Source: Deltaproteobacteria bacterium SM23_61 (GTDB lineage Bacteria; Desulfobacterota; SM23-61). From it: a stretch of DNA of 62,586 nucleotides. Positions 1 to 62,586 of the stretch are shown here, piece after piece. Where the stretch lies: the NCBI GenBank assembly GCA_001304105.1, contig LJUR01000002.1, positions 1-62,586 on the forward strand, in the 5' to 3' direction. Under the pieces are notes generated by a model. That model searched no databases. It was given only the letters and a program-made list of their open reading frames with translations, and had not been told where the DNA came from. Both the position numbers and the translations under genes were made by a program. Numbering within the stretch: position 1 is the stretch's first letter; each line of letters starts with the position of its first letter.

Positions 1-305
1 TGCTTGCAATCATGAGGCGCCTATCTCTCCCAACCGGTGGCGGGGGTATCGGTTATTTCTTCGAAGCTTACTTATTCCGCCCCCGCTGCGCTTTGCGGAT
101 GACCAAAAGGGGGTTCACGGAAAGCGGATCTCCCGCCGATGCTTGCTGCGCAATCTGGCTTTCCTTCCGGGCCCTTGGCAGGCTTTCTTGAAACATTCGA
201 CCAACGAATTTGGAGATGAACCTTTCTTTTTTGTCTGCCTGTTTTGAACCTTTGGATTTCGAATTTTTCGACCCTACGAAACGGACAGGCCCGGACGATA
301 TGGGC

Positions 306-1031
306 TTAGATTATATTCCTCGGCTTCGCCGGGCGGACCTTTTTCCCCGCCATCATGGAGAAGGGGCTGCCCGTGTCCGATGGCCGATGATCCAGCCCTT
401 TCAGCTGGGCCTGGTAGCTCCTTTTCGAAAAGGTGATGTGTTCCATCACCAGTCTCTCCAGCCGGGCCCGGTCCCGTTCCTCGATGGCCCGCAGAATCTC
501 CCGGTGTTCCAGGATCGACTGCTCGATCCGCTGGGGCAGGGACCAGGCGTTGTACCCCACGATATGAGCCTTGGTGCGCAGGAAGTCGATGATCTCGCAG
601 AGGTAACGGTTGCGGCAGGCCTGGTAGACGGTCCGGTGGAATTCCAGGTCCTTTTCGATCATCTGGGGGGTCTTGCGCCGCAGGTGGCTTTCCAATTCCC
701 GGAGAAGTACCTTCAGCCTCTGGATCTCTTCCGGACGGATGTGCTTTAAAACCAGGCCGGCGGCGGTCTTCTCGATGGCCACCCGGGCGAAATAGAGCTC
801 TTCCACCTCCTCCACCGTCAGGTCGGCCACGGTGGCCCCCCGGAAAGGGGCCGTACGGATGAGTCCCCTGGCTTCCAGTCGTTTCAGGGCTTCCCGGATG
901 ACCGTGCGGCTGACCCCGTACCGGGAAATGAGCTCCATCTCCACCAGCCGCTCCCTGGGCTTGAGCACCCCGGAAAGGATGGCTGCCTCCATCTTCTGCA
1001 TGACCCGGGTAGACTGAACGGCGGAAATCAC
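306..1031 (-). CDS. GntR/FadR-family transcriptional regulator (winged HTH plus helical FCD-like C-terminal domain)
   Basis: ORF 306..1202(-). It has the GntR HTH signature ERLVEMELISRYGVSRTVIREALKRLEARGLI followed by an all-helical effector domain. I trimmed the start to the GTG at 1031 because a promoter-like TTGACA-17-TATACA lies inside the longer ORF. The start is uncertain (1001-1112). Confidence 0.85.
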   Translation of the reverse strand: MISAVQSTRVMQKMEAAILSGVLKPRERLVEMELISRYGVSRTVIREALKRLEARGLIRTAPFRGATVADLTVEEVEELYFARVAIEKTAAGLVLKHIRPEEIQRLKVLLRELESHLRRKTPQMIEKDLEFHRTVYQACRNRYLCEIIDFLRTKAHIVGYNAWSLPQRIEQSILEHREILRAIEERDRARLERLVMEHITFSKRSYQAQLKGLDHRPSDTGSPFSMMAGKKVRPAKPRNII

Positions 1032-1071
1032 GGCGATCGCGGTTCCTGTCCCAATTTTTAAAATACAATTA

Positions 1072-1100
1072 TGTATACAATTCCAGGCGGTGCATGTCAA
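1072..1100 (-). promoter_or_regulatory. Sigma70-like promoter of the GntR gene with an overlapping TGTATACA palindrome (candidate autoregulatory operator)
   Basis: Minus strand reads TTGACA (1100-1095), a 17-nt spacer, then TATACA (1077-1072). The 8-bp perfect palindrome TGTATACA (1072-1079) fits the GT-N-AC core typical of GntR operators. A direct repeat TACAATT x2 is also present. Confidence 0.45.
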
Positions 1101-1156
1101 GCGGTTTTTCATGATGCAGGAGGCGTTCGTCCAAAGCCCTCCCGCAGGGAAATGCC

Positions 1157-1594
1157 TCAGGGTGATTTTTTCCCGGGAGGGATCTCCGCTTCCAATCTCC
1201 AACCCGGCAGGGCGTGTTCATCCTTTTTTTTGATCAGCAGCCAATCTTTCCCCGTCTTGCTCTTTTTAAGCTGCACGAGGGCAAATGTTCCCCGGAGCTT
1301 TTTCCCCTCCAGCCAGAAGACCCTTCTCCCCTTTTTCATTTCGACGGGCTCATAGAGCCCATGGTCCCAGATGACGACCTGACCGGCCCCGTATTCCCCC
1401 TCAGGTATGGTTCCTTCAAAATCGAGATACGCCAGGGGGTGGTCCTCCACCTCCACCGCCAGCCGTTTATCAGCCGGGTCCATGGAGGGCCCTTTCGGAA
1501 CCGCCCAGGAGCGCAGAACGCCCTCCATCTCCAGGCGAAAATCAAAGTGGAGGCGGGAGGCATGGTGTTCATGAACGACGAAACGGAGCGCCAT
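1157..1594 (-). CDS. Stand-alone DNA ligase D 3'-phosphoesterase (LigD-PE) domain protein
   Basis: [33 protein letters not shown]...[29 protein letters not shown] matches the LigD phosphoesterase domain consensus almost residue for residue. Confidence 0.9.
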
Positions 1595-1710
1595 GGCGGA
1601 CCCCTTTGGGGGGAGGGGCGGGGATAAGAAAATGGTGAGAAGCCCCTTCTCCCAAAATCAGAAATCATGCTAACTTCAATGGGTTATATAACCCGCCTGG
1701 GAAATAATGC

Positions 1711-1739
1711 TTGACTTCCCGGTTTGAAAAAATTATCCT
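1711..1739 (+). promoter_or_regulatory. Sigma70-like promoter upstream of the RRM protein gene
   Basis: TTGACT (1711-1716), a 17-nt spacer, then TATCCT (1734-1739), in the divergent intergenic region. Confidence 0.45.
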
Positions 1740-1781
1740 AAAATAGTAAAGTTGTAAAGGGCTTGGCTCATGATACGGAAA

Positions 1782-1820
1782 GCCGCCTAGCTCTTTAGGG
1801 CGAGGGCGGCATTTTTATTT
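1782..1820 (+). terminator. Intrinsic-terminator-like hairpin inside the 5' leader of the RRM protein gene (possible attenuator)
   Basis: GCCGCC(ta)...GGCGGC stem (1782-1787 pairs with 1805-1810) followed by ATTTTTATTTT. It lies between the putative promoter and the start codon at 1920. Confidence 0.5.
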
Positions 1821-1919
1821 TGGGCCCCAGGGTTCACCACCCGGTAACGCCCCGAGACTTTCCGGCCTTCTCGCTCCTCCCTTCAGGGAAGGACAAATCG
1901 AAAACGAAAGGAAGACAAC

Positions 1920-2237
1920 ATGAATAAAAATCTTTATATCGGGAACTTGCCGGCGAAGGTAACCGAAGAGGACCTGAAGGCGAACTTTTCCGAAGTGGGG
2001 AAAGTCTTGACCGTGAACGTCATCAAGGATAAATTTACCGGACTTTCCAGGGGATTTGGGTTTGTGGAAATGGAAACCGAGGAAGCGGCAAAAGAGGCCA
2101 TCCAGCGGTTCAATGGCGGGCAGCTTCTGGGAAATACCATCACGGTCAATGAAGCCCACCCCAAGAGGGATTCCGAAGGCGGACGGGGGGGCGGAGGCTT
2201 TAGAAGCGGGCGGGGCGGCGGAGGCCGCCGGTATTAA
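1920..2237 (+). CDS. RRM-type RNA-binding protein with a Gly/Arg-rich tail
   Basis: RNP2 LYIGNL and RNP1 RGFGFVEM motifs, with C-terminal GGRGGGGFRSGRGGGGRRY. Confidence 0.95.
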   Translation: MNKNLYIGNLPAKVTEEDLKANFSEVGKVLTVNVIKDKFTGLSRGFGFVEMETEEAAKEAIQRFNGGQLLGNTITVNEAHPKRDSEGGRGGGGFRSGRGGGGRRY

Positions 2238-2387
2238 TGGAAATGCGAATTCGGAATGCGCTCTGAACCGGGTAAGGTTCAGGGCCAGGCCCTGAATCCC
2301 ATGTGGTTCGGGGCTGCCCTGCACTCCACGTGGTGGTGGGCGGATTGGGGAATACCGATCAGAATAGGAAGCTTCGAGTAAAATCGG

Positions 2388-2573
2388 GTGAAGGTGGAGA
2401 TGAAAATCCTCGAGCGACTCTTTAATAATCAGAAACAAACCGAAAAGAAGGAAAGCCTGGGCCGCAACGATGTCTGCTGGTGTGGCAGTGGGAAGAAATA
2501 CAAACGTTGTCACCTGGATTCCGACGCCCACAAGCAACGCATGCGGAACGGGTTGGGCGGAAAACCAAGGTAG
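2388..2573 (+). CDS. Small SEC-C motif (SecA C-terminal type zinc-binding) protein
   Basis: CWCGSGKKYKRCH motif. The alternative ATG start is at 2400. Confidence 0.65.
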   Translation: MKVEMKILERLFNNQKQTEKKESLGRNDVCWCGSGKKYKRCHLDSDAHKQRMRNGLGGKPR

Positions 2574-2630
2574 GGCGCAGAGAAATTTGGCCTCTCCCGA
2601 CTCCTCGACCAAGCGCTAGGGGGCAAATGG

Positions 2631-3206
2631 ATGAGAAAAGCACCCCTCAAAGCGCTTTTTCTTTTCTGGCTGCTCGCCGCTTTGGCGGGGTGCGCAACGC
2701 CGGACAAGAAGGGCGGCGGCATCCCGAGTGATCCAAGCCAACCGGCAAGCGTTCCCCGGGCGGTTCCGGTAATCACCCAATCCTTTGCTTCTCCCCAAAT
2801 TTCTCCGGGGAGTAACTGGAAGGTCTACCTCAAGGCTTTGGATGCCGACGGGGACATGAAAGCATTCTTCTGCACGATCCATCAGCCGGGAGTGGGGATT
2901 TACCCGGTGAGCATTACCCGGATCCAGGAAGGAAATCAGAAGGAATTATCGGGGTTTCTTTTTCTGACCGTTAGCGCCTTCCGGAATTTGGATCTCCTGG
3001 AACTCGCCCTCACGGTTCAGATCCAGGACCGCGCCGGGCAGTTCAGTAAACCGGTGGAATTTCCCCTCACCATCAATTCCCGGTATGCCCAGGAACCTCC
3101 TCCCGCGGGAGTCTTCCAGGAGAACAACCTGGGCCCCATCATGATCCAGCTCCGCACCGTGGGTGACGATGACCGGCCAAATCTCTTCCACCGGTTTCGG
3201 CGGTAA
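2631..3206 (+). CDS. Hypothetical lipoprotein
   Basis: Signal peptide with lipobox LLAALAGC. No recognisable domain. Confidence 0.65.
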   Translation: MRKAPLKALFLFWLLAALAGCATPDKKGGGIPSDPSQPASVPRAVPVITQSFASPQISPGSNWKVYLKALDADGDMKAFFCTIHQPGVGIYPVSITRIQEGNQKELSGFLFLTVSAFRNLDLLELALTVQIQDRAGQFSKPVEFPLTINSRYAQEPPPAGVFQENNLGPIMIQLRTVGDDDRPNLFHRFRR

Positions 3207-3403
3207 AAAATACCTTCAGGCCTCGGTGTCGAGGAGCATAAAAATCTCTTCACAAACAGGCTGATAAATGATATCCCCCCCTGCCGCCGGTCGCCCTAAA
3301 GATTTCCCCCAAAAATGTCGATAAGTTGCATGAAGACACGGGGCCGCTCATGCCGCCAGTGTGCTGGCCCCCATCGGTAAGGTTTTTAAAGGGCTCTTGA
3401 ACG

Positions 3404-3952
3404 ATGATGAAGCCTTTCCCCGCACTGATTCTATTCTTTCTCCTGATTCCAACTCCTTCCTGGGCGCAGACTTATGAAAAATGGGTTGAGGAGTGCCATT
3501 CATATAAAGACGTCGCCCAATGGCTGAACGGCAATTTTCAGTATGATCAAATTCGAGACGGGGAAAGCCGCCTCTCCCGGAATACCAGGGCAAAGCCTCC
3601 GAGGGTTCAGGCCCCGGAAGAAACCTTCCGTCACAGAACCGGCGGTTCCCTGGATGCCGCTCTATTTGCCAGAAAAACGCTGAACCGGATCAATCCCGAC
3701 TACCGTGCCCGGATCATCCACATTGCCCCGGACCGGACCCATGTTCATTATCTGTGCGGCTTTTACGTGGGAGGGAAACTCTTCGTCATGGATTACTGGA
3801 ATTCCCAGGAGAAATTGATCGGCACCCACGGCCCTTTCGAAAACCTCAAAGATTACGTGCAGAGATTTTACCTGAAACACCAGCCTCAGCACCAAAGCCT
3901 TTTCAGCTGCAGCTTCGGCTTTCCCCCGGGCAAACTTTCCAAGTCGCCATAG
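3404..3952 (+). CDS. Secreted hypothetical protein
   Basis: N-terminal signal peptide MMKPFPALILFFLLIPTPSWA. It weakly resembles transglutaminase-like folds (GGSLDAALFA where such families have G-C-x-D), but this is not supported further. Confidence 0.55.
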   Translation: MMKPFPALILFFLLIPTPSWAQTYEKWVEECHSYKDVAQWLNGNFQYDQIRDGESRLSRNTRAKPPRVQAPEETFRHRTGGSLDAALFARKTLNRINPDYRARIIHIAPDRTHVHYLCGFYVGGKLFVMDYWNSQEKLIGTHGPFENLKDYVQRFYLKHQPQHQSLFSCSFGFPPGKLSKSP

Positions 3953-4168
3953 CTCCCACCCATCCTATTTGCCGCGCGAAAATGCCCCAAGGGAACAGAA
4001 TCCCGGCGACTCTGGCGCAAACCGGCCTTGCGGCCATATCCCTCCAATCCCCACAAGCCGTGAAGAAATTGAAGCAGGGATGGGGAAACCCCTTCTGGTT
4101 ATCCAGGAGTTACGCCCAGACTTTCCCTCACTTGAACTTTTTCTCACCTTCCCCGGTTCAAGGGGGGC

Positions 4169-5023
4169 TCACTCTTTTCGCTTCTCTTCAGCGGATGGAT
4201 TGGGTTTGGCCTCAGGTTTGGGGATTCCGTTGATGAAATCCCTCAACCGCTTGGCCGGCATCCAGCCGGGATGCATCCGTCCGTCGGGCAGAACCAGAGC
4301 CGGGGTCCCGGTGATACCCAGAGACCGGGCCACTTGGATATTAAGGTCGATCTCCTTACTATCGCATTGTGGCTTGGGGATTTCCTTTTTGGCGAAGGCA
4401 TCTTCCAGCATCTTCAGGGACCGGTTGCACAGGATGCTCTTCGATTTCCAGTAGGCGTCTTTGTGAAAGTTTAGGGGGTAGAGGAGAATGAAAAAAACGA
4501 TGTCTTTGTTCTCTCTGACAACCTTCTCCATCTCCCAATGGAGTTTGCCGCAGTAGGGGCAGTCCGGGTCGGTAAAAACCGCGACTTTCTTGGGAGCGAC
4601 CGGGTCCCCCATGACCAGGGCCTGGTTCAGGGGGATCTTGGAGAAGTCCACTCTCCGGCTCTCCCGAAGCATGGTCAGCCGCTCCGCGGTCTTGTTCTTC
4701 CTGGTTTTGACCTCGATGATGGAGCCCGAAACCACGAGGGCCTTGGAAAAATCGATGTAGAATACGCCCGGTCTCCCTTTGTTGATGATCGAAACCTCCC
4801 AGAGGCCTTTCAGGGGGCTCAACTGAATCTTCACAATCTCCGCATCAGGGGCTTTCAGGTTCCTAAGAATTTCCTTGACTTCCTGGTTGGATATGGTGTG
4901 GCACTTCATGCAGTCCTTCTCACAGCCGGTCTCATCGAAGGCCTTCAGGGAAGATGGATTCAGCTGCAGGAGGGCGCAGGCCAGAAAAACCGCTGCAAAC
5001 AGGAGAAAAAAGGTTCGAAACAT
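4169..5023 (-). CDS. Periplasmic DsbC/DsbG-like thiol:disulfide isomerase with an additional N-terminal CxxCH motif
   Basis: Signal peptide, a DsbC-type N-terminal domain, a thioredoxin fold with DPDCPYCGKLH, and GCEKDCMKCH near the N-terminus. Confidence 0.85.
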   Translation of the reverse strand: MFRTFFLLFAAVFLACALLQLNPSSLKAFDETGCEKDCMKCHTISNQEVKEILRNLKAPDAEIVKIQLSPLKGLWEVSIINKGRPGVFYIDFSKALVVSGSIIEVKTRKNKTAERLTMLRESRRVDFSKIPLNQALVMGDPVAPKKVAVFTDPDCPYCGKLHWEMEKVVRENKDIVFFILLYPLNFHKDAYWKSKSILCNRSLKMLEDAFAKKEIPKPQCDSKEIDLNIQVARSLGITGTPALVLPDGRMHPGWMPAKRLRDFINGIPKPEAKPNPSAEEKRKE

Positions 5024-5305
5024 AAGGATTTGTCTCCATTCCTTCCGGGATTAAAATTCATTATAACTCATTGTGCTTGCAATTTTCATTCCCAAAATAG
5101 GCGATTTTTTAATTTACCGGCCCCTTTCTTCTTCCTCCCGGGGCTTCATTCCCCTAGAAAAGCCTTCTTGAACAAGGTCACTCAACCCCGAAATCGTCCC
5201 CGGGGCACTGCGTATAACTTGCGCTCGGGGATAAAATCCCGTAATTTAAAATAAAGGAATTCCTCTTTTCTACGAGCCGGAGTTTTTGCCCCCCATGGAG
5301 GAAGG

Positions 5306-7987
5306 ATGAATTGTTACCAGCTGGACGATCGGGAAATATTGCAGATATTTGACACTTCGGAATCGGGACTGACCGAGGAAGAAGCCGGCCAACGGCTGCG
5401 TCGGTACGGCCCCAACCGGCTGGCCGAAGAAGAGAAAATCAGCCGAGTGAAGGTCTTCTTGCATCAGTTCGCCAGCCCGCTGATCTACATTCTCCTGCTG
5501 GCTGCCGTCGTAACCCTTCTTTTGCGGGAATACGTGGATGCGGGGGTGATCCTCTCCGTTCTGATCCTCAACGCGGTGATCGGGTATTTGCAGGAGTTCA
5601 AGGCCGAAGAGAGCGTGCGGGCCTTGACGAAGATGATCATCCCCCAGGCACGGGTCTGGAGAGAAGGGAGAGAAAAGGAAATCCCCAGCGAAGAATTGGT
5701 CCCCGGCGACGTGGTGATCCTCGCCTCGGGGTCCAAGGTGCCCGCGGACATCCGCCTGCTCAGCGAAATCGATTTGAAGATCGATGAATCCATGCTCACC
5801 GGCGAATCGGTCCCGGTGGACAAAGATCCCGCCCCCCTCAAGGTTGAAAACTTATCCCCCGGCGATCAGCTCAACATGGCCTTCATGGGCACGATTGTGG
5901 TAAGCGGGCGGGGGCGGGGGATTGTGGTGGCCACCGGAGGGCAAACCTCCCTGGGAGGGATCGCCCGGGAGGTCCGGGAAGCGCAGGTCGCCACGACTCC
6001 CCTGCAGGAAAAATTCCATCGTTTTTCCAACCGCATCGGCCTGGTGGTGCTGGGGGCTGCGGTGATCCTGGTGGTCATCGGCGTTCTCATCGGAGAACCC
6101 CTCAAGGATATGTTCATGACCGCCGTGGCCGCCGCCGTGGCCACCATTCCGGAAGGGCTTCCTGTCGTGCTCACCATCGCCCTGGCCGCCGGAATCCGGC
6201 GGATGGCCCGGAAAAATGCCATTATCCGCCAGCTCCCCGCGGTGGAAACCCTGGGAAGCACCACGGTCATCTGCACCGACAAAACCGGAACGCTTACCCA
6301 GAATGAGATGACCGTGAAAGTGGTCTTCGACGGCGAGCATGTCTTCAATCTGACCGGAACCGGGTATTCCCCCGAAGGGGAAATCCTCCACGAATGGGTG
6401 CCTGCCTCGGAAAAGGAGCGCAAACAGCTTTTCATGGCCCTGCGAATCGGTCTCCTCTGTAACGAATCCACCCTCTACCGGGACAACGGGGAATACCGGG
6501 TCAACGGGGACCCGACGGAGGGCGCCCTGATCGCCGCCGCCATGAAGGGCGGGCTCCGGCCGGAAGGAGAGAGAGAAGAATACCGGCAAATCGGCCTGCT
6601 TCCTTTTGAATCCGATTATGGCTACATGGCCACTCTTCACCTCCAGGGCGGGAAAAAATGGATCTTCGTGAAGGGCGGGCTGGAAAAAATGCTGGACCTG
6701 TGCACCAGCTGCCTGGCCACGGAGGAAATCAGGATTCAGGAGATCCTGGAGACTTCCAACCGGTTCGCCCGGGAGGGCATGCGGGTGTTGGCCATGGCCT
6801 ACAAGGAAGCTCCGGCAGACCTGGAGCTCCTGCGCCACCAGGAGGTGGAAGGGAATTTGATTCTGGCCGGGATTCAGGGGATGATCGATCCTCCCCGCCC
6901 CGAGGTGAAGGAGGCCATTCAAGGCTCCCGGCAAGCGGGAATCCGGGTGGTCATGATCACCGGGGACCATCCCGCTACGGCCGTGGCCGTCGGAAAGACG
7001 CTGGGGATCTTCCATGATGAATCCGAGGTCCTGACCGGCAAGGATGTGGAGGGGATGAGCGACGAGGACTTATTCGCCCGCGTTTCCAGCGTCTCCGTGT
7101 ATGCCCGGGTGGCTCCTCATCACAAGCTGCGCATCGTCCAGCAGCTGATCAAACAGGGGGAGGTCGTGGCCGTGACCGGAGACGGGGTCAACGACGCCCC
7201 GGCCTTGAAGGCCGCCCATATCGGGGTGGCCATGGGCCGTAAGGGTACGGACGTGGCCAAGGAAGCTTCGGACATGGTCGTCACCGACGACAACTTCGCC
7301 GCCATCTTCAACGCCGTGGAGGAGGGACGGGTGGTTTTCGACAACATCCGCAAGGTCATTTTCTTCCTGATCCCCACCGGCGTGGCGGCCATCGGCTCGA
7401 TCATCGGGTCGATCCTTCTTGGCGTGCCCATTCCTTACACCCCCTCCCAGCTGTTGTGGATCAACCTGGTGACCAACGGTTTACAGGTCCTGGCCTTGAC
7501 CTTCGAGCCGGGGGAGAAGAATGTGATCTCCCGGCCGCCCAGGGATCCCCGGGAGGGAATCATGTCCCGGGTGCTGATCGAACGCACGGTCATCGTGGGG
7601 CTGCTCATCTCCGCCGGGGTGGTTTACAATTTCGTCAGCGAGCTGCGCGCCGGGGACACCCTGGAAAAGGCCCGGACCATGGCGGTCACCACGATGGTCT
7701 TCTTCCAATTTTTCCAATCCTGGAACAGCCGCTCGGAGGCCGAGTCCATCTTCCGCCTGAGCCCTTTCAGCAATCCTTTTCTCCTGTATGGATTGCTGGC
7801 TTCTATCCTGGCCCACCTGGCCTCCATCTATTTTCTTCCCTTTCAGTGGGTCCTGCGGACGGAACCGCTCAGCCTGGCCGAGTGGTCCAAAATCGCGGTC
7901 ATGTCCCTCACCGTGATTCTGGTGGTGGAGATCGACAAAGCAATCCGGAAAAAAGGGAATCTTTCCAGGACAGGCCCGCCCCGATGA
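5306..7987 (+). CDS. P-type cation-transporting ATPase (type II, Ca2+/Mg2+-ATPase-like)
   Basis: TGES, ICTDKTGTLT (phosphorylation site), MITGDH and VTGDGVNDAPAL motifs, about 10 predicted TM segments, 893 aa. Confidence 0.95.
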   Translation: MNCYQLDDREILQIFDTSESGLTEEEAGQRLRRYGPNRLAEEEKISRVKVFLHQFASPLIYILLLAAVVTLLLREYVDAGVILSVLILNAVIGYLQEFKAEESVRALTKMIIPQARVWREGREKEIPSEELVPGDVVILASGSKVPADIRLLSEIDLKIDESMLTGESVPVDKDPAPLKVENLSPGDQLNMAFMGTIVVSGRGRGIVVATGGQTSLGGIAREVREAQVATTPLQEKFHRFSNRIGLVVLGAAVILVVIGVLIGEPLKDMFMTAVAAAVATIPEGLPVVLTIALAAGIRRMARKNAIIRQLPAVETLGSTTVICTDKTGTLTQNEMTVKVVFDGEHVFNLTGTGYSPEGEILHEWVPASEKERKQLFMALRIGLLCNESTLYRDNGEYRVNGDPTEGALIAAAMKGGLRPEGEREEYRQIGLLPFESDYGYMATLHLQGGKKWIFVKGGLEKMLDLCTSCLATEEIRIQEILETSNRFAREGMRVLAMAYKEAPADLELLRHQEVEGNLILAGIQGMIDPPRPEVKEAIQGSRQAGIRVVMITGDHPATAVAVGKTLGIFHDESEVLTGKDVEGMSDEDLFARVSSVSVYARVAPHHKLRIVQQLIKQGEVVAVTGDGVNDAPALKAAHIGVAMGRKGTDVAKEASDMVVTDDNFAAIFNAVEEGRVVFDNIRKVIFFLIPTGVAAIGSIIGSILLGVPIPYTPSQLLWINLVTNGLQVLALTFEPGEKNVISRPPRDPREGIMSRVLIERTVIVGLLISAGVVYNFVSELRAGDTLEKARTMAVTTMVFFQFFQSWNSRSEAESIFRLSPFSNPFLLYGLLASILAHLASIYFLPFQWVLRTEPLSLAEWSKIAVMSLTVILVVEIDKAIRKKGNLSRTGPPR

Positions 7988-8144
7988 AAGAATCGCTTCC
8001 CTAGTGTCGTGTCACGGAAATAAGCTCCTAAATTCGATCCCTGGTGCCGGGAGCCGAGAGTCGGACCGCTTCCCGCCTCGGCGGGACAAAATAGACGCTG
8101 ATTCCTCCCAAGCCCACGGAGATTTTACAATGTATATTGCCAAT

Positions 8145-8172
8145 GTAGGGGCGATTCATGAATCGCCCCTAC
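8145..8172. repeat. 28-nt perfect palindrome GTAGGGGCGATTCA/TGAATCGCCCCTAC
   Basis: Read directly from the sequence. It lies 158 nt downstream of the ATPase stop and is a possible REP-type element or transcript-stabilising hairpin. Confidence 0.8.
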
Positions 8173-8517
8173 TTACGAAGGCATAGCCTCTTAGCCCCGC
8201 TTCTTTTGCGGAATCCCTGAGATGCGGTGGAAGAAGACTTCCCTCCCGCCGGATTTTGGCGGCGCGCATCCTTCCGACCCTCGGCTCCAGGTGAAATTTT
8301 ATGTCCATTATTTTGGGGAAACGACACTGGGATGAGGGTCCGAATTCCTTCCGCCTGAACCCCATTGGCCGCCTCTTCTTTGTCTTTGGTTTCTCGCGGC
8401 CACGAATTTTTTCCGCAAGAAGTTCGGGGACACGGCTGGGCATATACTTGACAAAGGCAGATAATTACCTGACAATGGCTTTGATTCCTAACCCCGGGCC
8501 AAAGGAAGGCTCTGGAG

Positions 8518-9447
8518 ATGATTCAGACTGACCTGCATCCACAAGTGGAGGCCGTGCGCCGCTTCAACCGGTTCTACACCAAACAGATCGGTTTGTTGCA
8601 CGAGAAGGTATTGAGAAGCCCCTTCTCCCTGACCGAAGCACGGATCCTCTATGAGCTCGCCCACCAGGGACAAACAACGGCCTCCGGATTGGCCAAAGAG
8701 CTGGGGTTGGATGGGGGTTATCTGAGCCGCATCTTGGGGGAATTTGGAAAACGGGGGCTCCTGGCCAAACAGCCCTCCGAGACCGATGGGCGGATGAGCC
8801 TCTTGCAGTTGACGGAGAAAGGACGGAAAGCTTTTGCGACGATCGACGGACGGTCGCGGAGACAAATAGAGGCAGTGCTGAAGGGATTGGCCACGGCTGA
8901 CCAAAACCGTTTGGTGGAGGCGATGAATACCATCGGCGGCCTGCTCGGCGCCCGGCCCGAACAAAAGGTTCCCTATGTGCTCCGGCCGCATCGCCCCGGC
9001 GATATGGGCTGGGTCGTCCAACGACATGCCGTGCTTTACACCGAGGAATACGGCTGGGATGAGCAATTCGAGGCTCTGGTGGCGGGCATCGTAGCGAATA
9101 TCATTCAGCGCTACGATCCGAAGAGGGAACGGTGCTGGATAGCGGAAAGAGAAGGGGAGAGGGTCGGGTCTGTGGTCCTCGTCAGGAAATCAAAAACGAC
9201 CGCGAAACTGCGCCTGTTGCTGGTCGAGCCGAAGGCACGCGGGCTGGGCATCGGCACCCGTCTGGTTCAGGAATGCTCGCTTTTTGCCAGGCAGGCGGGG
9301 TACCGGAAGATCGTGCTTTGGACCAACAGCGTGCTTCATGCCGCCCGCCGGATATACCAGGCGGCGGGGTACCGCTTGATCCGGGAAGAGCCTCACCATA
9401 GCTTTGGTCACGATTTGATCGGTGAAACATGGGAACTCAAGCTGTGA
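8518..9447 (+). CDS. MarR-type HTH regulator fused to a GNAT N-acetyltransferase
   Basis: The N-terminal part is MarR-like (LTEARILYELAHQGQTTASGLAKELGLDGGYLSRIL). The C-terminal part has the GNAT motif LLVEPKARGLGIGTRLV. Confidence 0.9.
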   Translation: MIQTDLHPQVEAVRRFNRFYTKQIGLLHEKVLRSPFSLTEARILYELAHQGQTTASGLAKELGLDGGYLSRILGEFGKRGLLAKQPSETDGRMSLLQLTEKGRKAFATIDGRSRRQIEAVLKGLATADQNRLVEAMNTIGGLLGARPEQKVPYVLRPHRPGDMGWVVQRHAVLYTEEYGWDEQFEALVAGIVANIIQRYDPKRERCWIAEREGERVGSVVLVRKSKTTAKLRLLLVEPKARGLGIGTRLVQECSLFARQAGYRKIVLWTNSVLHAARRIYQAAGYRLIREEPHHSFGHDLIGETWELKL

Positions 9448-9519
9448 ACCCCCTCCGGGAAAAGGCCGGGCGGTATGGAGGCCGTGGGCCTCGCCGCTTG
9501 AGCCTTTCCTGAAGCAGGT

Positions 9520-10413
9520 ATGGAAACCCGGCAATCTTCCATAACAGACTTCATGCCCATGGCCGCCGGGGCAGCCTCCGGCATTCTGGTCGGATCGGCC
9601 ATGGTGGCCACCCGCTTTGTCATTGACCAGACCCATCCCGCCTCGCTGGCGCTCTGGCGATACCTCATCGGCTTCTGCTGCCTGCTCCCGCCGGTACTCC
9701 TCTCGCCCCGCGTGCGGATGGAACGGCGGGATTTACTGCCCATCGGTTTGCTGGGAATCACCCAGTTCGGCATCCTGATCGCCCTCCTCAATTACGCCCT
9801 GCAATTCATCCCCTCGGCCCGCGCGGCGCTGATTTTTGCCACCCTGCCCCTTCTGACCATGATCCTGGCGTCATCGCTCGGCCGGGAACACCTCACCCTG
9901 GCAAAGACCCTGGGGGTCTTTGCGACCATCATCGGGGTGGGGTTCGCGCTGGGGGAAAAAGCAGTTCAATGGGGCGGCGGGGCCCATCAGTGGGTCGGTG
10001 AGCTGGCCGTGCTGGCGAGCGCTCTGTGCGGTGCCGTCTGCAGCGTCTTTTACCGGCCTTACCTGCAGAAATATCCGACCCTGCCGGTCAGCGCCCTGGC
10101 CATGCTCGCCTCGGTGGGGTTCCTCGCGGTGCTCGCCGCCGGGGAAGGGTTCTTTACCTCCCTGCCCCGCTTCACTCCCGGCGGCTGGTTCTGCGTCCTC
10201 TTTATCGGGGTGAACAGCGGCATCGGCTACTACCTCTGGCTGTGGGCATTGAACCACACCACGCCGACGAAGGTAACCGTCTTCTTGGCGCTCAGCCCCC
10301 TTACCGCAGCGGGATTGGGGGTACTCTTTCTTGCCGAGATGGTGTCGGCGATGTTTTTCCTGGGACTTGGCTTCGTGACCCTCGGACTGTGGCTCACCCA
10401 GAAGCGGAATTGA
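9520..10413 (+). CDS. EamA/DMT-superfamily transporter
   Basis: About 10 TM helices arranged as two EamA-like repeats. The last 87 nt (plus one following base) are duplicated at 17611-17698. Confidence 0.9.
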   Translation: METRQSSITDFMPMAAGAASGILVGSAMVATRFVIDQTHPASLALWRYLIGFCCLLPPVLLSPRVRMERRDLLPIGLLGITQFGILIALLNYALQFIPSARAALIFATLPLLTMILASSLGREHLTLAKTLGVFATIIGVGFALGEKAVQWGGGAHQWVGELAVLASALCGAVCSVFYRPYLQKYPTLPVSALAMLASVGFLAVLAAGEGFFTSLPRFTPGGWFCVLFIGVNSGIGYYLWLWALNHTTPTKVTVFLALSPLTAAGLGVLFLAEMVSAMFFLGLGFVTLGLWLTQKRN

Positions 10414-10414
10414 A
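10327..10414 (+). repeat. Direct repeat copy 1 (88 bp, eamA 3' end), attL-like
   Basis: Identical base for base to 17611-17698. Confidence 0.95.
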
Positions 10415-10693
10415 GTTCCAGGATCTTCTCCGAATTCGTTGATCGAATATTTTGTGAAAGCTTGGCATCACTTGACATTATGAGAATATCAGATCTTTGA
10501 TCCTCAACGGATTCGAAGATGATCCCAATCTCAAGATCGCAAGCCTGACCCTTTTCCCGTTGATCGCCCATTGGCAACTTGTAGATCCTTAACTATTAAC
10601 TATTCACCGCCAACCCATTATGATCCGGGCTGAAACGAAGCGAGGTATGGCTTTAGGGGACGATAACTTAATGGGAAAGGAGGGTTCGGGCAG

Positions 10694-11667
10694 ATGGGAA
10701 CGAGAAAGAACTGTTGGCAGGCTTTAGCGACTGTCCTGGGGATGGCCCTTCTGATTTTAGCTTCTCCGGCCTTATCCGAGTACCCGGACAAGCCGATCAC
10801 CATCTACTGCGTCTACGGCCCCGCGGCTAGCACGGATGTCTCCTCCAGGTCTTTGGCCAGCGGGTTGGAGAAGATGTGGGGGGTTCCCGTGGTCGTGGAG
10901 AACAAGCCGGGCGGGGGAACTACGGTATGCGCCGGGCTGGTGGCGAGCAAGAAGCCCGACGGGTACACCCTGGGAACGATCAGCGAAGGAGCCCTGACCG
11001 CCAGTCCCCCCTCCAGAAACTCGCCTACGATCCGCTCAAGGATTTTTCCTTCCTGACTCAGTACGCCACCTACTTCGGGGCCTTCGTCGTGCGCAGCGAT
11101 TCTCCGTGGAAGACCGTGGATAAATTTATCGCCCATGCCAAAGCCCATCCCGGAATGTCCTACACCTCGACGGGCATGTACACCCCGCAGCAGATCAGCG
11201 CCGAGCTTCTAGCGCTGTGCAAGGGTCTCACCTGCCGACATGTGCCCACCAAAGGGGGCACCGACGCCAGCACCATGCTCATGGGCGGTCACGCGGACTT
11301 CTCCACCGGCTCCAGCCAGGGCGTTTACGTGCGACAAGGGGTCTTCCGCCTTCTCCTTCAGGTCAACGCGGAGAAACGCCATCCCTCTTTTGCCGACGTG
11401 CCGGCGCTGAAGGAGATCGGCTGCCCCGAGCTGCCCTCCGCGGCGATCGATGTGATTGCCCCCAAGGGTTTGCCCCCGGCCATTAGCAAAAAGCTGGGCG
11501 AGGCGATCCGCAAAGTAGCCCTGGAGGCCCTTTTCCAGAAAGTCCTGGCTAACTTCGACGTCCCCTACGATTACCTCGACCAGGAAGGCCTCGAGAAGAA
11601 GGTAAGGCCCCAATACGAGTGGTTTAAAGTGTACTTGACCAAGGCGGGGATCAAGACGATCAAATAA
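10694..11667 (+). pseudogene. Tripartite tricarboxylate transporter substrate-binding protein (TctC/Bug family), frameshifted
   Basis: The N-terminal part is in ORF 10694..11056 (signal peptide, YPDKPITI..., VVENKPGGGT). The rest is in ORF 10876..11667 (LQKLAYDPLKDF...). The frames switch at a C6 run (11006-11011), and one extra C would restore ...ALTASPPLQKLAYDP.... Confidence 0.85.
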
Positions 11668-11953
11668 GGGTCCCGGGCCTACGAAAGCAAGGTCATTAAA
11701 AAAGACAGGCTGGAAATTCACACCGCCCGATGATTTGTTTTACGGCATAGGATTGTGGAGAATTAGAAGACGGAGGCATTGGGGCGTTTCGACTTCTGCC
11801 CTCTTCAGATCTTGCTCAGAAGATCGAAAGGTTTGTCAACCTAGCAAACAACGTCTGCAAGAGGCCCACTTCTTTGCCTGAATCTCGAACCTGTGCCATT
11901 GCCCTCACCATTCATTCAGAAACGCCATCTGCATCCCTTTTAAAAAAAGTGAC

Positions 11954-14179
11954 CTAGCGAGGCGGATTCTTGCTGACATCTTCGATATTTAACCCTTCTG
12001 TGTACTTAGAAATATCTTCTCCTCTCAATTTTTTTTGAATCAAATCTGGACGATAAAACGCGTCATAAAACTGATTATCATCGTAAACCTCCAATTTTTT
12101 AACAAAGTGGATATTTTTTTTAAAATTACCGGTGCCGGCAAAGTAACCTTCCGGGCTTAAAATAAGCGAAGATTCCTTATCAATTGCGATAAATTTCGCA
12201 ATGGATTTTTTAGGCGATATTTTATTCAACTCAATCTCAGAATAAGTGCTTGTTAAAAGATATTCATCATTCTCCGAATAACTCAGTGATCTTACTTCGC
12301 TATTATGCTTTGCAATCAATTCAACCTTATTTTTTTTTAATTCCCATACCCAAACGTTCCCCAGCGTATCCCCAAAGCCCAAATATTTTCCATCGGAAGA
12401 ATATCGAAAAGTCTTGCTCACCATACTCCCTGATCCATGTACCCGCTTTATATTTGCAGGCATTTCAAAGCTAGCAATAGGCTTCCAATCAACAATTCTC
12501 ATTATCTTTATATTCATACGCGAATCTGCATATGCACAATTCTCACCGTCATGTGAGAAGTCAAATGCATGCCCATTAACTTTTATCTTTTCAACAACTC
12601 CCTTAATATTCAAATTCCATACATATATGTCATTCAACATCGTCACTGCAGCCAAGTACACTCCATTACTCGAAATACGAAGGGATTCAACGCTTCCATC
12701 AAGCTCATATTCCCACATAATCGACCCATTGATAAGATTGAGCGACCCTATATAAGCTTTATAAGATCCGCCAAGTTTGCCATAAATTACCTTTGCATAT
12801 ATTAGCTCGGGAGATTTAGGGTGAAAAATAATCTCTCCAACATCCCCCTTTTCGATATTAAAAATACGGATACTCTCTGTATCCAAATCCCATATCATAA
12901 TGGTCCCTTCTTTACTTGCTGAGCTTAAAAAGCGCCCTTTTTGCATTAAAGCGATAGAACTGATAACATCTTTTTGGCCTTTCAATATCTTTTCTATTTT
13001 TCCGTTCTCTCTGTTCCAAATAAATATATAATTGAAATATTTTCCTTCTTCATCCTTTTCCTCCCCAATCATCGATGTAAAGAAAAATTTATTAATGGGA
13101 GAGTGAAGAGAATTAATTACAATAGTGTCTAGCTTGCCTCCCAAGGTTCTAATTAATTTAAGGTTATCAGCCTTCAGTAGCTCAATTCTATTCGATCCTG
13201 CTCCGGCTAATATTTTTCCGTCAGGGGAAAAGGCCAAATGTGTATACCACCAAAATTTTATCGGTTTAATAGCTCTAATCATTTTCCCCGATTTTACCTC
13301 CCAAACCGCCCCTCCTTCCAATTCTTCTGACCCCCTCGAAATGTATACATCGTTTTTCGAAAAAGAAAGTGGTTTATCCCCCAGTAAATAATATCTTTTG
13401 CCCTCCAAATTAGAAACAAGTTTATTTTCTATCAAATCCCATATTTTTATATTACGATCCATCCCTGTGGAAGCGACATATTTTTTATTATGGGAAAAAC
13501 AAATTTCCTCCACCCCGCTGTCGATGGGATTATTGTTAGGTTTAGCTTTATAATGGCGAAATTCTCTCAATACGATTCCGTTATTAAGATCACGAATTTG
13601 CAATAATCCATTGGAATATCCTATTCCCAGCAATTTACCGTCGCTCGAAAATCTGACGCATGAGATTCCTTGTGCTTTTGTATCTATTATAGATATGATT
13701 TTTTTATTTAAATCATATACACTGATCTTATATTGATCGGTACGCGCGGCAACCCAATTCCTGGCAGGCGAGAAATCTATTATCTTTTGTGGATTTGCAG
13801 CATAAATGTAAGTTGGAAATAGATTCCTTTTTATTAAATTATTGTCCACAATAGGTCGGATATTTAGGGCTGTAAATCCAAGGTCTGCCCGAGTTAAAGA
13901 TGCGAGATTCTTATCATCATTTGCAAACCTTACAAAGTACACTTCACCGGGTTCTTTTGTCGTATTCAGAATCCTGCCGGTCGCTGCATCCCATATTATT
14001 ATATTCCCAACATTATCCGCGGACGCAATTAATTTGCTGTTTGAAGAGAAAGCGACCGATGTAATAAGATTTTCCTCATGTCCCTGCTGATAGACTAATC
14101 TTATAGAGTCATCCGGATAAATGGGCGGCGATAGAAAGAGAATGGATATTGCCATGATAAATATTCGTATTAATACCAT
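11954..14179 (-). CDS. Secreted WD40/beta-propeller repeat protein (741 aa)
   Basis: N-terminal signal peptide, then many WD-like units (e.g. SVAFSSNSKLIASADNVGNIIIWD, CVRFSSDGKLLGIGYSNGLLQIRD). Lies in the ~33% GC block. Confidence 0.85.
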   Translation of the reverse strand: MVLIRIFIMAISILFLSPPIYPDDSIRLVYQQGHEENLITSVAFSSNSKLIASADNVGNIIIWDAATGRILNTTKEPGEVYFVRFANDDKNLASLTRADLGFTALNIRPIVDNNLIKRNLFPTYIYAANPQKIIDFSPARNWVAARTDQYKISVYDLNKKIISIIDTKAQGISCVRFSSDGKLLGIGYSNGLLQIRDLNNGIVLREFRHYKAKPNNNPIDSGVEEICFSHNKKYVASTGMDRNIKIWDLIENKLVSNLEGKRYYLLGDKPLSFSKNDVYISRGSEELEGGAVWEVKSGKMIRAIKPIKFWWYTHLAFSPDGKILAGAGSNRIELLKADNLKLIRTLGGKLDTIVINSLHSPINKFFFTSMIGEEKDEEGKYFNYIFIWNRENGKIEKILKGQKDVISSIALMQKGRFLSSASKEGTIMIWDLDTESIRIFNIEKGDVGEIIFHPKSPELIYAKVIYGKLGGSYKAYIGSLNLINGSIMWEYELDGSVESLRISSNGVYLAAVTMLNDIYVWNLNIKGVVEKIKVNGHAFDFSHDGENCAYADSRMNIKIMRIVDWKPIASFEMPANIKRVHGSGSMVSKTFRYSSDGKYLGFGDTLGNVWVWELKKNKVELIAKHNSEVRSLSYSENDEYLLTSTYSEIELNKISPKKSIAKFIAIDKESSLILSPEGYFAGTGNFKKNIHFVKKLEVYDDNQFYDAFYRPDLIQKKLRGEDISKYTEGLNIEDVSKNPPR

Positions 14180-15503
14180 TCCTGATCCCTCCTTTTTTAG
14201 ATAATGGAGATTTTAGGTTTGGCAAAGATGCTCTAAGCATCTTTCCCGATAGGTATCCATTTTTTATTTCTCCCCACCAAAGATGTTGCAATATTTTGCG
14301 GTAGGCATTGGATAGCTTAACCAACTGCAAGTTTGCTTAGAAAGCGATTCCTGATCGAGATTTCCTTGCTTTAATCTAATGGGCCGATTCTCGAGAATCT
14401 AGTTACGCAGGATTTTGACGTCTAGGCCCGCATAGGCTGGGGGAATGAAATGCCCTCAGACTACTCGACTCAATATTAGAAATAAATAGTCCTTGTCTTG
14501 TTTCAATAGATCAATATCTCGGAAAAAGTTAAATTTTTTCAAAATTTATCATCCCGGCGATAGCCAGAATCCTATTATTTCAAGGTATTCTGAACCCCTA
14601 CTTTCACCGCGGGAACCCCTTCAGAGTCTCCCTATCCATAATGCAAATATTCAATTTAAATGCTTTTCTCTGCAAGGATTGAATGAAATCGGGATGGCCA
14701 GGTCAATATAAGATACAGTTGCTCAGCAAACCTGCAGTTACTCCTGATTTCCACCATGTTTTCAATATTTACGCTGTGGAATTGCCGAGAATAAAAGGTT
14801 TTCTTTATATATTTTTTATAGATTTCCCCAAAAATTGATCCTGGGGCATTTCTGACCGACCCCCGCTAAATTGAGCGTAAGCTGATAGGTTTTTTCCCTT
14901 GTTTCTCGAGATCGTGGCTTCCGGAGGTGTTTCCGCTCGATTACCTGGAATTGGCCAATGGTATTCTTAGATTTTTTCGCGGCTTTTTGCAGGTGCGCAG
15001 ACTTATCAGCTATCTCTTCCCTCAAAATCCATCGCGCCGGATGCACCTTAGCCATAGTCAGATAGCTCTGCAGGGCAAAAATCCCTTCTTGTACAAGCCT
15101 TTTCCTTTACGCCTGCCCCATTGGCAGGGCCTTAGTCCCGCCTCATGAAAGAGGCATCAAGGCCAGAATCATCCTGGACAATAACCCTCTTATTTGACAA
15201 TATGCCTCAGCCCCTTTTGCCGATAAAGCAATTACCCATATTAAGATAGATTCCTCCCGTGATATTGCTGATATATTATACAATCTTGACATGATCAAAG
15301 TCTTTTCGATTGAGATTAAAACCAGGCAGGACCTCGCAAGAGAAGATCGCCAGGATTCCAAAAACTGTCCTTGGCACCATGATATAAACTTAAAAATCAG
15401 GGCAGGTTATTGAGCAAGGAAGCCTCTTATCAGGAACTCTCGCCTGATTCTTCTTTGATGAAGATGCTTTTGAGGCTCTAGTATAGATCGCATAATAGTA
15501 AAT

Positions 15504-15812
15504 TTACTTTTTAGATACACTTTCAATAAATAGTTTTAATTTTGCAGGATCATTTAAGATTTCTTTGGCATATTCTCTAGGCAATTCATAAGAAATTTGC
15601 TTTTTTGACTGTGTTAATTTGCCTTCAGATTTTAAATCAATCGGTATCTTTTTATTTGGGTTAAGAGAAGCTTCATAGTTGATGTTTCCATTACTATCAA
15701 TTTCGCTTATGATGAAAATAGTCACTAAATCACCCTTGTCTTTATGTGAATATACGGCGCAACCAATATTACAAAAAAATATTAAGATAATAATAAAAAT
15801 TATATTTTTCAT
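15504..15812 (-). CDS. Small hypothetical lipoprotein
   Basis: MKNIIFIIILIFFCNIGC signal peptide/lipobox. The ATG at 15812 is preferred over the upstream TTG. AT-rich. Confidence 0.55.
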   Translation of the reverse strand: MKNIIFIIILIFFCNIGCAVYSHKDKGDLVTIFIISEIDSNGNINYEASLNPNKKIPIDLKSEGKLTQSKKQISYELPREYAKEILNDPAKLKLFIESVSKK

Positions 15813-15847
15813 TAAAAAACCTAAAGCTCTCCGCAAGTTAGTATAAA

Positions 15848-17026
15848 TTAATTCCGATTTATAAGTATCTTAGCAGCTTCAGTGCTATTCTTTTCAATAG
15901 CGATATCTAATGCGGTTTTCCCTTCTAAGAGCGAGCCCGTGTTTCCCCCGTTATTTATGATCATTTCTAAAATAGCCGCCAAATCATAATAAGCCGCTAA
16001 ATGAATCGGAGCGATGCCACTTTCTGTTCTTGCATTTAAATCTATACCCTTTTCAATTAATGTTTCGACCAACATGATGTCTTTGAGTAAAATAGCAGCG
16101 TGCAATGGGAAAAAACTTTCATCTAAATCTATTTTATATTTATCTTCTTTGCCTAATAAATCCCTTTTATCACGAGTGAATTCTGCAAAATGAGTCAACT
16201 TTATGAACAAATTATTAGAATTACTTTCCCATTCAATTTTTTCGGAAATCACTCTTGTTTTTTCATAGAACCGTATATCATTTTTTAATTCAACCTTAGA
16301 ACCGTTTTTATGATAAACCCAATCAGATTTTTTATGGTTTTTATCATTTTCGCTGCGCAACCTATCGTATTGTAAACATTTTGATGCTCGATATAGCCAT
16401 TTTTGTGAAAGTTGATAATCCGAAACAGAAGATTTTCCAAACCATTTAGAAGCTTCGCCGAAATTTTGATTTAAACCAATGCCTTGAAAATAGCAGGAAC
16501 CTAGAACGAAAAAAGCATTAGGGTATTCAGACTTTGCGGATTTCAATAAATATTGAGCACCTTTTTTAAAATTCTGTTTTACTCCAACTCCCTTCAAGTA
16601 TAAAACCCCTATATTGTATTGAGATTTCTTATCTCCCTTCTCAGCTGATTTTTCAAACCAGTGAGCTGCCTCCTGATAGCTTTGAGTAACTCCCCACCCC
16701 TGAATATACATACAGGCTAAATTATATTGAGCCTTGATATTTCCATTTTCAGAAGAACGTTTTAACCAATAAGCAGCCTCGGAATAATCTTGCTTAAACC
16801 CTTTGCCGGTTAAATACATTGTTCCAAGGTTAAATTGCGCTTCGGAATCTTCAAGTGCAGCTTTCCTCAATAAAATTCCTTTAGGTGATTTACCATTGTA
16901 AATTGTTGCTGAGCCATAATGAGATATTTTATAACCCTCTTTTCCTAACGAATTGCAGCTTATGCAAAAGGAAATGTGAAGGAGTAATAATTGGTAAAAA
17001 AAATATTTATTGAAAAATAAAAACAT
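15848..17026 (-). CDS. Sel1-like (TPR-type) repeat plus ankyrin-repeat protein, probably exported
   Basis: At least 4 Sel1 units (AQFNLGTMYLTGKGFKQDYSEAAYWLKRSSENG...). The C-terminus has ankyrin units (PLHAAILLKDIMLVETLIEKGIDLNARTESGIAPIHLAAYY...GKTALDIAIEKN). The start is taken at the internal Met preceding a hydrophobic signal-like stretch; the ORF extends to 17140. Confidence 0.8.
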   Translation of the reverse strand: MFLFFNKYFFYQLLLLHISFCISCNSLGKEGYKISHYGSATIYNGKSPKGILLRKAALEDSEAQFNLGTMYLTGKGFKQDYSEAAYWLKRSSENGNIKAQYNLACMYIQGWGVTQSYQEAAHWFEKSAEKGDKKSQYNIGVLYLKGVGVKQNFKKGAQYLLKSAKSEYPNAFFVLGSCYFQGIGLNQNFGEASKWFGKSSVSDYQLSQKWLYRASKCLQYDRLRSENDKNHKKSDWVYHKNGSKVELKNDIRFYEKTRVISEKIEWESNSNNLFIKLTHFAEFTRDKRDLLGKEDKYKIDLDESFFPLHAAILLKDIMLVETLIEKGIDLNARTESGIAPIHLAAYYDLAAILEMIINNGGNTGSLLEGKTALDIAIEKNSTEAAKILINRN

Positions 17027-17307
17027 AATTTTGTCCAAAGTTCTGTGAAAAAATGCATCAATAGGAAGACAGGGAAAATTTATTGATAATAAATCGCTTT
17101 GGAATGAGTTGAATATACAAAAAAGGGGATTGTGTGTCAAGAGAATTTAAAGAAAACTTAAATGCAAATTTAAATACAAATACAATTTAAATTCAAAATG
17201 GGGCGGGCGATATCGGGCAGTAACGAATTTCTTCAATGAATCAGAAAGCGGTTCTTTGGTCCGAGGCAGCAGCCCGGGAACTCCGAATCCAAGTTGCTGG
17301 AACCGAC

Positions 17308-17600
17308 GGCGGAGGACTTTCTTGAGGTGTTCTGCGCCTTGTACGGAATAAAAAAGAGGAACTTCCCAGGTCTGAGAGGGTCCGATTCAAGGAACGCAGA
17401 AATGTTGTGCTTTACTTGAGCCGGAGATAACTTATGACACCCTGAACTAGGTAGGCATCTTATTTCGGATGAACCGATATAGCTCTGCCACCAGCGCGAT
17501 AGGTCGGGCGAAAAATCAAATGGAGGAGAGATAGGCGGATGCAAAAGTGCATCCAGAAAATCATGGACGACCCCTCTGAGGGTCAAAGGTAAACCTTACC
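17308..17600. repeat. Repeat element A, homologous to 25970-26240 and partly to 27612-27670; abuts the right-hand 88-bp repeat
   Basis: Aligned by eye. For example, cttatttcggatgaaccgatatagctctgcc...gcatccagaaaatca in A matches cttatttcagatgaatcgatatagctttgcg...gcatccagaaaatca in B, at about 75% identity. Confidence 0.7.
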
Positions 17601-17610
17601 CCTTTTTCTG

Positions 17611-17698
17611 TTTCTTGCCGAGATGGTGTCGGCGATGTTTTTCCTGGGACTTGGCTTCGTGACCCTCGGACTGTGGCTCACCCAGAAGCGGAATTGAA
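17611..17698 (+). repeat. Direct repeat copy 2 (88 bp; orphan eamA 3' fragment), attR-like
   Basis: Identical to 10327-10414, including the eamA stop codon. Confidence 0.95.
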
Positions 17699-17725
17699 AT
17701 GGGAAGGCCGGAGTCAAACACTTTA

Positions 17726-18994
17726 TTAAAAAAATTTATCCCGCCGATCACTCCCCCCCTGCAAGGCTGTGCGCACGGGAGGCTTGATGATCAAGGAGAG
17801 AAAAACAGAAATAGACACCATTCCCGCGCTCAGGGCAAAGGGAACGAAATAGGTTCCGGTCACATCCTTAAGAAACCCCCCGGCATAGGGGCCGGCGAAA
17901 CCCGCGAGGCCGAATGCGGTAAAAAGGAGCCCATAGTTCGTTCCTTGCGATTTTCCCCCGAAAAAAGCCAGGCAGGTTGCCGGGAATAGGGTGAAGATCC
18001 CGCCGTAATTCCAGCCGATCACCGCGGCGGCCATCCACAATTGCCAGTAGTTTGAGCCCGCCGGGTACAGGAGCAGCAGAGCGCCGGCCTGGATTCCGAA
18101 ATAGGAAAGGAATAGAGCCCGGGTTCCGAGTCGATCGACAAACAGGCCGGTGACGATCCTGGTGACCGCGTTGCAACCCGCCAAGGCGCTGACGGCCCAG
18201 CCCGCTTGCATCGCCGTGAGTCCTGAATCCAATCCGTGTCCGGCAATATGGCCGATTACCACGAGCCCCCCAAAAGAGGCTGAAAAATAACTTATGTACA
18301 AGAGCCAAAATTGAATCGTCCGGATACTTTCGGCAAAAGTGTAATCCCCGAGGGTGCTCCCTCCCGCATGAGGTTTCGGCGGATCCCAACCCCGGGGGCT
18401 CCACCCCTTGGGTGGATTTCCCAAGGTCAGGGATGACAGGATGGCCATGATCCCCATGGCAATGCCCACGTACCAAAAGACATACCTCCAACCCAGGGTT
18501 TCAATCATCGCCGTGGCCAAAGGCCCCATGACAAAGGATCCCAGACCCAAGCCCACAACCGCGCAGCCAGTTGCAAATGCTCTTCGATCGGGCCACCATT
18601 TGGGCGCAGTGGCAATGGGCGGAAGGTAAATCATTCCTCCCCCGATCCCGGCAATGACCCCGTAACTCACGTACAGCCAGGCTTTAGAGTCTGTAAAACC
18701 CGCCAGAAAAAAACCGATTCCCAGGATGATTCCGCCGAGGAATACAATGATTCGGGCCCCATATCGATCGCTCAAGCGCCCTGCCGGATAGCTCACCAGG
18801 GCAAAAATCAGGATGCAGATTCCGTAGGCCATGGCAATCTCGGCGCGACTCCATCCGAAGGTCTGGTTCAAGGGCTTGATGAATACACTCCACGCATAGA
18901 GCAATAAACCGCAGGTCGTGCTGCTGAACATGCCTCCGAGCAAAGGAAGCCATCGGGGTGTGGGCGCAAGATGGGTTTTTTCAGCTTCTGCCAT
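17726..18994 (-). CDS. MFS transporter, oxalate/formate antiporter (OFA)-like
   Basis: 12 TM helices. N-terminal pattern [12 protein letters not shown]...[11 protein letters not shown]...[10 protein letters not shown] is typical of OFA-family MFS proteins. Confidence 0.85.
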
Positions 18995-19345
18995 TTCTCG
19001 AGAATCCTTCCCCTGGGGACCACCGCTCTCCTATTTTCTTTATGTATTCCCCATGCATACAATCCTCTCCCTTCCTAAAATGCCCCCCAGCTTCGCAGCG
19101 CACTTTGCATATTTCTCCACACTTTGAATAATTTTACCCGATCACCGATGCAACGGAAACAGATTTATAGGGGGTCTAAGAAATAGGGGCTACGTTTGAC
19201 ATTCATGAGAATTTTTGATCGCGTGAGATTGTTTATAAACCCTTGCGCATAGAGTATCCTCATGCTTGGTATGAGGTGATGAACCGGGGGCGGCGCGGTA
19301 GCTTTGACCCCTTTCCCGAATGACCTCATAATTCTATTTTTTTGA

Positions 19346-20698
19346 TTATTCTAGGGTGAACACCTGTGGCTGATCCAGTTTCGTATTCAGGATTTCTAGG
19401 GCGCGCTGGATATATTTTTTCCGTAATTTTTTTTCCTTCTCACGGTCCAATTTGGTGTCCCCCAGGACGCTTGTCACATTGATTCCTTGCAGAATTCGGT
19501 TGACTCCTATCATTTTGCTCACCGAGGGAACGGCTGTGATATTGACTACTGGAAGCCCCACTCCTTCAATTTCTGATGCGATCGTTGCCCCGCAACGAGT
19601 ACTCGATCCTCAGGTCGAGGTGAGAATGACACCTCCTACCTTCGTGCTCTTCAGATCCTGGGCCATTTCTCTTCCTATTCTTTCGCACACACTGGCCGTA
19701 TTGGCATTGCCCGAGGTTGAATAAATAAAGGGATGAAGCTTGCCGACTAAGCCTTCCTTCTCCAGGTCCCGCATGGCATCGACGGGTACCAAGCGGTTGG
19801 GGTTTCCCAGCACGTGCAAAGGATAGTAGCCTGTATGCACGACTTCATAGTTTTCGGCCGAATAATTCTGGGGCAGAAATTGATCAATTTCATATTTGGA
19901 CCAAACTACATTACCCCTTCCCCGAAAACCATCCGGGTTTCCCTTCCATGTCAATCCTCCATCACTAATCAAAGCAATCTCGGCTTTGGTCAAATCCGCA
20001 ATGGGAGAAGGAGGGGGAATGGCTCTTTCCTTCACCTTTCCTGCCTCGGTTAGAAACGGTTTCCCCTGAATTTTGGCCAGCAGCATGTCAACGCCGCGGG
20101 CGGCGGCGGTTTTTTCCGTAAACTCATTCTTCAAGAGCCCTCTGGGGAAATAATCCCCTTCTTCCGGCCTGATGATGTTCTCCCCGGAAATCAGCCGAGT
20201 CCCTCTCTCCGGGGAAAGAATATGAAACGCCAGGTTTACCATCTTGGTCAAATCCTCGGCCATTTTGGCTGCGCTTTTTCCAGTGCGGCAAATGTAGACA
20301 TCTCGACGATATAATTCCACTCCCGGATTCTCGACAAACATGCCCGTGATCGCCGGAATAGCGAGCCTCTCCTGGACCTTCCTGCAAATTGCCCCGCAGG
20401 ATAAACCGTATCTTCCCGCTTCAAAAGCCGGGCCAGCGAAAAAGAGTTCCGGGGTGAAGGACGCGGCGAGCCTGACTCCATCTTCTGCTGCCTTTTCCAA
20501 ATTATCAGCAAAATAGTTGTCTCCGCAAATAATCGTACCAACGACTTCCCCCTTCTCTCCCAGAATTTTCTGCAAGGCCATTCCAGGGCCTACCGGGCCT
20601 TTTTTTACCATGAAGGGCAAATCCGCCTTCTCCTCTTGTCCCACCTGACCGAAAAACTGATTCAGGTAGTGGACAACCTTCAATTTGCTCGGAGTCAT
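19346..20698 (-). CDS. GrdB/GrdF/GrdH/PrdB-family selenoprotein B (reductase component B), with Sec encoded by TGA at 19610-19612
   Basis: ORFs 19610..20698 and 19346..19561 are in the same frame and separated only by the TGA. Read-through gives GGVILTST-U-GSSTRCGATIASEIEGVGLPVV, which is the family's Sec-site signature. Confidence 0.9.
19583..19597 (-). promoter_or_regulatory. SECIS-like hairpin for the GrdB-family gene
   Basis: The RNA reads CGUUGC-GGG-GCAACG and begins 12 nt after the UGA. Confidence 0.6.
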
Positions 20699-20727
20699 CT
20701 TTTTCCCCCTTTCGCTCAGGGCGGCAT

Positions 20728-22026
20728 TTAATATTCACAAGCAATGATTTTCGCCCCCCCGAGATGGTTGTACAGCCCGGCTAGGAACATCCCTTCCACT
20801 TCCAGTACAGGATCGCCCGCTTTTTGCTTGAACTCAGGGTTATAAACCAAGGTTTCAGATGTCCCCCCCAATATTTTCAAATCACCCGGCCGTGGTAGAC
20901 CAATCCTTTCCAGGGTTTGGCCCAGGTTCACGACCGCATTCAATACTTCTGTATCGAACAGGAGCGAATCGGAGCGTGTTCCGACGCTGTGGCCGAAATT
21001 GACGAAGACAGTTGTTTTTACGCCCAGGGCTTCGCAGGCCTCTCCCACCATACTGATATCCACGTGGGGCATTCCGCCATGTACCTTGGTTAAAATCGCC
21101 CCGTCCGCTCCCAGATAATTAGCGATCAGATTTCCCACCATATTGGCCATTCTCTGCCGTTGAATGGGATCGACGGTGGCGACCCCGATCACAGTTCCGG
21201 CAAACCACAATTCTTTCCCGTGCCGTTTGTACAATTCAAGGATTAGAGGATGATTTTGGATGCTGTACGTTTCCATCTTTCGAATGGTGTGGGTGCTGAC
21301 CAAGGCACCGTCCAAAATCTCATTGGGATGGAGGAGGGTTGGCATCAGGTCAGTGACATCTCTCCCATAAAGCATCGGATCCCCAATTCCCTTATAATCA
21401 TGCTGGGGAGTATGGATTTGATAGTAATAGACAATCCTTGGAAGACTTCCCCTATTTTGGGAAAGGACCAGGGGGATATCCAAATCGAAAATTTCCACCT
21501 GATCGGGAGAGGTTCCAACGCTGCTCCGGGCTAGATAGACGGCTATTTTTAAGCCCGCCACTTTTAGAGCCGTTTCAAAAGCCCTCTCTTCGACACCCTC
21601 TGCTGGAATGGGATGGATAACGAGGTTTTGCATTTTTCCGTAGATTCCCCGGTCCGCCCCCAGTCCAAACATATCGATAACTGAGGAATAGAGTCGCTTG
21701 GAAAAGCTGTTGGACAGAACGACCGCAATTCCCCGCAAAGATCTCGTTTTTCCCTGCCCTGCAATTACCAGCTTCCCCAAATACCCCGGAAAATCCTCTT
21801 TTTCATGACCCAGCTTGCATCGAGGTTGGATTACATCGACCACGTTAACAATCCGCACCGGCTCGCCAGGGGAGGTAACATTTAGCTCTACCGATAGAAT
21901 CCGTTCGTCTCTCAGGATAATTTCTTCCAATTCCTTTAGATTTATGTACAAAACGTGATCTGATACTCCCGTATGGGTCCCGGGTCGTACAGCTTGGATA
22001 TCAATCGATTCGATTTCCAATCTCAT
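20728..22026 (-). CDS. GrdE/GrdG/GrdI-type glycine/sarcosine/betaine reductase component B alpha/beta proprotein
   Basis: Family-typical N-terminus MRLEIESIDIQAV...GVSDHVLYINLKEL and length. The ATG at 22026 is preceded by GGAGG at a 6-nt spacing. The longer ORF start (22062) lacks an RBS. Confidence 0.85.
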   Translation of the reverse strand: MRLEIESIDIQAVRPGTHTGVSDHVLYINLKELEEIILRDERILSVELNVTSPGEPVRIVNVVDVIQPRCKLGHEKEDFPGYLGKLVIAGQGKTRSLRGIAVVLSNSFSKRLYSSVIDMFGLGADRGIYGKMQNLVIHPIPAEGVEERAFETALKVAGLKIAVYLARSSVGTSPDQVEIFDLDIPLVLSQNRGSLPRIVYYYQIHTPQHDYKGIGDPMLYGRDVTDLMPTLLHPNEILDGALVSTHTIRKMETYSIQNHPLILELYKRHGKELWFAGTVIGVATVDPIQRQRMANMVGNLIANYLGADGAILTKVHGGMPHVDISMVGEACEALGVKTTVFVNFGHSVGTRSDSLLFDTEVLNAVVNLGQTLERIGLPRPGDLKILGGTSETLVYNPEFKQKAGDPVLEVEGMFLAGLYNHLGGAKIIACEY

Positions 22027-22301
22027 ATCCAGCCTCCTTTTCTCAACAATTGATATGGCCATCTATAAGAGCGGACAAGTTTAGGCCTTGCTTTCCCCGA
22101 ATGAAGCCCATCCCATTATCCATTTCCCCAAATTGAGCGATGGTATTGAGCCGTATGAAGGGATTGTTTCCAGGACGGGAATACTCCGGTTAAAATTATT
22201 ATGAACGGAGCTATGGAAATGATTTTCCTTTGTGTATCCATATTGCGTGCATCTCTATTTCAGGGTGCCACCGGCCCACTCCTCTTTCCCTGTTTCCTTC
22301 G

Positions 22302-22482
22302 GCTTGCAGGAAAGCGGGCATCATGGATTTCCGCCTCCATGATCTTAGGCATACCTACGCTTCGCATCCGGCCATGCTGGAAGTTCACAGCGCTTTAGGA
22401 ACTGTTTGGTTACAGGGCTCTGGCCATAACGCAGCGCCATTCCCACCCTGTGCCGGAGCAGTTACAGAACGCGGGGAAGTAA
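22302..22482 (+). pseudogene. C-terminal remnant of a tyrosine recombinase/integrase (frameshifted; N-terminal ~80% missing)
   Basis: KAGIMDFRLHDLRHTYAS (box II HDLRH) is followed, after a frameshift, by ITQRHSHPVPEQLQNAGK (compare MTxRYaHlxPexl). No catalytic N-terminal part is present. Confidence 0.7.
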
Positions 22483-22556
22483 GTGGATGGAGTGATTGGG
22501 GATAGGTAGGAAGCCTCCCTCTGTCTTTGCCCCGACATTCCCTCACAGTGGGAACA

Positions 22557-23225
22557 TTAAAGTTGTCCGGTCTTTCGATGCATTTCAGCGAAGCTCTTTC
22601 CCGCTTTCAATCCAGCAGAAAAATCCTTTTCCTCTTTTACAGTTTTTTTCGATTTTTCAAGAACTTCCACCGCCTTTTCCCGAGGAATGACAATAATACC
22701 GGTCCGATCAGCCACTATGACATCCCCGGGTCTGACCCGGATTCCTCCACATTGAATCTCCCCATTCATCTCCAGCATTTTTGTCCGCGTTTTCCCCGTG
22801 CGAGGAGTGAGGTATCGGGAAAAAACCGGAAAGTTCAGCTCTACGATTTCATCGGCATCGCGGGAACCGCCATCAATAACCACACCCTGGATTCCTTTCT
22901 CCTTGGCTGCAGTTGAAGCCAAATCACCCCACGTTGAAATTTCCTTTCCGCTATTATCAAATACCAGGATATCCCCCGGCTGGGCAGCATCGATGATTGT
23001 GCTGATTTTAAAGTCCTCAATCGGGTAAGTTCCCGCAAGCCCGGAAACTTGTTTGATTGTAAGTGCAGGACCCGCCAGTTTAAAGCCCTCTCTTACGGCT
23101 TTGATGCCGGAGACTAGGCAATCCAGTCCCATCTGGTCCAGTACATCTGAAATCGTACTGGTATTGACTGAACGGAATCCTTCTATGACCTCTTTGGGCA
23201 GACGTTCCACGGGCTTGATCTCCAT
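22557..23225 (-). CDS. RraA-family protein (RraA/HMG-CHA aldolase-like)
   Basis: TSTISDVLDQMG...GDILVFDNSG...STWGDLASTAAKEKGIQGVVIDGGSRD is typical of the RraA fold. Confidence 0.85.
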   Translation of the reverse strand: MEIKPVERLPKEVIEGFRSVNTSTISDVLDQMGLDCLVSGIKAVREGFKLAGPALTIKQVSGLAGTYPIEDFKISTIIDAAQPGDILVFDNSGKEISTWGDLASTAAKEKGIQGVVIDGGSRDADEIVELNFPVFSRYLTPRTGKTRTKMLEMNGEIQCGGIRVRPGDVIVADRTGIIVIPREKAVEVLEKSKKTVKEEKDFSAGLKAGKSFAEMHRKTGQL

Positions 23226-23376
23226 ATAGTTACCTCCCTATCAGGTTATTTTGTTAAAATCAGATATTCCAAGGCTTATCCTGAAAGTCATGTGGATGAT
23301 TTGAAGTCTTCCAGGGTCGGATCTTAACCTTGAAAAGCTCCCTAAAGAGCTTCATCTTCTCTTTCCCTACTTGCCA

Positions 23377-24120
23377 TCACGGTATTATCTGCGCTTCCAA
23401 AAAAGAAGGATCATGGCAAGCAAGCACGATATCCGCCAACCCCTTCACCAGGAAAACGCTTTCGAAACCATCTACCGCATTCAAATGAATACCTGGAGCC
23501 ACTACAGGGGTCAACTCTTTGAGTTCTTCAGATACTCCTTCGGGGGGGCCAAAGTTATCTTTTAGACAGCAGAACCCTGTTATGATCGCCTTCCCTTTCT
23601 CCGTATTTACGGCAACAGACATGGTTCCGGGAGTATGGCCCGGGGTCGGAATAAGTTCTATTCCCGGAAAGATTTCCTGATAGCCTTTGACTATGACGAA
23701 ATTCACTCCGGTTAACAGGCTCTTTTTATAAGTGGGAGCCAATATGGGATGAGGGGCATAAGCAAACCTCAATTCCTCCTCCTGAACCAGGACCTTTGCA
23801 TTCTTGCACTTCTGCATATTAGCGCAATGATCCCACTGGAGGTGGGTTTGTATGATGATATCTATATCCTTCGGTTTGAGCCCCACACTTTCCAGAGACT
23901 CTTCAAAGGAAAGAATTTCCTTTGCGGGTAATCCTCTTAACTCTTTCGCAAGCTTTGCCTCCGAAGCGGTGTCAACAAGAATATTCTTATCGGCTCCTTC
24001 TATATACCATACCACGTTAGGAACCTGAATCTTTTGGCCGTAATGAAACCGATACATAAGGACCGCCTTGTCAAGCTCCATTGAAGATAAAGGCAATACC
24101 TTGATTCTGTATGTTCTCAT
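23377..24120 (-). CDS. MBL-fold metallo-hydrolase (lactonase-like)
   Basis: THLQWDH (HxHxDH variant) and TPGHTPG motifs. AGGAGG RBS upstream of the ATG. Confidence 0.85.
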   Translation of the reverse strand: MRTYRIKVLPLSSMELDKAVLMYRFHYGQKIQVPNVVWYIEGADKNILVDTASEAKLAKELRGLPAKEILSFEESLESVGLKPKDIDIIIQTHLQWDHCANMQKCKNAKVLVQEEELRFAYAPHPILAPTYKKSLLTGVNFVIVKGYQEIFPGIELIPTPGHTPGTMSVAVNTEKGKAIITGFCCLKDNFGPPEGVSEELKELTPVVAPGIHLNAVDGFESVFLVKGLADIVLACHDPSFLEAQIIP

Positions 24121-24468
24121 GCTTTCATCCTCCTATATTTCGCTTCTGGTAGACGCGGATGATGACTCCAGGAAACCTGCCCTTGAACTCTATCCTTTCA
24201 GTCAATTTTAATTCATTACAGCAAAAAATGTACCTAGTTGTCAATGTATCAATTCTCCTCGGGTCGTGCCCATCAGGTATTGAATATTGCTCCCGCCAAT
24301 GGTGTGCGAAGTCGAGATTCGGCCACTCCCGCCCCTGTCTGCCAGATAAAGCATTGATCCATACGAATCTAGCCTTCAATCCCGTCTTGCCAAAATCCGT
24401 GAGAAATCCAATAGGATGATAAAAAGGGTTAGAAGCCTGGGGAATATCTTCTAGATCCTTGTAATGAC

Positions 24469-24513
24469 TGGTGGACGGTAATGGATTTGAACCTCTGACC
24501 TCCGGTATGCGAG
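24469..24513 (-). pseudogene. Decayed 3' fragment of a tRNA (Ala-like: CGC anticodon position, U70), preceded by a terminator-like hairpin
   Basis: 38/45 nt identical to the 3' part of the tRNA at 39774-39850. The T-stem no longer pairs. The flank (aaaaaggg-hairpin-ccttgtaatgac) is homologous to the flanks at 34385-34431 and 39722-39773. Confidence 0.7.
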
Positions 24514-24949
24514 GGTTTCAGTATGAGCCGGAAGACATCGATTTTATTCGCCTTTTATCATCTTATAGCCTATTAAATTCAACAACTTAGCATCGTCGGA
24601 CGGGCAAATCAATCCAGCATAGAACCGGCCCCTTGCCAACAACCATTCATTTCAATAGGCTCCTTACCATTTTTCAATCTAATCCAACCCCAGAGCGCAA
24701 AATTCAACTTTCCCTTTCATTATACAGCCGTCCCGGCGGGGCAGGAATTCCTCCCAGAAGCAGTAATTTGATGAAAAAATTTTTATTTTTGACGATAATT
24801 AGGACGAATAGCCTTAGAAAGATATATCCGCCAACTCTAGCGGGCGGAGAAATTTGGGGGCCGCCTGATCGATGAAAAACTGATGTGTTAGCCCGACTTT
24901 CCGGCGGTCAAGAATTTCAATTCAGATCAAAAATTGGGAGGGGGTTTCC

Positions 24950-25948
24950 ATGAAAAGATTGCTTTTGATCCTGACCCTGATTGTCTTTCAGCTGATAGCA
25001 TTTACGGTATGCCTGAATGCGAAGCAGCATGATAAAAGGGAACTCACAAACAAGGTCATGGAGCTGTCGGGAATGAATGACCAGATTCGCCAGATACCGG
25101 CTTTTGTCCAAATAGGCGTCTCCAGCCGAAAGGGGTCGACCCCCCCCGACTTATATAATATTCTTGAACCCGAAATTGTGAAAGCTTTTCAACCGGAAAA
25201 AATTCTAAAAGGGGTATCCAGGGAGATTGAAAACAAACTTGATTTAAGGACCCTACAAGATGTCCTCACCTGGCTCGAGTCTCCCCTGGGGCAGAAGATC
25301 ACCGCCATAGAGGAGAGCAACTCGACACCCGAAGCATTGCAGGGGATGAAAGAATTTGCCGCCTTGATGAAGAAAACACCGCCGCCCAAGAGGCGCTCAG
25401 ACCTGGTCAAAAGGTTCAACAGGGCGACGAAACCGGCAGAATGGATTGTCGAAATACAAATGTCCTCGATCCTTGCTTTGACAACGGCATTGAATTCCAG
25501 CCTGCCGAAAGAAAAACGGGGGAATCTAGCCGAGATAAGAAAAAAAATCGAGCAGCTCCGCCCGAAAGCACAGAAGGAGGCAGAGTCAAATTCGGTGATG
25601 GGTTCCTTCTACGCCTACAGAACGTTGACGGATGAAGAGTTTCAACGCTATGTTTTATTCGCAGAGTCCGCCAGCGCGAAACGCTTCCACAATGTTTTTC
25701 TGAATGCACTCAAAAATGAAATGCAAATGGCTTGTCTGAAGATTGGGAAATCTTTGGGCGAGAAAATAATAAAATTGCCTCGCGAGCAAGAGGTAATGGT
25801 TACCGGCAAGATTGTCGTACACTTGAAAGACGGTAGGACTCTGGTGTGGGATAACTACACGGAAAAGAACGACCGCTATTGCACATTTATTGCCGGCGGT
25901 GAGCTTTGTATAAGTAAAAGCGATGTAGCCTCTGTTGGGCGGAACTAA
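24950..25948 (+). CDS. Secreted hypothetical protein (332 aa)
   Basis: Signal peptide MKRLLLILTLIVFQLIAFTVCLNA, GGAGGGGG RBS, and no confidently recognised domain. Confidence 0.6.
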   Translation: MKRLLLILTLIVFQLIAFTVCLNAKQHDKRELTNKVMELSGMNDQIRQIPAFVQIGVSSRKGSTPPDLYNILEPEIVKAFQPEKILKGVSREIENKLDLRTLQDVLTWLESPLGQKITAIEESNSTPEALQGMKEFAALMKKTPPPKRRSDLVKRFNRATKPAEWIVEIQMSSILALTTALNSSLPKEKRGNLAEIRKKIEQLRPKAQKEAESNSVMGSFYAYRTLTDEEFQRYVLFAESASAKRFHNVFLNALKNEMQMACLKIGKSLGEKIIKLPREQEVMVTGKIVVHLKDGRTLVWDNYTEKNDRYCTFIAGGELCISKSDVASVGRN

Positions 25949-25969
25949 TAAAGGATTTCTCTCCCAATA

Positions 25970-26240
25970 TCTTCTCGTTGAGAAACTTGGAGGAATCTTC
26001 AAGGAAGCGAAAACTCCCTGTATGGCCTTGGCTCTTATCCCCACCCGTGTCCATAGACTGCCCCCTTATTTCAGATGAATCGATATAGCTTTGCGAGCAG
26101 CGCGGTAGGCCGGCTGAAAGCTCAAATGGAGGGAAACCGGCAGACAAAAAAAGCGCATCCAGAAAATCACAGAAAATCTCAATAAGGGTCAAGCCCAGAC
26201 CTATAGGGGGCGAAAAGGGTAAGCCTTGCCGATGGGCGGA
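25970..26240. repeat. Repeat element B (homolog of 17308-17600)
   Basis: See element A. In addition, a 12-mer TCTTGCCGAGAT (26284-26295) is identical to the start of the 88-bp eamA repeat. Confidence 0.7.
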
Positions 26241-26302
26241 AGGAAGGGGTTGGCATGGGAAACAGGCCAATATTTCCCATGCCTCTTGCCGAGATTTGAA
26301 TC

Positions 26303-27406
26303 TCAGAAGGTCACGATACTGCGGGCCACTTCGCCCTTGATGAGGTTATCATAAGCCTCGTTGATCTGGGCGAAAGGATATTTCCGGGTGAGAAGTTCAT
26401 CGAGTTTTAATTTCCCGGCTTTATACATTTCCATCAACATCATGGTGTCCTGCCGGATCCTGGCGGATCCATAGAGCGATCCGGTCAGCGTCTTTTCTTC
26501 GAATACGAGAGCCATGATGGGAACCGCTACTTCTTTCGTCAGGGGCACCACACCAACGGCCACGCACATTCCTCGTTTGGCCAGACAGTCGAAGGCCTGA
26601 CGGACCGTCTCGGGAGATCCTATCGCCTCGAAGGCATAGTCGACTCCCCGGCCGTCGGTCAAAGCCCTGACCGCTTCCACGGCATTCTTCTTCGAGGCGT
26701 CAACAAAATGGGTAGCCCCAAAAGTCTTAGCATAATCGAGCTTTTTCGCATTGATATCAACGGCGATGATCTTAGCCGCACCCGCAATCGCCGAGCCCTG
26801 GATGATATTCAACCCGATTCCGCCGGCTCCAAAAACGACCGAAGTACTTCCCGGCTTGACCTTGGCGCAGTTGATGGCGGCGCCGACCCCGGTGATGACT
26901 CCGCAGCCAAGGAGAACAGCAATCTCCAAGGGAAAATCCTGGGGGATCTTGAGGGCGGATCCCTCGGGAATCACCGTGTATTCCGAAAAGGTCGAGGCCC
27001 CGGCAAAGTGTTTGATTTCCTGGCCTTTGTACTTGAAACGGGTGGTCCCATCGAGGAGCTGGCCAGTCGAGCGGATCTGAGTGCCAGCCGGACAGAGGGC
27101 GGGGCGTCCATTACTGCAGTATTCGCAGATCCCGCAGGAAAGACGCCACATGACGATGATATGATCTCCGGGTTTCACGGCCGTCACCCCCGGCCCGACC
27201 TCAGCCACGATGCCGGAACCCTCGTGTCCGAGAATGGACGGAAAGGGAGCGAAGAGATGACCGGTCATGACATGATAGTCGCTATGGCAAATGCCTGCGG
27301 CGACCAGTTTGACGAGAACTTCCCCTGTATGGGGCTTCTCCACATCCACTTCTTGGATGTCCAACCTCTTTCCCGCTTCCCAAAATATCGCTGCTTTCGA
27401 TTTCAT
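26303..27406 (-). CDS. Zinc-dependent alcohol dehydrogenase (class III/medium-chain type)
   Basis: GICHSDYH, GHEGSGIV, and the structural-zinc Cys cluster CGICEYCSNGRPALC. The ATG at 27406 is preceded by GGAGG. Confidence 0.9.
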   Translation of the reverse strand: MKSKAAIFWEAGKRLDIQEVDVEKPHTGEVLVKLVAAGICHSDYHVMTGHLFAPFPSILGHEGSGIVAEVGPGVTAVKPGDHIIVMWRLSCGICEYCSNGRPALCPAGTQIRSTGQLLDGTTRFKYKGQEIKHFAGASTFSEYTVIPEGSALKIPQDFPLEIAVLLGCGVITGVGAAINCAKVKPGSTSVVFGAGGIGLNIIQGSAIAGAAKIIAVDINAKKLDYAKTFGATHFVDASKKNAVEAVRALTDGRGVDYAFEAIGSPETVRQAFDCLAKRGMCVAVGVVPLTKEVAVPIMALVFEEKTLTGSLYGSARIRQDTMMLMEMYKAGKLKLDELLTRKYPFAQINEAYDNLIKGEVARSIVTF

Positions 27407-27611
27407 AATGGAACCTCCTTTCATAGTATCTATGGTGCTGCGGTCGGTTCGGGACTATCATACTAAAAAGGAAATAAAAAAGGGGAATTTTTTTCATGAA
27501 AAAGAATAAATAAAAAAAGGCTGATTCCTCAAGGGCTTGAGCTTTGGACTTCGTCTCTTCGGCAAAAAATACTCCATGGGAAATAGCTTCATTATGCCCC
27601 TAAATGGAACA

Positions 27612-27670
27612 ATTTTCTCGAAAGATTTGGAGGAAATCTCAAGGAAACAAAGCCCCCCTTTTTAGCCTAA
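27612..27670. repeat. Repeat element C (partial homolog of the 5' segment of element B)
   Basis: ttctcgaaagatttggaggaaatctcaaggaaacaaag here matches tctcgttgagaaacttggaggaatcttcaaggaagcgaaa at 25970-26010. Confidence 0.6.
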
Positions 27671-27833
27671 GCTCCTAGGCCCAGCCACTTTTCAAACCAC
27701 GAAACTGCAAAAGTAAAGGTCGTCCCCGAAATTGACTACAAAAGCAAACAGGCGTATATTAAAACCCGCTGCAGGTCAGCCGGTTTGAGGCCTCAAAGGA
27801 GTTTTAATTTCAATAATAATATGGAGGAGTAAA

Positions 27834-29117
27834 GTGATAAGCCTGTCACCGGATGAAAAGGAAATGTTGGCGGGTAATCAAGGCCTCGATAAGAAAAGGG
27901 CCATGGAACTACTTGTAAAATACACGGAAGCTTTGGGCGCTCGGAAATTAGTAAATACAAATAATGTCACCGTCATATTGGGAGCTATTCCAGACGTAGG
28001 GATTATAAGGAAGATTGTACCCACCCTTGACGTTGATGAGATTGCCTCAAAATTCTTCCTTGACAGCGACGATCGTGTAGTCGTTAGCCGCGTAAAGGCA
28101 TTTACAACCACTAACGCCTATTTCTATGACCAAAGATACCCTGATCTTCAAAGGGGAGGAAAAGAAGCTACTGAGTTGTCCAAACAAATTGCGGATTACT
28201 GCGCTCGAATTGGTATCGTACACCTTTCCACATGTACACCATATCAGTCGGGAAATATTCCCACTAAAGGGGAACATTGTGCATGGACTGAATCCTCGGC
28301 TATTGCCTATTGTAATGCGATATTAGGTGCCCGAACGAACATTGAAGGGGTGCAGAGCTCCTTTGCAAGTGCGATTACAGGGAAGACGCCCCTTTGGGGA
28401 ATGCACCTGGATGAAAACAGATATGGAAAGGTATCCGTCAAAATAGAATTGAGTATGGACAATATTCAGGATTGGTATTTGATGGGTTACTACGTGGGTA
28501 TGCACGTCGGATTGGATATTCCTGTGTATGTGAATTCGAAGAGGACCCCTAATCTTAATATGCTCATGGCCCTTTGCGCCGCTGGGATTTCCTCAGGCAG
28601 CATTGTTATGTTTCATATTGTCGGGGTAACTCCAGAGGCTCCAACCTTTGAAATTGCCACTGGAAATCGCAAGTTGGTAAAGAGCCTGAATTTTGGGGAG
28701 CGGGAGCGTAGGGTCGCTTACGAAAAATTGAACCACGCAAGTAGAGGTGATGTGGATATCGTCATGCTCGGCTGTCCGCATTACAGTCTTGAGCGACTAT
28801 CATCGGTCTCAGAGCTGCTTAAAGGAAAGAGAATTCATCCTAATGTGGCTCTTTACATAACGACTTGTCGAACAAACAAATACGTGGCGGACGGGCTGGG
28901 ATTCACGGAGACAATTACTAAAGCTGGTGGGATCCTTTTCGAAGATTCCTGTGGGACACTGTTTGATGTGGATCGCTCAAAAGTGCTCGCCACGGATTCC
29001 GCTAAGCTGGTTCATTATGTCCCTGGGATGACGGGCTTAAAGAACATATGGTTCGGCCCTACGGAGCAATGCATTGAGGCTGCGATCACAGGGAAATGGA
29101 GAGGGGAATTAACATGA
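27834..29117 (+). CDS. Aconitase X catalytic subunit (DUF521 family)
   Basis: About 427 aa. N-terminus LSPDEKEMLAGNQG...AMELLVKYTEALGA, plus CTPYQ and CAWTESSA motifs typical of DUF521/AcnX. GTG start with a GGAGG RBS. Confidence 0.8.
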   Translation: MISLSPDEKEMLAGNQGLDKKRAMELLVKYTEALGARKLVNTNNVTVILGAIPDVGIIRKIVPTLDVDEIASKFFLDSDDRVVVSRVKAFTTTNAYFYDQRYPDLQRGGKEATELSKQIADYCARIGIVHLSTCTPYQSGNIPTKGEHCAWTESSAIAYCNAILGARTNIEGVQSSFASAITGKTPLWGMHLDENRYGKVSVKIELSMDNIQDWYLMGYYVGMHVGLDIPVYVNSKRTPNLNMLMALCAAGISSGSIVMFHIVGVTPEAPTFEIATGNRKLVKSLNFGERERRVAYEKLNHASRGDVDIVMLGCPHYSLERLSSVSELLKGKRIHPNVALYITTCRTNKYVADGLGFTETITKAGGILFEDSCGTLFDVDRSKVLATDSAKLVHYVPGMTGLKNIWFGPTEQCIEAAITGKWRGELT

Positions 29118-29527
29118 AAACTATTATTCTAAAGGGCCGTAAAATTTATGGCGGGATGGCCGAAGGGGAAGCCCTTGTCATGAAAGGCGGACTAGGCGGC
29201 ATGGGGGTTTTTGACGTTGAAAGCGGGACTGTCATTGAACTGGGGCATCCTTGGATAAATGAAATAGTTGGCGGGAAGATCTTAGTATTCAAGACAGGAA
29301 AGGGTTCCTCTTCATGGTCAATGTGGCACCAGACCTTGAGGTTTATGGGTAAGGGGCCGCTGGCTCACATTGTTGCTGAGTGCAATCCACAAACCGCCCT
29401 GGGGGCAGTGGTAGCTCGGGTTCCCTCCGTTACAGATCTTGATAAAGATCCCACGGAGGTGATTTCGACAGGAGACTGGGTGAAGGTGGATGCTGATTCT
29501 GGTTTAGTTGAGGTGAGGAAGAAGTAA
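29114..29527 (+). CDS. Aconitase X swivel-domain subunit (DUF126 family)
   Basis: ATGA overlap with the upstream stop. GRKIYGGMAEGEALV...GKILVFKTGKGSSS is typical of DUF126. Confidence 0.8.
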   Translation: MKTIILKGRKIYGGMAEGEALVMKGGLGGMGVFDVESGTVIELGHPWINEIVGGKILVFKTGKGSSSWSMWHQTLRFMGKGPLAHIVAECNPQTALGAVVARVPSVTDLDKDPTEVISTGDWVKVDADSGLVEVRKK

Positions 29528-29639
29528 GCTATATACGCTAACACCTTGAGACCAGGAAAGGGGGGCTAGAGTACACTTACTACTCTTCGATCCAGCATAA
29601 ACCCGGAAGGCAATGATTAGGGGTAGAAATACAAAAAAA

Positions 29640-29666
29640 GTAGGGCCAGAAATGGCCCTACTTTTT
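29640..29666. terminator. Bidirectional intrinsic terminator
   Basis: AAAAAAA-GTAGGGCC-agaaat-GGCCCTAC-TTTTT, between convergent genes. Confidence 0.8.
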
Positions 29667-29671
29667 GAGCG

Positions 29672-29962
29672 TTATGTCCTCGATTCGGGCTTCGATATTG
29701 TTAAAAATTCACCTTCAGGTGTTTCCTGGCTATCGATAACCATTTCGTCTAGCACTGGGGCTAAATCGGTCCCTATAAGCAGTAGCTTCTTTCCCTCTTC
29801 AGTTGCCACGACTTGATCTCCTTCCCTTTCTTTGTCGAAAACCAGCTGCAACCGCTTTGGCTCCGAAGAAGAAGTAACAATCCTGATAGCCGCTTCTGGA
29901 TTACTCGTTTTCTTCAGTACTTCTTTCATCCTTTCTTTCGCATTTGTAGTCACGGTTATCAT
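29672..29962 (-). CDS. HesB/IscA-like fold protein lacking the Cys ligands
   Basis: MITVTTNAKERMKEVLKK...AIRIV...L.LVFD...D.VV pattern of the HesB/IscA family, with no cysteines. GGAGG RBS. Confidence 0.5.
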   Translation of the reverse strand: MITVTTNAKERMKEVLKKTSNPEAAIRIVTSSSEPKRLQLVFDKEREGDQVVATEEGKKLLLIGTDLAPVLDEMVIDSQETPEGEFLTISKPESRT

Positions 29963-30434
29963 GGGTCACCTCCCTGGTCTAGGCTTTTATCATTTTTAGA
30001 TTCACTTCACCGGCCTCTGATGATATTACTCTCTTGCGGTTCTTGGGTAAGTTAAAGTTGACAGAACTCAAACCATCTGAAAGTTACAGGACTTCAGGCA
30101 AGATGTCAGGGAATGAAGCAGATAGGAGGGGATATATCGAACCCCCAAAAAATTGCGGATTGGGGACTTCTCATAAAATATGATATTGTATAAGTATTAG
30201 TTAGTCAAGCCCCCTTTTCCGAATGTTTTTGCAAACAGGCCCTTTTCCGATAGCTATCAGAAAAAAATAAGCCTTTGCATGAACTACTGATCAAAACCCG
30301 CGAAATTTCTTTAAACTCCCGGATAACAAGTTCAGGAAGTACTTCACAAGCTCTATACCCAAAAAGCAAGGGCGATTAAGGGGCCACGGGCTTAGTCTAT
30401 TTTTTAAAAGAGAATTCTCCGGCCTATCATTGTC

Positions 30435-31580
30435 TTAGTCAATCCCGGTAGGTATATTTTCCTTGCGGTAAATGACCAGGCGATCACCGGGTTGGAGGTA
30501 CACCCTGGGGTCCAGGCGATTCCAGATGATGAGGGCTGATAGTGGGATATTAAACCGCTCGGCAATGGACGCAAGGGTATCCCCTTTCTTAACCACGTAG
30601 GTTCTTTCTTTTTCATCCACCATCAAATTCTTTAGAAGGGGCTGAAAACGAGCTTGAAAACCCTTGGAGGCCCCCCTGGGAAGCAGAATGCCATGGCGTC
30701 CGGCTGGTAGGTAATGGCCACGGATCTCGGGATTCAAATCCTTGATTACCTTAAAATGGGTGCTTGCTGCCTGAGCAATTAGTTTGAGGGAAACATTCTG
30801 AAAGAGGTCGATTTCGATGCGGTCGAAGGCAAGAGGTGGATAGTAGTCCTCGTCTGAAAGCCGAAAACCATATCGGGGGGGATCGGAGATGATCAGCTTG
30901 ACTACGACAATCCGCAGGACATAACGCTGGGTCTCGAGCGGCAGGTAAAGGTAATAGTAATTATCGACACCCTGCGTCACGATTGCGGCCATGAGTCCGT
31001 CTTCACCCATATTATAGGCGGCAGCAGCAAGCGTCCATGATCCAAAAGCCCCATGAAGATCTTTGAAGTATTTTATCGCCGCCCGGGTGGAGGCAAAGAT
31101 ATTTCTTCTCTCATCGATATGCTTGTTGACCACGAGGCCATATTTTCGGCCAGTGGCCTCAATGAATTGCCAAAACCCCTTGGCTCCCTTTCGTGAGCCT
31201 GCGTGAGGACGCAGAGCACTCTCAGCAATGGCAACGTATTTAAGGTCATCCGGCATTCCTGCCTCTTTGAGCTTTTCTTCAATATACGGGAGGTAGCGCC
31301 GGGAACGTTTCAACCAAAGAATAACCTGCGGCCGGTCCCATACTGTTAGCAGGAGCTCCTTCTCAAGCCGCTCCCGGACTTCTTGTGTTTCAAGCGGAAC
31401 TCCTTCACCACAAAAATCCAAAGGACCACTAATATTCAGAGACGAAACTAGGGATGGGAACGAAGAGGGGTTTAGACTTTGACCATGAACGTTTGACCAG
31501 GGGAAAAGCACTACACCCACTAGAATAATGGGAATCCATTTCCCGATGGCTACCCCCTTTCTCCAACCTGAGCTATCCAT
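30435..31580 (-). CDS. Lytic transglycosylase (SLT domain) with a C-terminal LysM domain (MltD-like)
   Basis: AIAESALRPHAGSRKGAKGFWQF (SLT catalytic Glu motif) and YVVKKGDTLASIAERFNIPLSALIIWN (LysM). Signal peptide present. Confidence 0.85.
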   Translation of the reverse strand: MDSSGWRKGVAIGKWIPIILVGVVLFPWSNVHGQSLNPSSFPSLVSSLNISGPLDFCGEGVPLETQEVRERLEKELLLTVWDRPQVILWLKRSRRYLPYIEEKLKEAGMPDDLKYVAIAESALRPHAGSRKGAKGFWQFIEATGRKYGLVVNKHIDERRNIFASTRAAIKYFKDLHGAFGSWTLAAAAYNMGEDGLMAAIVTQGVDNYYYLYLPLETQRYVLRIVVVKLIISDPPRYGFRLSDEDYYPPLAFDRIEIDLFQNVSLKLIAQAASTHFKVIKDLNPEIRGHYLPAGRHGILLPRGASKGFQARFQPLLKNLMVDEKERTYVVKKGDTLASIAERFNIPLSALIIWNRLDPRVYLQPGDRLVIYRKENIPTGID

Positions 31581-32342
31581 TCACATTCCTCATCTTTATA
31601 GCAGACTCTTTTTTATATAATCCTTGCTCTTCGGATGCACATTCAACAAATCAATCCCACGCTATTTATGGATGAAACTCGGCACCTTGGATGAATGAAA
31701 ATGGTTCTTGCATGAGCGGTCTGTGGGTTACAAGGCCTCTATTAGGGAAGCGCTGAAAGAGGCCCGCTTTTTCTCCGTAGGGCGAAATGCACAGCGTAAG
31801 ACACATTTGTGGCCGTGGCAGTTCACCGCCGAGGAAATACCCCCCCTCCTTCTCATTTTGTGCCTCAGAAGGTTAGAGGTTTTGTTTTTGGGTTTACCAA
31901 GCTACAGACAGGAGGGATAACACCAACCAAAAAATACTCTTATGGCAATCGGTAGTCAACGGGAAAATTGCCTCCCCAAGATGCCCTTATTTAATGGCCA
32001 AAATTGATAATTTCCATTTCAAGTAGTGCATTATGAAGGAAAATCCCTAAAACAACACCACAGGAAGTAATGGTCCCTGCTTGTCTTTACACGTTCTGTC
32101 AACGAAATTACCTGCTATTGCACCTAATGGCAGGGCCTTGGTGGCAGGGTTGAGGATTGAATCCTTTCCTCCGGTCCCATCCCCTGGAGATGCCTACGGG
32201 GTTCTATCCTAAAGAGATCCCTTTATATTCCGGGCGTAGACCTGATGAATGGGGATGAAGGCTCCACCAAGCCTACAGTTTGGGAAAGTCCTGAAGGCTA
32301 AGGATTATTGGTAGAAATCACGCATCCAAATGCAACAAATCA

Positions 32343-33263
32343 TCATTCATTTAAACCGAGCAATTCTCTGGGATTCTGATAAACCATCTGCCGAATCGCC
32401 TCCGGGTCCAGCCCATGATAATGAAGGAGGCCCGCAAAGAGTCGCAACATCTCAGGGGCAGGGGGTGTCCAACTGAAAAAAGCATCAGTGGCCAAGACAC
32501 ATCGATGATCTCCAATCTTTCTGATTACCTCAATGAATTGGGAAACTTTTACTACTTGGAGAAGGATATGGAGACAGGTGAGCTCAATATAAAATCCCAT
32601 TCCTGCAACCTGTTCAATTTCCTGTAGGGAAGCCCCAAGGGTTAGGGGATGAGTAAAAATTAACTTCTTGAATCCAACAGACTTGCAATATTCCGCAAGC
32701 TTCAGAGTCTCCCCGGGCGAAATATGACCCGTTCCCACAATCAGGTCGGCCTTTTGGGCGATTCCAATAATCTCCTGAACTTCCTTTTTCAGAGTTCCTG
32801 ACGGGTTGACCAAAATAATGCCTTTTTCAGGCGTCAGTTCCTGGTAAAAAGGAAGGTGCCTGCGAAAATATTTCCCCCCATGGTGTTCGATATCAAACCT
32901 GGCCCCCCAAGTCGGGAACCAGAGGACCTTGGCCCCCAGTTGAACGGCTGACTCGACCGCCCAGGGGCTTAACCCACCGACAGGGGGGTTAAGGGTTAGG
33001 CTTCCGAAAATTTTCACTGCGGGGAATTCTATCTGTAATGCATAGGCCCGCTCCATCGTGGGCCATAGATGGCTCTTTATTACGAATCCACCCATTCTCA
33101 ATTTCAGCGCCGCTTCCGCCCATTCTGGGTCTGTGACTCGCCCCTTGAACTCCAAGCTGACTTCCGGATATCCGTGGGCATGCAAATCTATAGCCCCCTG
33201 GATGAATCCATCCTCTATTCTCTTGGTGCCCAACACTGTTTCCGCAGCAAGAATACTGCTCAT
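32343..33263 (-). CDS. Amidohydrolase-superfamily (TIM-barrel metal-dependent hydrolase-like) protein
   Basis: AIDLHAHGYPE near the N-terminus, later GTGHISP and ATDAF motifs. The exact family was not determined. Confidence 0.55.
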   Translation of the reverse strand: MSSILAAETVLGTKRIEDGFIQGAIDLHAHGYPEVSLEFKGRVTDPEWAEAALKLRMGGFVIKSHLWPTMERAYALQIEFPAVKIFGSLTLNPPVGGLSPWAVESAVQLGAKVLWFPTWGARFDIEHHGGKYFRRHLPFYQELTPEKGIILVNPSGTLKKEVQEIIGIAQKADLIVGTGHISPGETLKLAEYCKSVGFKKLIFTHPLTLGASLQEIEQVAGMGFYIELTCLHILLQVVKVSQFIEVIRKIGDHRCVLATDAFFSWTPPAPEMLRLFAGLLHYHGLDPEAIRQMVYQNPRELLGLNE

Positions 33264-33643
33264 ACTTTATCTTCCGTCACCCGCTCTTTGGGAAAACCCT
33301 GCGGGCTCGCTATGATTGAAATGACTCGTTCCGGGCAGCCCTTGGATATCCGTCCTAATGATATTGAGGAAAGGAGAAATCAAAAATGTTAGGCTATCCG
33401 GAGCCGAATACGGCCCCCTCCCGTTTAAGTGTCATTGACCCTTTTGAGATGGCTCATTTGAACTACAATCTCATTCATCAGGGCAATTAATATCACAAAT
33501 TCCAAATCAAAAATAGGAAAAGGGGTCAGTCCATGAATTTAGGAATATCCCGTTCCGAGAAGGAATTATTCCTCTTTTCATGGACTGCCCCCTTTACTCA
33601 CCCTCGCCGCGGGGGCAGCGAGGGGAGGGGAAGCTCTGCGCGG

Positions 33644-33991
33644 TCAGCGTGCCGCGACGACGCGGATCTCGACCAGATACTTGGGGTGCGCGAGCCGCGC
33701 CTCGACACACGCCCTCGCCGGCGTCTGCCCCGGCACGACCCACTTGTCCCACACCGAATTTATCTCCTCGAAGTAGCGGATGTCGGCCAGCCAGATGGTG
33801 GCCATCAGCAGCTTCGACTTGTCGCTGCCACAATCCGCCAATAGTTTGTCTATCTGGTCAAGGATCTGGCCGGTCTGCGCCGCGGCATCCGGGGTCGGGT
33901 GCTCGGCGACGACGCCGGCGGTATAGACAGTGTCGCCGTGGACGACGGCCTGGCTCAGGCGTGGGCCAACTTTCTTGCGTTCGATGCTCAT
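33644..33991 (-). CDS. RidA/YjgF-family protein
   Basis: LSQAVVHGDTVYTAGVV...GQILDQIDKLL...ARACVEARLAHPKYLVEI. A local high-GC patch. Confidence 0.85.
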   Translation of the reverse strand: MSIERKKVGPRLSQAVVHGDTVYTAGVVAEHPTPDAAAQTGQILDQIDKLLADCGSDKSKLLMATIWLADIRYFEEINSVWDKWVVPGQTPARACVEARLAHPKYLVEIRVVAAR

Positions 33992-34431
33992 GCGTGCATT
34001 CCTCCCGAGGGATTCAACTCAACAGACCCCAAGTTGATAAGAACTCGATTTTGGGTGGGTTGAAAATACCAAAAAGGTAATCGTGTGTCAAGGGTTTCTG
34101 AGACTTTTGGCCTTTTGGTTTGCGTTGAAGCTTGAATCTCAGAACCGAACACCAAATGGAAACTACAACAAGTGGGGGCATGCCCAGGCTTGTTTAAGGT
34201 TATAAGTATGTGCCACTGTCTGCACTTGCCCAGGATTCAAGGAATGAAAAGTATCTCCAACCCTCGGTTACTGACCGGAATCTACACCTTCCGGGAAATT
34301 ATGTTGACCCACGAGTTCAGGAAGTACTTGATCCGATTGCCCATACCGCTAGACCTTTTCCACCCCCTCTCAAAACCATGACACCAATAAAAAAGGGCTG
34401 CAAGAATTAACTTGCAACCCCTTGTTATGAC

Positions 34432-34453
34432 TGGTAGGCGGTAGAGGAATTGA
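34432..34453 (-). repeat. 22-nt exact copy of the 3' end of tRNA-Val (att-like), with a homologous terminator-hairpin flank
   Basis: tggtaggcggtagaggaattga is identical to 39774-39795. The flank ccccttgt(t/a)atg plus the hairpin is also conserved. Confidence 0.85.
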
Positions 34454-34642
34454 CAATATCAAGATGATAAGGGGTTATTTTTACTTATGGTTAAAAGGCT
34501 TATGTCCACCGCATGGACGCTGAAAGCCTCCCCTGAGTCTTTAAACGCAGTCTGTGTTTGACACCATTAGGGCACCGGCAGCACCGGAAAACTGTTGAAC
34601 CCGCTGAAAAGCGCCTGCCGGCTTTTTGTGACTTCCTTTCAT

Positions 34643-34906
34643 TCAGCCCATGGCTTCTGCTAATGGCCCCTTCGGTTTTCCAATTCCTTTGAAATCGATG
34701 TAATGTCTGCTGCCCGATCGGATAGCTTCATTCACAATCACCACTGTTCCGATGTTTGTTTCAAACTGATGCTGGTTCATAGGCCAATACTTCTCTGTTA
34801 TGCCACTACCAGACCATTCGCGCAATCCAACGGAAGGGGGATTATAGTTTACGGTAACCGGTATTTCCAAGAATCCAGAAATCATGATGCCTTTCCATTT
34901 TCCCAT
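34643..34906 (-). CDS. Hypothetical protein (87 aa)
   Basis: ORF only, with no recognisable motif. Confidence 0.35.
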   Translation of the reverse strand: MGKWKGIMISGFLEIPVTVNYNPPSVGLREWSGSGITEKYWPMNQHQFETNIGTVVIVNEAIRSGSRHYIDFKGIGKPKGPLAEAMG

Positions 34907-35207
34907 CGTCCACTCTCCTCGCGTTTTTGAGTGATATTATAACCGATTGGCGCGGCGTACTCAACAATAATCCAGGATTCCCACCCTCTCCTTCAATGGA
35001 CCTTTTTGCTGGAAGGCGGTTTGATCATATACAAATTCAAGATTCTTTTCAAGACGTTCCATGAACCACCCCTGACCGTTCATCCACAGCAAATCTATTC
35101 TTCCGTTCTCAAAAGCGCCTGGCGAATCTTTCCTCTTGATTCGCAACTTCTTTTCCAATATACTCTCACTATCCAGCTTTATAATCCATCCAAACAGGAG
35201 GCCCAAA

Positions 35208-35507
35208 GTGGCTAAAAAACCCATGACCAAATCTCTGATCGTTTCCCATTTTGCGGGCAAGTTCGAGCTTTCCAAGAAGGCAGCAGCTGGAATCATTGAT
35301 GAGGTGGCAGCCTTGGCGGTTTCCGAAACCAAGAAGGCGGGATCCTTTACCCTTCCTGGAATTGGAAAACTTGTCCTGGTCAAGAGGAAAGCGCGTATGG
35401 GGCGTAATCCGGCTACGGGAGCAACGATTAAGATTCCCGCCAAGACCGTGGTGAAGATGCGAGTGGCGAAGGCGGCTAAAGAGGCGATTGTACCGGGGAA
35501 GAAATAA
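35208..35507 (+). CDS. HU/IHF-family DNA-binding protein
   Basis: LPGIGKLVLVKRKARMGRNPATGATIKIPAKTVVKMR (the HU beta-arm). The GTG start lies 7 nt after AGGAGG. Confidence 0.9.
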   Translation: MAKKPMTKSLIVSHFAGKFELSKKAAAGIIDEVAALAVSETKKAGSFTLPGIGKLVLVKRKARMGRNPATGATIKIPAKTVVKMRVAKAAKEAIVPGKK

Positions 35508-35593
35508 GGAAGCAGGGGGAATTCTCATCTCTGCGCTTGGAGATAACCATTCGTAAAAAAAGTATACAAAAAGCATAAGCGGAGGTTGTTTTT

Positions 35594-35794
35594 GTGCCAG
35601 AAGGAAAAGTGAAGTGGTTCAACGAGAAGAAGGGCTTTGGTTTCATCGAGCAGGATGGCGGAAAGGACCTTTTTGTCCATTATACCGCCATAACCAGTGA
35701 AGGCTTCAAGACCCTGTCGGAAGGCCAGCGGGTAAGTTTTGAGGTCGAAGAGACAACCAAAGGCCCCAAGGCTAAAAACGTCCAGGTCATTTAA
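35594..35794 (+). CDS. Cold-shock protein (CspA family)
   Basis: [27 protein letters not shown] carries RNP1/RNP2 of the CSD. Confidence 0.95.
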
Positions 35795-35816
35795 TTATTC
35801 GGGATCAAGCCTAATG

Positions 35817-35848
35817 AAAAGGACATCTCGGTTTTGGGATGTCCTTTT
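35817..35848 (+). terminator. Intrinsic terminator after the csp gene
   Basis: AAAGGACATC-tcggttttgg-GATGTCCTTT followed by a T-rich tail. Confidence 0.7.
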
Positions 35849-35961
35849 CTATCTTCTAAAAACCTTCCGACAATACAGTCTCGCCCAAGGTCTCTTCGGT
35901 TGGTCATGCCCTTGAGGAAAGGATGATTTCTTTTCAATTCTTGATAAAATATAGGTCTAAA

Positions 35962-36279
35962 CTAATTTTCCTTTATAACGCAAACCCAATTCGGATAATC
36001 ATCAGCCTTCCCTTCATTGTTTTTCCAGTGGAGGGGTTGAAGGTTCTGGAGCTCATCTTTTCCTCCCTTGGAAATCGGCAAAATATGATCAACTTCCCAA
36101 CCGAATTGGCTATCCTTGCCAAAGGAAGATTTAACCATCACGGCACCGCAAGCATCTTTCCTGAATTTTTCGGGATTAGATCCAGCTATGGGGTGAGCTT
36201 TTCCCCAAACAGCTTCAATAATGGGGGTTCTAAATTGTTGGCCAAATTTATTCGTATTCCTTTCCCGTTCCATGCTCAA
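35962..36279 (-). CDS. Small stand-alone HNH endonuclease
   Basis: WEVDHILPISKGGKDELQNLQPLHWKNN (H-N-H motif). Confidence 0.85.
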   Translation of the reverse strand: MSMERERNTNKFGQQFRTPIIEAVWGKAHPIAGSNPEKFRKDACGAVMVKSSFGKDSQFGWEVDHILPISKGGKDELQNLQPLHWKNNEGKADDYPNWVCVIKEN

Positions 36280-36460
36280 CTCCTCCTTTTCTCCTGGTCC
36301 AAGATTGCTCCCCTTTTGGCTATTATATCCCTTTTTTATATCTTGGCTCTGGTTCTATTTCTATTCTCTATTAAATTATAGGGCAAATCGCAACGCTTGT
36401 CAGGGTATTTTTTGAAAAGTAAATGGCTAATTTTTGTATTCCTGAAAGATCGGTGATCTG

Positions 36461-38068
36461 ATGACTATGCGTGAGGAAATAGGGACTGAGGTAGTTGATG
36501 CGGCCCAAAGGTTGGAGGAGCAAATGAAGGTGGAACCCATCGATTCCGAGGAACAACCGGAACTAGCAACCGAGGACGTAAGAAAGGCGGTCAATCCCGT
36601 GCTTATGTACTTGCGCGCGATGAGTTCTGTTCCTCTGCTGGCGCGCGAAGAGGAGATAGAGATCGCCAAAAGGATCGAAGAGGGGGAAAAGGAAGTGATC
36701 GACGCGGTCCTATCTTCCCCTTTGGCCATCAAGGAGATCGTTCAGCTTGGCAAGCGCTTCAGGTCGAAGAAACTATGGGCCAACGAATTCCAGGGATCGG
36801 AGGAAAATTATTTTGTTCAAGAAGATTTCAATGTGCCGCCTACCCTTTCCCTAATCGACCGGATCAAGAAGCTAGATGAGCGATATCGGCAGGTTCAAGA
36901 AAAACTCGATAAAGGGCAAATCTCGGAGTCCAATCTGGTTCGGCTGAATAGGCAGCAGAGGAGATACAAAGGAAAGATTGTTTCGTCGCTGGAAGATCTG
37001 AATGGGCGGACAAAGTATGTCGATAAAATTACCCAAAAACTTAAAGGGCTAGCCGAGAAGGTGAAGAAAGCCGAAAATGAGATCCAAAAAGTCCAGGATC
37101 GGTGTAAGATACCTTTGGGTCAATTTCAAGACTTCCTCCAGATGATGAAGAAGCCCCAAGGGTTACGTGCGAGGATAAGCAAGTCGAGGCTGAGCAAGGA
37201 GGAGCAAGAGGAGTACCGCCGGGTGATTAAAAATGCCAAGCATAAGATTCGCCTTGTGGAGGAGGAATCCAATCTGTCCGTCGAGGAATTAAAGCAAACC
37301 ATTCGCGTCATAGAAAGCGGTGAGACAAAGGCCGAGTTAGCCAAAAATGCGCTAATCGAAGCCAATCTGCGTCTGGTCGTTTCCATCGCCAAAAGGTATG
37401 TGAATCGGGGCCTGCACTTCCTGGATCTGATCCAGGAGGGAAACATTGGGCTGATGAATGCTGTAGACAAATTTGACTATAAACGCGGTTATAGGTTCAG
37501 TACGTACGCCACCTGGTGGATTCGCCAGGCAGTCTCCCGGTCGATTGCGGATCAAGCACGGACGATTCGTGTCCCCGTGCACATGATTGAAAAGATCAAC
37601 AAGCTGCATCAAGCCTCGCGTTACCTCGTCCAAAGGCTGGGAAAAGAGCCTACATTCGAAGAGATTGGCGGGCATATGGGTATTTCCTCGGAAGAGGTGC
37701 GCAAGGTTGTCACTATTGCGAGGCAACCGATATCCCTGGAGACTCCCATCTCGGAGGAAGGGGACAGCGGTCTGATGGATTTTATTGAGGATAAGAGCAG
37801 AGTCTCTCCCGCAGAGGCAACAGCCCATCTAGACCTCACGGAGCAAACTCGTAAAATTCTACCTACTTTAACACCTAGGGAAGAAAAAATCTTGAAAATG
37901 CGTTTTGGGATCGACGAGAAAGGCGGTCATACTCTTGAGGAGGTAGGAAAGGTCTTTGACGTCACCCGGGAGCGCATCCGGCAAATTGAGGCCAAGGCGT
38001 TACGCAAGCTGCGCCACCCGTCCCGTTCCAAGCAGCTGAAGGTCATTTGGAAAGAGTGGCGATCGTGA
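36461..38068 (+). CDS. rpoD: RpoD-like (group 1/2) sigma-70 factor
   Basis: Region 1.2 is [31 protein letters not shown]. Region 2 is [34 protein letters not shown]. Region 4.2 is [35 protein letters not shown] content is lower than the backbone. Confidence 0.9.
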
Positions 38069-38169
38069 AAATATCGGCTCCTTTGCTGAGATCAATCCAA
38101 CCAAGTTCTCAGTTTCATGTAGCCTCGTCTCGTTGAGATCAGATCCCTTAAAACACCCATGATGGGGAG

Positions 38170-38436
38170 CTATTTTTTTGCGCCAGCAGCTTGACCCCGT
38201 TGAATCCTGAAAACACCAAGCTTAAGAATTTTCTGGCCGGCCTGGAGGATTCCTTCCAAGGGGCCCATATCAACAGCGGTGACCAGGAAAAGATGAACCG
38301 CTTCGTCCAGGGCTTTCCGGGCTTCATCGGGTGTCTTCCCGGAGCTCATGACATCCAAGGGCATGGCATGGGCGACAAATTGATCCCCTTCTTTCCGGAT
38401 TTGAAAGGTGTGTTCGATATCCTGAGAAGCTGGCAT
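38170..38436 (-). CDS. HicB-like (UPF0150) antitoxin-fold protein, orphan
   Basis: FVAHAMPLDVMSSGKTPDEARKALDEAVHLFL resembles the HicB N-terminal domain. No adjacent HicA-like ORF. Confidence 0.5.
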   Translation of the reverse strand: MPASQDIEHTFQIRKEGDQFVAHAMPLDVMSSGKTPDEARKALDEAVHLFLVTAVDMGPLEGILQAGQKILKLGVFRIQRGQAAGAKK

Positions 38437-38613
38437 TTCCCCCTCCTTACTCGCCGGATCTTAAGGGGGGATTCTACTAAAAAGAGGTTACAGCCCAAAA
38501 TCTGTAACCCCTTGAGAAAGGCAATCGGCATCTTCGGAGAGAAATCTACCTTGTTGCCGCAAGGATTCTATGGTATTCATAATGAGTATTTTAATTTTCC
38601 AGGGAGAGTGCGA

Positions 38614-38889
38614 ATGAACGTTCAGAAAATATTTGATGCGCTGCATGAGGATCAAGAGAATAGCGAATTGAGCATAATCTGCGGGGAGCTGGAGGAGCAA
38701 GGATACAAGGTCCGGCTTGACGGCAGGGATGTTACCTCAGCGGAAATTTTGGATAGCGATCATGAGGACCTTGAGGACAAAGTGGGTCCTCTGATTGTCT
38801 CTCTTTACAAGGACGGCTCTTTGGAGCAGGAGTTTACCCTGGAGTTTATTGATGACCACGAGGTCGTGATAGAGCGGAAAATCGAATAG
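38614..38889 (+). CDS. Small acidic hypothetical protein (91 aa)
   Basis: ATG at 38614 preceded by AGGGAGAG. The upstream part of ORF 38191..38889 is antisense to the HicB-like gene. Confidence 0.45.
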   Translation: MNVQKIFDALHEDQENSELSIICGELEEQGYKVRLDGRDVTSAEILDSDHEDLEDKVGPLIVSLYKDGSLEQEFTLEFIDDHEVVIERKIE

Positions 38890-39085
38890 GTCAGCCTTCC
38901 GTTATGCGTGTGATTCTCCATCCACGGATCTTTTAGACAATTTTTGGGCTTCGTTAAATCCATTTTCTTCTAAGCCAAGGATTGAAAACGGCCTTACGGT
39001 GAGGATTAATGAAGACCGCTCCCTCCTCATTTTTCAGGATATGCTATTCTTCCCTGACCTTGGCAACCCCGATTCAATGCCGCAA

Positions 39086-39652
39086 TTACCCATGTATTTT
39101 TTTGAGTAACCAGGCCATCCTTTGCCCGAGCGTTTTTACAAGCCGCATACCCTCTTCATCTTTTTCTACTTCTCCCCTCTCCCTCCCCATTCCCATCGCC
39201 CGACCAACAAGAATCATTTCTCCACTAAGGAAAAAATGGTTCATGCTGTCAATAGTATGAACTGCACCTGAGCGACGCACGGCAGCTACCGCAGCGCCGA
39301 CCTTGTTCTTAAACATCCTGCCATTGGCCCTAGAAACATAACCGGTGCGATCAATGAGGGCCTTCATTTCAGGCGTAACATCATTAAAATAAACGGGCGA
39401 CCCCAGGATAATCCCCTCTGCCCCGAGCATTTTCTCGATATACTCATTCGCTGCGTCATTCTTTACGGCGCAGCGCTGGTCCTTATTTTCAATACACTTA
39501 TAACAGGCGATGCAGCCCCGGATTTCCTTTTCCGAAAGTTGCACCAATTCGGTTCCGATGCCTTCTTTTTCGAGTTCGTTGAAAACACCATTGATGAGAA
39601 TCAAAGTATTGCCATCCTTTCTCGGGCTTCCGTTGAAGGCAACTACTTTCAT
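39086..39652 (-). CDS. Flavodoxin-like NAD(P)H-dependent FMN reductase / iron-sulfur flavoprotein-like protein
   Basis: MKVVAFNGSPRKDGNT... GCIACYKC ... ILGSPVYFNDV, typical of the NADPH-dependent FMN reductase/Isf family. Confidence 0.85.
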   Translation of the reverse strand: MKVVAFNGSPRKDGNTLILINGVFNELEKEGIGTELVQLSEKEIRGCIACYKCIENKDQRCAVKNDAANEYIEKMLGAEGIILGSPVYFNDVTPEMKALIDRTGYVSRANGRMFKNKVGAAVAAVRRSGAVHTIDSMNHFFLSGEMILVGRAMGMGRERGEVEKDEEGMRLVKTLGQRMAWLLKKIHG

Positions 39653-39723
39653 TTACCTTTCCTCCTTTTCGATTTTTTTGCTCATTTTCCAAATTCCGTT
39701 AGAAATCCGTTAGAAAAACCATT

Positions 39724-39763
39724 AAAAAAGGGGTTAGAAGCCTGGAAAATGCCTTCTAACCCC
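39724..39763 (-). terminator. Intrinsic terminator downstream of tRNA-Val
   Basis: Minus strand reads GGGGTTAGAAG-loop-CTTCTAACCCC followed by TTTTTT. Confidence 0.75.
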
Positions 39764-39773
39764 TTGTAATGTT

Positions 39774-39850
39774 TGGTAGGCGGTAGAGGAATTGAACCTC
39801 CGACCTCCGGTATGTGAGACCGGCGCTCTAACCAACTGAGCTAACCGCCC
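39774..39850 (-). tRNA. tRNA-Val (anticodon CAC), 77 nt with encoded CCA
   Basis: The cloverleaf folds by hand: acceptor GGGCGGT/ACCGCCU (G1-U72), D-arm AGCTCAGTTGGTTAGAGC, anticodon stem CCGGT/ACCGG with loop CU-CAC-AU, and T-arm GGAGGTTCAATTCCTCT. Confidence 0.9.
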
Positions 39851-39965
39851 ATAAAAGGGAGTGACTAAAGTCAGCGAAAGTGAGTGAAAACAAATTCAGG
39901 ATACAAAAAAAGTGGGAAAATGTCTAGAGGTTTTTTGAGGGGAGAGGGAGTCTCTCCAGCACCCC

Positions 39966-39983
39966 GCACCCAGCACCCTGCCC
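39966..39983. repeat. Left arm of an 18-bp perfect inverted repeat (GGGCAGGGTGCTGGGTGC)
   Basis: Reverse complement of 41791-41808. The pair brackets the K+ channel/cNMP gene pair. Confidence 0.85.
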
Positions 39984-40086
39984 TCTTTTTTTTATCAAAC
40001 AATCTCCTTGAAATCCTTCCATTATTTGGTAGAATGGGCTGATTTTCGGGAGAAACAGGGAAAATTTCCATCCTCCATTTGCACCC

Positions 40087-41265
40087 ATGCCCAAAAAAAG
40101 CAAACCTTCATGGCTGCGCACTTTCTTTTTTATCCTCAAACGGGAAAGGTTCTTTTCCATCCTGGGGGCTACCCTCTTCATCCTCCTGGGGGGCGCCGTC
40201 ACCCTCCATTTCCTTGAATCCAGGGTCAACAAGGGGGTCGCCAATTTTTTTGATGCCGTTTACTGGGCGGTCATCTCCATGACCACCGCGGGTTATGGGG
40301 ACATCGTCCCCACCACGCCGGCCGGCCGGTTCGTGGCCATCATCTTAGTTCTATCCGGCCTCCTTCTGTTCTCCATGGTTACCGCCACCGTTGCTTCCGT
40401 CTTTGTGGAAAAAAAGATCCGGGAGGGAAAAGGCTTGGAAACGGTTAAAAGCAAAGACCACATCGTTCTCTGCGGCTGGAACACCCACGCCGAGGAAGTC
40501 ATCGAAGGGCTCCTCCGGTCCATGGCCGTGAAAAAAATCCCCCTGGTCCTGGTCAACGAGCTCTCGGAGGATGAAGTGGAGTCCCTGAAGTACAAATACC
40601 GGGACCAGGACTTCCGGTTTCTCCGGGGAGACTTCACCCGGGAGGATGTCCTCGCGCGGACGAATATTTTCCAGGCCCGTTCAGCCATTCTCCTGGCGGA
40701 CACATCGGGACAGCGATCCCTGGAGAAAGCCGACGAACGGACCATCCTGGCCACCCTGGCCATCAAGTCCATGGCCCCGGAGGTGAAGACCTGCGCCGAA
40801 CTTCTAAACCCGGAAAATAAGCAACATTTGAACCGGGCCAACGTGGATGAGATTGTTTTGCGGGGCGAGCACATCGGAACTCTGCTGGCCAGCGCCAGCG
40901 CTTCCCCGGGGTTGCCCCGGGTCATCTCCAGCCTTCTCTCCTCTCATGAGGAGAACAAGCTGTGGAAGTTGGAGATCCCGGAGCGCTTTGTGGGAAAGCC
41001 CGTCTCCGAGTTGTCGGCCTACCTCAAGGAAAATTCCCAGGCCCTGCTCATCGCCCTTCTAAGCGAACAAAAGGGTTTGGTTCTGGGCGATATTCTCACC
41101 GACGACTTATCAGCCATCGACCAATTCATCAAGCGGAAGTTCGAGGAAGCGGAAAAGGACCTCCCGGGTAGAAAGGACCGTGTCCTGGTAACCCTGAACC
41201 CGCCGGACGACGCCGTTCTCACCCGGGAGCACTCGGCCGTGGTCATCGCCCGAAACCGTCCTTGA
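40087..41265 (+). CDS. Two-TM potassium channel with a cytoplasmic RCK/TrkA-N domain
   Basis: Selectivity filter TTAGYGD. The RCK domain begins HIVLCGWN. Confidence 0.9.
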   Translation: MPKKSKPSWLRTFFFILKRERFFSILGATLFILLGGAVTLHFLESRVNKGVANFFDAVYWAVISMTTAGYGDIVPTTPAGRFVAIILVLSGLLLFSMVTATVASVFVEKKIREGKGLETVKSKDHIVLCGWNTHAEEVIEGLLRSMAVKKIPLVLVNELSEDEVESLKYKYRDQDFRFLRGDFTREDVLARTNIFQARSAILLADTSGQRSLEKADERTILATLAIKSMAPEVKTCAELLNPENKQHLNRANVDEIVLRGEHIGTLLASASASPGLPRVISSLLSSHEENKLWKLEIPERFVGKPVSELSAYLKENSQALLIALLSEQKGLVLGDILTDDLSAIDQFIKRKFEEAEKDLPGRKDRVLVTLNPPDDAVLTREHSAVVIARNRP

Positions 41266-41278
41266 GAGGAAAAAAGCC

Positions 41279-41782
41279 ATGGAAGAGATCGCCTTTCTGA
41301 AGAAAATCCCCATTCTCCAGGATCTAAACGAAGAGGAGCTCGGCCAGTTCCTGAAGATCGCCCGCCGGGTCCGCTTCCCCAAGGGCCAGCCGATCCTCAC
41401 CGAAGGACAGACCGGCGAGACGATGTACATCATGGTAGAAGGAATGGTGGAAATCTCCAAGAGCCTGGTCATGATCAAAGGGCAGGAAAATTCAAGGGAC
41501 CGGGAAAAGGTCCTGACCAAACTCTCGGCCGAAGACCACGCCATCTTCGGTGAGGTCGCCCTTTTTGAGCAGAGCCAGAGAACGGCCACCGTCATTGCCT
41601 TGACCGATTGCCTGCTCTTGGAGATTTCCAAGGCTGATTTTCTAAAAATGGCCGCGGAAAACACCCGCATCGGGTACAAGATCACCCGGAATATCGCCCA
41701 GCTTCTCTGCTCCCGGCTGCGGAAGGCAGACGAGGATACCGTAAAGCTGACCACGGCCTTGTCGATGGCGCTAAGCCGATGA
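41279..41782 (+). CDS. Cyclic-nucleotide-binding domain protein
   Basis: cNMP-binding fold motif FGEVALF...RTATVIA. No HTH domain is fused. Confidence 0.85.
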   Translation: MEEIAFLKKIPILQDLNEEELGQFLKIARRVRFPKGQPILTEGQTGETMYIMVEGMVEISKSLVMIKGQENSRDREKVLTKLSAEDHAIFGEVALFEQSQRTATVIALTDCLLLEISKADFLKMAAENTRIGYKITRNIAQLLCSRLRKADEDTVKLTTALSMALSR

Positions 41783-41790
41783 AAACAGGG

Positions 41791-41808
41791 GGCAGGGTGC
41801 TGGGTGCA
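41791..41808. repeat. Right arm of the 18-bp inverted repeat, opening a G-rich GGGTG-type tract (41791-41846)
   Basis: Read directly from the sequence. Confidence 0.85.
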
Positions 41809-41886
41809 GGAGGCACAGGGTGTGGGGTGTAGGGTGTGGGGTATAGGCAAAAAAATAACGCTAAGCAATACGGAATGCGGAGTGAA

Positions 41887-41946
41887 AAGGTTAAGGTTGA
41901 GGCTAAGGCTAAGGTTAAGATCAAGGCTAGGTTTAAGGCAAAGGTC
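41887..41946. repeat. Imperfect hexanucleotide tandem repeat (AAGGYT)x10
   Basis: aaggtt aaggtt gaggct aaggct aaggtt aagatc aaggct aggttt aaggca aaggtc. Confidence 0.85.
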
Positions 41947-42002
41947 GCGGTACAATAGACCAAAACAGTTTAATTTAACTTAAAAACCGAGGAGATTTTT
42001 TT

Positions 42003-42395
42003 ATGAAAATGGAAGTCAATCTGGAAAAAGGTTATTTATTTAAAGCCATCTGCAGGGGCCATGAGGTTTTGGCGGACCAACCCGAGAAAGACGGAGGAAG
42101 CGACAAGGCCGTGACCCCCACCGAGCTTTTCATCGCCTCCATCGGGATATGCATCGGCTATTATGTGGTAAGGTTTTGCAATCGGCACAAGCTGCCGACG
42201 GACGGGATGAAGGTCTTTTTGGACTGGACAGTGGTCAAAGATCCCTGGCGCGTCGGCACGATCACAGTAGAAATCCATTACCCCCATGAGATTCCCGAAG
42301 CAGAGAAGAAAGGCCTTTTGCGTATGGGCCATGCCTGTTTTGTTACTGAGACGATCATGAATAAGCCGGAAATCACGGTAGAGCTAAAATCCTAA
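42003..42395 (+). CDS. OsmC/Ohr-family protein
   Basis: PTELFIASIGICIGYY and GHACFV, the two-Cys OsmC pattern. Confidence 0.8.
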   Translation: MKMEVNLEKGYLFKAICRGHEVLADQPEKDGGSDKAVTPTELFIASIGICIGYYVVRFCNRHKLPTDGMKVFLDWTVVKDPWRVGTITVEIHYPHEIPEAEKKGLLRMGHACFVTETIMNKPEITVELKS

Positions 42396-42404
42396 AGACT
42401 TTTT

Positions 42405-42512
42405 CTCTCGCAGAGCACGCAGAGGCCGCAGAGGATTTTATCAATGAATACTAAAGAAAATGCTCATCTATTTTTGTCTAGTTCTCTGCGATCTCTGTGA
42501 GCCCTGCGAGAG
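42405..42512. repeat. Imperfect ~30-nt inverted repeat (CTCTCGCAGAGCACGCAGAGGCCGCAGAGG ... TCTCTGCGATCTCTGTGAGCCCTGCGAGAG) around an AT-rich 49-nt spacer
   Basis: About 24/30 complementary positions. A related half-unit lies at 51271-51293. Confidence 0.7.
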
Positions 42513-42529
42513 TTAACCCTTTTGAATTT

Positions 42530-44260
42530 ATGGATCCTTTGACCCACCTGATTGACGTAGCCAAGGGAGAAGTGGCGGCTGACCTCTTGCTGAAGGGGGC
42601 GAGGATCGCCAACGTCCTGACCGGCGAGGTTTATCCGGCCAACGTGGCCGTCGCCGGGGAATGGATCGCGGGGGTCGGCCAGGAATATACCGAGGGGATA
42701 GAGACTCTAAATCTATCGGGGCTTATTCTCTGTCCCGGACTGATCAACGGACATCTTCATCTCGAAAGTTCCCTCCTGACTCCGGCCGAGTACGCCCGCC
42801 TCGCTATTGCCCACGGGACCACCACGGCCATTCTGGACCCCCACGAGATCGCCAACGTCCTGGGAACAACCGGGATTCAGGCCCTGCTCGAGGCCAGCGA
42901 GGCGCTACCCCTTGATTTTTTCTTCATGGCCCCTTCCTGTGTACCCTCCACCCCGCTGGAAACTGCGGGCGCCGCCCTCTCCTCCAGGGAGATCCAAAAG
43001 CTCCTGGAACATGAACGGGTTTTGGGCCTGGGGGAGATGATGAATTTTCCGGGGGTCCTCGGAAAGGATCCGGAGGTGCTGAGCAAAATCATTATGGCCC
43101 GGCGGGGAAAAAAGCCCATCGACGGGCACGCTCCCATCCTTTCCGGCAAAGGCCTGAACGCCTACCTGGCGGCCGGAATCGAATCCGATCACGAATGCAT
43201 AAAGAGAGAGGAAGCCGAAGAAAAGCTGCGCCTGGGCATGTGGCTGATGATCCGGGAGGGCACTGCCGCCAGGAACCTGAAAGACCTGCTTCCGGCAGTC
43301 ACGCCCCAAAACTCCCGCCGGTGCCTCCTGGTCTTGGACGACCTGGAGGCCGGGGATCTCTTGCCGAATGGAGAATTAGACCATGCCGTGCGCCGGGCTA
43401 TTTCCCTGGGACTGAATCCGCTGACCGCCCTCCAGATGGCGACTCTCCATGCCGCCGAGAGATTCGGGTTGAAGGACCGGGGAGTCATTGCTCCGGGAAA
43501 AAGGGCAGACCTGATTGCCGTCCCTGAGTTAAAGGGATTTCAAACGGCCTTGACAGTCAAAAACGGAAAAGTCGTGGCCCGGGAAGGAAAAGCCTATCCC
43601 CTTTTCCATGCCGGGTTCGGCCACCAAGTTCTCCATTCGGTCAAAATTAAATCTCTCGATGCCTCATCTTTCCATCTTTCCCTTAAGGCGGACCGGGCCT
43701 GGGTGATCAGGATTGTCGCCGATCAAATCATCACCCAGAAGCGATCCCTGCCGGTCAAAAAGGATCCAACCGGCATGGTCGTCTCCGACCCGGAAGCCGA
43801 TATTCTGAAGTTGGCAGTCATCGAAAGGCACAAGGGCTCCGGGCAAATGGGCCTGGGGCTGGTGAAGGGGTTCGAGCTAAAAGCCGGCGCCCTGGCCAGC
43901 TCCGTGGCCCACGACTCTCACAATTTAATCGTTGTGGGGGTGAACGATCAGGAAATGCAGCACGCGGTGGAAGAGATCGTACGGATGCAGGGAGGGCTTG
44001 TGGTGGTACAGGGAGGCGACGTAAAATCTTCCCTCCCCCTGCCCGTAGCCGGCCTCATGTCCCTGGAGCCAGCCGAGACCGTGGCTTCGCGGATGGAAAA
44101 ATTAAAAGAGGCAGCCAGAGACCTAGGCTGCCCTTTGGCCAACCCCTTTCTGACTCTCTCCTTCCTGGCCCTTCCCGTGATTCCCGAACTGAAGCTGACC
44201 GACAAAGGGCTGGTGGACGTTTCCCAGTTCCGGATTATACCCCTTGAACCTTCCGAGTAA
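42530..44260 (+). CDS. ade: Adenine deaminase
   Basis: PGLINGHLHLESS, HGTTTAILDPHEIANVLG, GLGEMMNFPGV, IDGHAP and ESDHE motifs. I prefer the ATG at 42530 because the GTG at 42497 lies inside the inverted repeat. Confidence 0.9.
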   Translation: MDPLTHLIDVAKGEVAADLLLKGARIANVLTGEVYPANVAVAGEWIAGVGQEYTEGIETLNLSGLILCPGLINGHLHLESSLLTPAEYARLAIAHGTTTAILDPHEIANVLGTTGIQALLEASEALPLDFFFMAPSCVPSTPLETAGAALSSREIQKLLEHERVLGLGEMMNFPGVLGKDPEVLSKIIMARRGKKPIDGHAPILSGKGLNAYLAAGIESDHECIKREEAEEKLRLGMWLMIREGTAARNLKDLLPAVTPQNSRRCLLVLDDLEAGDLLPNGELDHAVRRAISLGLNPLTALQMATLHAAERFGLKDRGVIAPGKRADLIAVPELKGFQTALTVKNGKVVAREGKAYPLFHAGFGHQVLHSVKIKSLDASSFHLSLKADRAWVIRIVADQIITQKRSLPVKKDPTGMVVSDPEADILKLAVIERHKGSGQMGLGLVKGFELKAGALASSVAHDSHNLIVVGVNDQEMQHAVEEIVRMQGGLVVVQGGDVKSSLPLPVAGLMSLEPAETVASRMEKLKEAARDLGCPLANPFLTLSFLALPVIPELKLTDKGLVDVSQFRIIPLEPSE

Positions 44261-44361
44261 CCCCTCGGCTTTTACCCAAATCCCGTCGGAACACCCCAAA
44301 ACAAAAAACTGATGGGGATACAGGTGAACTTAGCGCGGCTGCGCCGCAACCAAAGAAGATC

Positions 44362-44410
44362 ACCCCCTCCCTACCCTCCCCCCTCGAGGGGGAGGGGGAA
44401 GGTGGGGGGG
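44362..44410. repeat. C-tract/G-tract palindromic element (CCCTCCCCCCTCGAGGGGGAGGG type)
   Basis: Homologous copies lie at 51043-51092, and looser ones at 55126-55215. The flank shares gcggc.g.gccgcaacc.aa with the 51-kb copy. Confidence 0.8.
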
Positions 44411-44440
44411 ACGCGGATAAACACAGATAAAACAGGAATA

Positions 44441-44475
44441 AAAAAACCCCCTCCGGAAAAGGAGAGGGGGTTTTT
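44441..44475. terminator. Bidirectional intrinsic terminator between convergent ade and ABC-2 permease genes
   Basis: AAAAAA-CCCCCTCC-ggaaaa-GGAGAGGGGG-TTTTT. Confidence 0.75.
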
Positions 44476-44512
44476 GAGCCTGCAACCTGAAACCTGCAAC
44501 CTGAAACCTAAT

Positions 44513-45478
44513 CTAAGTCGACCGGATCTCCTGGCGCATGAAGATCGCGTAGGAGATGGCGAAGCAGACCAGGGTAATGGCGACAAGGGTGATGAGGTGG
44601 GGGAAGACGATATGGACGCTCTCCGACAGGGTGAGAGGGTTCTGGAAACGGGAGATGGAAAGCCTTTCGAAGGGCCCCATGAGGATGAGCGACTGGGTCG
44701 TCTTCCGCAGGGGGTCCAGGATGATGGTCGTGGATTCGCTGTAGAGGGTCATGGGAGAGACCAGGGAAATGGCTTTGCGGGTCTGCTCGTTCTTGACGAC
44801 CAATTCGGGGGCCTGCGAGGCCTGCGATGGGTCGAAGGGAGCAATCATGTCGGCCATCACTCCCGCCCCCATGGGCACAAAGAAGAAGAAAAAGATCCAA
44901 CAGGCGATGGCCGCCAGGGCTGAAGTGGCCATGCTCCGGAAGCTTACCGAGAAGAGGATGGAAATGCCCAGCCAGAAGCCGATGTAGAAGATGCTGATTA
45001 ACAGGTAGATGAGCAGCCGGTAGACCTCCTCCGGGCCGGGTACCACCCCGATGAGCAGCAGTCCCAAGCCCGAGATCATGAGAACAATGGCTACCATCAT
45101 GACCACAATGGTGACCAGGCCGGCCAGAAACTTTCCGTTGATGATGTAGTCACGGAAGATGGGCTGGGAGGCCAGCTTGCTCAGCGTCCGGGTGCTTCGC
45201 TCCCGGTTCACCGCGTCGAAGCCCAGGACGATCCCGATGATGGGTCCGAAGATGGAAATGAACTGGATCAGGGAAAGGAACTTCCCCGGGGAAGTGAAGA
45301 GCATGAGAAATACGAAAGTGGGCTTGGCCACATCCTTGAGTTCTTCCTTCAGCCCGGTCCCCACCATGAAGGCGATGACCATGCTCACCATGAGGATCAG
45401 GTAGAAGAGGAGGGTAAACCGGGTGCTGCTGAAGTGGTCGGCCAGCTCTTTGCGGCAGATGGTGATCATTCCTTTCAC
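44513..45478 (-). CDS. ABC-2-type transporter permease
   Basis: 6 TM segments. N-terminus ICRKELADHFSSTRF is typical of ABC-2/NosY-like permeases. 4-nt overlap with the ATPase gene. Confidence 0.8.
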   Translation of the reverse strand: MKGMITICRKELADHFSSTRFTLLFYLILMVSMVIAFMVGTGLKEELKDVAKPTFVFLMLFTSPGKFLSLIQFISIFGPIIGIVLGFDAVNRERSTRTLSKLASQPIFRDYIINGKFLAGLVTIVVMMVAIVLMISGLGLLLIGVVPGPEEVYRLLIYLLISIFYIGFWLGISILFSVSFRSMATSALAAIACWIFFFFFVPMGAGVMADMIAPFDPSQASQAPELVVKNEQTRKAISLVSPMTLYSESTTIILDPLRKTTQSLILMGPFERLSISRFQNPLTLSESVHIVFPHLITLVAITLVCFAISYAIFMRQEIRST

Positions 45479-46233
45479 GATTGCCCCTCCTTGAAATACT
45501 TCATGTAAAGCTCTTCCAATGTGTACTGCCCTTCCTCGAGTCCAAGCTTTTCTTTGGCCAGGTCCTCGATCCGGCCCACGGCGACCATGTTCCCTTTGAG
45601 CATGATCCCGATCCGGGAGGAGATCTTCTGGACCTGGTCCAGGAGATGGGAGGACAAGAAGACGGTGATTTTCTTGTCCCGGCTCAGAGACTGGATCAGA
45701 TTCAGCATCTGGAGCGACCCGTCGGGGTCCAAGCCCAGGGTCGGTTCATCGAGAAAGACCACCTGGGGATTTTTCAGCAGGACTTCCGCAATCCCCAGGC
45801 GCTGCCGCATGCCCCGGGAGAACTCCCCCACCTTCTTCTTCGGCTCCGGTTTCAGGTCCACCAGGTTCAGCAGCTCTTCGATTTTGACCAGGGCCTCTTC
45901 GTCCGGAATTCCGTTCAACCGGCTGATGAACAGGAGGTTCTGGACCGCATTCATGTCGTCATAGAAACCCACGTTTTCGGGAAGATAGCCCACCACCCGC
46001 TTGACTTTCAACGCCTCCCGGGTGGGGTCGAAGCCGCATACCCAGGCTCTCCCCGAAGTGGGCTCGCTCAGGCCCAGCAACATGAGGAGCGTGGTGGTCT
46101 TGCCGGCTCCGTTCGGCCCCAGAAACCCGAAAACTTCTCCCTCGTTGATCTTGAGGGTCAGGGCGTTTACGGCCGTCTGTTCCCCGTATACCTTGGTCAG
46201 GTCCTGGGTCTCGATGATCGTCTGTCCGTTCAC
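45475..46233 (-). CDS. ABC transporter ATP-binding protein
   Basis: Walker A GPNGAGKTT, signature FSRGMRQRL, Walker B VVFLDEPT. GTG start 5 nt after GGAGGAG. Confidence 0.9.
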   Translation of the reverse strand: MNGQTIIETQDLTKVYGEQTAVNALTLKINEGEVFGFLGPNGAGKTTTLLMLLGLSEPTSGRAWVCGFDPTREALKVKRVVGYLPENVGFYDDMNAVQNLLFISRLNGIPDEEALVKIEELLNLVDLKPEPKKKVGEFSRGMRQRLGIAEVLLKNPQVVFLDEPTLGLDPDGSLQMLNLIQSLSRDKKITVFLSSHLLDQVQKISSRIGIMLKGNMVAVGRIEDLAKEKLGLEEGQYTLEELYMKYFKEGQS

Positions 46234-46234
46234 G

Positions 46235-47458
46235 TTATCTCCTCCCCAGCCACAGGAACAGCGCGCCCAGCCCGGCAATGACCAGCACGATGATGATGAT
46301 TCCGATCCATCCCCAGGCGGCGGAAGTTTTTACCGACACCCTCATTTCCACTGTTTTGCTGCTGCCTTTCTCCCCGTCGACGGAAAGACCCACCGAATAA
46401 TCACCCACCAGGGCCTGACCCGCTGGAGTAATGATTACCTCGACCTGCTTCATGGCATCCGGTTCGAGGGCGTCGATCTTCTCCGGCTTGAACTCCACCT
46501 TCCAGTTCTCCGGCTTGAAAGAGCTGAAACTGATATTCTTGTTCACCGCCGAGCCGGTGTTCTTCACAAAAAGCGACATCTGGGCCGCCTTGCCGGCGAG
46601 AGCCTCCAGAGACAGAAGGCCGGTGGGAGTCCCGGCATCGAGCTTATAGATTCCCGTGAGAATGACCGTCAGCTTCACATCCTGTTTCTTATCCCCCGAA
46701 GTAATCCCGACGACGATGGGGAAGGAACCCGCCTTGGCATCCCTGGGCGGGGTCACTTCCACGGCCACGTTCTGGCTGGAGCCGCCTTTGATCCGGAAGC
46801 TGGAGATCTGCTTCTGCTCGTAGGCCGGCTTGAAGCTGACCTCCCATTTGGCCGGGGCCTGGGCGGAGAGGTTGAAGTTCCGATCCGCTTCACTCTTGTT
46901 GTTGACTTCCAGGGAGAATTCGAACTTGGCGTCCGTCTGCCCCTTGAGGACGGGGTAGGAGGTGGTTACGGTGAAGTCTTCCCCCATCGCTGTCCTTTCG
47001 CGCACGGTCACGTTGATCTTCTGGGTGGAGGTAAACCTCCCGTCCTCGGTCTGAGCGTCGATCTGGAAATGGTACTCTCCGGGCTTGACCTTCTTATCCG
47101 GCTCGGCCAGGAAGGTCAGGGTCCGGGCCTTGGTGGCCGGCACCGGAACAGCAGCGACAATGAAATTGGGGGCCTTGAGGGAAGCCCTCCAGCCCTTGGG
47201 AACCTGGCTGATTTTCATGGAAATATTCTCGTCCCTTTTTCCCTTATTCTCCGCGGTAAGATCCATGCGCACGGATTCGCCCGGAGGTACGATGACCCCG
47301 GAATATTCGGTGTAAATGGCGATTCCCCTCTCTGGACGAGGGATAACATCTTTATCCTTGTCCGACTGGGCCGTCGCCGTCCCGCCGATCGACAATGACA
47401 ATAGAATAAGGATAGAGAAAATCAAAACCGATTTCAGCCCAATGCTTCCCCGACGCAT
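46235..47458 (-). CDS. Exported, C-terminally membrane-anchored protein with repeated beta-sandwich (NEW3/CARDB-like) domains
   Basis: Signal peptide, three similar ~100-aa modules (...KPGEYHFQID..., ...KAGSFPIVVG..., ...LVGDYSVGLS...), and a C-terminal TM helix. Confidence 0.6.
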   Translation of the reverse strand: MRRGSIGLKSVLIFSILILLSLSIGGTATAQSDKDKDVIPRPERGIAIYTEYSGVIVPPGESVRMDLTAENKGKRDENISMKISQVPKGWRASLKAPNFIVAAVPVPATKARTLTFLAEPDKKVKPGEYHFQIDAQTEDGRFTSTQKINVTVRERTAMGEDFTVTTSYPVLKGQTDAKFEFSLEVNNKSEADRNFNLSAQAPAKWEVSFKPAYEQKQISSFRIKGGSSQNVAVEVTPPRDAKAGSFPIVVGITSGDKKQDVKLTVILTGIYKLDAGTPTGLLSLEALAGKAAQMSLFVKNTGSAVNKNISFSSFKPENWKVEFKPEKIDALEPDAMKQVEVIITPAGQALVGDYSVGLSVDGEKGSSKTVEMRVSVKTSAAWGWIGIIIIVLVIAGLGALFLWLGRR

Positions 47459-47808
47459 GTTCGTCCTCCTCCAATTTTTTTAAATTTAATTCCGGTAATC
47501 TTTTTGAGGGTGTAGTGAATTATAACTCTTGGCAGTCCCTCTGGAGCTCGGTTACCCTCTCAAAAACAACCTTAAAATAATAGCAAAAGAGAAATTTGTC
47601 AAGGCTATTTCCGACTCTCCAAGGGAATCGGGCTGGATTTTGGCCTTTCCCTTCCACCCCCGAAAAGAAAACCCCAAGCTTACTCTTCCTGGCAGGCTTT
47701 AGGGGGTTGAGGCCCCCAAAATTCTTAAACTTTTATCAGCTCTACCTTGAAGCTATAGAAGGCCGAACTTTCCCTGTACCGAGTCCTGGGGAGCATCCTT
47801 GCAGATTG

Positions 47809-48693
47809 CTAGGCCGCTCCGGCTTCTTTCAGCTTTTCCACGATGGAATCCTTGTCCCAGGCGCCCACATGGCGGTACATTTCCTTGCCCGTCTTGTCAA
47901 AAAAGATCAGGGTAGGAATGAGTTGGACCCGGTATTCCCGGGCGAGGTCTTTGTATTCGTACACGTCGATGATGAGAATTCTGGCCTTCTCGGCAAGCTC
48001 TTTTTCGATCTCTTTCAAAATCGGTCGAAGCTGTCGGCAGGGCATGCAGGAATTGGCGCCGAAGTCCACCAGAAGCGGCTTCCCGCTCTTGATCGCCTGC
48101 TGAAATTCCTCATTGGTGTTGGTGGGGGGCGGGAGGGCGGTTAAATCCTTCAGGCGGCTCTCATTGATGTCGATTTTCGCCTTATTCCTTAAAGAAGCCA
48201 GGTATTCCTCGACCTTTTCCTTCCCCTTGAGCTCCCGGATGGCCTCCTCGATCATCGGGGTCGCCTCGGCCAGGGACTTCTTTCCCATCTGGTCCTTGTG
48301 CTGCTTGTAGACTTCGGCCACCTCCTTGGGGTCGACCTGGATCTTGTCCAGGACTTCCTTCTTCACCAGGTTCTGCATGATGGACAGGTCAATGTCTTCC
48401 CCCCTGGCCTCAGGATCGGCCTTCACCCCCAATCTCTTCGCTTCCTGCAGGACGACTTCCTTGGTGATGACCTGGTCGAGATATTGCCTGGGCTCTTCCC
48501 GGAATACTTCCTGGAAGGGCGCGGGGATTTTTCTCAGCTCCCGGTCGAACTGGGCAACGGTGATCTTCCGGTCGTTGACCATGGCCAGGACTTGGCGCTC
48601 CGGGTTCCAGGTGAAAAATTTCAGATAACCGAATAGGATGACTCCAACCACCACCGCCAAGACCGGAATGATCCATTTCCAATGCTTTTTCAT
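47809..48693 (-). CDS. Membrane-anchored SurA-N-like chaperone domain fused to a thioredoxin domain (CMPC)
   Basis: N-terminal TM helix, then VNDRKITVAQFDREL... (SurA_N-like). The C-terminus is LLVDFGANSCMPCRQLRPIL...IPTLIFF (thioredoxin). Confidence 0.8.
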   Translation of the reverse strand: MKKHWKWIIPVLAVVVGVILFGYLKFFTWNPERQVLAMVNDRKITVAQFDRELRKIPAPFQEVFREEPRQYLDQVITKEVVLQEAKRLGVKADPEARGEDIDLSIMQNLVKKEVLDKIQVDPKEVAEVYKQHKDQMGKKSLAEATPMIEEAIRELKGKEKVEEYLASLRNKAKIDINESRLKDLTALPPPTNTNEEFQQAIKSGKPLLVDFGANSCMPCRQLRPILKEIEKELAEKARILIIDVYEYKDLAREYRVQLIPTLIFFDKTGKEMYRHVGAWDKDSIVEKLKEAGAA

Positions 48694-48932
48694 TCAACGA
48701 TTCCTCTCATCCTCACGGATAAAATCTCCCCCTCACCCTTGCCCTGAGGCTGTCGGATTATCAAAATCATAAGCCTGGTTCGGGAGTTAAGAAATTGCGG
48801 ATCGATAAGATCGGCATCCCTGACAATACATCAACGAATCTTAACCCAGATTAGCAGGAATGTGAGGATTTGTCCATGAAAAGCCGGAACGATTCATCGA
48901 ATTGCCCCCAGCAGGGTTTATCGATTTCTTCC

Positions 48933-50135
48933 TCAATCCTTATCGACCCCCGCCGCGCTGATCCACCCCTTCACTTCTTCATCCTCGGGAAGAGCCTTCT
49001 CCATAGTTTGCAACTTGAAAAGGAAGTGGTTCCCCTGGATCCCGGCCTCTTTCGCCCGTTTCAGTTCTTCCTGGAGGGCAGTTCTTTGACGGGTGATCTC
49101 GCGGATTGACCGCTCACGGTGGGGGTTGACCTTATCGGGTTGCCTCTTCCTGGCTGTCTCCAGGCCGCGAATATAAAGGTCGAGGCCGTCGATCCTTTCC
49201 TGAAGGTACTGGACCTCTCCGGCGTCCCGGAAGGGCTTGGATGGGTCTTCCAGGGTCAACTGCAGCCGGCCCACATACATCCCTTTGCGGGAAGACTGAA
49301 AAATGTGGGTCATTCCGGCCCGAACGGCTCTCCGGGTAAAGCGTCCTTCATGACCTCCCAGGATGAAGTGAATCCCCGGTAGCTCTTTGGCCACCCTCTG
49401 GTCCTTGTAAAGGCCCAGGTCGGAAATAATAATGGCCAGGTCGGCTTTTCCCTTGATTTTCCCCAGGGTCTCCCTGGCCGCATCGATCGGGTCGGCGATC
49501 AGGATCCTTCCTTCATTGGCCCGCTGGATGGCCGGGCTGATCTCCGGTCCTGATTCGGGCGGCAAAAGCCCGACGAAAGCGATCCGCACCCCCCCCACTT
49601 CCTTTATCACATAGGAAGGAAAGATGGGGGATTTGGTGGAAGGATCCAGAAGGTTGGCAGATATGAGGGGAAGTCCCTGGGAATATTCCTGCCGCAGGAA
49701 GTCCACGCCCTGCAGGAGGTCCAGGCACCCCACGTTCACCGCCGCAGCGCCCATGTGGCGGTAGGCGCGGCCGATGATCTGGGCCTTCTTCAGCGCCTTC
49801 TCAGAATCGGAATCGTTTCGAAAGCTGAAGAAAAGATCCCCGGAATCCACCACCAGGGTTCGCTGATTTTCCCTTTGAACTTTCTCCACCCAAGCCACCC
49901 GCCGGGCCAGACCGCCCAGCACCCGGTCCCCTCAGGTCGGGCAGGGGAGGATGTAGCCGGTCACGTTGTTGGTGTGGAGAATCAGAATCTCCGTCTCTCC
50001 TGATTCGGCAGGCGGGGCGGGAAAAAGAAAAAGGGACCAGGCAAAGATGAAAGAAAGGATCCCCCAAAAACTCTTGGTTGCCGGAAACCATTTTTTCAAA
50101 GCGATGACCTCATCTTTGAATCTTTTCAATATCAT
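48933..50135 (-). CDS. Exported degenerate 5'-nucleotidase/metallophosphoesterase-like protein with predicted selenocysteine (C-P-T-U; TGA at 49932-49934)
   Basis: ORFs 49932..50135 and 48933..49922 share a frame across the TGA. Read-through gives ILILHTNNVTGYILPCPT-U-GDRVLGGLARRV...VVDSGDLFFS. The paralog at 52923..54314 has a TGA at the homologous position. The downstream ORF has no ATG or signal peptide of its own. Confidence 0.7.
49903..49918 (-). promoter_or_regulatory. SECIS-like hairpin
   Basis: The RNA reads UGGGC-GGUCUG-GCCCG and starts 13 nt after the UGA. The GGUCU loop resembles the E. coli fdhF SECIS apical loop. Confidence 0.6.
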
Positions 50136-50204
50136 CGGAATTATTGTAACACAACTTTACCGATCGCCGGCAGGAGCAGGCCGCCGAGGCGTGATGAGTC
50201 GCCC

Positions 50205-50621
50205 CTACCCTTCCTGGGCGGACAAAAAGCCGATGATTTTTTCCCGGATTTGATCCCTCAACTTCCGGAAGAAGGAGATCTTCTCCTCCTCAGTGCCCTT
50301 GACGGTCGCGGGATCGGGAAAGCCCATGTGCATCCTCCGCGTTCCGCCGAAGAAAACCGGGCAGCTTTCCGCCGCGTGATCGCACAGAGTTATGACAAAA
50401 TCGAATCTCTCATCCGCAAACTCGTCAATCGACTTGGATCGATGCCGGGAAATATCGATTCCCGCCTCTTTCATCGCAGCGATGACCAGGGGATTAACGG
50501 AAGAGGGCTCTGTCCCGGCGGAGAAAGCCTGCACCTTCCCCGCCAGGTCATGATTGACCAAGCCCTCGGCCATCTGGCTCCGGGCGCTGTTATGGGTGCA
50601 GATGAAGAGAACCCGTTTCAC
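50205..50621 (-). CDS. arsC: Arsenate reductase, thioredoxin-coupled LMW-PTP type
   Basis: CTHNSARS P-loop plus the downstream Cys pair (LCDHAAESCP). Confidence 0.9.
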   Translation of the reverse strand: MKRVLFICTHNSARSQMAEGLVNHDLAGKVQAFSAGTEPSSVNPLVIAAMKEAGIDISRHRSKSIDEFADERFDFVITLCDHAAESCPVFFGGTRRMHMGFPDPATVKGTEEEKISFFRKLRDQIREKIIGFLSAQEG

Positions 50622-50738
50622 TCTATGCTTCTCCTTCTATTCATCGCAATCGGAATCCCCATTTTCCCCTTTGCCGGTTGTCGGTTCCGGCTTTCAGGGT
50701 TCGCACGGGCATTTTTCTCCTATGGTTTTTTAATTTCC

Positions 50739-50972
50739 TTACTGGACCATTTTCTTGATCTCTTCCACGGAGGGAAGTTTCCCGGCCACTTTCACGGTTC
50801 CATCCACCACCAAGGCCGGGGTGATCATGACCCCGTAGCTGCTGATCTGTTTGATGTCTTTTATCTTCAAGACTTCGGCCTCGATGCCGAGTTCTTTGAC
50901 CGCCTGCCTGGCTCGATCCTCGAGCTGGTTGCACTTGGGTCAACCCATTCCCAAAACTTCGACTTTTTTCAT
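50739..50972 (-). CDS. Thioredoxin_3-type small redox protein (redox-active disulfide protein 2 family) with a U-x-x-C active site (TGA at 50940-50942)
   Basis: Not in the ORF track, because the TGA is at codon 11. The translation is MKKVEVLGMG-U-PKCNQLEDRARQAVKELGIEAEVLKIKDIKQISSYGVMITPALVVDGTVKVAGKLPSVEEIKKMVQ. The family consensus is GxGCxxC. Confidence 0.85.
50911..50925 (-). promoter_or_regulatory. SECIS-like hairpin
   Basis: The RNA reads GCUCGA-GGA-UCGAGC and starts 14 nt after the UGA. Confidence 0.55.
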
Positions 50973-51042
50973 TTTTTCCTCCCTAAATCTTGTATTGGAC
51001 ACAGATGAACACAGCGCGGCAGAGCCGCAACCCAAACGGAAT

Positions 51043-51092
51043 CCCCCCCTCCCTCCCCTCCCCCCTCGAGGGGGAGGGTTAGGGTGGGGGGG
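51043..51092. repeat. C-tract/G-tract palindromic element (same family as 44362-44410)
   Basis: ccccctccctcccctcccccctcgagggggagggttagggtggggggg. It is flanked by ACACRGAT-type short repeats (50996-51016, 51184-51217) and a CTCTGTG unit (51271-51293). Confidence 0.8.
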
Positions 51093-51305
51093 ATGCTTTT
51101 TGCCCAACAGAACTTAACGACTTTGCAAAACAGTAGTAGAGATTGACCTCACGCCTTACTCATCACTTTTCACTGCTTTTATTGGGACACGGATGAACAC
51201 GGATACACGCAGATAAGGATCAATCAAAAAAAAATAAAAGATTTTGCCAAATAGCGCGTAATCTTTTTCTTTGTGCTCTCTGTGACCTCTGTGCTTAAAT
51301 CGTTT

Positions 51306-52358
51306 TCAGAAAATGAAATTCCCGGTGAACCATCCTACCAAGGTCCCCAGAATCGTAATCAAGGGAACATAAACCAACCCCTTTTTCAGGCCAAAGACCT
51401 TCAGGATGGCCAGCATGTTGGGGAGGCTCATCCCGGGGCCGGTCAGGAGAAGGGCCAGGGCCGGCCCTTTGCCCATGCCCATTTCCATCAGCTTATGAAC
51501 GAAGGGTGCTTCGGTCATGGTGGCCATGTACATGATCTGGCCGATCAATGTGGCCAGGAAAGAAGGGAATATGCCCGACCCGCCCAGCCAGCTCTCGATC
51601 CACTGCTGGGGAAGAAGCTTCCCGATCACTCCGACGACGAACACCCCTCCCAACAACAAGGGAAAGATGATCCGGACAAACCACCAGCTCTCAGTCATCC
51701 ACTGGCGCATTTCCTCACCGGATTTGACCTTCCAGGCATAAAGGGCGACGATGACCATCCCCGCAGCCCAGACATACACTTTATGCAGGAAGGGCCCCTT
51801 TTGGACAAGGTAATTGGGGGCCAGAAGGTCGGCTACGATCAAGAGAAGGAGGATGACATCCTTGCGGGCCACGATCCTTTTCCCTCCAGGGTGGATGTCC
51901 ACTGCGGTCACTCTCTTGATCTCTTCCTTGCGGAAGGCGAGACTCATGACCCAACCCACCACGAAGGCCATGGCCAGGGCTGAAAGGACTCGGACCACCA
52001 CCATCTCCGTCCCCAGGATAGCCCCGGTATAGACCAGGGCCAGGATGTTGGCCGCCGGGGCCACCCAGAGAATGATGAAGGCCGCCCCGATCCCGCTTCC
52101 GCCGTAATACAGGCCGCTGGAAACGGGGATCACCGTGCAGGAGCAGGCGGCCACGAAAAAACTGCCCCCGCTGGCCAGGGTGAAGGATCTCAGTTTATTG
52201 GCGGCACTTCCCAGGTAATAAATGATGGTTTCCTTGGATATAAACGTAACCATGGCCCCGGCCAGAAGGAAAGCCGGTATCAGGCAGGTAATCACATGAA
52301 GGGCGATGTAATCCTGTAAAGCTTGCAAACCGGCATAAATCAATTCCCAGAAGAACAT
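51306..52358 (-). CDS. Predicted permease (ArsP/DUF318-type, PF03773-like)
   Basis: Multi-TM protein with ...VITCLIPAFLLAGAM...FFVAACSCTVIP... typical of this permease family. ATG at 52358 (alternative GTG at 52409). Confidence 0.75.
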   Translation of the reverse strand: MFFWELIYAGLQALQDYIALHVITCLIPAFLLAGAMVTFISKETIIYYLGSAANKLRSFTLASGGSFFVAACSCTVIPVSSGLYYGGSGIGAAFIILWVAPAANILALVYTGAILGTEMVVVRVLSALAMAFVVGWVMSLAFRKEEIKRVTAVDIHPGGKRIVARKDVILLLLIVADLLAPNYLVQKGPFLHKVYVWAAGMVIVALYAWKVKSGEEMRQWMTESWWFVRIIFPLLLGGVFVVGVIGKLLPQQWIESWLGGSGIFPSFLATLIGQIMYMATMTEAPFVHKLMEMGMGKGPALALLLTGPGMSLPNMLAILKVFGLKKGLVYVPLITILGTLVGWFTGNFIF

Positions 52359-52407
52359 TTTCTTGCGCTTCCTTTTCCCAATTTTGATGATCTCGTGAAA
52401 AGTCCTC

Positions 52408-52484
52408 ACTCCGGTGAAAACCGGAGTCCAGGATATTTATAGACCTTTGAAAATACAGGATTCCGGCTTCCGCCGGAATGACGG
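52408..52484. repeat. Double-hairpin REP-like element (GGAATGACG / CGTCATTCC family)
   Basis: ctccggtgaaaaccggagtccagga...caggattccggcttccgccggaatgacgg. Related copies lie at 55289-55372, 56807-56877, 57731-57805 and 62541-62586. Confidence 0.8.
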
Positions 52485-52522
52485 GAAGGATGGTCTTAGG
52501 ACTTTTACGAGCTCATCAATTT

Positions 52523-52846
52523 TTATATTTGCGCCAGGACCTTTCTTTGCTCCATCAGCTCCCGCTTCAGGAGCAGTCCCACTTTGTCCAATATCTCAAA
52601 GATTTCCGGGCCTTTGACCTTCACCATCACCTTGACCCCGTCTTTGCGGGTGGTGATCAGGTGGCTCTTCTGCATCGTGGAAATGTGCCGGGAAATATTG
52701 GACTGTTCCCCGTTGATGGCCGGCACAATTTCACAGATACATCTCTCCCCGTGGCGGAGCAGTTCCAGGATCTTCAAGCGCGTGGGCTGGGCAAGAGCTT
52801 TCAGGACTTCCGCCTTTAAATAAACCGCCCTTTCTTGCATATTCAT
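52523..52846 (-). CDS. arsR: ArsR/SmtB-family metalloregulator
   Basis: LKALAQPTRLKILELLRHGERCICEI...SNISRHISTM (HTH with the CxC metal site). Confidence 0.9.
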   Translation of the reverse strand: MNMQERAVYLKAEVLKALAQPTRLKILELLRHGERCICEIVPAINGEQSNISRHISTMQKSHLITTRKDGVKVMVKVKGPEIFEILDKVGLLLKRELMEQRKVLAQI

Positions 52847-52922
52847 TCTCCATGCATTTATGATTAATTAATCATAAATGCAAAAAAAATATGAGTCAAG
52901 CGATTTCTTAAACTCGGTCCCT

Positions 52923-54314
52923 TCACTTCGAGGCTGGGCAGCGCACTTTCGTGAGGGAGGGGGCGTAATCGAAGTTGGGGCTCTTGGCCGGGTTGTGGCA
53001 GAGGAGGCACTGCTTTTCGCCCACGGGGGGAAGCTTCTTCCCATCTTCTGGATGTCCCCTCCCGGGCCCATGGCAGGATTCACACTGGACATTCTCCAGC
53101 ACATCCCCAAAGCCGGAAACCTCCCCGAATCCGGTGGTATGGCAGGGAAGGCAGGTGTGGTCTCTTTCTCTCTTTTCACCGACCAGGGTTTGATAGGCCT
53201 TGGCATGGCCGGTCTTTTTCCAGTTCTCGTGCTGCGGCTGATGGCAGGAAAGGCAGGATGCCCCACCCATGTAATCGGAGACCGGGTAGGCATAGGTACC
53301 CTTTTGCATCCAGGGATCTTTTTCTGGGGAGCCGTTTTTCTTTTCCGCAAAATGCAGGGGCTTGGAGTCAGCCCGGAACTGGTTCACCAGTTTGGCCGTT
53401 TGGGGGTGGTCCTTATAGAAATCCCGTAGAGTTATGATCTGGTAATTGGACAAGAGGCGCGTTTCGTCCGGTTTCTCCTTGAGGAAAAACTCCATCTGCC
53501 CGAGATACTCTCCCCGGGTCCCGGCGGTGAGGATCTGGGCGTTATTGACCTCCACCGGCTGCCTTTTAAGCCCGCGTTCATGCCCGCTGACCACGAAGTA
53601 AACCTCCCGGAACGTTTCGGCGAGTTTCCGTTGCTCACTCTCATCCATGTGGGTAATAGCAATGATGACTTTGCTTTTTTTCTTTTTCAACTCACCGATC
53701 ACCTGCCTGGCCGCCTCGAGGGGGTCGGTTAGCCGATAAGCCGCTTTGTCATGGGGGTCCAGGCTTCCGGAAAAGCGGTTTGAAAGAAGCCCGAAAAGCC
53801 CGACCCGGATGCCCCCCTTTTCCTTGATGAGGTAAGGCCGGAACACCGGCTTTTTTGTCTTCAGGTCCTGGAGGTTGGCGAGGAGAAAGGCGAATTTCGC
53901 CTTTTGGCTCATTTTCTTCAGTTCTGCGATCCCCCAGGAGAGATCCACCTCCCCCGGAGTGAAGGCATCGTATCCCATGAGGTTGTAGGTTTGCAGGAAT
54001 AGGTTCGCCTTCAGGGCGGTAAGGTCCCGGTCTCTTTTGGGCAGGCCAAAAATTTCATGCCCGGCGGAATAGAGAAGGTCCCCGGAGTCCACCAAAAGGA
54101 CATTTTTTTTGTCTTTGCGCAGCTTTTCCAGGAAGGAAGCCCGCCTGGCCAGACCGCCAAGCTTGCCCCCCCCTCAGCCGCAGGGCTCGTACTCGCCGTA
54201 GAGGTTCGAGCTGAAGACCAGGGTGATGATCTGCTCCGGCTTCACCCCGGGGGGCTGCCCCCAGGAATTGAAGGGGATCAGGCAAAGGAAGAAAAAAATC
54301 AAAAGTCTTTTCAT
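52923..54314 (-). CDS. Exported degenerate metallophosphoesterase-like domain with predicted selenocysteine (C-G-U; TGA at 54174-54176), fused to a C-terminal tetraheme cytochrome c
   Basis: The frame from ATG 54314 gives MKRLLIFFFLCLIPFNSWG(signal)...VFSSNLYGEYEPCG-U-GGGKLGGLARRA...LLVDSGDLLYS and continues into ORF 52923..54095. The C-terminus has CLSCH, CLPCH, CESCH and CLLCH. Confidence 0.75.
54145..54160 (-). promoter_or_regulatory. SECIS-like hairpin
   Basis: The RNA reads UUGGC-GGUCUG-GCCAG and starts 13 nt after the UGA. Geometry and loop match the paralog. Confidence 0.6.
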
Positions 54315-54368
54315 GAAAAAGTCCAAGCAATGGTGATTACGCTCTTCATTCTAGCATTCCCGTTTGGA

Positions 54369-55055
54369 TCAGTCCTTATCTTTCTTGCCCTTTGCCGCAT
54401 TTTCGTCCTTGGAAGACCCCGCGGGGGTTTTCCCGAAATTATCCCTCAGGATCTCCAGGGCCCTGATCACTTCCAGCCTGCCCACATGGGTCGCCTTTTG
54501 ATCTCCATGGACGATCACGCAGGAGGGGGTGGAGCGAATCTGATCTTCCTGCAGGTAACGATTCCAGAGGCTGAAAACCGGGTTCACATCGACGGGCTTC
54601 AGGGCGATCTCTTTTTCTGTCAGCAGATTGACCAGCTGGTCTTTATCGACCATCCTTTGCCGCGCCGCTTCAAAGAGAACCCTTCTCGTATGTAAGGCGG
54701 AATCAAAATCATTTTTCTGCCCCAAGGCGGAGAGAAAATACCGGACATACAAAACGGTATGCTCGCTGGCGGGGACATCGATAAAAGTGAGATGGACGGC
54801 TCCATCCTTGACCAAATCGAGGAGGAGGGGTTCAAGGTCGGGTTCCATGTCCCGGCAGGGGGAGCAGAAATAATCGCTGTAGAGCCGCACCTCGATCGTG
54901 CCGGTCCCGAAAGAAGGCAGAAAGTCTTCCTGCCCCCCCGTCGTTTCCCACCCGGCCACCCCCGAACCGAAAATCAGAAGAGCGGCCCAGGGGATCATCG
55001 CGATCCATTTCATGAATTTTTGGTTCCATTTGGGCTTCCGAATAAACCCATTCAT
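54369..55055 (-). CDS. Exported DsbA-like thioredoxin-fold oxidoreductase (CSPC)
   Basis: Signal/anchor sequence, YSDYFCSPCRDMEP active site, and a helical insertion typical of DsbA-like proteins. Confidence 0.8.
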   Translation of the reverse strand: MNGFIRKPKWNQKFMKWIAMIPWAALLIFGSGVAGWETTGGQEDFLPSFGTGTIEVRLYSDYFCSPCRDMEPDLEPLLLDLVKDGAVHLTFIDVPASEHTVLYVRYFLSALGQKNDFDSALHTRRVLFEAARQRMVDKDQLVNLLTEKEIALKPVDVNPVFSLWNRYLQEDQIRSTPSCVIVHGDQKATHVGRLEVIRALEILRDNFGKTPAGSSKDENAAKGKKDKD

Positions 55056-55125
55056 ACATCCTCCATCGGCAGCAAAATCTAAGAGCTAAAAGCTAGCCAA
55101 ATATATTTGAAATTTTTCTCTTGAA

Positions 55126-55215
55126 CCCTCCCCCCTTGATGGGGGAGGGGGAGGGTGGGGGTGAATCCGGAATGTATCCCCCTCCCCTTTATCCCCTCCC
55201 GCCAGGGGAGGGGAT
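55126..55215. repeat. Two C-tract/G-tract palindromic elements
   Basis: ccctccccccttgatgggggagggggagggtggggg and atcccctcccgccaggggaggggat. Confidence 0.75.
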
Positions 55216-55288
55216 ATTTCTTAAATCTGAGAGGAAAATTCTCAGACTGAAAGGTGTAAGAATCTAATGATATCATCAAAATTTATTA

Positions 55289-55372
55289 CTCTGTTGAAAA
55301 CCCGAGCCCAGGACATTTATAACCCAAGGAAAGAAAGGGGGGATTCGGGACGCACCCCCTGGGCGGAGAATA
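55289..55372. repeat. Degenerate copy of the double-hairpin REP-like element
   Basis: ctctgttgaaaacccgagcccaggacatttataaccc here matches ctccggtgaaaaccggagtccaggatatttatagacc at 52409. Confidence 0.6.
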
Positions 55373-55432
55373 TTTCGGTATCCTTTCCACCCACTCGATT
55401 GGGAAAAAAGCCAAAAATTCTTCACGGGCCCA

Positions 55433-56746
55433 TCAAAAATAGTAGCGGGCCCGGAATTCCAGCCGGTAATCATTGGGCTTTTCCCCGAATTCCGTTTCGT
55501 CCCCCCCGACCAGGAACATGGTCTTGAGGCGCAGTTCCAGGTTGGTAATGCCCGTATAGGCAACCTCGGGGGCGATGGAAAAGCTGGGATCTCGAAGATT
55601 TACAATCGTGGTTAGGGCCGGCGTGAAATAAAGAATATCGAAGGGCTCCTTCTGGCTGACCCGCAGGTAGAGATAGTCCCTCATGGGGTTGGGCCGGCTG
55701 TAATTCCCCTGGCTCAGGTTCAGTGCTCTTGCCAGGAGAGCATCGCTCCCTGTGGCCAGGTATTGATCATAGGCCCGGTCGACGAAGCGGTAAAAATCCT
55801 GGAACTCGCTTTTGTTGAACCCCGTCCCGTTCCGATAATACTCGAGGATATAGGTTGTCTCCCGCTGGCTCAGGTATCGCAGTCCCAATAGGTAGCTGAC
55901 GGTATCACTGGTCAAGCTGAGGATATTTCCCTGCGAGTCGGTGTATCTCTTTTGGAAATCCTCGATGTAGGCGAACTCGCCATGAACCTCGAAATTTGAA
56001 GTCATATTGCGGGAGAAGTCCACCCCGTACCGGGTGGTCCGGCTCCCGCCCGTAAAGACAATGAAATCGATATCCGTGTCATAGAGAAGGAGGTAAAGCT
56101 TGGCGGCGATGTTGGCCTGGTTGGTCTTGCCGAAATCGTCATTGATTCCTTCCAGGACCGGCAGGAGAACAGGAGTAAAGGAAAGGGTCTTCAAGGGTCC
56201 GGAAAAACTCCGGATCCAGTCGGCGGAAAGAACCCAGAACCCCTCCAGGGCCAGATCCGGCTCATCGGGGTCCTTCGGCCGGTCAATGAAGGCCACCGGG
56301 TTCCAGGCGTATCCTTTTCCCCACTTCAGCACCTTCTTGCCCGCATCCATGGTCAGTGCATGGGAGGGCTTCAGGGACAGGAAGGCCTCGTAAGGCGTAA
56401 GATCATCCTCCCAGCCCAGGTAGGTGTTGTTCAGATCATAGCTGAGCCGCACGAAAAAGCGGGCGTTGTCTTTCTCGTAACTCCCATCGACCAGGAGTTT
56501 GAAATTGGATTCCCCGGTGGTTTTCCCTTCATCCCGGTTGTAGAACTTCAGCTTGTAGAGCGCTGCATCCTGGTCTTGAACGTTCAGGACCGGCCGGAAC
56601 TCCCCGTATCCCCCCACGTGGTAGGGCTTCTTTTCGATCTCCGAGATGTCGAACTTGTATTCTTCCTTCTTTTCTTCCGCCCGGCTCAAGCAGGGTAGAG
56701 AAAGAATGAAGATCCAGAAGATGATCGAATAGATGGGCCGGCTCAT
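55433..56746 (-). CDS. Outer-membrane beta-barrel protein (porin-like)
   Basis: Signal peptide, alternating amphipathic beta pattern, and C-terminal ...EFRARYYF ending in an aromatic residue. Confidence 0.7.
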   Translation of the reverse strand: MSRPIYSIIFWIFILSLPCLSRAEEKKEEYKFDISEIEKKPYHVGGYGEFRPVLNVQDQDAALYKLKFYNRDEGKTTGESNFKLLVDGSYEKDNARFFVRLSYDLNNTYLGWEDDLTPYEAFLSLKPSHALTMDAGKKVLKWGKGYAWNPVAFIDRPKDPDEPDLALEGFWVLSADWIRSFSGPLKTLSFTPVLLPVLEGINDDFGKTNQANIAAKLYLLLYDTDIDFIVFTGGSRTTRYGVDFSRNMTSNFEVHGEFAYIEDFQKRYTDSQGNILSLTSDTVSYLLGLRYLSQRETTYILEYYRNGTGFNKSEFQDFYRFVDRAYDQYLATGSDALLARALNLSQGNYSRPNPMRDYLYLRVSQKEPFDILYFTPALTTIVNLRDPSFSIAPEVAYTGITNLELRLKTMFLVGGDETEFGEKPNDYRLEFRARYYF

Positions 56747-56806
56747 AGGAGTTCCGTCAAGTTATTAATGTCTCCATAATAATGACCACGTAACCTTCTC
56801 AAGACC

Positions 56807-56877
56807 CGTTATTCCCCGGCTTGACCGGGGAATCCAGAAGGGCGCTGGATGCCCGCTTAAAACATGCAGGCATGACG
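56807..56877. repeat. Double-hairpin REP-like element
   Basis: ttattccccggcttgaccggggaatccag...ctggatgcccgc...gcaggcatgacg. Confidence 0.75.
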
Positions 56878-56930
56878 AATAATAAGAAGTCGAAAAAAGG
56901 AAATCCCAACACCATTAAACTGCCAGCCGG

Positions 56931-57662
56931 CTATTTCCGCAGGGAATCGATGTTGGGCATGAAGGTCAGGGTAAAAACCTCATCCTTGAAATCTCTTTTC
57001 TTGATCTGGGCGTAGATCATGACGGACTTGTAGCCCTTGTACAAAGGGCTGTCCGTTTCCATGACCGAGGGCCGCACGATCTCTCGCCCAAAATCTCTCA
57101 TCTCCTTGAAATACAGGGTCTTGATGAGCATGTCCGCCTCGGTGCGACATTCGATTTTGGTGGGCAGTTTTTTATTTTTATCCGCCCACATCTTCAGCCG
57201 GTCGTAGGCCACGGTTTTGTTCTTGGCTTTGAGCTGAAGAAAATAGTCGTTCCCGATCTCTTCCACCTTTTCCACCTCGTATTCCGCCGCGTAATCCAGC
57301 TGGAGGATATCGGAGTTATTAAAAACCCCCCCCACCACGGACTGGAGGCTGGTGATGCGGATGGGCTTCCCCACGTTGGGGATGTAGAGCCACATGTTCT
57401 CTCCCACCCGGAGGGTGCTCCGCCCCTTTTCGCTAGCCGGAGCAAGAAACAGGGCGGCCACCTTATCCACCCCTTTCTTGACCGAAAAGAGGACAAATTC
57501 CTTCTTCCGACCGTCGGGCTCCACGTTGATGAGCTTCCGGTACATCTCAAACGACTCGGGATTGAGATTCCGGTCAATCTGTTTCAAGAGCTGCGTTCCG
57601 TCCAAGGCAAAGGCCGGGACGGCAAAGATCAAGGCGATAATCAGAGTAATGATTTTTAGCAT
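56931..57662 (-). CDS. LolA-like outer-membrane lipoprotein-sorting protein family (periplasmic)
   Basis: Start at MLKIITLIIALIFAVPAFA (signal peptide). The body is typical of the LolA_like family often paired with FtsX-type ABC systems. The longer ORF N-terminus (MDSRFHGNDE) is a translation of the REP element. Confidence 0.75.
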   Translation of the reverse strand: MLKIITLIIALIFAVPAFALDGTQLLKQIDRNLNPESFEMYRKLINVEPDGRKKEFVLFSVKKGVDKVAALFLAPASEKGRSTLRVGENMWLYIPNVGKPIRITSLQSVVGGVFNNSDILQLDYAAEYEVEKVEEIGNDYFLQLKAKNKTVAYDRLKMWADKNKKLPTKIECRTEADMLIKTLYFKEMRDFGREIVRPSVMETDSPLYKGYKSVMIYAQIKKRDFKDEVFTLTFMPNIDSLRK

Positions 57663-57730
57663 CTTCCTTTCCTCTCTCTCAGGCGTAATTCCATTTTGTC
57701 GTACCTTACCCATTCGAAAAATCTTTCGCT

Positions 57731-57805
57731 CGTCATTCCCGTGAAAACGGGAATCCACGAATTGCAGATAAAAAAGCTGGATTCCTGCTTGCGCAGGAAT
57801 GACGG
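57731..57805. repeat. Double-hairpin REP-like element (best-preserved copy)
   Basis: cgtcattcccgtgaaaacgggaatccacg-17nt-ctggattcctgcttgcgcaggaatgacgg. Confidence 0.85.
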
Positions 57806-57866
57806 AGATTTTTTAAAGGGACTCACTGCCGCCGCCATTTTCAAACCGCCGAATCGGTACCGATTT

Positions 57867-58256
57867 TCACTTTTGGGTTTCCAAAGCCTTCTTCAAGGCC
57901 TCTTCGGCGCTACCCCTGAATTCCAGATATCCCATTCCTTTCCCCTTCATGGCCTGGATCATCTTTACCCCGAATTCCCCGGCCACGACCGTGGTTGCTC
58001 CCTTTTGCGCCAGGAAGGGTACGACCGAAGTCCCCGCGCCCCTTCGGGCTGTTTTATAAGGGTTATCGACGGCTTCCAGGAACTTTCCCGATCCATCAAA
58101 AATCAGGAAGTAGGGGGCGCGGGCGGCCACCCCGCTCACCTTGGCTGCGGCAGTCTTCCCCTCCGCAGCCACGACAATTCTCCCCTGCTCCGCGGCATAA
58201 ACAAGCACCGTGAGCTGGAAAATAACAGACAGAATGGTTAAAGCGATTCTTTTCAC
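57867..58256 (-). CDS. NifB/NifX-type (dinitrogenase FeMo-cofactor-binding domain family) protein with an N-terminal signal peptide
   Basis: RAPYFLIFDGSGKFLEAVDNPY...VVPFLAQKGATTVVAGEFGVKMIQAM matches the Nitro_FeMo-Co domain pattern. It is preceded by MKRIALTILSVIFQLTVLVYA. Confidence 0.7.
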   Translation of the reverse strand: MKRIALTILSVIFQLTVLVYAAEQGRIVVAAEGKTAAAKVSGVAARAPYFLIFDGSGKFLEAVDNPYKTARRGAGTSVVPFLAQKGATTVVAGEFGVKMIQAMKGKGMGYLEFRGSAEEALKKALETQK

Positions 58257-58380
58257 TTCTCATCTCCTTTATATTTCATTTTTTGGCTTTGTTCAAAAGG
58301 TACGTCATTTGTCACAGGGATGGCTAAAACGAAAAATCTTCAAATTGGCCCCGAAATCCTCGCTGGCCAACCCCTCTCTG

Positions 58381-58426
58381 AAATCCCCCCCAACCCCCCT
58401 TTATTAAAGGGGGACAGGGGGGATTT
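58381..58426. repeat. Palindromic C/G-tract element AAATCCCCCCaaCCCCCCTTTattaAAGGGGGacaGGGGGGATTT
   Basis: Read directly from the sequence. Confidence 0.8.
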
Positions 58427-58601
58427 CTGGCAGGGCAGTGGTCCCAGGAAAAATCCAGCGTGCTGCTTGCAATTATGCCCCTCTTGGAGTAACTGCTGAG
58501 AACCGATCCATCATGTACTTTTTAAACAAACCCTATTTTTCCCCTTTCCCATTTAACTTTTTACCCCTCACCCCTTACCCCTCACCTCTTACCTTGTTAC
58601 T

Positions 58602-59843
58602 CTACACATGTCTCAGCGCCTTGATAGGCTCCATCTTGGAGGCCTTCAAGGCCGGCTGGAGGCTGGCGACCACAGAGACAAAGATTACGATGGCCGAGAT
58701 AACCAGCATATTCGTGGGATCCAGGGTGGGGGAAAGGACCAGGTCCTTCTGCCTTCCGAAATCGAAGGTCACCCAGCCCGAGACATTCAGGATGAAGATG
58801 ATCGCCATCCCGATGATGTTTCCGATCACCGCCCCGATGACACCGAGGCAAAACCCCTCCATAACAAACATGGACAAAATCTTCGCCGGGAGGGTGCCGA
58901 TGGCGGCGATGGTCCCGATCTCCCGGATACGCTCGTAAACCGCCATGATCATCACGTTCATGATGCTGATCAGGACCACGGCGATGAGCAGGATCTGGAT
59001 GAAGACGGTCATCATGTCGATCATCCGGGCGATGTTATAGAAGGGGGACAATTGCTCCCAGGAGTGGACTTCAAAGGCCGGTTTGCCTTGCTTGGTCACC
59101 TCCCCGGAGAGCAGGCTATCGAGTTTCCGGGTGAAAGCCTCCACTTTGCCAAAATCCTTGAGGCGGATCGCTATTTCGCTGACCTCCATCTCCCCCATGC
59201 GCAGAACTTCCATGGCGTCTTCGATATGAACGTATCCATCCCTTCCTCCGGGGCCGGTGGCGCTCTCCAGGATTCCGCCTACTTTGAACTGTTTCCCGTT
59301 GACCGAGCCGTCCTGGTTGGTGGCCACGATGACGACCATATCCCCGATCTTCGCTTTCATGCCCCTGGCGAGCAGTTCAGGGATCAGAATCTCCCCCCTG
59401 TTGAGGCTTTTTTGCCCCTCCGTAATCCTGGAAGGAAGAAGGGGGATGGTCTTAAATTCCTTCTCCGGATACACCCCGTTCAGGCGGACATTGGTGGTCT
59501 CCACAAAGGTGCTGAACATTCCCCCGAATTTGATCCTCGGGGAGTAGGCTTCGACTTCCGACTGTTGATTCAGGATACCTTCCAGCTTCTTGACCGCCTG
59601 GGGTTTCAGGTTGAGGTTGAGGGGAAGGTTTTCGATGGAAGCCACGTATCCTTTGCGATGGACCTGCAGATGGCCGATCATGGAATCGGTGATCTGCCCG
59701 ATCATCATGTTCTTAAAGGAACCGGAGATGGAGACGTATCCCAGGACGAAGATTACCCCGATGGCAATCAGCGCCACTGTCAGTAAGGTTCTTCTTTTAT
59801 ACCGGAAGAGATTCCGGACGGCGATTTTGAAAAGGTTAGCCAT
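58602..59843 (-). CDS. ABC transporter permease, FtsX/MacB/LolC-like
   Basis: N-terminus IAVRNLFRYKRRTLLT, a large periplasmic loop between TM1 and TM2, and a C-terminal FtsX-like 3-TM module. Confidence 0.85.
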   Translation of the reverse strand: MANLFKIAVRNLFRYKRRTLLTVALIAIGVIFVLGYVSISGSFKNMMIGQITDSMIGHLQVHRKGYVASIENLPLNLNLKPQAVKKLEGILNQQSEVEAYSPRIKFGGMFSTFVETTNVRLNGVYPEKEFKTIPLLPSRITEGQKSLNRGEILIPELLARGMKAKIGDMVVIVATNQDGSVNGKQFKVGGILESATGPGGRDGYVHIEDAMEVLRMGEMEVSEIAIRLKDFGKVEAFTRKLDSLLSGEVTKQGKPAFEVHSWEQLSPFYNIARMIDMMTVFIQILLIAVVLISIMNVMIMAVYERIREIGTIAAIGTLPAKILSMFVMEGFCLGVIGAVIGNIIGMAIIFILNVSGWVTFDFGRQKDLVLSPTLDPTNMLVISAIVIFVSVVASLQPALKASKMEPIKALRHV

Positions 59844-60525
59844 TCTCCCTGCCCCCTTTCACCTGCTTGCCCACCAGTTCTCCATCGGCCAGCGAATAGA
59901 GGATTTCTGCTTCGCCCACGATCCGCTGATCGTGGGTGGAAAAAATGAAGGTCGACTTTAGCTCATCCCGCATTTTTTTCATCAAGTTAATAATGGTATA
60001 GGCCGTCTTGGAATCCAGGTTGGCCGTCGGCTCGTCGGCCAGGACCAGCTTGGGGTCGGAGACCCGCGCCCGGGCCACGTTCTGGTCGGCCATGCCCACC
60101 GCCTCCAGAACGGCCATTACCCTCTTCCTTCTTTCTCCGGCGGCGATATTTTTCACAATGATGAGGGGATATTCAATGTTCTCATAAACGGTCAGGACGG
60201 GAATCAGGTTGAAGTCCTGGAAGATGAAACCCAGGTTGTCCCCCCGGAACTGGGCGCTCTCATGCCGGTCGAGCTTCAGAACATCCGTGCCCACCACGGT
60301 TAAATTCCCCTCCGTGGGCTTGTCCAGGCACCCGATCAAATTCAAGAGCGTTGTCTTTCCGCTTCCCGAGGGACCGACAAAGGAAACGAAGGAGGCGGGC
60401 TCGATCTCGAAGCTCACGCCCCTCAAGGCCCGGACGACGACCTCCCCTCCCCCGTAATCTTTGCTTACTTTTGTTGCCACTACCTGGTAATCCTTGCTGA
60501 TATTTTCCGCTAAGATCAAGCTCAT
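59836..60525 (-). CDS. ABC ATPase (MacB/LolD-like) that lacks the LSGGQ signature motif
   Basis: Walker A GPSGSGKT, Q-loop IFQDFNL, Walker B LVLADEPT and H-loop STHD are present. Between ...EAVGMADQ and NVARARVSDPKLVLADEPT the expected ~13 residues containing LSGGQ are absent. The N-terminus has a duplicated (I/V)SKDY segment. Confidence 0.8.
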   Translation of the reverse strand: MSLILAENISKDYQVVATKVSKDYGGGEVVVRALRGVSFEIEPASFVSFVGPSGSGKTTLLNLIGCLDKPTEGNLTVVGTDVLKLDRHESAQFRGDNLGFIFQDFNLIPVLTVYENIEYPLIIVKNIAAGERRKRVMAVLEAVGMADQNVARARVSDPKLVLADEPTANLDSKTAYTIINLMKKMRDELKSTFIFSTHDQRIVGEAEILYSLADGELVGKQVKGGRENG

Positions 60526-61006
60526 AACCCCTCCTGAAATGTCGCTTTTTTTATTATATGCTTTTTTTGACTGTGCATTTCAAAACATTTTTTCTGCAAC
60601 TTTTTGTGGAGCTTTCTTCGATTGAAAATTCTTTTAAAAGCAAGTTCTGTACCCCTCGCAGGCGCCAACAAAACCGCAGCAAATTCAATCCTCGATTCAA
60701 AATAGCCTTTTTTGAGAAATAATCAGGGTCGACGGTTTTGTCGAAATGGAAATAGAGCCTTTCAATAAATGGTTTGAATAATAGAGGAAAGCTTTTCGCC
60801 GGGATGGAACGGGAAAACAGACTTGTCGAATGGGAGGAGGGTTATGTTTTTTGCCGAACTGGAGATAATTTTTTCTTTCTATTTTGGCATTGCTTTCAAG
60901 ATCGCTTCTCCCCGGCATGAAAACAGGGACGGGTGACCCATTCTGTCTTTTCTGGTTTGGTGAAGGGAACCCAGGTTATGATTGTTTTTTATTTTTGATC
61001 CTCATG

Positions 61007-61699
61007 TCATCGGGAACGGTTCATTCTGATGAAGTCACTCGGACAAACAAAGTGATCCGTAATCCATTCCTCCGGCTTTTTGCAAATTGAATGTTCTTTC
61101 TTGCCGGCGGAGATGTAGGCGGAACCTTCCCAGAGGTTCACTTTCCTGATTTCAAAATGCAGGTGGATTCCCTTCCCCGAACCATGGGGAAAATCCCCCA
61201 TATAGCCGATTCGTTGGCCTCTCTTCACGATCCGGTTCAACCCGACGTTTTGGGGATCAATGCCCGACATATGGTAGTAGGCCGACCAGACTTTCTCGGC
61301 AGTCTTTCCCCCGGGAAGTTTAAATCGAATTCCCGGCGGGGCCGCATGTTCCAAGATCACTATATATCCTGAAAATTCATTTTGATATTCGGCAAAGACG
61401 ACGGTGCCGTTCGAGCAGGCGTAAATGGCACTGCCCAGAGGGCCGGCCACATCTTCCCCGGGATGATAACTCAAGGGGCAGCCAAGAGACCGCACGTTCC
61501 TCTCAAGAAACCGGTTGCCGGTCGGGAAATAGCCGGGCAGTGGGAAATCGAAACCATCGGAGACAGCCGGATTGGACAAATCCACTTTGGTTGTCCGATC
61601 CCGGGGGATCAAAGTCTGGTCGGAAGCGCACCCGACAAGAAATAAAAAGACACCGGACCAAATCAAAATAGAGAAAAGCCATGCGTTCTTCCCGTTCAT
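61007..61699 (-). CDS. M23-family metallopeptidase lipoprotein
   Basis: Lipobox FLVGC after the ATG at 61699 (GGAGGAGG RBS). HPGEDVAG and GIHLHFEIR motifs. Confidence 0.85.
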   Translation of the reverse strand: MNGKNAWLFSILIWSGVFLFLVGCASDQTLIPRDRTTKVDLSNPAVSDGFDFPLPGYFPTGNRFLERNVRSLGCPLSYHPGEDVAGPLGSAIYACSNGTVVFAEYQNEFSGYIVILEHAAPPGIRFKLPGGKTAEKVWSAYYHMSGIDPQNVGLNRIVKRGQRIGYMGDFPHGSGKGIHLHFEIRKVNLWEGSAYISAGKKEHSICKKPEEWITDHFVCPSDFIRMNRSR

Positions 61700-61905
61700 C
61701 TTGCGTTCCCTCCTCCTGCCATTCAGTCTAGGAGCCGGTCTACCCCGGCTAAAGATTCCCCCTGGATGCTTGGATGGGCATGACTCCCCTCGGGGGTTGG
61801 GCAAGCTGTCCATCTTGGGGACCTGAAAAAAGGAAGGCCGAGGTTGATCCTCGGCCTTCCCTCTCTCTGTTGGGCTTTTTCCATATGCGGATTGGGTCGC
61901 TCCTT

Positions 61906-62355
61906 TTACGTGCCCAGCAGCGCCCCCCAGTACTTCGCCGGGTCTTTCTCGAACCGTTTTTTCATCAAGGTGTCAAGCATGGCATGGTGGATTTTCTCGT
62001 CATTCCAGATCTGCTCGAAAATGTATTGCAGGGCGGGGGTATTGGTTAGTTTCTTCATCTCAGCAAGAAAATCCTTGTGCTTTCTCTCCATTTCTTCATG
62101 CTTCTCCAACAGGTCCCAGACTTCTTTTCTTTCTTCCGCTCCGGCCACTTGTTTATACTCGAGGACTTCCAAAGCGGCCCGGCCCAAATCGGCATGTTTT
62201 CGGGAATCGTGCTGGATGGCTCGAAGCAAATACTTTACGGTTGAATTCGCGGCTTGACCGGCCGTTTTTTCGGTCAGAGCAATCACTTCCTCCTCGACTT
62301 TAATCAGTTGATTCACCATTTTCTTGAGCTGTTCGATCTTTTCTTCCTCCTTCAT
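61906..62355 (-). CDS. Hypothetical four-helix (ferritin-like?) protein
   Basis: All-helical, with recurrent E/H pairs (HDSRKH, HEEMERKH, NDEKIHH). The family was not identified. Confidence 0.45.
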   Translation of the reverse strand: MKEEEKIEQLKKMVNQLIKVEEEVIALTEKTAGQAANSTVKYLLRAIQHDSRKHADLGRAALEVLEYKQVAGAEERKEVWDLLEKHEEMERKHKDFLAEMKKLTNTPALQYIFEQIWNDEKIHHAMLDTLMKKRFEKDPAKYWGALLGT

Positions 62356-62540
62356 ATCCGCACCCCCCTTTCAAAAAATAGTGAACGGCTTCAATGTGAG
62401 TATGGGTAAAAAGGGAAAGGCTGTCAAGGGGAAATATCGGCCTTTTCATTCTCGGCAAATAAGCTTTTATCGCTTAGTACTACAGCGGCACTTTTTCAAA
62501 AAAAGGCATTGCAGCGATAAAAAATGCTGAATCCCCACCC

Positions 62541-62586
62541 CGTCATACCCGCGAAAGCGGGTATCCAGTTAGGTTTTAAACGGCAT
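62541..62586. repeat. Double-hairpin REP-like element, truncated by the window end
   Basis: cgtcatacccgcgaaagcgggtatccag.... Confidence 0.6.

What the first reader, a model, noticed from the sequence alone, without database searches (positions are those of the whole stretch)
47809..55055. Candidate undescribed extracytoplasmic selenol/thiol redox module built around two Sec-containing pseudo-phosphoesterases
Seven exported or membrane redox genes lie within 7.2 kb, all on the minus strand:
- DsbA-like (CSPC);
- Sec-metallophosphoesterase-like domain fused to a tetraheme cytochrome c;
- ArsR;
- ArsP-type permease;
- UxxC thioredoxin-like protein;
- ArsC;
- a second Sec-metallophosphoesterase-like paralog, followed by a SurA-N/thioredoxin (CMPC) fusion.

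Each Sec-bearing paralog therefore has an exported thioredoxin-fold partner immediately adjacent, and an arsenic-type operon containing a third selenoprotein sits between them. I do not recognise this architecture (degenerate 5'-nucleotidase/SoxB-like scaffold, C-x(1-2)-U, multiheme cytochrome, Dsb/Trx partner) as any characterised system. SoxB, the sulfur-oxidation thiohydrolase, belongs to the same fold family. A role in periplasmic chalcogen or metalloid (S/Se/As) chemistry is therefore a reasonable but unproven inference.
Basis: partly seen in the sequence, partly recalled or inferred. Interest (0 to 1): 0.88.

Follow-up and report, generated by a model that had tools for sequence, protein, structure and literature searches.

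The report
Catalogued selenoprotein pair flanking arsenic operon
Two exported selenocysteine proteins built on a disabled 5'-nucleotidase fold, each beside a thioredoxin-like gene, flank an arsenic-resistance operon; the family is already catalogued but has no known function, and the arsenic link gives it a testable one.

Summary
The genes and the three in-frame TGA codons are real. All three read as selenocysteine. The evidence is fdhF-like hairpins after the TGA, Cys at the same position in orthologues, and frame conservation across phyla.

The family is not undescribed:
- Protein A (52923-54314) passes NCBIfam NF041198, "UshA-like (seleno)protein, PCGU". This family has appeared in selenoproteome surveys since 2008.
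- The fused tetraheme cytochrome is the usual architecture. It occurs in more than 560 species genomes.
- Protein B (48933-50135, CPTU, no cytochrome) is a divergent paralogue, below the cutoffs of both curated UshA-like families.

C-G-U/C is invariant in 80 relatives, whereas the old metal ligands survive in only about 70%.

No function is published. New here:
- In this Desulfobacterota clade a DsbA-like gene always precedes A.
- arsC always precedes B, and a SurA_N/thioredoxin gene always follows it.
- A second genome keeps the order A, ars genes, B.
- Some ~1200-aa proteins appear, on near-cutoff Pfam hits, to fuse UshA-like, DsbA-like and tetraheme domains.

Across the wider family the neighbours differ. 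The best guess is a periplasmic Cys/Sec reductase acting on arsenate or a related oxyanion, like the metallophosphoesterase arsenate reductase Car1. This is unproven.

The parts
54369..55055 (-). Exported DsbA-like protein (Pfam Thioredoxin_4), active-site motif C-S-P-C. It is the conserved upstream partner of UshA-like A.
   Evidence: Pfam PF13462, E=1.7e-7. Orthologues lie directly upstream of A in L001-L003, L083, L084, L085 and L097. The CxxC motif is conserved in the alignment.
52923..54314 (-). UshA-like selenoprotein A. It has a signal peptide, a degenerate 5'-nucleotidase N-domain with P-C-G-U, and a C-terminal tetraheme cytochrome c (4 x CxxCH).
   Evidence: Read-through translation. 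NCBIfam NF041198, 336.5 bits against a cutoff of 275; Pfam Cytochrome_C554, E=2.6e-12. The GenBank product P0001 (AMJ94_00535, 'hypothetical protein') starts after the TGA.
54174..54176 (-). In-frame TGA read as selenocysteine 47 of protein A.
   Evidence: The TGA is conserved in 74 related loci, and Cys is found in 8. C45, G46 and U/C47 are invariant in 80 of 80 sequences.
54129..54173 (-). SECIS-like hairpin of A. The inner stem CUUGGC/GCCAGG carries a GGUCUG loop at 54143-54162.
   Evidence: MFE -29.6 kcal/mol. The same hairpin occurs in 20 relatives, with one pair kept through paired synonymous changes.
52854..52881 (.). 28-bp perfect palindrome GCATTTATGATTAATTAATCATAAATGC, the presumed ArsR operator. 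It overlaps the -10 box of a sigma-70-like promoter (52899..52871).
   Evidence: Sequence. Promoter scan, 10/12 matches. The palindrome is unique in the window, with 0 matches expected by chance. Its core also occurs in L083 and L087.
52523..52846 (-). ArsR/SmtB metalloregulator with a C-I-C motif.
   Evidence: Pfam HTH_5, E=1e-11; NCBIfam NF033788, 79.6 bits against a cutoff of 55.
51306..52409 (-). ArsP_1-family permease with a C-S-C motif.
   Evidence: Pfam PF03773, E=1.5e-68. It scores below the cutoffs for SaoE and SO_0444.
50739..50972 (-). Cytoplasmic Thioredoxin_3 / MTH895-ArsE family selenoprotein, U-P-K-C. The TGA is at 50940-50942.
   Evidence: Translation. TIGR00412, 108.5 bits against a cutoff of 62. 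The L098 orthologue also has TGA, and the L083 orthologue has Cys.
50205..50621 (-). Thioredoxin-coupled (LMW-PTPase type) arsenate reductase ArsC.
   Evidence: Pfam LMWPc, E=4.3e-20. TIGR02691, 133.5 bits, below the cutoff of 174.3. It lies directly upstream of UshA-like B in 4/4 genomes.
48933..50135 (-). UshA-like selenoprotein B. It has an N-terminal anchor or signal, a degenerate 5'-nucleotidase N-domain with C-P-T-U, a Cys at the former motif III Asn position, and a coiled-coil tail. It has no cytochrome.
   Evidence: Translation. NF041198, 221.8 bits (cutoff 275); NF049981, 78.1 bits (cutoff 140). 28% identical to A. Cys-form relatives carry CAVC, CPTC or CETC.
49890..49934 (-). TGA (49932-49934) and the SECIS-like hairpin of B, with a GGUCUG loop.
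   Evidence: The DNA is 79% identical to the corresponding stretch of A (repeat D7).
47809..48693 (-). Membrane-anchored SurA_N-like domain fused to a thioredoxin domain (C-M-P-C). It is the conserved downstream partner of B.
   Evidence: Pfam Thioredoxin, E=1.6e-20, and SurA_N_3, E=5.3e-10. It lies downstream of B in L088, L089 and L090.
55433..57758 (-). LolA_like protein (56931-57758) and a 437-aa family-less outer-membrane-like protein (55433-56746). They recur next to Trx_4/UshA-A in relatives.
   Evidence: Pfam LolA_like, E=1e-38. The same pair occurs in L084 and L087.
44513..47458 (-). NPCBM_assoc/NEW3 protein, an ABC ATPase and an ABC-2 permease. This is a recurrent flank of the cluster.
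   Evidence: Pfam. The same trio lies directly upstream of Trx_4/UshA-A in L085 and downstream of B/SurA-Trx in L088-L090.

Best explanation
A and B belong to the already catalogued but functionally uncharacterised UshA-like selenoprotein superfamily. They are exported proteins that keep the 5'-nucleotidase N-domain fold but have lost hydrolytic dimetal chemistry. Their functional centre is the invariant Cys-x(1-2)-Sec pair in the loop after strand 1.

Shown:
- the fold;
- the degenerate metal ligands;
- the invariance of C-G-U/C;
- selenocysteine decoding;
- the tetraheme fusion in A;
- the clade-specific Trx-fold partners;
- the conserved position of both genes around an ArsR-controlled ars operon.

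Inferred:
- The Cys/Sec pair cycles between selenol/thiol and selenenylsulfide while reducing a periplasmic substrate.
- It is re-reduced through the four hemes in A, and through the adjacent DsbA-like and SurA_N/thioredoxin proteins for both A and B.

Most speculative: in this lineage the substrate is arsenate or a related metalloid or chalcogen oxyanion. The mechanism would be that reported for Car1, a metallophosphoesterase-fold arsenate reductase in which one Cys of a C-x-C pair attacks arsenate and the other resolves the adduct. This would place arsenate reduction outside the cytoplasm, complementing cytoplasmic ArsC.
For: Family and fold:
- NF041198, 336.5 bits.
- Foldseek of a Cys-orthologue model (pLDDT 89.6) hits CD73/UshA N-domains at E~1e-22.

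Selenocysteine: with Cys orthologues.

Functional centre:
- C45, G46 and U/C47 are invariant in 80/80 sequences.
- The former ligand positions D79, E122, H222 and H245 are kept in only 54-56 of 80.
- Motif I Asp/His is replaced by Asn/Tyr, and the motif III Asn is replaced by Glu.

Electron wire:
- A has four CxxCH motifs.
- The same tetraheme module is fused to peroxiredoxin/redoxin domains in other proteins.

Trx partners: plus the ~1200-aa proteins in which Pfam places UshA-like, DSBA/Thioredoxin_4-like and tetraheme domains together (near cutoff).

Arsenic link:
- arsC lies directly upstream of B in 4/4 genomes.
- arsR, arsP, ACR3, arsC or an ArsM-like gene lies within 8 kb of A in L001, L002, L081, L083, L085 and L087.
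- The full order Trx_4, A, ars genes, B, SurA/Trx is kept on one contig of a second genome.
- An operator and promoter precede arsR.

Precedent: Car1 is a metallophosphoesterase As(V) reductase that needs Cys74 and Cys76 (PMC12124457). LMW-PTPase-derived ArsC is a second case of a phosphatase fold turned arsenate reductase (established knowledge).
Against: - No biochemical data exist for any family member.
- The arsenic context is confined to the window's clade (about 53% identity or more). Among 80 diverse loci only L001 and L002 carry ars genes nearby. The nearest neighbours elsewhere are heterogeneous: housekeeping genes, multiheme cytochromes, or the nuo operon.
- The ArsR operator occurs only before arsR, not before the DsbA-like/A pair.
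- B has a conserved upstream intergenic stretch with a TACAAT box, so it may have its own promoter.
- Relatives also sit beside PhsA/PsrA-like and TtrA-like molybdoenzymes. This fits sulfur or selenium chemistry as well as arsenic.
- Homology to Car1, and equivalence of the Cys positions, could not be tested because neither the paper nor the sequence was available.
- The 3D position of C-G-U relative to the old metal site and the hemes was not measurable. The loop has a lower pLDDT of about 69.
Confidence: 0.35

Rival explanations
1. A and B do sulfur or selenium chalcogen chemistry. They would be periplasmic selenol/thiol reductases or transferases acting on polysulfide, thiosulfate, tetrathionate, persulfide or selenite-derived species. 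They would work alongside Psr/Phs/Ttr-type molybdoenzymes, loosely like the fold relative SoxB, which cleaves a sulfur-bound sulfonate.
For: - PhsA/PsrA-like or TtrA-like molybdopterin enzymes, with FeS, cytochrome b or c7 and TorD-like chaperone genes, lie beside Trx_4/UshA-A or B/SurA-Trx in L081, L084, L085 and L089.
- Rhodanese, MauE/DoxX and UGSC selenoprotein genes lie downstream in the 45-47% clade.
- SoxB is a detectable sequence relative (76 bits, E=1.4e-21).
- The source bin name suggests sulfidic estuarine sediment (my own knowledge of the SM23 bins, not checked here).
Against: - There is no molybdoenzyme in this window's cluster.
- The SoxB score is far below its cutoff of 550, and the SoxB-type dimetal site is degenerate.
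- The TtrA-like operons in L081 and L089 are themselves interleaved with arsC and ACR3. They do not discriminate between sulfur and arsenic.
Confidence: 0.25
2. The family consists of general periplasmic antioxidant or disulfide reductases. A selenol peroxidase or disulfide reductase would be fed with respiratory electrons through the tetraheme domain. The ars neighbourhood would then be incidental, or reflect a shared stress regulon.
For: - The same Cytochrome_C554-type tetraheme module is fused to AhpC/TSA-Redoxin domains in several proteins (P0159, P0161, P0164, P0172-P0174).
- Most family members, in many phyla, have no conserved specialised neighbours. That fits a generic housekeeping substrate.
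- One distant member follows the nuo operon.
- C-x-x-U/C and C-x-U/C are classic redox motifs.
Against: - It does not explain the conserved placement around ars genes in this clade through several rearrangements.
- The fold has no relation to known peroxidases.
- No peroxidase-type catalytic residues were identified.
Confidence: 0.2
3. C-G-U is a binding site rather than a cycling redox centre. It would bind a soft metal or metalloid (As(III), Hg, Cu) or an Fe-S cluster. The proteins would then act as periplasmic chaperones, sensors or sequestration proteins.
For: - C-x-C motifs bind As(III) in ArsR (established knowledge; this ArsR has C-I-C).
- CU and CC motifs in other selenoproteins have been argued to contact heavy metals (Haft preprint).
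- A Cys/Met-rich 71-aa protein follows A in L081 and L082.
- Residual Asp, Glu, His and His ligands survive in about 70% of members.
Against: - A covalently fused four-heme wire, Trx-fold partners, and CxxC in the B subfamily argue for electron transfer rather than passive binding.
- Selenocysteine is rarely used for pure binding.
Confidence: 0.1
4. There is no module. The DsbA-like/A pair, the ars operon and the B/SurA-Trx pair would be three independent units that lie together through synteny among close relatives.
For: - The ars operon has its own promoter and a unique operator.
- A is not preceded by that operator.
- REP-like palindromes separate some of the genes.
- The genomes that share the arrangement are related Desulfobacterota MAGs, so the observations are not independent.
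Against: - The association survives insertions and reordering in L081, L083, L085 and L089+L097.
- arsC next to B holds in 4/4 genomes.
- The Trx_4 partnership recurs in a distant clade with the opposite gene order, and the near-cutoff Pfam hits point to single-chain fusions.
Confidence: 0.15

Closest known systems
UshA-like (seleno)protein family, NCBIfam NF041198 (UshA_like_PCGU); 'COG0737 UshA-like, CxU' in Zhang & Gladyshev 2008 and the reviews PMC9312934 and PMC13188914
   Same: Protein A passes the curated cutoff. It has the P-C-G-U motif, the in-frame UGA and the C-terminal tetraheme region that the 519-position model appears to cover (A matches it in two stretches; B, which lacks the cytochrome, matches only positions 4-372). 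B is a clear relative (221.8 bits).
   Different: B falls below the cutoff, has C-x-x-U instead of C-x-U, and lacks the cytochrome. The family entry carries no function, and no gene-neighbourhood description was found in the papers searched.
UshA-like (seleno)protein family 2, NCBIfam NF049981 (CxxU)
   Same: B shares the CxxU spacing and the lack of a cytochrome domain.
   Different: B scores 78.1 bits against a cutoff of 140, and A scores 59.3. Neither is a member. B looks like a third subfamily, with a dozen or so 50%-identity clusters.
Car1 of Rufibacter tibetensis, a metallophosphoesterase-fold arsenate reductase (Shen et al. 2024, cited in PMC12124457)
   Same: Both have a metallophosphoesterase fold, a closely spaced Cys pair (C74-x-C76 against C-x-U or C-x-x-U), genes inside or beside ars operons, and thioredoxin-type partners.
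   Different: Car1 is cytoplasmic, has Cys only, has no hemes, and (from my memory of its abstract) keeps a working binuclear metal site. A and B are exported, use Sec and have degenerate ligands, and A is heme-wired. Sequence and structural equivalence was not tested.
E. coli UshA / human CD73 5'-nucleotidases
   Same: They share the N-terminal metallophosphatase fold (Foldseek E~1e-22, TM about 0.54). The GD, LEP, GG-x-AR and N147 motifs are recognisable.
   Different: In this family the motif I Asp/His, the motif III Asn/His and the second motif V His are replaced, and there is no 5_nucleotid_C substrate-binding domain. Phosphoesterase activity is therefore not expected.
SoxB thiosulfohydrolase
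   Same: It belongs to the same fold superfamily, is periplasmic, and handles an oxyanion bound to a carrier-protein thiol.
   Different: The score is 76 bits against a cutoff of 550. SoxB depends on a dimanganese site and has no Sec or heme, and no sox genes are present here.
ArsR / ArsP-type permease / MTH895-ArsE thioredoxin-like protein / LMW-PTPase ArsC operons
   Same: The central four genes are such an operon, complete with a palindromic operator. Sec forms of the small Trx-like protein are known.
   Different: Nothing unusual, except that exported UshA-like selenoprotein genes flank the operon on both sides.

Membership tests
UshA-like (seleno)protein, NF041198 | HMM score at or above the curated cutoff (275 bits) | tested here: met
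   A scores 336.5 bits. B scores 221.8 bits, so it does not meet the cutoff and is not filed as a member.
UshA-like (seleno)protein, NF041198 | P-C-G-U (or C-G-C) motif after strand 1 | tested here: met
   A has EPCG-TGA. C-G-U/C is invariant in 80/80 relatives. B has PCPT-TGA, a different spacing.
UshA-like (seleno)protein, NF041198 | UGA decoded as selenocysteine | tested here: inconclusive
   The computational support is strong: hairpins with a GGUCUG loop, Cys orthologues, and another Sec gene in the window. Decoding itself needs 75Se labelling or mass spectrometry.
UshA-like (seleno)protein family 2, NF049981 | HMM score at or above the cutoff (140 bits) | tested here: not met
   B scores 78.1 bits and A scores 59.3 bits.
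Functional 5'-nucleotidase / UshA | Complete dimetal ligand set (motifs I-V) and the catalytic His | tested here: not met
   In the alignment to 2z1a, the Asp is replaced by Asn, the His by Tyr, the Asn by Glu, the catalytic His by Val, and the second motif V His by Arg. Only about 70% of the family retains the remaining ligands.
Functional 5'-nucleotidase / UshA | C-terminal 5_nucleotid_C substrate-binding domain | tested here: not met
   There is no PF02872 hit. A tetraheme domain (A) or a coiled coil (B) takes its place.
SoxB thiosulfohydrolase, TIGR04486 | HMM score at or above the cutoff (550 bits) | tested here: not met
   A scores 76.4 bits and B scores 57.7 bits.
Car1-type metallophosphoesterase arsenate reductase | Metallophosphoesterase fold with two closely spaced essential Cys residues | tested here: inconclusive
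   The fold and the C-x-U or C-x-x-U pair are present. Whether the pair occupies the same structural position as Car1 Cys74/Cys76 was not testable, because the Car1 sequence and paper were unavailable.
Car1-type metallophosphoesterase arsenate reductase | Arsenate reductase activity coupled to thioredoxin | not testable with these tools
   This needs enzyme assays. Only the context (ars genes, Trx-fold partners) is available.
ars operon (ArsR-regulated) | ArsR/SmtB repressor with an upstream inverted-repeat operator, plus efflux permease and arsenate reductase genes | tested here: met
   - ArsR: NF033788, 79.6 bits (cutoff 55).
- Permease: ArsP_1, E=1.5e-68.
- Reductase: LMWPc.
- Operator: a 28-bp perfect palindrome over the -10 box.
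- ArsC scores 133.5 bits, below the TIGR02691 equivalog cutoff of 174.3.
MTH895/ArsE thioredoxin-like protein, TIGR00412 | HMM score at or above the cutoff (62 bits) and a CxxC/UxxC site near the N-terminus | tested here: met
   108.5 bits. The site is G-U-P-K-C at residues 10-14.

The most novel reading that the evidence does not exclude
The UshA-like selenoproteins are a new class of molybdenum-independent, periplasmic, heme-wired selenoenzymes. They would reduce oxyanions (arsenate or thioarsenate in this lineage, other chalcogen or metalloid species elsewhere) at a Cys-Sec pair grafted onto a phosphate-binding phosphoesterase scaffold. DsbA-like or Trx proteins would serve as dedicated recycling or maturation partners. 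That would be a third, extracytoplasmic route of arsenate reduction beside ArsC and ArrAB.
Probability: 0.2. Interest if true: 0.85.

Novelty: new member of a known kind. Interest (0 to 1): 0.5.

Why it matters
The UshA-like selenoprotein family has been listed in selenoproteome surveys since at least 2008 and occurs in hundreds of species across many phyla. None of the papers searched here assigns it a function.

This locus and its relatives supply concrete leads:
- an invariant C-G-U centre on a dead phosphoesterase scaffold;
- an intramolecular four-heme wire;
- clade-specific DsbA-like and Trx partners, possibly also fused into single chains;
- a conserved position around an ArsR-controlled arsenic operon.

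Together with Car1, the metallophosphoesterase-fold arsenate reductase reported in 2024, this turns an orphan family into a testable hypothesis. If confirmed, it would add an extracytoplasmic, selenium-dependent step to arsenic or chalcogen cycling in anoxic sediments. It would also show a third independent recruitment of a phosphatase fold for arsenate reduction.

A practical point: public gene calls for this family, including this contig's own product, start after the TGA and omit the active site.

Tried and rejected
1. **Structure of the window proteins.** These could not be predicted. The tools refuse a sequence with an internal stop or a U-to-C edit. A Cys orthologue (P0121) was modelled instead. 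No coordinates are returned, so the distances from C-G-U to the old metal site and to the hemes stay unmeasured.
2. **Family-wide neighbourhood conservation.**
   - All-vs-all clustering of flanking ORFs in 81 loci found only clade-level synteny.
   - Pfam scans of the nearest upstream and downstream neighbours found no dominant family.
   - I therefore rejected the idea that a Trx-fold partner defines the whole family.
3. **MFE comparison.** Downstream regions of Sec and Cys loci do not differ in folding energy (mean -17.8 against -17.1 kcal/mol), because the sequence is GC-rich. The argument for a SECIS rests on the positioned GGUCUG hairpin and on codon covariation, not on energy.
4. **Other island genes in the window.** I searched for CcdA, ACR3, FmdE, the molybdoenzymes, the radical SAM protein and the PF04060 FeS protein seen in relatives. 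None is present.
5. **Second ArsR operator.** A search for a second copy upstream of the DsbA-like/A pair found none.
6. **Direct BLASTP of the window DsbA-like protein against the fusion proteins P0206 and P0220.** There was no significant hit. The fusion evidence rests on Pfam DSBA/Thioredoxin_4 hits near their cutoffs.
7. **Car1 paper.** It could not be opened by PMC id or by DOI.
8. **Conserved basic residue between U and GG as an oxyanion loop.** It is present in only 61 of 81 sequences, so I did not use it.
9. **Olavius symbiont selenoproteome paper.** It does not mention the family.

Full report
**Observation.** The interval 47809-55055 holds eight minus-strand genes.
- A Thioredoxin_4/DsbA-like protein with CSPC lies at 54369-55055.
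- A 463-aa read-through protein (A, 52923-54314) has a signal peptide, the motif E-P-C-G-TGA (TGA at 54174-54176) and four CxxCH motifs.
- ArsR lies at 52523-52846.
- An ArsP_1 permease lies at 51306-52409.
- A 77-aa Thioredoxin_3 protein has G-TGA-P-K-C (TGA at 50940-50942).
- An LMW-PTPase-type ArsC lies at 50205-50621.
- A 400-aa read-through protein (B, 48933-50135) has L-P-C-P-T-TGA (TGA at 49932-49934).
- A SurA_N/thioredoxin fusion with CMPC lies at 47809-48693.

There are eight genes, not seven. ArsR is a regulator. ArsR, the small Trx-like protein and ArsC are cytoplasmic: their active sites start at residues 8-11, which leaves no room for a signal peptide.

**Are the TGAs selenocysteine codons?**
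- Both UshA-like genes have a hairpin 14-33 nt after the TGA, CUUGGC-GGUCUG-GCCAGG in A and CUGGGC-GGUCUG-GCCCGG in B. To my knowledge its apical sequence resembles the E. coli fdhF SECIS loop.
- The same hairpin is found in 20 relatives. One base pair is maintained by paired synonymous changes, Leu CUU/CUG with Arg AGG/CGG.
- In 82 related loci the aligned codon is TGA in 74 and TGT/TGC in 8.
- Database gene calls for more than 100 homologues all begin just after the TGA. This includes this contig's own product, P0001 (AMJ94_00535 of 'Deltaproteobacteria bacterium SM23_61').
- The Trx_3 orthologue in L098 also has TGA, and the one in L083 has Cys.
- The window carries a further Sec gene, GrdB-like, with TGA at 19610-19612.
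- No tRNA-Sec or sel genes lie in the window, which proves nothing either way.
- Sequencing error or true stops are very unlikely.

**Family assignment.**
- A passes the curated NCBIfam model NF041198, 'UshA-like (seleno)protein' (UshA_like_PCGU), at 336.5 bits against a cutoff of 275.
- B scores 221.8 bits on that model. It scores 78.1 bits on NF049981, 'UshA-like (seleno)protein family 2', whose cutoff is 140. It is a member of neither.
- 'COG0737, UshA-like, CxU' appears in the GOS selenoproteome table of Zhang & Gladyshev 2008 (PMC2398784). It also appears in the 2022 and 2026 reviews, which list family 2 (CxxU) as 'GenBank annotated'.
- None of these papers assigns a function. Further searches found no functional study.
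- So 'undescribed' is wrong for the family but right for the function and for the gene-cluster context.

**Anatomy.**
- An AlphaFold2 model of a Cys orthologue (P0121, pLDDT 89.6) matches the N-terminal metallophosphatase domain of CD73 and E. coli UshA (Foldseek E~1e-22, TM about 0.54). It has no counterpart of the 5_nucleotid_C domain.
- I aligned A to the T. thermophilus 5'-nucleotidase 2z1a:
  - the motif I Asp and His become Asn37 and Tyr39;
  - the conserved L-E-P follows, and C45-G-U47 comes immediately after it;
  - the motif III Asn and catalytic His become Glu122 and Val123;
  - the motif IV and V histidines (H222, H245) remain, but the second motif V His is Arg.
- In 80 full-length relatives from many phyla, C45, G46 and U/C47 are invariant, as are G53, G54 and N147. 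D79, E122, H222 and H245 are each kept in only 54-56 sequences.
- The selected feature is therefore the Cys-Gly-Sec triplet, not a metal site. 'Pseudo-phosphoesterase' is a fair description.
- B is 28% identical to A.
  - It has C-x-x-U. Its Cys-form relatives carry CAVC, CPTC or CETC.
  - It has an additional Cys at position 122 and Asp at 222.
  - It ends in a coiled coil instead of a cytochrome.
- Whether C-G-U lies at the former dimetal site could not be measured, because no coordinates are returned. The loop's pLDDT is about 69.

**Distribution.**
They include Desulfobacterota, Acidobacteriota, Eisenbacteria, Krumholzibacteriota, Fibrobacterota, Nitrospirota, Planctomycetota and others.
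- The scan used cytochrome motifs, so it could only find fused forms.
- A search with B against 1.84 billion representatives gave 5638 hits at E<=0.001 and 38 at E<=1e-30. These include cytochrome-less CGC and CxxC forms.

**Neighbourhood.** In the window's clade the context is conserved.

| Locus | Identity | Genes around the UshA-like gene |
|---|---|---|
| L001-L003 | 77-85% to A | Thioredoxin_4 directly upstream of A |
| L083 | 73% to A | Thioredoxin_4 upstream; Trx_3, FmdE, ArsP_1, Trx, DsbD_TM, LMWPc |
| L081 | 69% to A | LMWPc, ACR3; PhsA-like and TtrA-like molybdoenzymes |
| L084 | 62% to A | Thioredoxin_4 upstream; PhsA-like molybdoenzyme; LolA_like plus a 437-aa-type protein |
| L085 | 53% to A | Thioredoxin_4 upstream; ArsP_1; PhsA-like molybdoenzyme; NPCBM_assoc/ABC/ABC-2 trio |
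| L097 | 85% to A | Thioredoxin_4 upstream of A |
| L088-L090 | 73-81% to B | arsC upstream, SurA_N/Trx downstream, then NEW3 and an ABC ATPase (TtrA-like operon inserted before NEW3 in L089) |

- All three genomes with a close homologue of the Trx_4 protein have A next to it.
- L001 also carries ArsR, FmdE, CcdA and ACR3, L002 carries an ArsM-like gene, and L087 carries ArsR.
- One contig of a second genome (L097+L089) keeps the whole order: Trx_4, A, ArsR, ArsP, CcdA, ACR3, ArsC, B, SurA/Trx, TtrA-like operon, NEW3, ABC. Other genes are interspersed.
- The molybdoenzymes score best on PhsA or TtrA but fall below the cutoffs of those models.
- The window's own flanks (LolA_like plus a 437-aa protein, and NPCBM_assoc/ABC/ABC-2) recur with the cluster in relatives.

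Outside this clade the picture changes.
- The 45-47% clade has radA upstream. Rhodanese, MauE/DoxX and UGSC genes, or a TlpA-like FWASW-TGA selenoprotein, lie downstream.
- A distant Cys form follows the nuo operon and is immediately followed by a Thioredoxin_4/DSBA gene.
- Another clade sits among large multiheme cytochromes.
- Pfam scans of the nearest neighbours of 75 loci show no dominant family.
- Three ~1200-aa proteins (P0206, P0220, P0228) give Pfam hits to a DSBA-like domain and to the tetraheme module, and they match B in two separate stretches. P0206 and P0220 also hit Thioredoxin_4. In P0206, the only one whose sequence was read, the two UshA-like stretches carry CEC and CGC. The DSBA hits are near their cutoffs.

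**The ars unit.**
- A sigma-70-like promoter (TTGACT-17-TATGAT, 52899..52871) precedes arsR. Its -10 box is overlapped by a 28-bp perfect palindrome (52854-52881).
- That palindrome is unique in the window, and its core recurs in L083 and L087.
- No further minus-strand promoter-like site was found between arsR and the end of the SurA/Trx gene.
- The 69-nt arsC-B spacer is conserved in relatives and contains a TACAAT box. Co-transcription of B with the ars genes is therefore possible but untested.
- REP-like G/C-rich palindromes interrupt several spacers.

**Mechanism.** What is shown:
- both proteins are exported, Sec-containing and phosphoesterase-dead;
- the Cys-x(1-2)-Sec pair is invariant;
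- A carries a covalent four-heme wire;
- the Trx-fold partners are conserved in this clade, and both genes keep their positions around an ArsR-controlled operon.

What I infer is that the pair cycles between the reduced form and a selenenylsulfide while reducing a periplasmic substrate. Electrons would arrive through the hemes (A) and the Trx-fold proteins.

I favour arsenate or a related oxyanion in this lineage, for three reasons.
1. The synteny with ars genes.
2. Two phosphatase folds are already known to have become arsenate reductases, LMW-PTPase ArsC and Cdc25-type Acr2 (established knowledge).
3. A metallophosphoesterase-fold arsenate reductase, Car1, needs a C74-x-C76 pair (PMC12124457). 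The mechanistic details are from my memory of the Car1 abstract; the paper could not be opened.

The rivals are sulfur or selenium chemistry alongside Psr/Phs/Ttr-like enzymes, a generic heme-fed peroxidase or disulfide reductase (supported by tetraheme-peroxiredoxin fusions), a metal- or metalloid-binding role, and mere synteny. None is excluded.

**Verdict.**
It is a genuine Sec/thiol, extracytoplasmic, probably redox gene set, and its Trx partners are real in this clade.
- The protein family is already curated, the tetraheme fusion is its normal form, and the ars operon is ordinary.
- The value lies in the context-derived, testable hypothesis for a long-standing orphan selenoprotein family.

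Noticed in passing
window 19250-22062 (-): A GrdB-like glycine/sarcosine/betaine reductase selenoprotein B has an in-frame TGA at 19610-19612 (…VILTST-U-GSSTRCGA…). The frame continues for about 85 more codons. A Gly_reductase component B gene lies next to it at 20728-22062. This is a fourth Sec gene in the window.
   Followed up: partly
window 44350-44414, 51032-51102, 55125-55214: Three copies of a ~65-nt G/C-rich palindromic, REP-like intergenic element (…CCCCTCCCCCCTCGAGGGGGAGGG…). One sits inside the ars operon, between the permease gene and the Trx_3 gene. Similar elements occur in the spacers of related loci such as L088.
   Followed up: partly
window 52450-52484 and 57771-57805: A second repeated hairpin element (AAAATACAGGATTCCGGCTTCCGCCGGAATGACGG, 83% identical copies). 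One copy lies between arsR and the permease gene, and the other just upstream of the LolA_like gene.
   Followed up: no
window ~12000-18000: A low-GC island (0.36-0.40, against about 0.53-0.60 elsewhere). It encodes a 741-aa WD40-repeat protein (11954-14179) and a Sel1/ankyrin-repeat protein (15848-17140). It looks horizontally acquired.
   Followed up: no
L001 2745-3044 and 8620-8985; L002 2996-3322; L084 2000-2302: Small exported proteins of about 100 aa share a C-x-x-F…GPCG/F-x-K-x-L two-Cys motif. They recur just upstream of the Thioredoxin_4/UshA-A pair in relatives. No copy was seen in the window.
   Followed up: no
proteins P0159, P0161, P0164, P0172-P0174: The same Cytochrome_C554-type tetraheme module is fused to AhpC/TSA-Redoxin (peroxiredoxin) domains. 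This suggests a reusable heme-to-thiol electron-delivery module.
   Followed up: no
proteins P0206, P0220, P0228: Proteins of about 1200 aa combine two UshA-like domains, a DSBA/Thioredoxin_4-like domain (near the Pfam cutoffs) and the tetraheme module in one chain. In P0206, the only one whose sequence was read, the two UshA-like domains carry CEC and CGC.
   Followed up: partly
L007 11423-11980: A TlpA/ResA-like thioredoxin-fold gene lies directly downstream of a 45%-identity UshA-like gene. It has …ILINFWASW-TGA, an apparent U-x-x-C selenoprotein.
   Followed up: no
L081 9818-16065 (-) and L089 10475-15022 (+): A 1079-aa TtrA-like molybdopterin enzyme has Fer4_11 and cytochrome c7 partners. 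In L081 it sits in one gene string with arsC and ACR3. In L089 it sits directly after B/SurA-Trx. It may be an uncharacterised metalloid- or sulfur-reducing molybdoenzyme.
   Followed up: partly
L081 9482-9697, L082 2148-2363: A 71-aa Cys/Met-rich protein (…ESCCQGMPFADMM…CAEMMSRMKAMCCGS…) lies immediately downstream of UshA-A. It is possibly metal-binding.
   Followed up: no
window 50136-50204; L088-L090 equivalent spacers: The arsC-to-ushA-B spacer is conserved over about 45 nt (…CGATCGGTAAAGTTGTGTTACAATAATTCCGATG). It contains a TACAAT box. It could be a promoter or a regulatory site for B.
   Followed up: partly
window 52923-54095 (GenBank product AMJ94_00535): The public annotation calls only the 390-aa part after the TGA and names it a 'hypothetical protein'. 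All of the top 120 database homologues are truncated in the same way, so the active-site motif is missing from public protein records.
   Followed up: yes

What the first reader, a model, noticed from the sequence alone, without database searches (positions are those of the whole stretch)
50739..50972. Unannotated 77-aa thioredoxin-like selenoprotein (UxxC) inside the ars operon
- The six-frame track misses this gene because TGA is codon 11.
- Read-through gives a full-length redox-active-disulfide-protein-2/Thioredoxin_3-type sequence in which the first Cys of GxGCxxC is replaced by U (GMG-U-PKC).
- A GCUCGA-GGA-UCGAGC hairpin starts 14 nt after the UGA.
- The gene sits between an ArsP-type permease and a thioredoxin-coupled ArsC. 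This suggests a dedicated Sec-containing reductant for arsenate reductase.
Basis: partly seen in the sequence, partly recalled or inferred. Interest (0 to 1): 0.62.

Follow-up and report, generated by a model that had tools for sequence, protein, structure and literature searches.

The report
Selenocysteine thioredoxin-like gene in arsenic operon
A small thioredoxin-like gene in an arsenic-resistance operon uses selenocysteine in place of its reactive cysteine; it belongs to a widespread selenoprotein group that published inventories do not list, and its usual gene neighbour is the ArsP export pump, not arsenate reductase.

Summary
On the minus strand, 50972..50739 encodes a 77-aa protein, MKKVEVLGMG-U-PKC…, with TGA as codon 11 (50942..50940). 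The hairpin GCUCGA-GGA-UCGAGC starts 14 nt after the TGA.

- **Family:** the read-through protein is a full-length member of Pfam Thioredoxin_3 and NCBIfam TIGR00412 ("MTH895/ArsE family"). Sec replaces the first Cys of CxxC.
- **Sec machinery:** the genome has selA, selB, selD and tRNA-Sec.
- **Conservation:** the TGA is kept in orthologues of 8 genomes of the same family. It is also present in 64 of 160 related public loci.
- **Hairpin:** every Sec form keeps it, and most Cys forms lack it. Synonymous codons inside it are fixed. The genome's own selD has the same GGA loop at the same distance from its UGA.

The gene is therefore a real selenoprotein gene.

The proposed role as a dedicated ArsC reductant is only weakly supported. 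Across relatives the conserved neighbours are ArsR, an ArsP-type permease directly upstream and a DGC-domain protein downstream. ArsC directly downstream occurs in 1 of 139 other loci.

The UxxC form of this family is absent from the 2022 and 2026 selenoprotein inventories. I class it as a new member of a known kind, of moderate interest.

The parts
50739..50972 (-). Selenoprotein gene: 77-aa MTH895/ArsE-family thioredoxin-like protein with a U-P-K-C active site. ATG at 50972..50970, TAA stop at 50741..50739.
   Evidence: Translation. Pfam Thioredoxin_3 96.4 bits, cut-off 24.8. NCBIfam TIGR00412 108.5 bits, cut-off 62. PDB 1ILO (MtH895) E=1.8e-19 over residues 1-76.
50978..50983 (-). Ribosome-binding site GGGAGG, 5 nt before the ATG.
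   Evidence: Sequence. GGAGG is kept at this place in 7 of 8 orthologues.
50940..50942 (-). In-frame UGA, codon 11, read as selenocysteine. It aligns with the first Cys of CxxC in Cys homologues.
   Evidence: Homologues listed with 'W' at this position translate only with TGA=W.
50931..50933 (-). UGC, codon 14: the resolving Cys of the UxxC motif.
   Evidence: Present in all 56 Sec and 122 Cys forms collected, whose search motif required it.
50911..50925 (-). SECIS hairpin GCUCGA-GGA-UCGAGC: 6-bp stem, with apical loop GGA at positions 24-26 counted from the U of UGA.
   Evidence: Folds. Pair counts on 14 Sec forms show 93-100% pairing in the five lower pairs of the stem, and the loop-closing pair switches A-U to C-G. 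Synonymous codons are fixed in 59 Sec genes. The genome's selD has the same loop and spacing.
50205..50621 (-). ArsC, LMW-phosphatase / thioredoxin-coupled type, with CTHNSARS and TLCDHAAESC motifs.
   Evidence: Pfam LMWPc. Best NCBIfam match is TIGR02691 at 133.5 bits, below its cut-off of 174.3. It is the only such gene found in the genome.
51306..52409 (-). ArsP_1-family permease with a membrane C-S-C motif (AACSCTV).
   Evidence: Pfam ArsP_1 231.6 bits. Sequence. A permease of this family lies directly upstream of the Trx gene in 89 of 110 related loci with enough flank.
52523..52846 (-). ArsR/SmtB repressor carrying a C-I-C motif in ERCICEI.
   Evidence: Pfam HTH_5; NCBIfam NF033788 79.6 bits, cut-off 55. 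Sequence.
52871..52899 (-). Promoter-like site TTGACT-17-TATGAT upstream of arsR.
   Evidence: Consensus scan, 10 of 12 matches. This is a pattern match only.

Best explanation
The gene is a real, translated selenoprotein gene. SelB and tRNA-Sec decode the UGA at codon 11 as selenocysteine, guided by the 15-nt hairpin that starts 14 nt downstream.

The product is a 77-aa cytoplasmic thioredoxin-fold protein of the MTH895/ArsE family (TIGR00412). The exposed, attacking Cys of the CxxC site is replaced by Sec, giving U-P-K-C. It is the third gene of an ArsR-headed arsenic operon (arsR, arsP-type permease, trxU, arsC).

Inferred: it acts as a selenol/thiol oxidoreductase that serves the widespread ArsR-ArsP-Trx3(-DGC) cassette. 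It most likely keeps thiols in the reduced, arsenical-competent state or passes reducing equivalents to them. The candidate thiols are the permease's C-S-C motif and, in relatives, the Cys-rich DGC protein. In this particular operon, which has lost DGC and gained ArsC next door, it may also recycle the ArsC Cys80-Cys87 disulfide.

Shown: gene, Sec codon, SECIS, Sec machinery, family membership, synteny. Inferred: the redox partners and the direction of electron flow.
For: **Family membership.** Thioredoxin_3 1e-27; TIGR00412 108.5 bits against a cut-off of 62; 1ILO E=1.8e-19.

**Sec machinery in the same genome.** selA 635.7 bits, selB 369 bits, selD 373.6 bits (itself with an in-frame TGA), and tRNA-Sec with anticodon TCA.

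**Conservation of the TGA.** It is conserved in 8 genomes of the same family at 64-90% identity, and Cys is found outside that family. 64 of 160 related loci are Sec forms.

**Hairpin.**
- It is kept in 56 of 56 Sec forms against 10 of 122 Cys forms.
- The closing pair shows a compensatory A-U to C-G change.
- In 59 Sec genes, Leu is CTC/CTT in 59 of 59 inside the hairpin against 67 of 242 elsewhere; Arg is CGA/CGG in 59 of 59 against 0 of 20; Gln is CAG in 57 of 59 against 28 of 58.
- selD of this genome has a GGA loop at the identical positions 24-26.

**Synteny.** ArsP_1 is directly upstream in 32 of 34 Sec loci and 57 of 76 Cys loci. DGC is directly downstream in 36 of 54 Sec loci.

**Other.** The family is named ArsE, an organoarsenical-resistance protein, and is up-regulated with ArsP under arsenic in P. 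mercurii (bioRxiv 10.1101/2022.10.17.512643). There is no signal peptide: residue 1 aligns with residue 1 of the cytoplasmic MtH895.
Against: - There is no protein-level evidence of Sec insertion.
- No Rfam family matched the hairpin. The local fold is not significant on energy alone (z = -1.7).
- Covariation is limited to one pair because the Sec forms are closely related.
- Close Cys relatives (L050, L057, L152) also keep the hairpin. Some of its conservation could therefore reflect recent common ancestry.
- The functional link to ArsP rests on gene order only.
- A 334-nt spacer with a strong GC palindrome separates arsP from this gene. Co-transcription with arsR-arsP is therefore not shown.
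- The biochemical role of ArsE-family proteins could not be read from the primary paper.
Confidence: 0.6

Rival explanations
1. One reading: the protein is a dedicated selenol reductant of the adjacent thioredoxin-coupled ArsC. It reduces the Cys80-Cys87 disulfide after each arsenate turnover, and this is its main job.
For: ArsC lies 117 nt downstream on the same strand. It has the CX5R loop plus the two distal Cys typical of thioredoxin-coupled ArsC, and its best NCBIfam match is 'arsenate reductase (thioredoxin)'. It is the only such ArsC in the genome, and no ACR3 was found, so this four-gene operon may be the whole ars system. Sec at the attacking position is what a fast disulfide reductant would have.
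Against: ArsC is directly downstream in 0 of 54 other Sec loci and 1 of 85 Cys loci. It lies within 2.4 kb downstream in only 4 of 29 Sec loci and 12 of 70 Cys loci, whereas ArsP is upstream in 75-94%. The family therefore works without ArsC. Established knowledge (my recollection): housekeeping thioredoxin suffices for pI258-type ArsC in S. aureus and B. subtilis.
Confidence: 0.22
2. The U-x-x-C site is not mainly a redox disulfide. It is a selenol-thiol binding site for trivalent (organo)arsenicals, and the protein acts as a cytoplasmic chaperone that hands them to the C-S-C motif of the ArsP permease.
For: The gene is tightly and almost invariably adjacent to the permease. A parallel pair exists: the thioredoxin-like selenoprotein SaoT and the ArsP-family exporter SaoE, for which direct interaction with metal species and chaperoning to the exporter were proposed (bioRxiv 10.1101/2022.07.06.499078). 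The 2026 review notes that many Sec residues in metal and metalloid systems may be ligands (PMC13188914).
Against: No binding data exist. The site is an ordinary CxxC-type site. From memory, unchecked: the homologue MtH895 behaves as a thioredoxin. A two-ligand site binds As(III) less well than the three-thiol sites of ArsR or ArsD.
Confidence: 0.15
3. The TGA is a true stop. The locus is a pseudogene or a 10-codon leader peptide, and the downstream reading frame is not translated.
For: Standard gene callers stop here. No proteomic evidence is available.
Against: The TGA is conserved at the same codon in 64 loci, and purifying selection acts on both sides of it. There is no alternative start codon until Met49. 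The hairpin shows selection at synonymous sites. The Sec machinery is complete. Cys occupies this position in homologues.
Confidence: 0.03

Closest known systems
MTH895/ArsE family thioredoxin-like protein (NCBIfam TIGR00412; Pfam PF13192 Thioredoxin_3; structure 1ILO of MtH895), Cys forms
   Same: Full-length match, same ~77-aa single domain, active site at residues 11-14. The gene context is the same, ArsR-ArsP-Trx3(-DGC), as in P. mercurii ND132 operon C.
   Different: The first active-site Cys is encoded by UGA (Sec) with a SECIS hairpin. The NCBIfam name carries no '(seleno)protein' tag, unlike SaoT or the UshA-like models.
Thioredoxin-like selenoprotein SaoT with efflux transporter SaoE (SAO locus; Haft and Gwadz preprint 2022)
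   Same: A small thioredoxin-fold protein with UxxC in some members, encoded next to an ArsP-family permease that has a C-S-C motif, in a metal or metalloid context.
   Different: It is a different family: P0002 scores 19.5 bits against a cut-off of 65 for SaoT, and the permease scores 98.8 against 325 for SaoE. The rest of the nine-gene SAO operon is absent, and this is an ArsR/ArsC arsenic context.
[quoted passage not shown]
   Same: Same Pfam domain, and also a selenoprotein with a bacterial SECIS.
   Different: In those proteins Sec lies in an N-terminal extension (CxU or UxC) outside the CxxC site. Here there is no extension and Sec replaces the first Cys of CxxC itself. The taxa (spirochaetes) and gene context also differ.
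Sec-containing thioredoxin (PF00085, UxxC) and glutaredoxin (PF00462, UxxC), the experimentally verified bacterial selenoproteins
   Same: Thioredoxin fold, with Sec at the attacking position of UxxC, so the same chemistry is expected.
   Different: They are different sequence families; neither Pfam model matched at E<=0.01. Those proteins are general redox proteins, not ars-operon components.

Membership tests
Bacterial selenoprotein gene (UGA decoded as Sec) | In-frame UGA aligned with Cys in homologues | tested here: met
   In 121 close homologues the column is C (66) or TGA (55; 54 are listed as W). The W entries translate only with TGA=W.
Bacterial selenoprotein gene (UGA decoded as Sec) | UGA conserved across species, with purifying selection on both sides | tested here: met
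   Present in 8 genomes of the same family at 64-90% identity and in 64 of 160 public loci.
Bacterial selenoprotein gene (UGA decoded as Sec) | SECIS hairpin immediately downstream of the UGA, with guanosine(s) in the apical loop (PMC2398784) | tested here: met
   Stem at positions 18-23 and 27-32, loop GGA at 24-26. Kept in 56 of 56 Sec forms. Synonymous sites are constrained. selD of the same genome has the same loop and spacing. No Rfam model matched.
Bacterial selenoprotein gene (UGA decoded as Sec) | selA, selB, selD and tRNA-Sec present in the genome | tested here: met
   All score above their curated cut-offs.
Bacterial selenoprotein gene (UGA decoded as Sec) | Selenium demonstrated in the protein | not testable with these tools
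   This needs 75Se labelling or mass spectrometry.
MTH895/ArsE family (TIGR00412 / Thioredoxin_3) | HMM score above the curated cut-off over the full length | tested here: met
   TIGR00412 108.5 bits against 62, profile positions 1-74 of 75. PF13192 96.4 bits against 24.8.
MTH895/ArsE family (TIGR00412 / Thioredoxin_3) | Thioredoxin fold with the redox motif at residues ~11-14 | tested here: met
   Sequence alignment to the solved structure 1ILO, E=1.8e-19, residues 1-76 to 1-76. No structure was predicted here.
MTH895/ArsE family (TIGR00412 / Thioredoxin_3) | ArsE function (organoarsenical resistance) | not tested
   Known only from the name and from statements in bioRxiv 10.1101/2022.10.17.512643 and PMC9144182. 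The primary paper is not held in the library.
SaoT (NF040730) | HMM score above the cut-off, and SAO operon context | tested here: not met
   19.5 bits against 65. The permease scores 98.8 against 325 for SaoE.
Brachyspira Thioredoxin_3 selenoproteins Sec.1/Sec.2 | Sec in an N-terminal extension (CxU or UxC) preceding the thioredoxin domain | tested here: not met
   There is no extension. Sec is residue 11, inside the domain, at the CxxC site.
Dedicated thioredoxin for ArsC | Consistent co-occurrence or adjacency with a thioredoxin-coupled ArsC | tested here: not met
   ArsC is directly downstream in 1 of 139 other loci, and within 2.4 kb downstream in 16 of 99.

The most novel reading that the evidence does not exclude
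The selenol-thiol pair of this ArsE-family protein binds trivalent arsenicals directly and delivers them to the C-S-C site of the ArsP permease. That would make it a selenium-based arsenic chaperone, and the frequent Cys-to-Sec switching in the family would tune arsenical affinity rather than redox rate. It would be the first selenoprotein metalloid chaperone, and a direct molecular link between selenium and arsenic detoxification in anaerobic sediments.
Probability: 0.15. Interest if true: 0.72.

Novelty: new member of a known kind. Interest (0 to 1): 0.45.

Why it matters
**Annotation.** UxxC thioredoxin-fold selenoproteins are a familiar kind, so the chemistry is not surprising. This particular family, TIGR00412/ArsE with Sec in the CxxC site, is missing from the two most complete inventories:
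- the 2022 list (PMC9312934);
- the 119 families listed in May 2026 (PMC13188914).

Yet Sec forms make up about 40% of the closest public relatives. They are either truncated by gene callers or mistranslated with Trp. Recognising them fixes a recurrent annotation error.

**Biology.** It adds a selenoprotein to the arsenic-resistance toolkit, beside Sec-ArsM and Sec-ArsC. It also gives a natural Sec/Cys series for testing what the untested ArsP-Trx3-DGC cassette does.

Tried and rejected
- **Rfam.** A scan of 50000-52000 at E<=10 found no SECIS family. It gave only spurious miRNA-type hits on the GC palindrome at 51040-51095.
- **Folding energy.** Energy alone is not significant (z = -1.7 for 66 nt). 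I therefore relied on comparative evidence.
- **Longer lower helix.** The MFE structure pairs the UGA with GGUCAA, but this helix is not conserved in orthologues and I dropped it.
- **Sec/Cys tree.** A tree of 121 homologues is too poorly resolved (76 columns) to count switches. The best tree needs 24 changes, but well-supported branches force only 2.
- **Transcripts.** The search found only soil metatranscriptome contigs of relatives, less than 90% identical. One 190-nt contig spans the start codon, the TGA and the hairpin, with no listed change in 50911-50972. This is weak support and does not come from this organism.
- **Primary literature.** The ArsEFG paper could not be read, so ArsE biochemistry is quoted second-hand.
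- **Mis-set coordinates.** My first guess at the SECIS positions of the two UshA-like genes was wrong. I redid it.
- **GOS_C.** I considered the 'hypothetical protein GOS_C' (NF045500, UxxC) as a prior description. P0002 does not hit that model at E<=0.01.

Full report
**1. The observation**

The coordinates are right, but the gene is on the minus strand. Translating 50972..50739 with TGA=U gives a 77-residue protein, MKKVEVLGMG-U-PKCNQLEDRA…KKMVQ*, with the single TGA as codon 11 at 50942..50940.

- A GGGAGG ribosome-binding site lies 5 nt before the ATG.
- The neighbours, all on the minus strand, are ArsR (52846..52523), an ArsP_1-family permease (52409..51306) and a low-molecular-weight-phosphatase-type ArsC (50621..50205).
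- A promoter-like TTGACT-17-TATGAT precedes arsR.

Contigs from three independent marine-sediment or seawater runs cover 50615-51067 without a single difference, so the TGA is not an assembly error. One of those runs may be the sample the window was assembled from.

**2. What the protein is**

The read-through protein is a full-length member of two curated families:
- Pfam Thioredoxin_3: 96.4 bits, cut-off 24.8.
- NCBIfam TIGR00412, currently named 'MTH895/ArsE family thioredoxin-like protein': 108.5 bits, cut-off 62.

It aligns residue for residue (1-76 to 1-76, E=1.8e-19) with the solved structure of MtH895, PDB 1ILO. It has no N-terminal extension or signal peptide, so it should be cytoplasmic. 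Sec takes the place of the first Cys of CxxC. By established knowledge of thioredoxin-fold proteins, that Cys is the exposed attacking nucleophile.

**3. Is the UGA read as Sec?**

*Machinery.* The 4.2-Mb assembly is 88% complete and 7% contaminated. It encodes:
- SelA (635.7 bits), SelB (369 bits) and SelD (373.6 bits, itself with an in-frame TGA);
- a tRNA-Sec with anticodon TCA.

*Conservation.* A six-frame search of 60 relatives found an orthologue with 'one TGA inside' in 8 genomes of the same family, at 64-90% identity. Every more distant homologue in the phylum has Cys. The TGAs align exactly, and the ten codons upstream differ almost only at synonymous positions.

*Database forms.* Of the 120 closest clusters in the public protein collection, 54 carry 'W' at this column. 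The DNA shows that these are TGA codons read with a Trp-recoding table. Over 160 loci fetched from species-representative genomes and metagenomes, 64 are Sec forms. Sec and Cys forms are interleaved within one clade of close relatives.

**4. The hairpin**

- *Sec against Cys forms.* In 178 distinct family genes, all 56 Sec forms keep 5 or 6 of the 6 possible pairs at the fixed position. The 122 Cys forms centre on 2 pairs, and only 10 reach 5 (Fisher p = 2e-36, sequences not independent).
- *Variants.* Three hairpin variants occur: GCUCGA-GGA-UCGAGC, GCUCGC-GGA-GCGAGC and GCUCG-AGGAR-CGAGC. The loop-closing pair switches A-U to C-G, and G-U wobbles are tolerated.
- *Synonymous sites in 59 Sec genes.*

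| Codon | In the hairpin | Elsewhere in the same genes |
|---|---|---|
| Leu as CTC/CTT | 59 of 59 | 67 of 242 |
| Arg as CGA/CGG | 59 of 59 | 0 of 20 |
| Gln as CAG | 57 of 59 | 28 of 58 |

- *Internal control.* The selD gene of this same genome has a hairpin whose GGA loop sits at exactly the same positions, 24-26 from the U of UGA. The two UshA-like selenoprotein genes in the window have GGUCUG loops at positions 22-27.
- *Agreement with the literature.* Guanosines in the apical loop of a hairpin immediately downstream of the UGA are the accepted bacterial SECIS signature (PMC2398784).
- *Caveats.* No Rfam model matches. The fold energy alone is unremarkable. Three close Cys relatives still carry the hairpin, probably as recent Sec-to-Cys conversions.

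I put the probability that this is a genuine selenoprotein gene at about 0.93.

**5. What it does**

The comparative data point elsewhere:

| Neighbour | Sec loci | Cys loci |
|---|---|---|
| ArsP_1 permease directly upstream, same strand | 32 of 34 | 57 of 76 |
| DGC-domain (PF08859-type) Cys-rich protein directly downstream | 36 of 54 | 28 of 85 |
| ArsC directly downstream | 0 of 54 | 1 of 85 |
| ArsC within 2.4 kb downstream | 4 of 29 | 12 of 70 |

An ArsR gene heads the unit in most loci. In the same-genus relative the order is ArsR-ArsP-TrxU-DGC-…-CcdA-like-ACR3-ArsC.

This cassette is the one called ArsR5-ArsP-ArsE-DGC in Pseudodesulfovibrio mercurii, where it is induced by arsenic (bioRxiv 10.1101/2022.10.17.512643). 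The family's core role is therefore tied to the ArsP-type permease, which here carries the C-S-C motif, and not to ArsC.

In this window the cassette has no DGC gene and ArsC sits 117 nt downstream. The genome has no ACR3, and this is its only LMWP-type ArsC. A local, additional role in recycling ArsC remains plausible (about 0.2-0.3) but is not the family's function.

A third reading is direct binding of arsenicals by the selenol-thiol pair and hand-over to the permease. It is suggested by the parallel SaoT/SaoE pair and is untested.

**6. Comparison with what is known**

- UxxC thioredoxin-fold selenoproteins are a well-known kind (Sec-Trx, Sec-Grx, Prx-like, DsbA-like and others).
- For Pfam PF13192, the only selenoproteins in the 2022 list (PMC9312934) and in the 119-family list of May 2026 (PMC13188914) are the Brachyspira Sec.1 and Sec.2 proteins. 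Their Sec lies in an N-terminal extension, not in the CxxC (PMC5330540).
- SaoT is a different family: 19.5 bits against a cut-off of 65.
- The NCBIfam name of TIGR00412 carries no '(seleno)protein' tag, unlike the SaoT and UshA-like models.

I could not query GenBank or RefSeq for records that bear U, so prior silent annotation cannot be excluded.

**7. Verdict**

The identification as a selenoprotein is strongly supported. The proposed ArsC-specific function is only weakly supported.

This is a new, apparently unlisted Sec subfamily of a known protein family and a known chemical kind, and it is widespread in anaerobic-sediment Thermodesulfobacteriota (record titles; sample types). Interest is moderate at 0.45. 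It would be higher if the selenol turned out to be an arsenical ligand.

Noticed in passing
window 52923-54314 (-), TGA at 54176..54174: Just upstream of arsR lies a second selenoprotein gene. It is a UshA-like (metallophosphoesterase-like) domain with an EPCGUGG motif, fused to a C-terminal multihaem cytochrome c. Read through, it scores 336.6 bits against a cut-off of 275 for NF041198 'UshA-like (seleno)protein'. Its SECIS hairpin has loop GGUCUG at positions 22-27.
   Followed up: partly
window 48933-50135 (-), TGA at 49934..49932: Directly downstream of arsC lies a paralogous UshA-like gene with an LPCPTUG motif and a signal-like N-terminus. It scores 221.8 bits for NF041198, below the cut-off of 275, and 78.1 bits for 'UshA-like family 2', cut-off 140. 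It has the same GGUCUG SECIS loop. That makes three selenoprotein genes within 5.4 kb.
   Followed up: partly
window 51032-51096; also 44350-44414 and 55125-55161: A GC-rich palindromic element (CCCCTCCC…CTCGAG…GGGAGGGG) is repeated three times in the window. It reaches 300-1000x word depth in metagenome contigs, against about 7x for its flanks, so it is a REP-like dispersed repeat. One copy sits in the 334-nt spacer between arsP and the Sec-Trx gene. It produced spurious miRNA hits in Rfam.
   Followed up: partly
G000:C181:39795-40721 (locus L134): The genome's selD is itself a selenoprotein (in-frame TGA, motif GAGUASK). Its SECIS hairpin CUCCAGG-GGA-CCUGGAG has the same loop and the same spacing as the Trx gene.
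   Followed up: yes
public protein collection (P0012, P0020, P0022 … 54 of the 120 best clusters): Sec forms of this family are stored with Trp at the Sec position, because gene callers applied a TGA=Trp code to short contigs. Some also run past a TGA stop into false C-terminal tails (e.g. P0012, P0074, P0119).
   Followed up: yes
whole genome G000: No ACR3 (TIGR00832) was found in the 88%-complete assembly. The only LMWP-type ArsC is the one in this operon. The ArsP-type permease may therefore be the organism's only dedicated arsenic exporter. ArsB was not searched.
   Followed up: partly
loci L054, L056, L058, L059 (relatives), downstream of the Sec-Trx gene: In relatives the Sec-Trx gene is followed by a DGC-domain Cys-rich protein, a radical-SAM/SPASM protein (427 aa), a small ThiS/MoaD-like ORF, a CcdA/DsbD-like membrane protein, ACR3 and ArsC. 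The window carries a shortened version of this larger arsenic island.
   Followed up: partly
window 47809-48693 (-) and 54369-55055 (-): Two further thiol-redox genes flank the region. One is a 294-aa protein with a C-terminal thioredoxin-like CMPC site, and the other is a 228-aa DsbA-like protein with CSPC. I read them from ORF translations only.
   Followed up: no

What the first reader, a model, noticed from the sequence alone, without database searches (positions are those of the whole stretch)
52923..54314. In-frame TGA joins a signal peptide to a metallophosphoesterase-like/tetraheme cytochrome c protein (C-G-U motif)
- From ATG 54314 the frame encodes a signal peptide and VFSSNLYGEYEPCG, then TGA (54174-54176). 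It continues without interruption into ORF 52923..54095 (GGGKLGGLARRA...LLVDSGDLLYS...).
- The downstream ORF has no start codon with an RBS and no signal peptide. Yet it ends in four CxxCH heme motifs, which need export for maturation. It therefore only makes sense as a read-through product.
- A UUGGC-GGUCUG-GCCAG hairpin starts 13 nt after the UGA.
- The classical phosphoesterase metal ligands are degenerate: DxH becomes SSNLYG, GNHEFD becomes GEVDLS, GGHSH becomes SGHER. Only the GD motif remains.
Basis: partly seen in the sequence, partly recalled or inferred. Interest (0 to 1): 0.85.

Follow-up and report, generated by a model that had tools for sequence, protein, structure and literature searches.

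The report
Known UshA-like tetraheme selenoprotein gene

Summary
ATG 54314 to stop 52923 (- strand) is one 463-codon frame with a single in-frame TGA (54174-54176) inside ...YEPCG-U-GGGKLGGLARR.... The joined product scores 336.6 bits on NCBIfam NF041198 "UshA_like_PCGU, UshA-like (seleno)protein" (cutoff 275), and that profile also covers the tetraheme domain. Sixteen sequences (the window plus 15 homologous loci) carry TGA at this column and 12 distant homologs carry Cys. Codons on both sides of the TGA show the same coding pattern of variation. The downstream hairpin (7 bp, loop GGUCUG, 18 nt after UGA, -11.9 kcal/mol) meets all published bacterial SECIS criteria. TGA is otherwise a normal stop, including for this gene. 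The window holds three more Sec-type genes: GrdB, an ArsE-type thioredoxin, and a heme-less UshA-like paralog. The family has been listed since 2008 (COG0737 UshA-like, CxU), and GenBank simply mis-calls this copy as a 390-aa hypothetical protein. Function is untested. The phosphoesterase metal ligands are largely lost, and only PCG[U/C] and the hemes are invariant, which points to a heme-fed Cys-x-Sec redox site. The only tightly linked neighbour is a DsbA-like thioredoxin. The adjacent ArsR-type operon has its own promoter. Verdict: real, interpretation supported, already known.

The parts
52923..54314 (-). Complete gene for the UshA-like (PCGU) tetraheme selenoprotein, 463 codons including Sec47. 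Its own stop is TGA at 52923-52925.
   Evidence: frame. NF041198 at 336.6 bits, cutoff 275. GenBank calls only the 390-aa downstream part (AMJ94_00535, hypothetical protein).
54258..54314 (-). Probable Sec-pathway signal peptide, residues 1-19 (MKRLLIFFFLCLIPFNSWG|QPP).
   Evidence: Read directly from the sequence. The same n-h-c layout with a WG/WA-Q junction occurs in homologs. No predictor was run.
54174..54176 (-). In-frame UGA read as selenocysteine (U47) in the motif P44-C45-G46-U47.
   Evidence: TGA in 16 sequences and Cys (TGC/TGT) in 12 at the same alignment column.
54128..54173 (-). Bacterial SECIS element. The core hairpin is 54143-54162 (GCUUGGC-GGUCUG-GCCAGGC), set within a longer helix.
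   Evidence: 7-bp stem, 6-nt loop starting GG, 18 nt from the UGA, -11.9 kcal/mol. This meets all criteria quoted from PMC13188914. It is conserved in L001-L007.
53415..54233 (-). UshA/5'-nucleotidase-like N-terminal (calcineurin-fold) domain with degenerate metal ligands, about residues 28-300.
   Evidence: 3jyf 1.5e-13, 2z1a 9e-12, 1ush 8.6e-11, with alignments. (conservation).
52926..53279 (-). Cytochrome c554-like tetraheme domain. CxxCH motifs lie at 53241-53255, 53139-53153, 53070-53084 and 52995-53009.
   Evidence: PF13435 at 48 bits, cutoff 20.8; 1bvb at 9.7e-9; four CxxCH in all full-length family members. NF041198 profile positions 361-519 cover it.
54369..55055 (-). DsbA-like Thioredoxin_4 gene immediately upstream. 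It is the only tightly conserved neighbour in the near clade.
   Evidence: PF13462. (L001-L006). (L042, L046, L050, L051, L052).
52853..52899 (-). Promoter-like site (TTGACT-17-TATGAT) overlapped by a perfect 30-bp palindrome (52853-52882). It probably marks the start of the next, ArsR-regulated, transcription unit.
48933..52846 (-). Adjacent ArsR-type operon. In order: ArsR/SmtB regulator (52523-52846), ArsP_1 permease (51306-52409), Sec-containing ArsE-type thioredoxin (50739-50972, TGA 50940-50942), LMWP-type ArsC (50205-50621), and a heme-less UshA-like paralog with PCPT-U (48933-50135, TGA 49932-49934).

Best explanation
This is one gene (54314 to 52923, - strand) for an exported selenoprotein of the curated family 'UshA-like (seleno)protein' (NCBIfam NF041198, motif P-C-G-U).

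Shown here:
- UGA47 lies in frame.
- A stem-loop of bacterial SECIS type follows it.
- The column alternates between Sec and Cys across homologs.
- Sequence on both sides of the UGA is under coding constraint.
- The N-terminal domain has the 5'-nucleotidase/UshA fold signature but has lost most dimetal ligands.
- A c554-like tetraheme domain is fused at the C-terminus in all full-length family members.

Inferred from established knowledge:
- SelB bound to Sec-tRNA(Sec) recognises the hairpin and inserts selenocysteine at UGA47.
- The Sec translocon exports the pre-protein, and the periplasmic Ccm system attaches four c-type hemes.

Inferred function (not tested):
- The old phosphoesterase pocket has been rebuilt around the invariant Cys45-Gly-Sec47 loop, which sits directly after metal motif I.
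- This pair acts as a two-electron selenenylsulfide/selenol-thiol redox centre.
- The fused tetraheme wire charges or discharges it, making the protein a self-contained periplasmic cytochrome-linked thiol/selenol oxidoreductase.
- The DsbA-like Thioredoxin_4 protein encoded just upstream is the likeliest partner or substrate shuttle in this clade.
- The physiological substrate is unknown.

The confidence of 0.9 applies to the identity (a Sec-decoded member of NF041198). The proposed redox mechanism on its own is closer to 0.5.
For: - **Frame and TGA:**
- **Family membership:** NF041198 at 336.6 bits against a cutoff of 275. The heme domain matches profile positions 361-519 of the same model.
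- **Sec/Cys column:** TGA in the window and in L001, L002, L004, L005, L007, L008, L040, L042, L044, L046-L049, L051 and L052. Cys in L009-L021.
- **Coding constraint:** variable sites by codon position are 13/8/20 upstream of the TGA and 16/9/19 downstream.
- **SECIS:** all four published criteria are met, and the hairpin is conserved.
- **TGA is otherwise a stop:** it ends this gene and other long ORFs.
- **The organism uses Sec:** the GrdB-family protein spans its TGA, with TIGR01918 at 443.5 bits covering residues 7-447. The window also has an ArsE-type thioredoxin with U-x-x-C and a paralog with PCPT-U.
- **Gene-caller artefacts:** callers elsewhere produce a 46-aa stub plus a ~390-aa ORF, as expected for a TGA at codon 47.
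- **Degenerate metal site and invariant residues:** P44, C45, U/C47 and the hemes are invariant.
- **Literature:** COG0737 UshA-like, CxU motif (PMC2398784). NF041198 is listed in PMC13188914 and PMC9312934.
Against: - No selA, selB, selC or selD gene is in the window, and the rest of the MAG could not be examined.
- Hairpin stability is not significantly above shuffled controls (z = -1.3 to -1.8).
- Two Cys-type homologs (L012, L014) can form a similar hairpin, because the LGGLARR codons are partly self-complementary. The hairpin alone is therefore not proof.
- ATG 54314 has no obvious Shine-Dalgarno sequence.
- The functional part is inference only. No biochemical data exist, no structure could be predicted here, and distant homologs share no conserved neighbourhood.
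- His222 and His245 are retained in the Sec clade, so a residual or new metal site cannot be excluded.
Confidence: 0.9

Rival explanations
1. The TGA is a true stop. The locus is either a pseudogene with a nonsense mutation or an assembly error, or it is two separate genes: a 46-aa peptide and a 390-aa cytoplasmic protein.
For: GenBank and most gene callers annotate it this way. No strong Shine-Dalgarno precedes ATG 54314.
Against: - The same TGA occurs in 15 independent assemblies from several lineages, including Cloacimonadota.
- Both sides of the TGA show codon-position constraint in one frame.
- Distant homologs read straight through with Cys.
- The downstream ORF would start inside a conserved motif, and it would lack an export signal despite carrying four c-type heme sites.
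Confidence: 0.02
2. UGA is decoded here, but not as Sec. Either the lineage has reassigned UGA genome-wide (to Gly or Trp), or there is leaky near-cognate read-through.
For: Read-through of UGA by tRNA-Trp or tRNA-Cys is known in bacteria at low levels (general knowledge). The sel genes were not seen in the window.
Against: - TGA ends this gene and many other conserved ORFs in the window.
- The aligned residue in homologs is always Cys, the Sec signature.
- A SECIS-type hairpin sits at the correct spacing.
- GrdB, a classical selenoprotein, has its TGA at the expected site in the same window.
Confidence: 0.02
3. The decoding is the same, but the chemistry differs. Cys45 and Sec47, together with the surviving Asp79, His222 and His245, bind a metal ion. 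This would form a new metal-selenolate catalytic site, analogous to Sec-ligated Ni or Mo/W centres, rather than a selenenylsulfide redox couple. The hemes would feed electrons to that metal.
For: - His222 and His245 are invariant in the Sec clade and in the 31-sequence alignment.
- D79 is kept as D or N.
- The PCGU loop lies directly after motif I, at the former dimetal site.
Against: The same positions are not conserved in the Cys-type Myxococcota members, which still keep PCGC and the four hemes. There are only two invariant Cys/Sec residues in the N-domain. No metal-chaperone gene is consistently adjacent.
Confidence: 0.2
4. The protein is still a hydrolytic phosphoesterase, either a nucleotidase or a SoxB-type thiosulfohydrolase. 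On this view the heme domain is an accessory.
For: There is sequence similarity to CpdB, UshA, YfkN and SoxB.
Against: - The catalytic and metal residues are replaced: DxH becomes NxY and GNH becomes GEV.
- The 5'-nucleotidase C-terminal substrate-binding domain is absent and is replaced by the cytochrome.
- Scores are far below family cutoffs: SoxB 76 against 550, UshA 68 against 600.
Confidence: 0.04

Closest known systems
NCBIfam NF041198 'UshA_like_PCGU', UshA-like (seleno)protein. Equivalent to 'COG0737, UshA-like' with a CxU motif in Zhang & Gladyshev 2008 (PMC2398784).
   Same: The whole protein scores above the equivalog cutoff. It has the P-C-G-U motif, the UshA-like N-domain and the C-terminal tetraheme region covered by the profile, and it shows Sec/Cys alternation.
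   Different: Nothing substantive. This copy is merely unannotated as a selenoprotein in its GenBank record.
NCBIfam NF049981 'UshA-like (seleno)protein family 2' (CxxU)
   Same: It has a UshA-like fold with Sec in the loop after motif I. The window's second gene (48933-50135) carries C-P-T-U, which is a CxxU motif.
   Different: The main protein scores 59 bits against a cutoff of 140. The paralog scores 78 against 140, and 222 against 275 on NF041198. The paralog therefore fits neither curated model at threshold, and it lacks hemes.
E. coli UshA, T. thermophilus 5'-nucleotidase, CpdB and YfkN (calcineurin-like dimetal phosphoesterases; PDB 1ush, 2z1a, 3jyf, 3gve)
   Same: The N-terminal domain is homologous, with motif order I-V and the GGxARR helix.
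   Different: Metal and catalytic residues are largely replaced. There is no C-terminal nucleotide-binding domain. A Cys-x-Sec loop and a tetraheme domain have been added.
SoxB thiosulfohydrolase (TIGR04486)
   Same: It belongs to the same superfamily, is periplasmic, and works in a sulfur-redox setting alongside cytochromes (general knowledge).
   Different: It scores 76 bits against a cutoff of 550. SoxB keeps a dimanganese site and has no Sec and no fused hemes (general knowledge).
Cytochrome c554 of Nitrosomonas (PF13435; PDB 1bvb)
   Same: It is a tetraheme electron-transfer module with four CxxCH motifs.
   Different: Here the module is a C-terminal domain fused to an enzyme-like domain, not a free electron carrier.
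LMWP-type ArsC and Cdc25/Acr2 arsenate reductases (phosphatase folds converted to thiol-based oxyanion reductases)
   Same: The resemblance is conceptual only. A phosphoesterase scaffold has lost hydrolytic residues and gained a redox-active Cys/Sec pair. ars-type genes lie nearby in the near clade.
   Different: There is no homology and no activity data. The ars genes belong to a separate promoter unit, and distant family members lack any ars context.

Membership tests
NF041198 UshA-like (seleno)protein (PCGU) | Whole-protein HMM score at or above the curated equivalog cutoff (275 bits) | tested here: met
   336.6 bits, E = 2.4e-100.
NF041198 UshA-like (seleno)protein (PCGU) | P-C-G-[U/C] motif in the loop after the first beta-strand | tested here: met
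   P44, C45, G46 and U47. P, C and U/C are invariant in all 27 aligned family members.
NF041198 UshA-like (seleno)protein (PCGU) | C-terminal multiheme region included in the family profile | tested here: met
   The C-terminal 168 residues alone hit profile positions 361-519 of 519 at 126 bits. All full-length homologs have four CxxCH motifs.
Bacterial selenoprotein gene (general) | In-frame UGA aligned with Cys in homologs | tested here: met
   16 TGA and 12 Cys codons at one column.
Bacterial selenoprotein gene (general) | bSECIS stem-loop: 3-9 nt loop, 4-16 bp stem, G in the first two loop positions, 16-37 nt after the UGA, MFE at or below -7.5 kcal/mol | tested here: met
   7-bp stem, loop GGUCUG, 18 nt spacing, -11.9 kcal/mol. 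Criteria are from PMC13188914. Caveat: some Cys homologs can fold similarly.
Bacterial selenoprotein gene (general) | The genome encodes selA, selB, selC (tRNA-Sec) and selD | not testable with these tools
   None are in the 62.6-kb window, and the other contigs of the MAG are not available. Indirect support comes from a canonical GrdB selenoprotein B with its TGA in the same window.
Bacterial selenoprotein gene (general) | Selenium physically present in the protein (75Se labelling or mass spectrometry) | not testable with these tools
   Requires an experiment.
Calcineurin-like dimetal phosphoesterase / 5'-nucleotidase (catalytically competent) | Metal-ligand motifs DxH, GD, GNH(E/D), H and GHxH are intact | tested here: not met
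   DxH becomes N37-x-Y39. GNHEFD becomes G-E122-V-D-L-S. GHSH becomes G-H245-E-R. GD (D79) and H222 are kept. These positions vary across the family.
Calcineurin-like dimetal phosphoesterase / 5'-nucleotidase (catalytically competent) | C-terminal 5'-nucleotidase substrate-binding domain | tested here: not met
   There is no Pfam hit to that domain, and the C-terminus is a c554-like tetraheme domain.
SoxB thiosulfohydrolase (TIGR04486) | Score at or above the cutoff of 550 bits | tested here: not met
   76.4 bits.
Cytochrome c554-type tetraheme domain (PF13435) | Pfam gathering score reached and four CxxCH motifs present | tested here: met
   48 bits against a cutoff of 20.8. CxxCH at residues 354, 388, 411 and 436. 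1bvb at 9.7e-9.
NF049981 UshA-like (seleno)protein family 2 | Score at or above the cutoff of 140 bits | tested here: not met
   59.4 bits for the main protein and 78.1 bits for the paralog.

The most novel reading that the evidence does not exclude
The family, and with it the three-selenoprotein cluster at 48933-55055, could be a selenium-dependent periplasmic system for reducing or detoxifying phosphate-like oxyanions such as arsenate (or related metalloid or chalcogen species). In this reading the dead phosphoesterase pocket still binds the oxyanion. Cys45 and Sec47 carry out an ArsC-like thiol/selenol reduction, and the fused tetraheme domain re-reduces the selenenylsulfide from the respiratory chain. 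That would be a third independent conversion of a phosphatase fold into an arsenate-type reductase, and the first one wired to c-type hemes.
Probability: 0.1. Interest if true: 0.7.

Novelty: already known. Interest (0 to 1): 0.3.

Why it matters
- **Annotation.** The GenBank record, and nearly all metagenome gene calls for this family, split the gene into a 46-aa stub and a ~390-aa 'hypothetical' or 'multiheme cytochrome' protein. This hides the signal peptide and the catalytic Sec.
- **Biology.** The family is widespread in anaerobic sediment bacteria (Desulfobacterota, Cloacimonadota) as the Sec form, and in Myxococcota, Planctomycetota and others as the Cys form. It combines three uncommon things: a disabled phosphoesterase scaffold, a Cys-x-Sec site and a fused tetraheme wire. 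It still has no assigned function.
- **Leads for experiments.** This work supplies the invariant residues, a consistent DsbA-like partner, frequent proximity to molybdopterin oxidoreductase and ars-type genes in one clade, and a heme-less Sec paralog inside an ArsR-type operon. None of this changes the fact that the finding itself is a known kind of selenoprotein gene.

Tried and rejected
- **Rfam.** A gathering-threshold scan of the whole window returned only tRNA-Val and no SECIS family hit, so the SECIS assessment had to be made by hand.
- **tRNA-Sec.** ARAGORN found none in the window.
- **Fold significance.** Hairpin z-scores against dinucleotide shuffles were weak, so they were not used as primary evidence.
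- **Hairpin specificity.** I tested whether the hairpin is specific to the TGA forms. It is not entirely, because L012 and L014 (Cys forms) fold similarly. SECIS covariation could not be shown, because the stem is encoded by the conserved LGGLARR peptide.
- **Structure prediction.** A model without the N-terminal strand would not answer the question, and no coordinates are returned, so I dropped this.
- **Neighbourhood enrichment.** 95 neighbour ORFs from 13 distant loci showed no recurrent family. I therefore rejected a family-wide operon hypothesis.
- **Co-transcription with the ars genes.** I rejected this for the main gene, because a promoter-like site and a perfect 30-bp palindrome lie between its stop and arsR.
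- **Literature.** Searches for functional work ('metallophosphoesterase' + 'multiheme cytochrome' + 'selenocysteine', and 'SM23_61') gave nothing relevant. One query was rejected for syntax.
- **Sec machinery.** Looking for sel genes in the MAG or its relatives was not feasible, because the MAG's other contigs are not held.
Full report
**1. The observation**

Reading 52800-54500 on the minus strand and translating 52923-54314 gives one 463-codon frame. It starts at ATG 54314 and ends at TGA 52923-52925. The single internal stop is TGA at 54174-54176, in the context ...ITLVFSSNLYGEYEPCG-TGA-GGGKLGGLARRASFLEKL....

The N-terminus (MKRLLIFFFLCLIPFNSWG|QPP) has the layout of a signal peptide. Four CxxCH motifs lie at residues 354, 388, 411 and 436. 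The ORF finder's downstream ORF (52923-54095, TTG start) begins inside the conserved LLVDSGD motif and so cannot be the real start.

The hairpin exists: GCUUGGC-GGUCUG-GCCAGGC at 54143-54162, embedded in a longer helix. A scan of the whole window for ORF pairs joined by TGA gave 36 candidates. Only this gene and one other (see section 5) combine long conserved flanks with the strongest downstream folding.

**2. What it is**

With Sec written as Cys, the joined protein scores 336.6 bits (E = 2.4e-100) on NCBIfam NF041198 'UshA_like_PCGU, UshA-like (seleno)protein'. This is an equivalog model with a cutoff of 275 bits. The C-terminal 168 residues alone match positions 361-519 of the same profile, so the heme domain is part of the curated family architecture. 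Pfam sees Cytochrome_C554 (48 bits) and only a sub-threshold Metallophos match.

The literature already lists the family:
- 'COG0737, UshA-like', motif CxU, with 76 Sec and 92 Cys sequences in the GOS metagenomes (PMC2398784).

The window is a contig of the MAG 'Deltaproteobacteria bacterium SM23_61'. Its annotation calls only the 390-aa downstream ORF, as a hypothetical protein.

**3. Evidence that UGA47 is decoded as Sec**

(a) *Sec/Cys alternation.* Sixteen sequences carry TGA at the same column of EPCG*: the window plus L001, L002, L004, L005, L007, L008, L040, L042, L044, L046-L049, L051 and L052. L003 and L006 also carry the TGA but were left out of the count. These come from independent assemblies of deltaproteobacterial/Syntrophaceae MAGs and one Cloacimonadota MAG. 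Twelve more distant homologs (Planctomycetota, Myxococcota, Capsulimonas and others) have TGC or TGT there, giving EPCGC, SPCGC or EPCAC.

(b) *Coding constraint on both sides.* The 20 codons upstream of the TGA show the same third-position bias in variable sites (13/8/20 at codon positions 1/2/3) as the 20 downstream (16/9/19). Both sides are therefore coding in one frame.

(c) *Homolog starts.* In every homolog the signal peptide lies upstream of the TGA or Cys column.

(d) *SECIS criteria.* The hairpin meets all four bSECIS criteria quoted in PMC13188914. Those are a 3-9 nt loop, a 4-16 bp stem, a G in the first two loop positions, 16-37 nt from the UGA, and MFE at or below -7.5 kcal/mol. 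Here the stem is 7 bp, the loop is GGUCUG, the spacing is 18 nt and the MFE is -11.9 kcal/mol. The hairpin is conserved in L001-L007.

(e) *TGA is otherwise a stop.* It ends this gene and other long ORFs, which excludes a genome-wide reassignment.

(f) *The organism uses Sec.* The window also encodes a GrdB-family selenoprotein B whose TGA sits at ...LTST-U-GSSTRCGA.... The full-length match spans the TGA (TIGR01918 at 443.5 bits, residues 7-447).

Caveats:
- No sel genes or tRNA-Sec are in the window.
- The fold z-scores are weak.
- Two Cys homologs can fold similarly, because the LGGLARR codons are self-complementary.

**4. Anatomy and likely mechanism**

Alignment to solved 5'-nucleotidase, CpdB and YfkN structures (3jyf, 2z1a, 1ush) places the PCGU loop immediately after motif I, between the first beta-strand and the GGxARR helix. 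That is at the rim of the former dimetal site.

| Motif | Canonical | This protein |
|---|---|---|
| I | DxH | N37-x-Y39 |
| II | GD | GD (D79 kept) |
| III | GNHEFD | G-E122-V-D124-L-S |
| IV | His | H222 kept |
| V | GHxH | G-H245-E-R |

In a 27-sequence alignment of full-length family members, the invariant or near-invariant N-domain residues are G40, P44, C45, U/C47, G53, G54, D76, G78, D124 and N147. The classical ligand positions vary, especially in the Cys-type Myxococcota members. All full-length members keep the four CxxCH motifs plus two conserved distal His residues. The 5'-nucleotidase C-terminal substrate domain is absent.

From this I infer the following, none of it tested. The protein is exported by the Sec pathway and matured by the heme-attachment system. 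Its catalytic centre is the Cys45-x-Sec47 pair, acting as a two-electron selenenylsulfide/selenol-thiol couple. The fused c554-like tetraheme domain is the electron conduit. A variant in which C45 and U47, together with D79, H222 and H245, bind a metal remains possible (about 0.2).

**5. Genomic context**

*Near clade (53% identity or more).* A DsbA-like Thioredoxin_4 gene always lies immediately upstream: in the window at 54369-55055, and in L001-L006, L042, L046, L050, L051 and L052.
- L051 reproduces the window's upstream genes (MacB/FtsX, Nitro_FeMo-Co, LolA-like, unknown ~440 aa). It has a molybdopterin oxidoreductase operon inserted before Thioredoxin_4.
- L042 and L040 also place such operons next to the gene.
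- L042 has the order NPCBM_assoc, ABC ATPase, ABC-2 permease, Thioredoxin_4, UshA. The window holds the same modules at 44513-47458.
- ars-type genes (ArsR, ArsP_1, LMWPc, SBF/Acr3) lie within 9 kb in the window, L006, L040, L042, L046, L050 and L052.

*More distant clade (~45% identity).* The gene sits between radA and a MobA-like gene.

*Distant homologs, mostly Cys-type.* They share no recurrent neighbour.

In the window, a promoter-like site (TTGACT-17-TATGAT) and a perfect 30-bp palindrome (52853-52882) lie between the gene's stop and the ArsR-family gene. The ars-type genes are therefore probably a separate, repressor-controlled unit. Context thus supports a periplasmic thiol-redox role with the DsbA-like partner. 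The arsenic link is suggestive only.

**6. Other Sec genes in the window**

The ArsR-type operon contains two more TGA-interrupted genes.
- A 77-aa MTH895/ArsE-family thioredoxin (50739-50972) with G-U-P-K-C. It scores 1e-27 on PF13192 and 108.5 bits on TIGR00412 against a cutoff of 62.
- A 400-aa heme-less UshA-like paralog (48933-50135) with ...ILPCPT-U-GDRVLGGLARR... and a CUGGGC-GGUCUG-GCCCGG hairpin.

The paralog's TGA is conserved in three other MAGs. It scores below both curated cutoffs: 221.8 against 275 on NF041198, and 78.1 against 140 on NF049981. With GrdB, the window therefore holds four Sec-type genes.

**7. Rivals**

- *Pseudogene, sequencing error or two genes.* Conservation and coding constraint effectively refute this.
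- *UGA reassignment or non-Sec read-through.* This is contradicted by normal TGA stops, the Cys column and the SECIS.
- *An active nucleotidase or SoxB-type hydrolase.* The lost catalytic residues, the missing substrate domain and the far sub-threshold scores argue against it.

**8. Novelty and verdict**

However, the gene is a straightforward member of a selenoprotein family that has a curated model and has been listed in the literature since 2008. Its function remains unknown.

New here are only:
- the correction of this gene's annotation;
- the family-wide residue analysis;
- the context survey;
- the neighbouring Sec-containing paralog and ArsE-type genes.

Interest is modest (0.3). The most novel reading not excluded is a heme-wired, selenium-dependent oxyanion (arsenate-type) reductase built on a dead phosphoesterase fold. 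I give it about 0.1 probability.

Noticed in passing
window 48933-50135 (-), TGA at 49932-49934: A second TGA-interrupted UshA-like gene of 400 aa with the motif ILPCPT-U-GDRVLGGLARR (CxxU). It has no heme motifs, an N-terminal hydrophobic anchor, a SECIS-type hairpin CUGGGC-GGUCUG-GCCCGG (-15.4 kcal/mol) and a helical C-terminal tail. It scores below both curated cutoffs (NF041198 221.8/275; NF049981 78.1/140). The TGA is conserved in L053-L055. It may be an unmodelled third UshA-like selenoprotein subfamily, located inside an ArsR-type operon.
   Followed up: partly
window 50739-50972 (-), TGA at 50940-50942: An unannotated 77-aa MTH895/ArsE-family thioredoxin-like gene (PF13192 1e-27; TIGR00412 108.5 bits) with Sec in the first position of its redox motif (G-U-P-K-C). 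A strong GGGAGG ribosome-binding site precedes it. It lies between the ArsP_1 permease and the LMWP ArsC gene. Its downstream hairpin is marginal (-6.8 kcal/mol).
   Followed up: partly
window 19346-20698 (-), TGA at 19610-19612; neighbour 20728-22062 (-): A GrdB-family reductase selenoprotein B (TIGR01918 443.5 bits) with in-frame TGA (...LTST-U-GSSTRCGA...), next to a Gly_reductase component B alpha/beta gene. It shows that the organism decodes UGA as Sec. The substrate class (glycine, sarcosine or betaine) is unresolved, because the scores fall below the specific equivalog cutoffs.
   Followed up: partly
window 52853-52882 and 52871-52899: A perfect 30-bp palindrome, TGCATTTATGATTAA|TTAATCATAAATGCA, overlaps the -10 hexamer of a 10/12 sigma-70-like promoter directly upstream of the ArsR/SmtB-family gene (52523-52846). 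It is probably that repressor's operator.
   Followed up: partly
L042 14689-15692; L052 11608-12611; L051 3481-5705; L050 12392-12553: Several genes near the homologs are called as two adjacent same-family pieces or as truncated stubs: ArsP_1 as 160+174 aa, molybdopterin oxidoreductase as 182+553 aa, and Thioredoxin_3 as 53 aa. This suggests further unannotated TGA/Sec genes, so these may be selenoprotein-rich islands.
   Followed up: no
L052 4299-5468 and 7603-8775: One metagenomic contig carries two copies of the UshA-like tetraheme gene about 2 kb apart.
   Followed up: no
L012 and L014, 48 nt after the Cys codon: Cys-type homologs keep a hairpin similar to the SECIS of the Sec forms (-21.4 and -20.7 kcal/mol). 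It is either a fossil SECIS or a by-product of the LGGLARR codons.
   Followed up: partly
window 55433-56746 (-): A 437-aa ORF with no Pfam or NCBIfam hit lies between the LolA-like and Thioredoxin_4 genes. A similar unannotated 442-aa gene occupies the same position in L051.
   Followed up: no
window 11954-14179 (-) and 15848-17140 (-): A 741-aa multi-WD40 beta-propeller protein and a Sel1-repeat/ankyrin-repeat protein lie in this bacterial contig. These are eukaryote-like repeat architectures.
   Followed up: no
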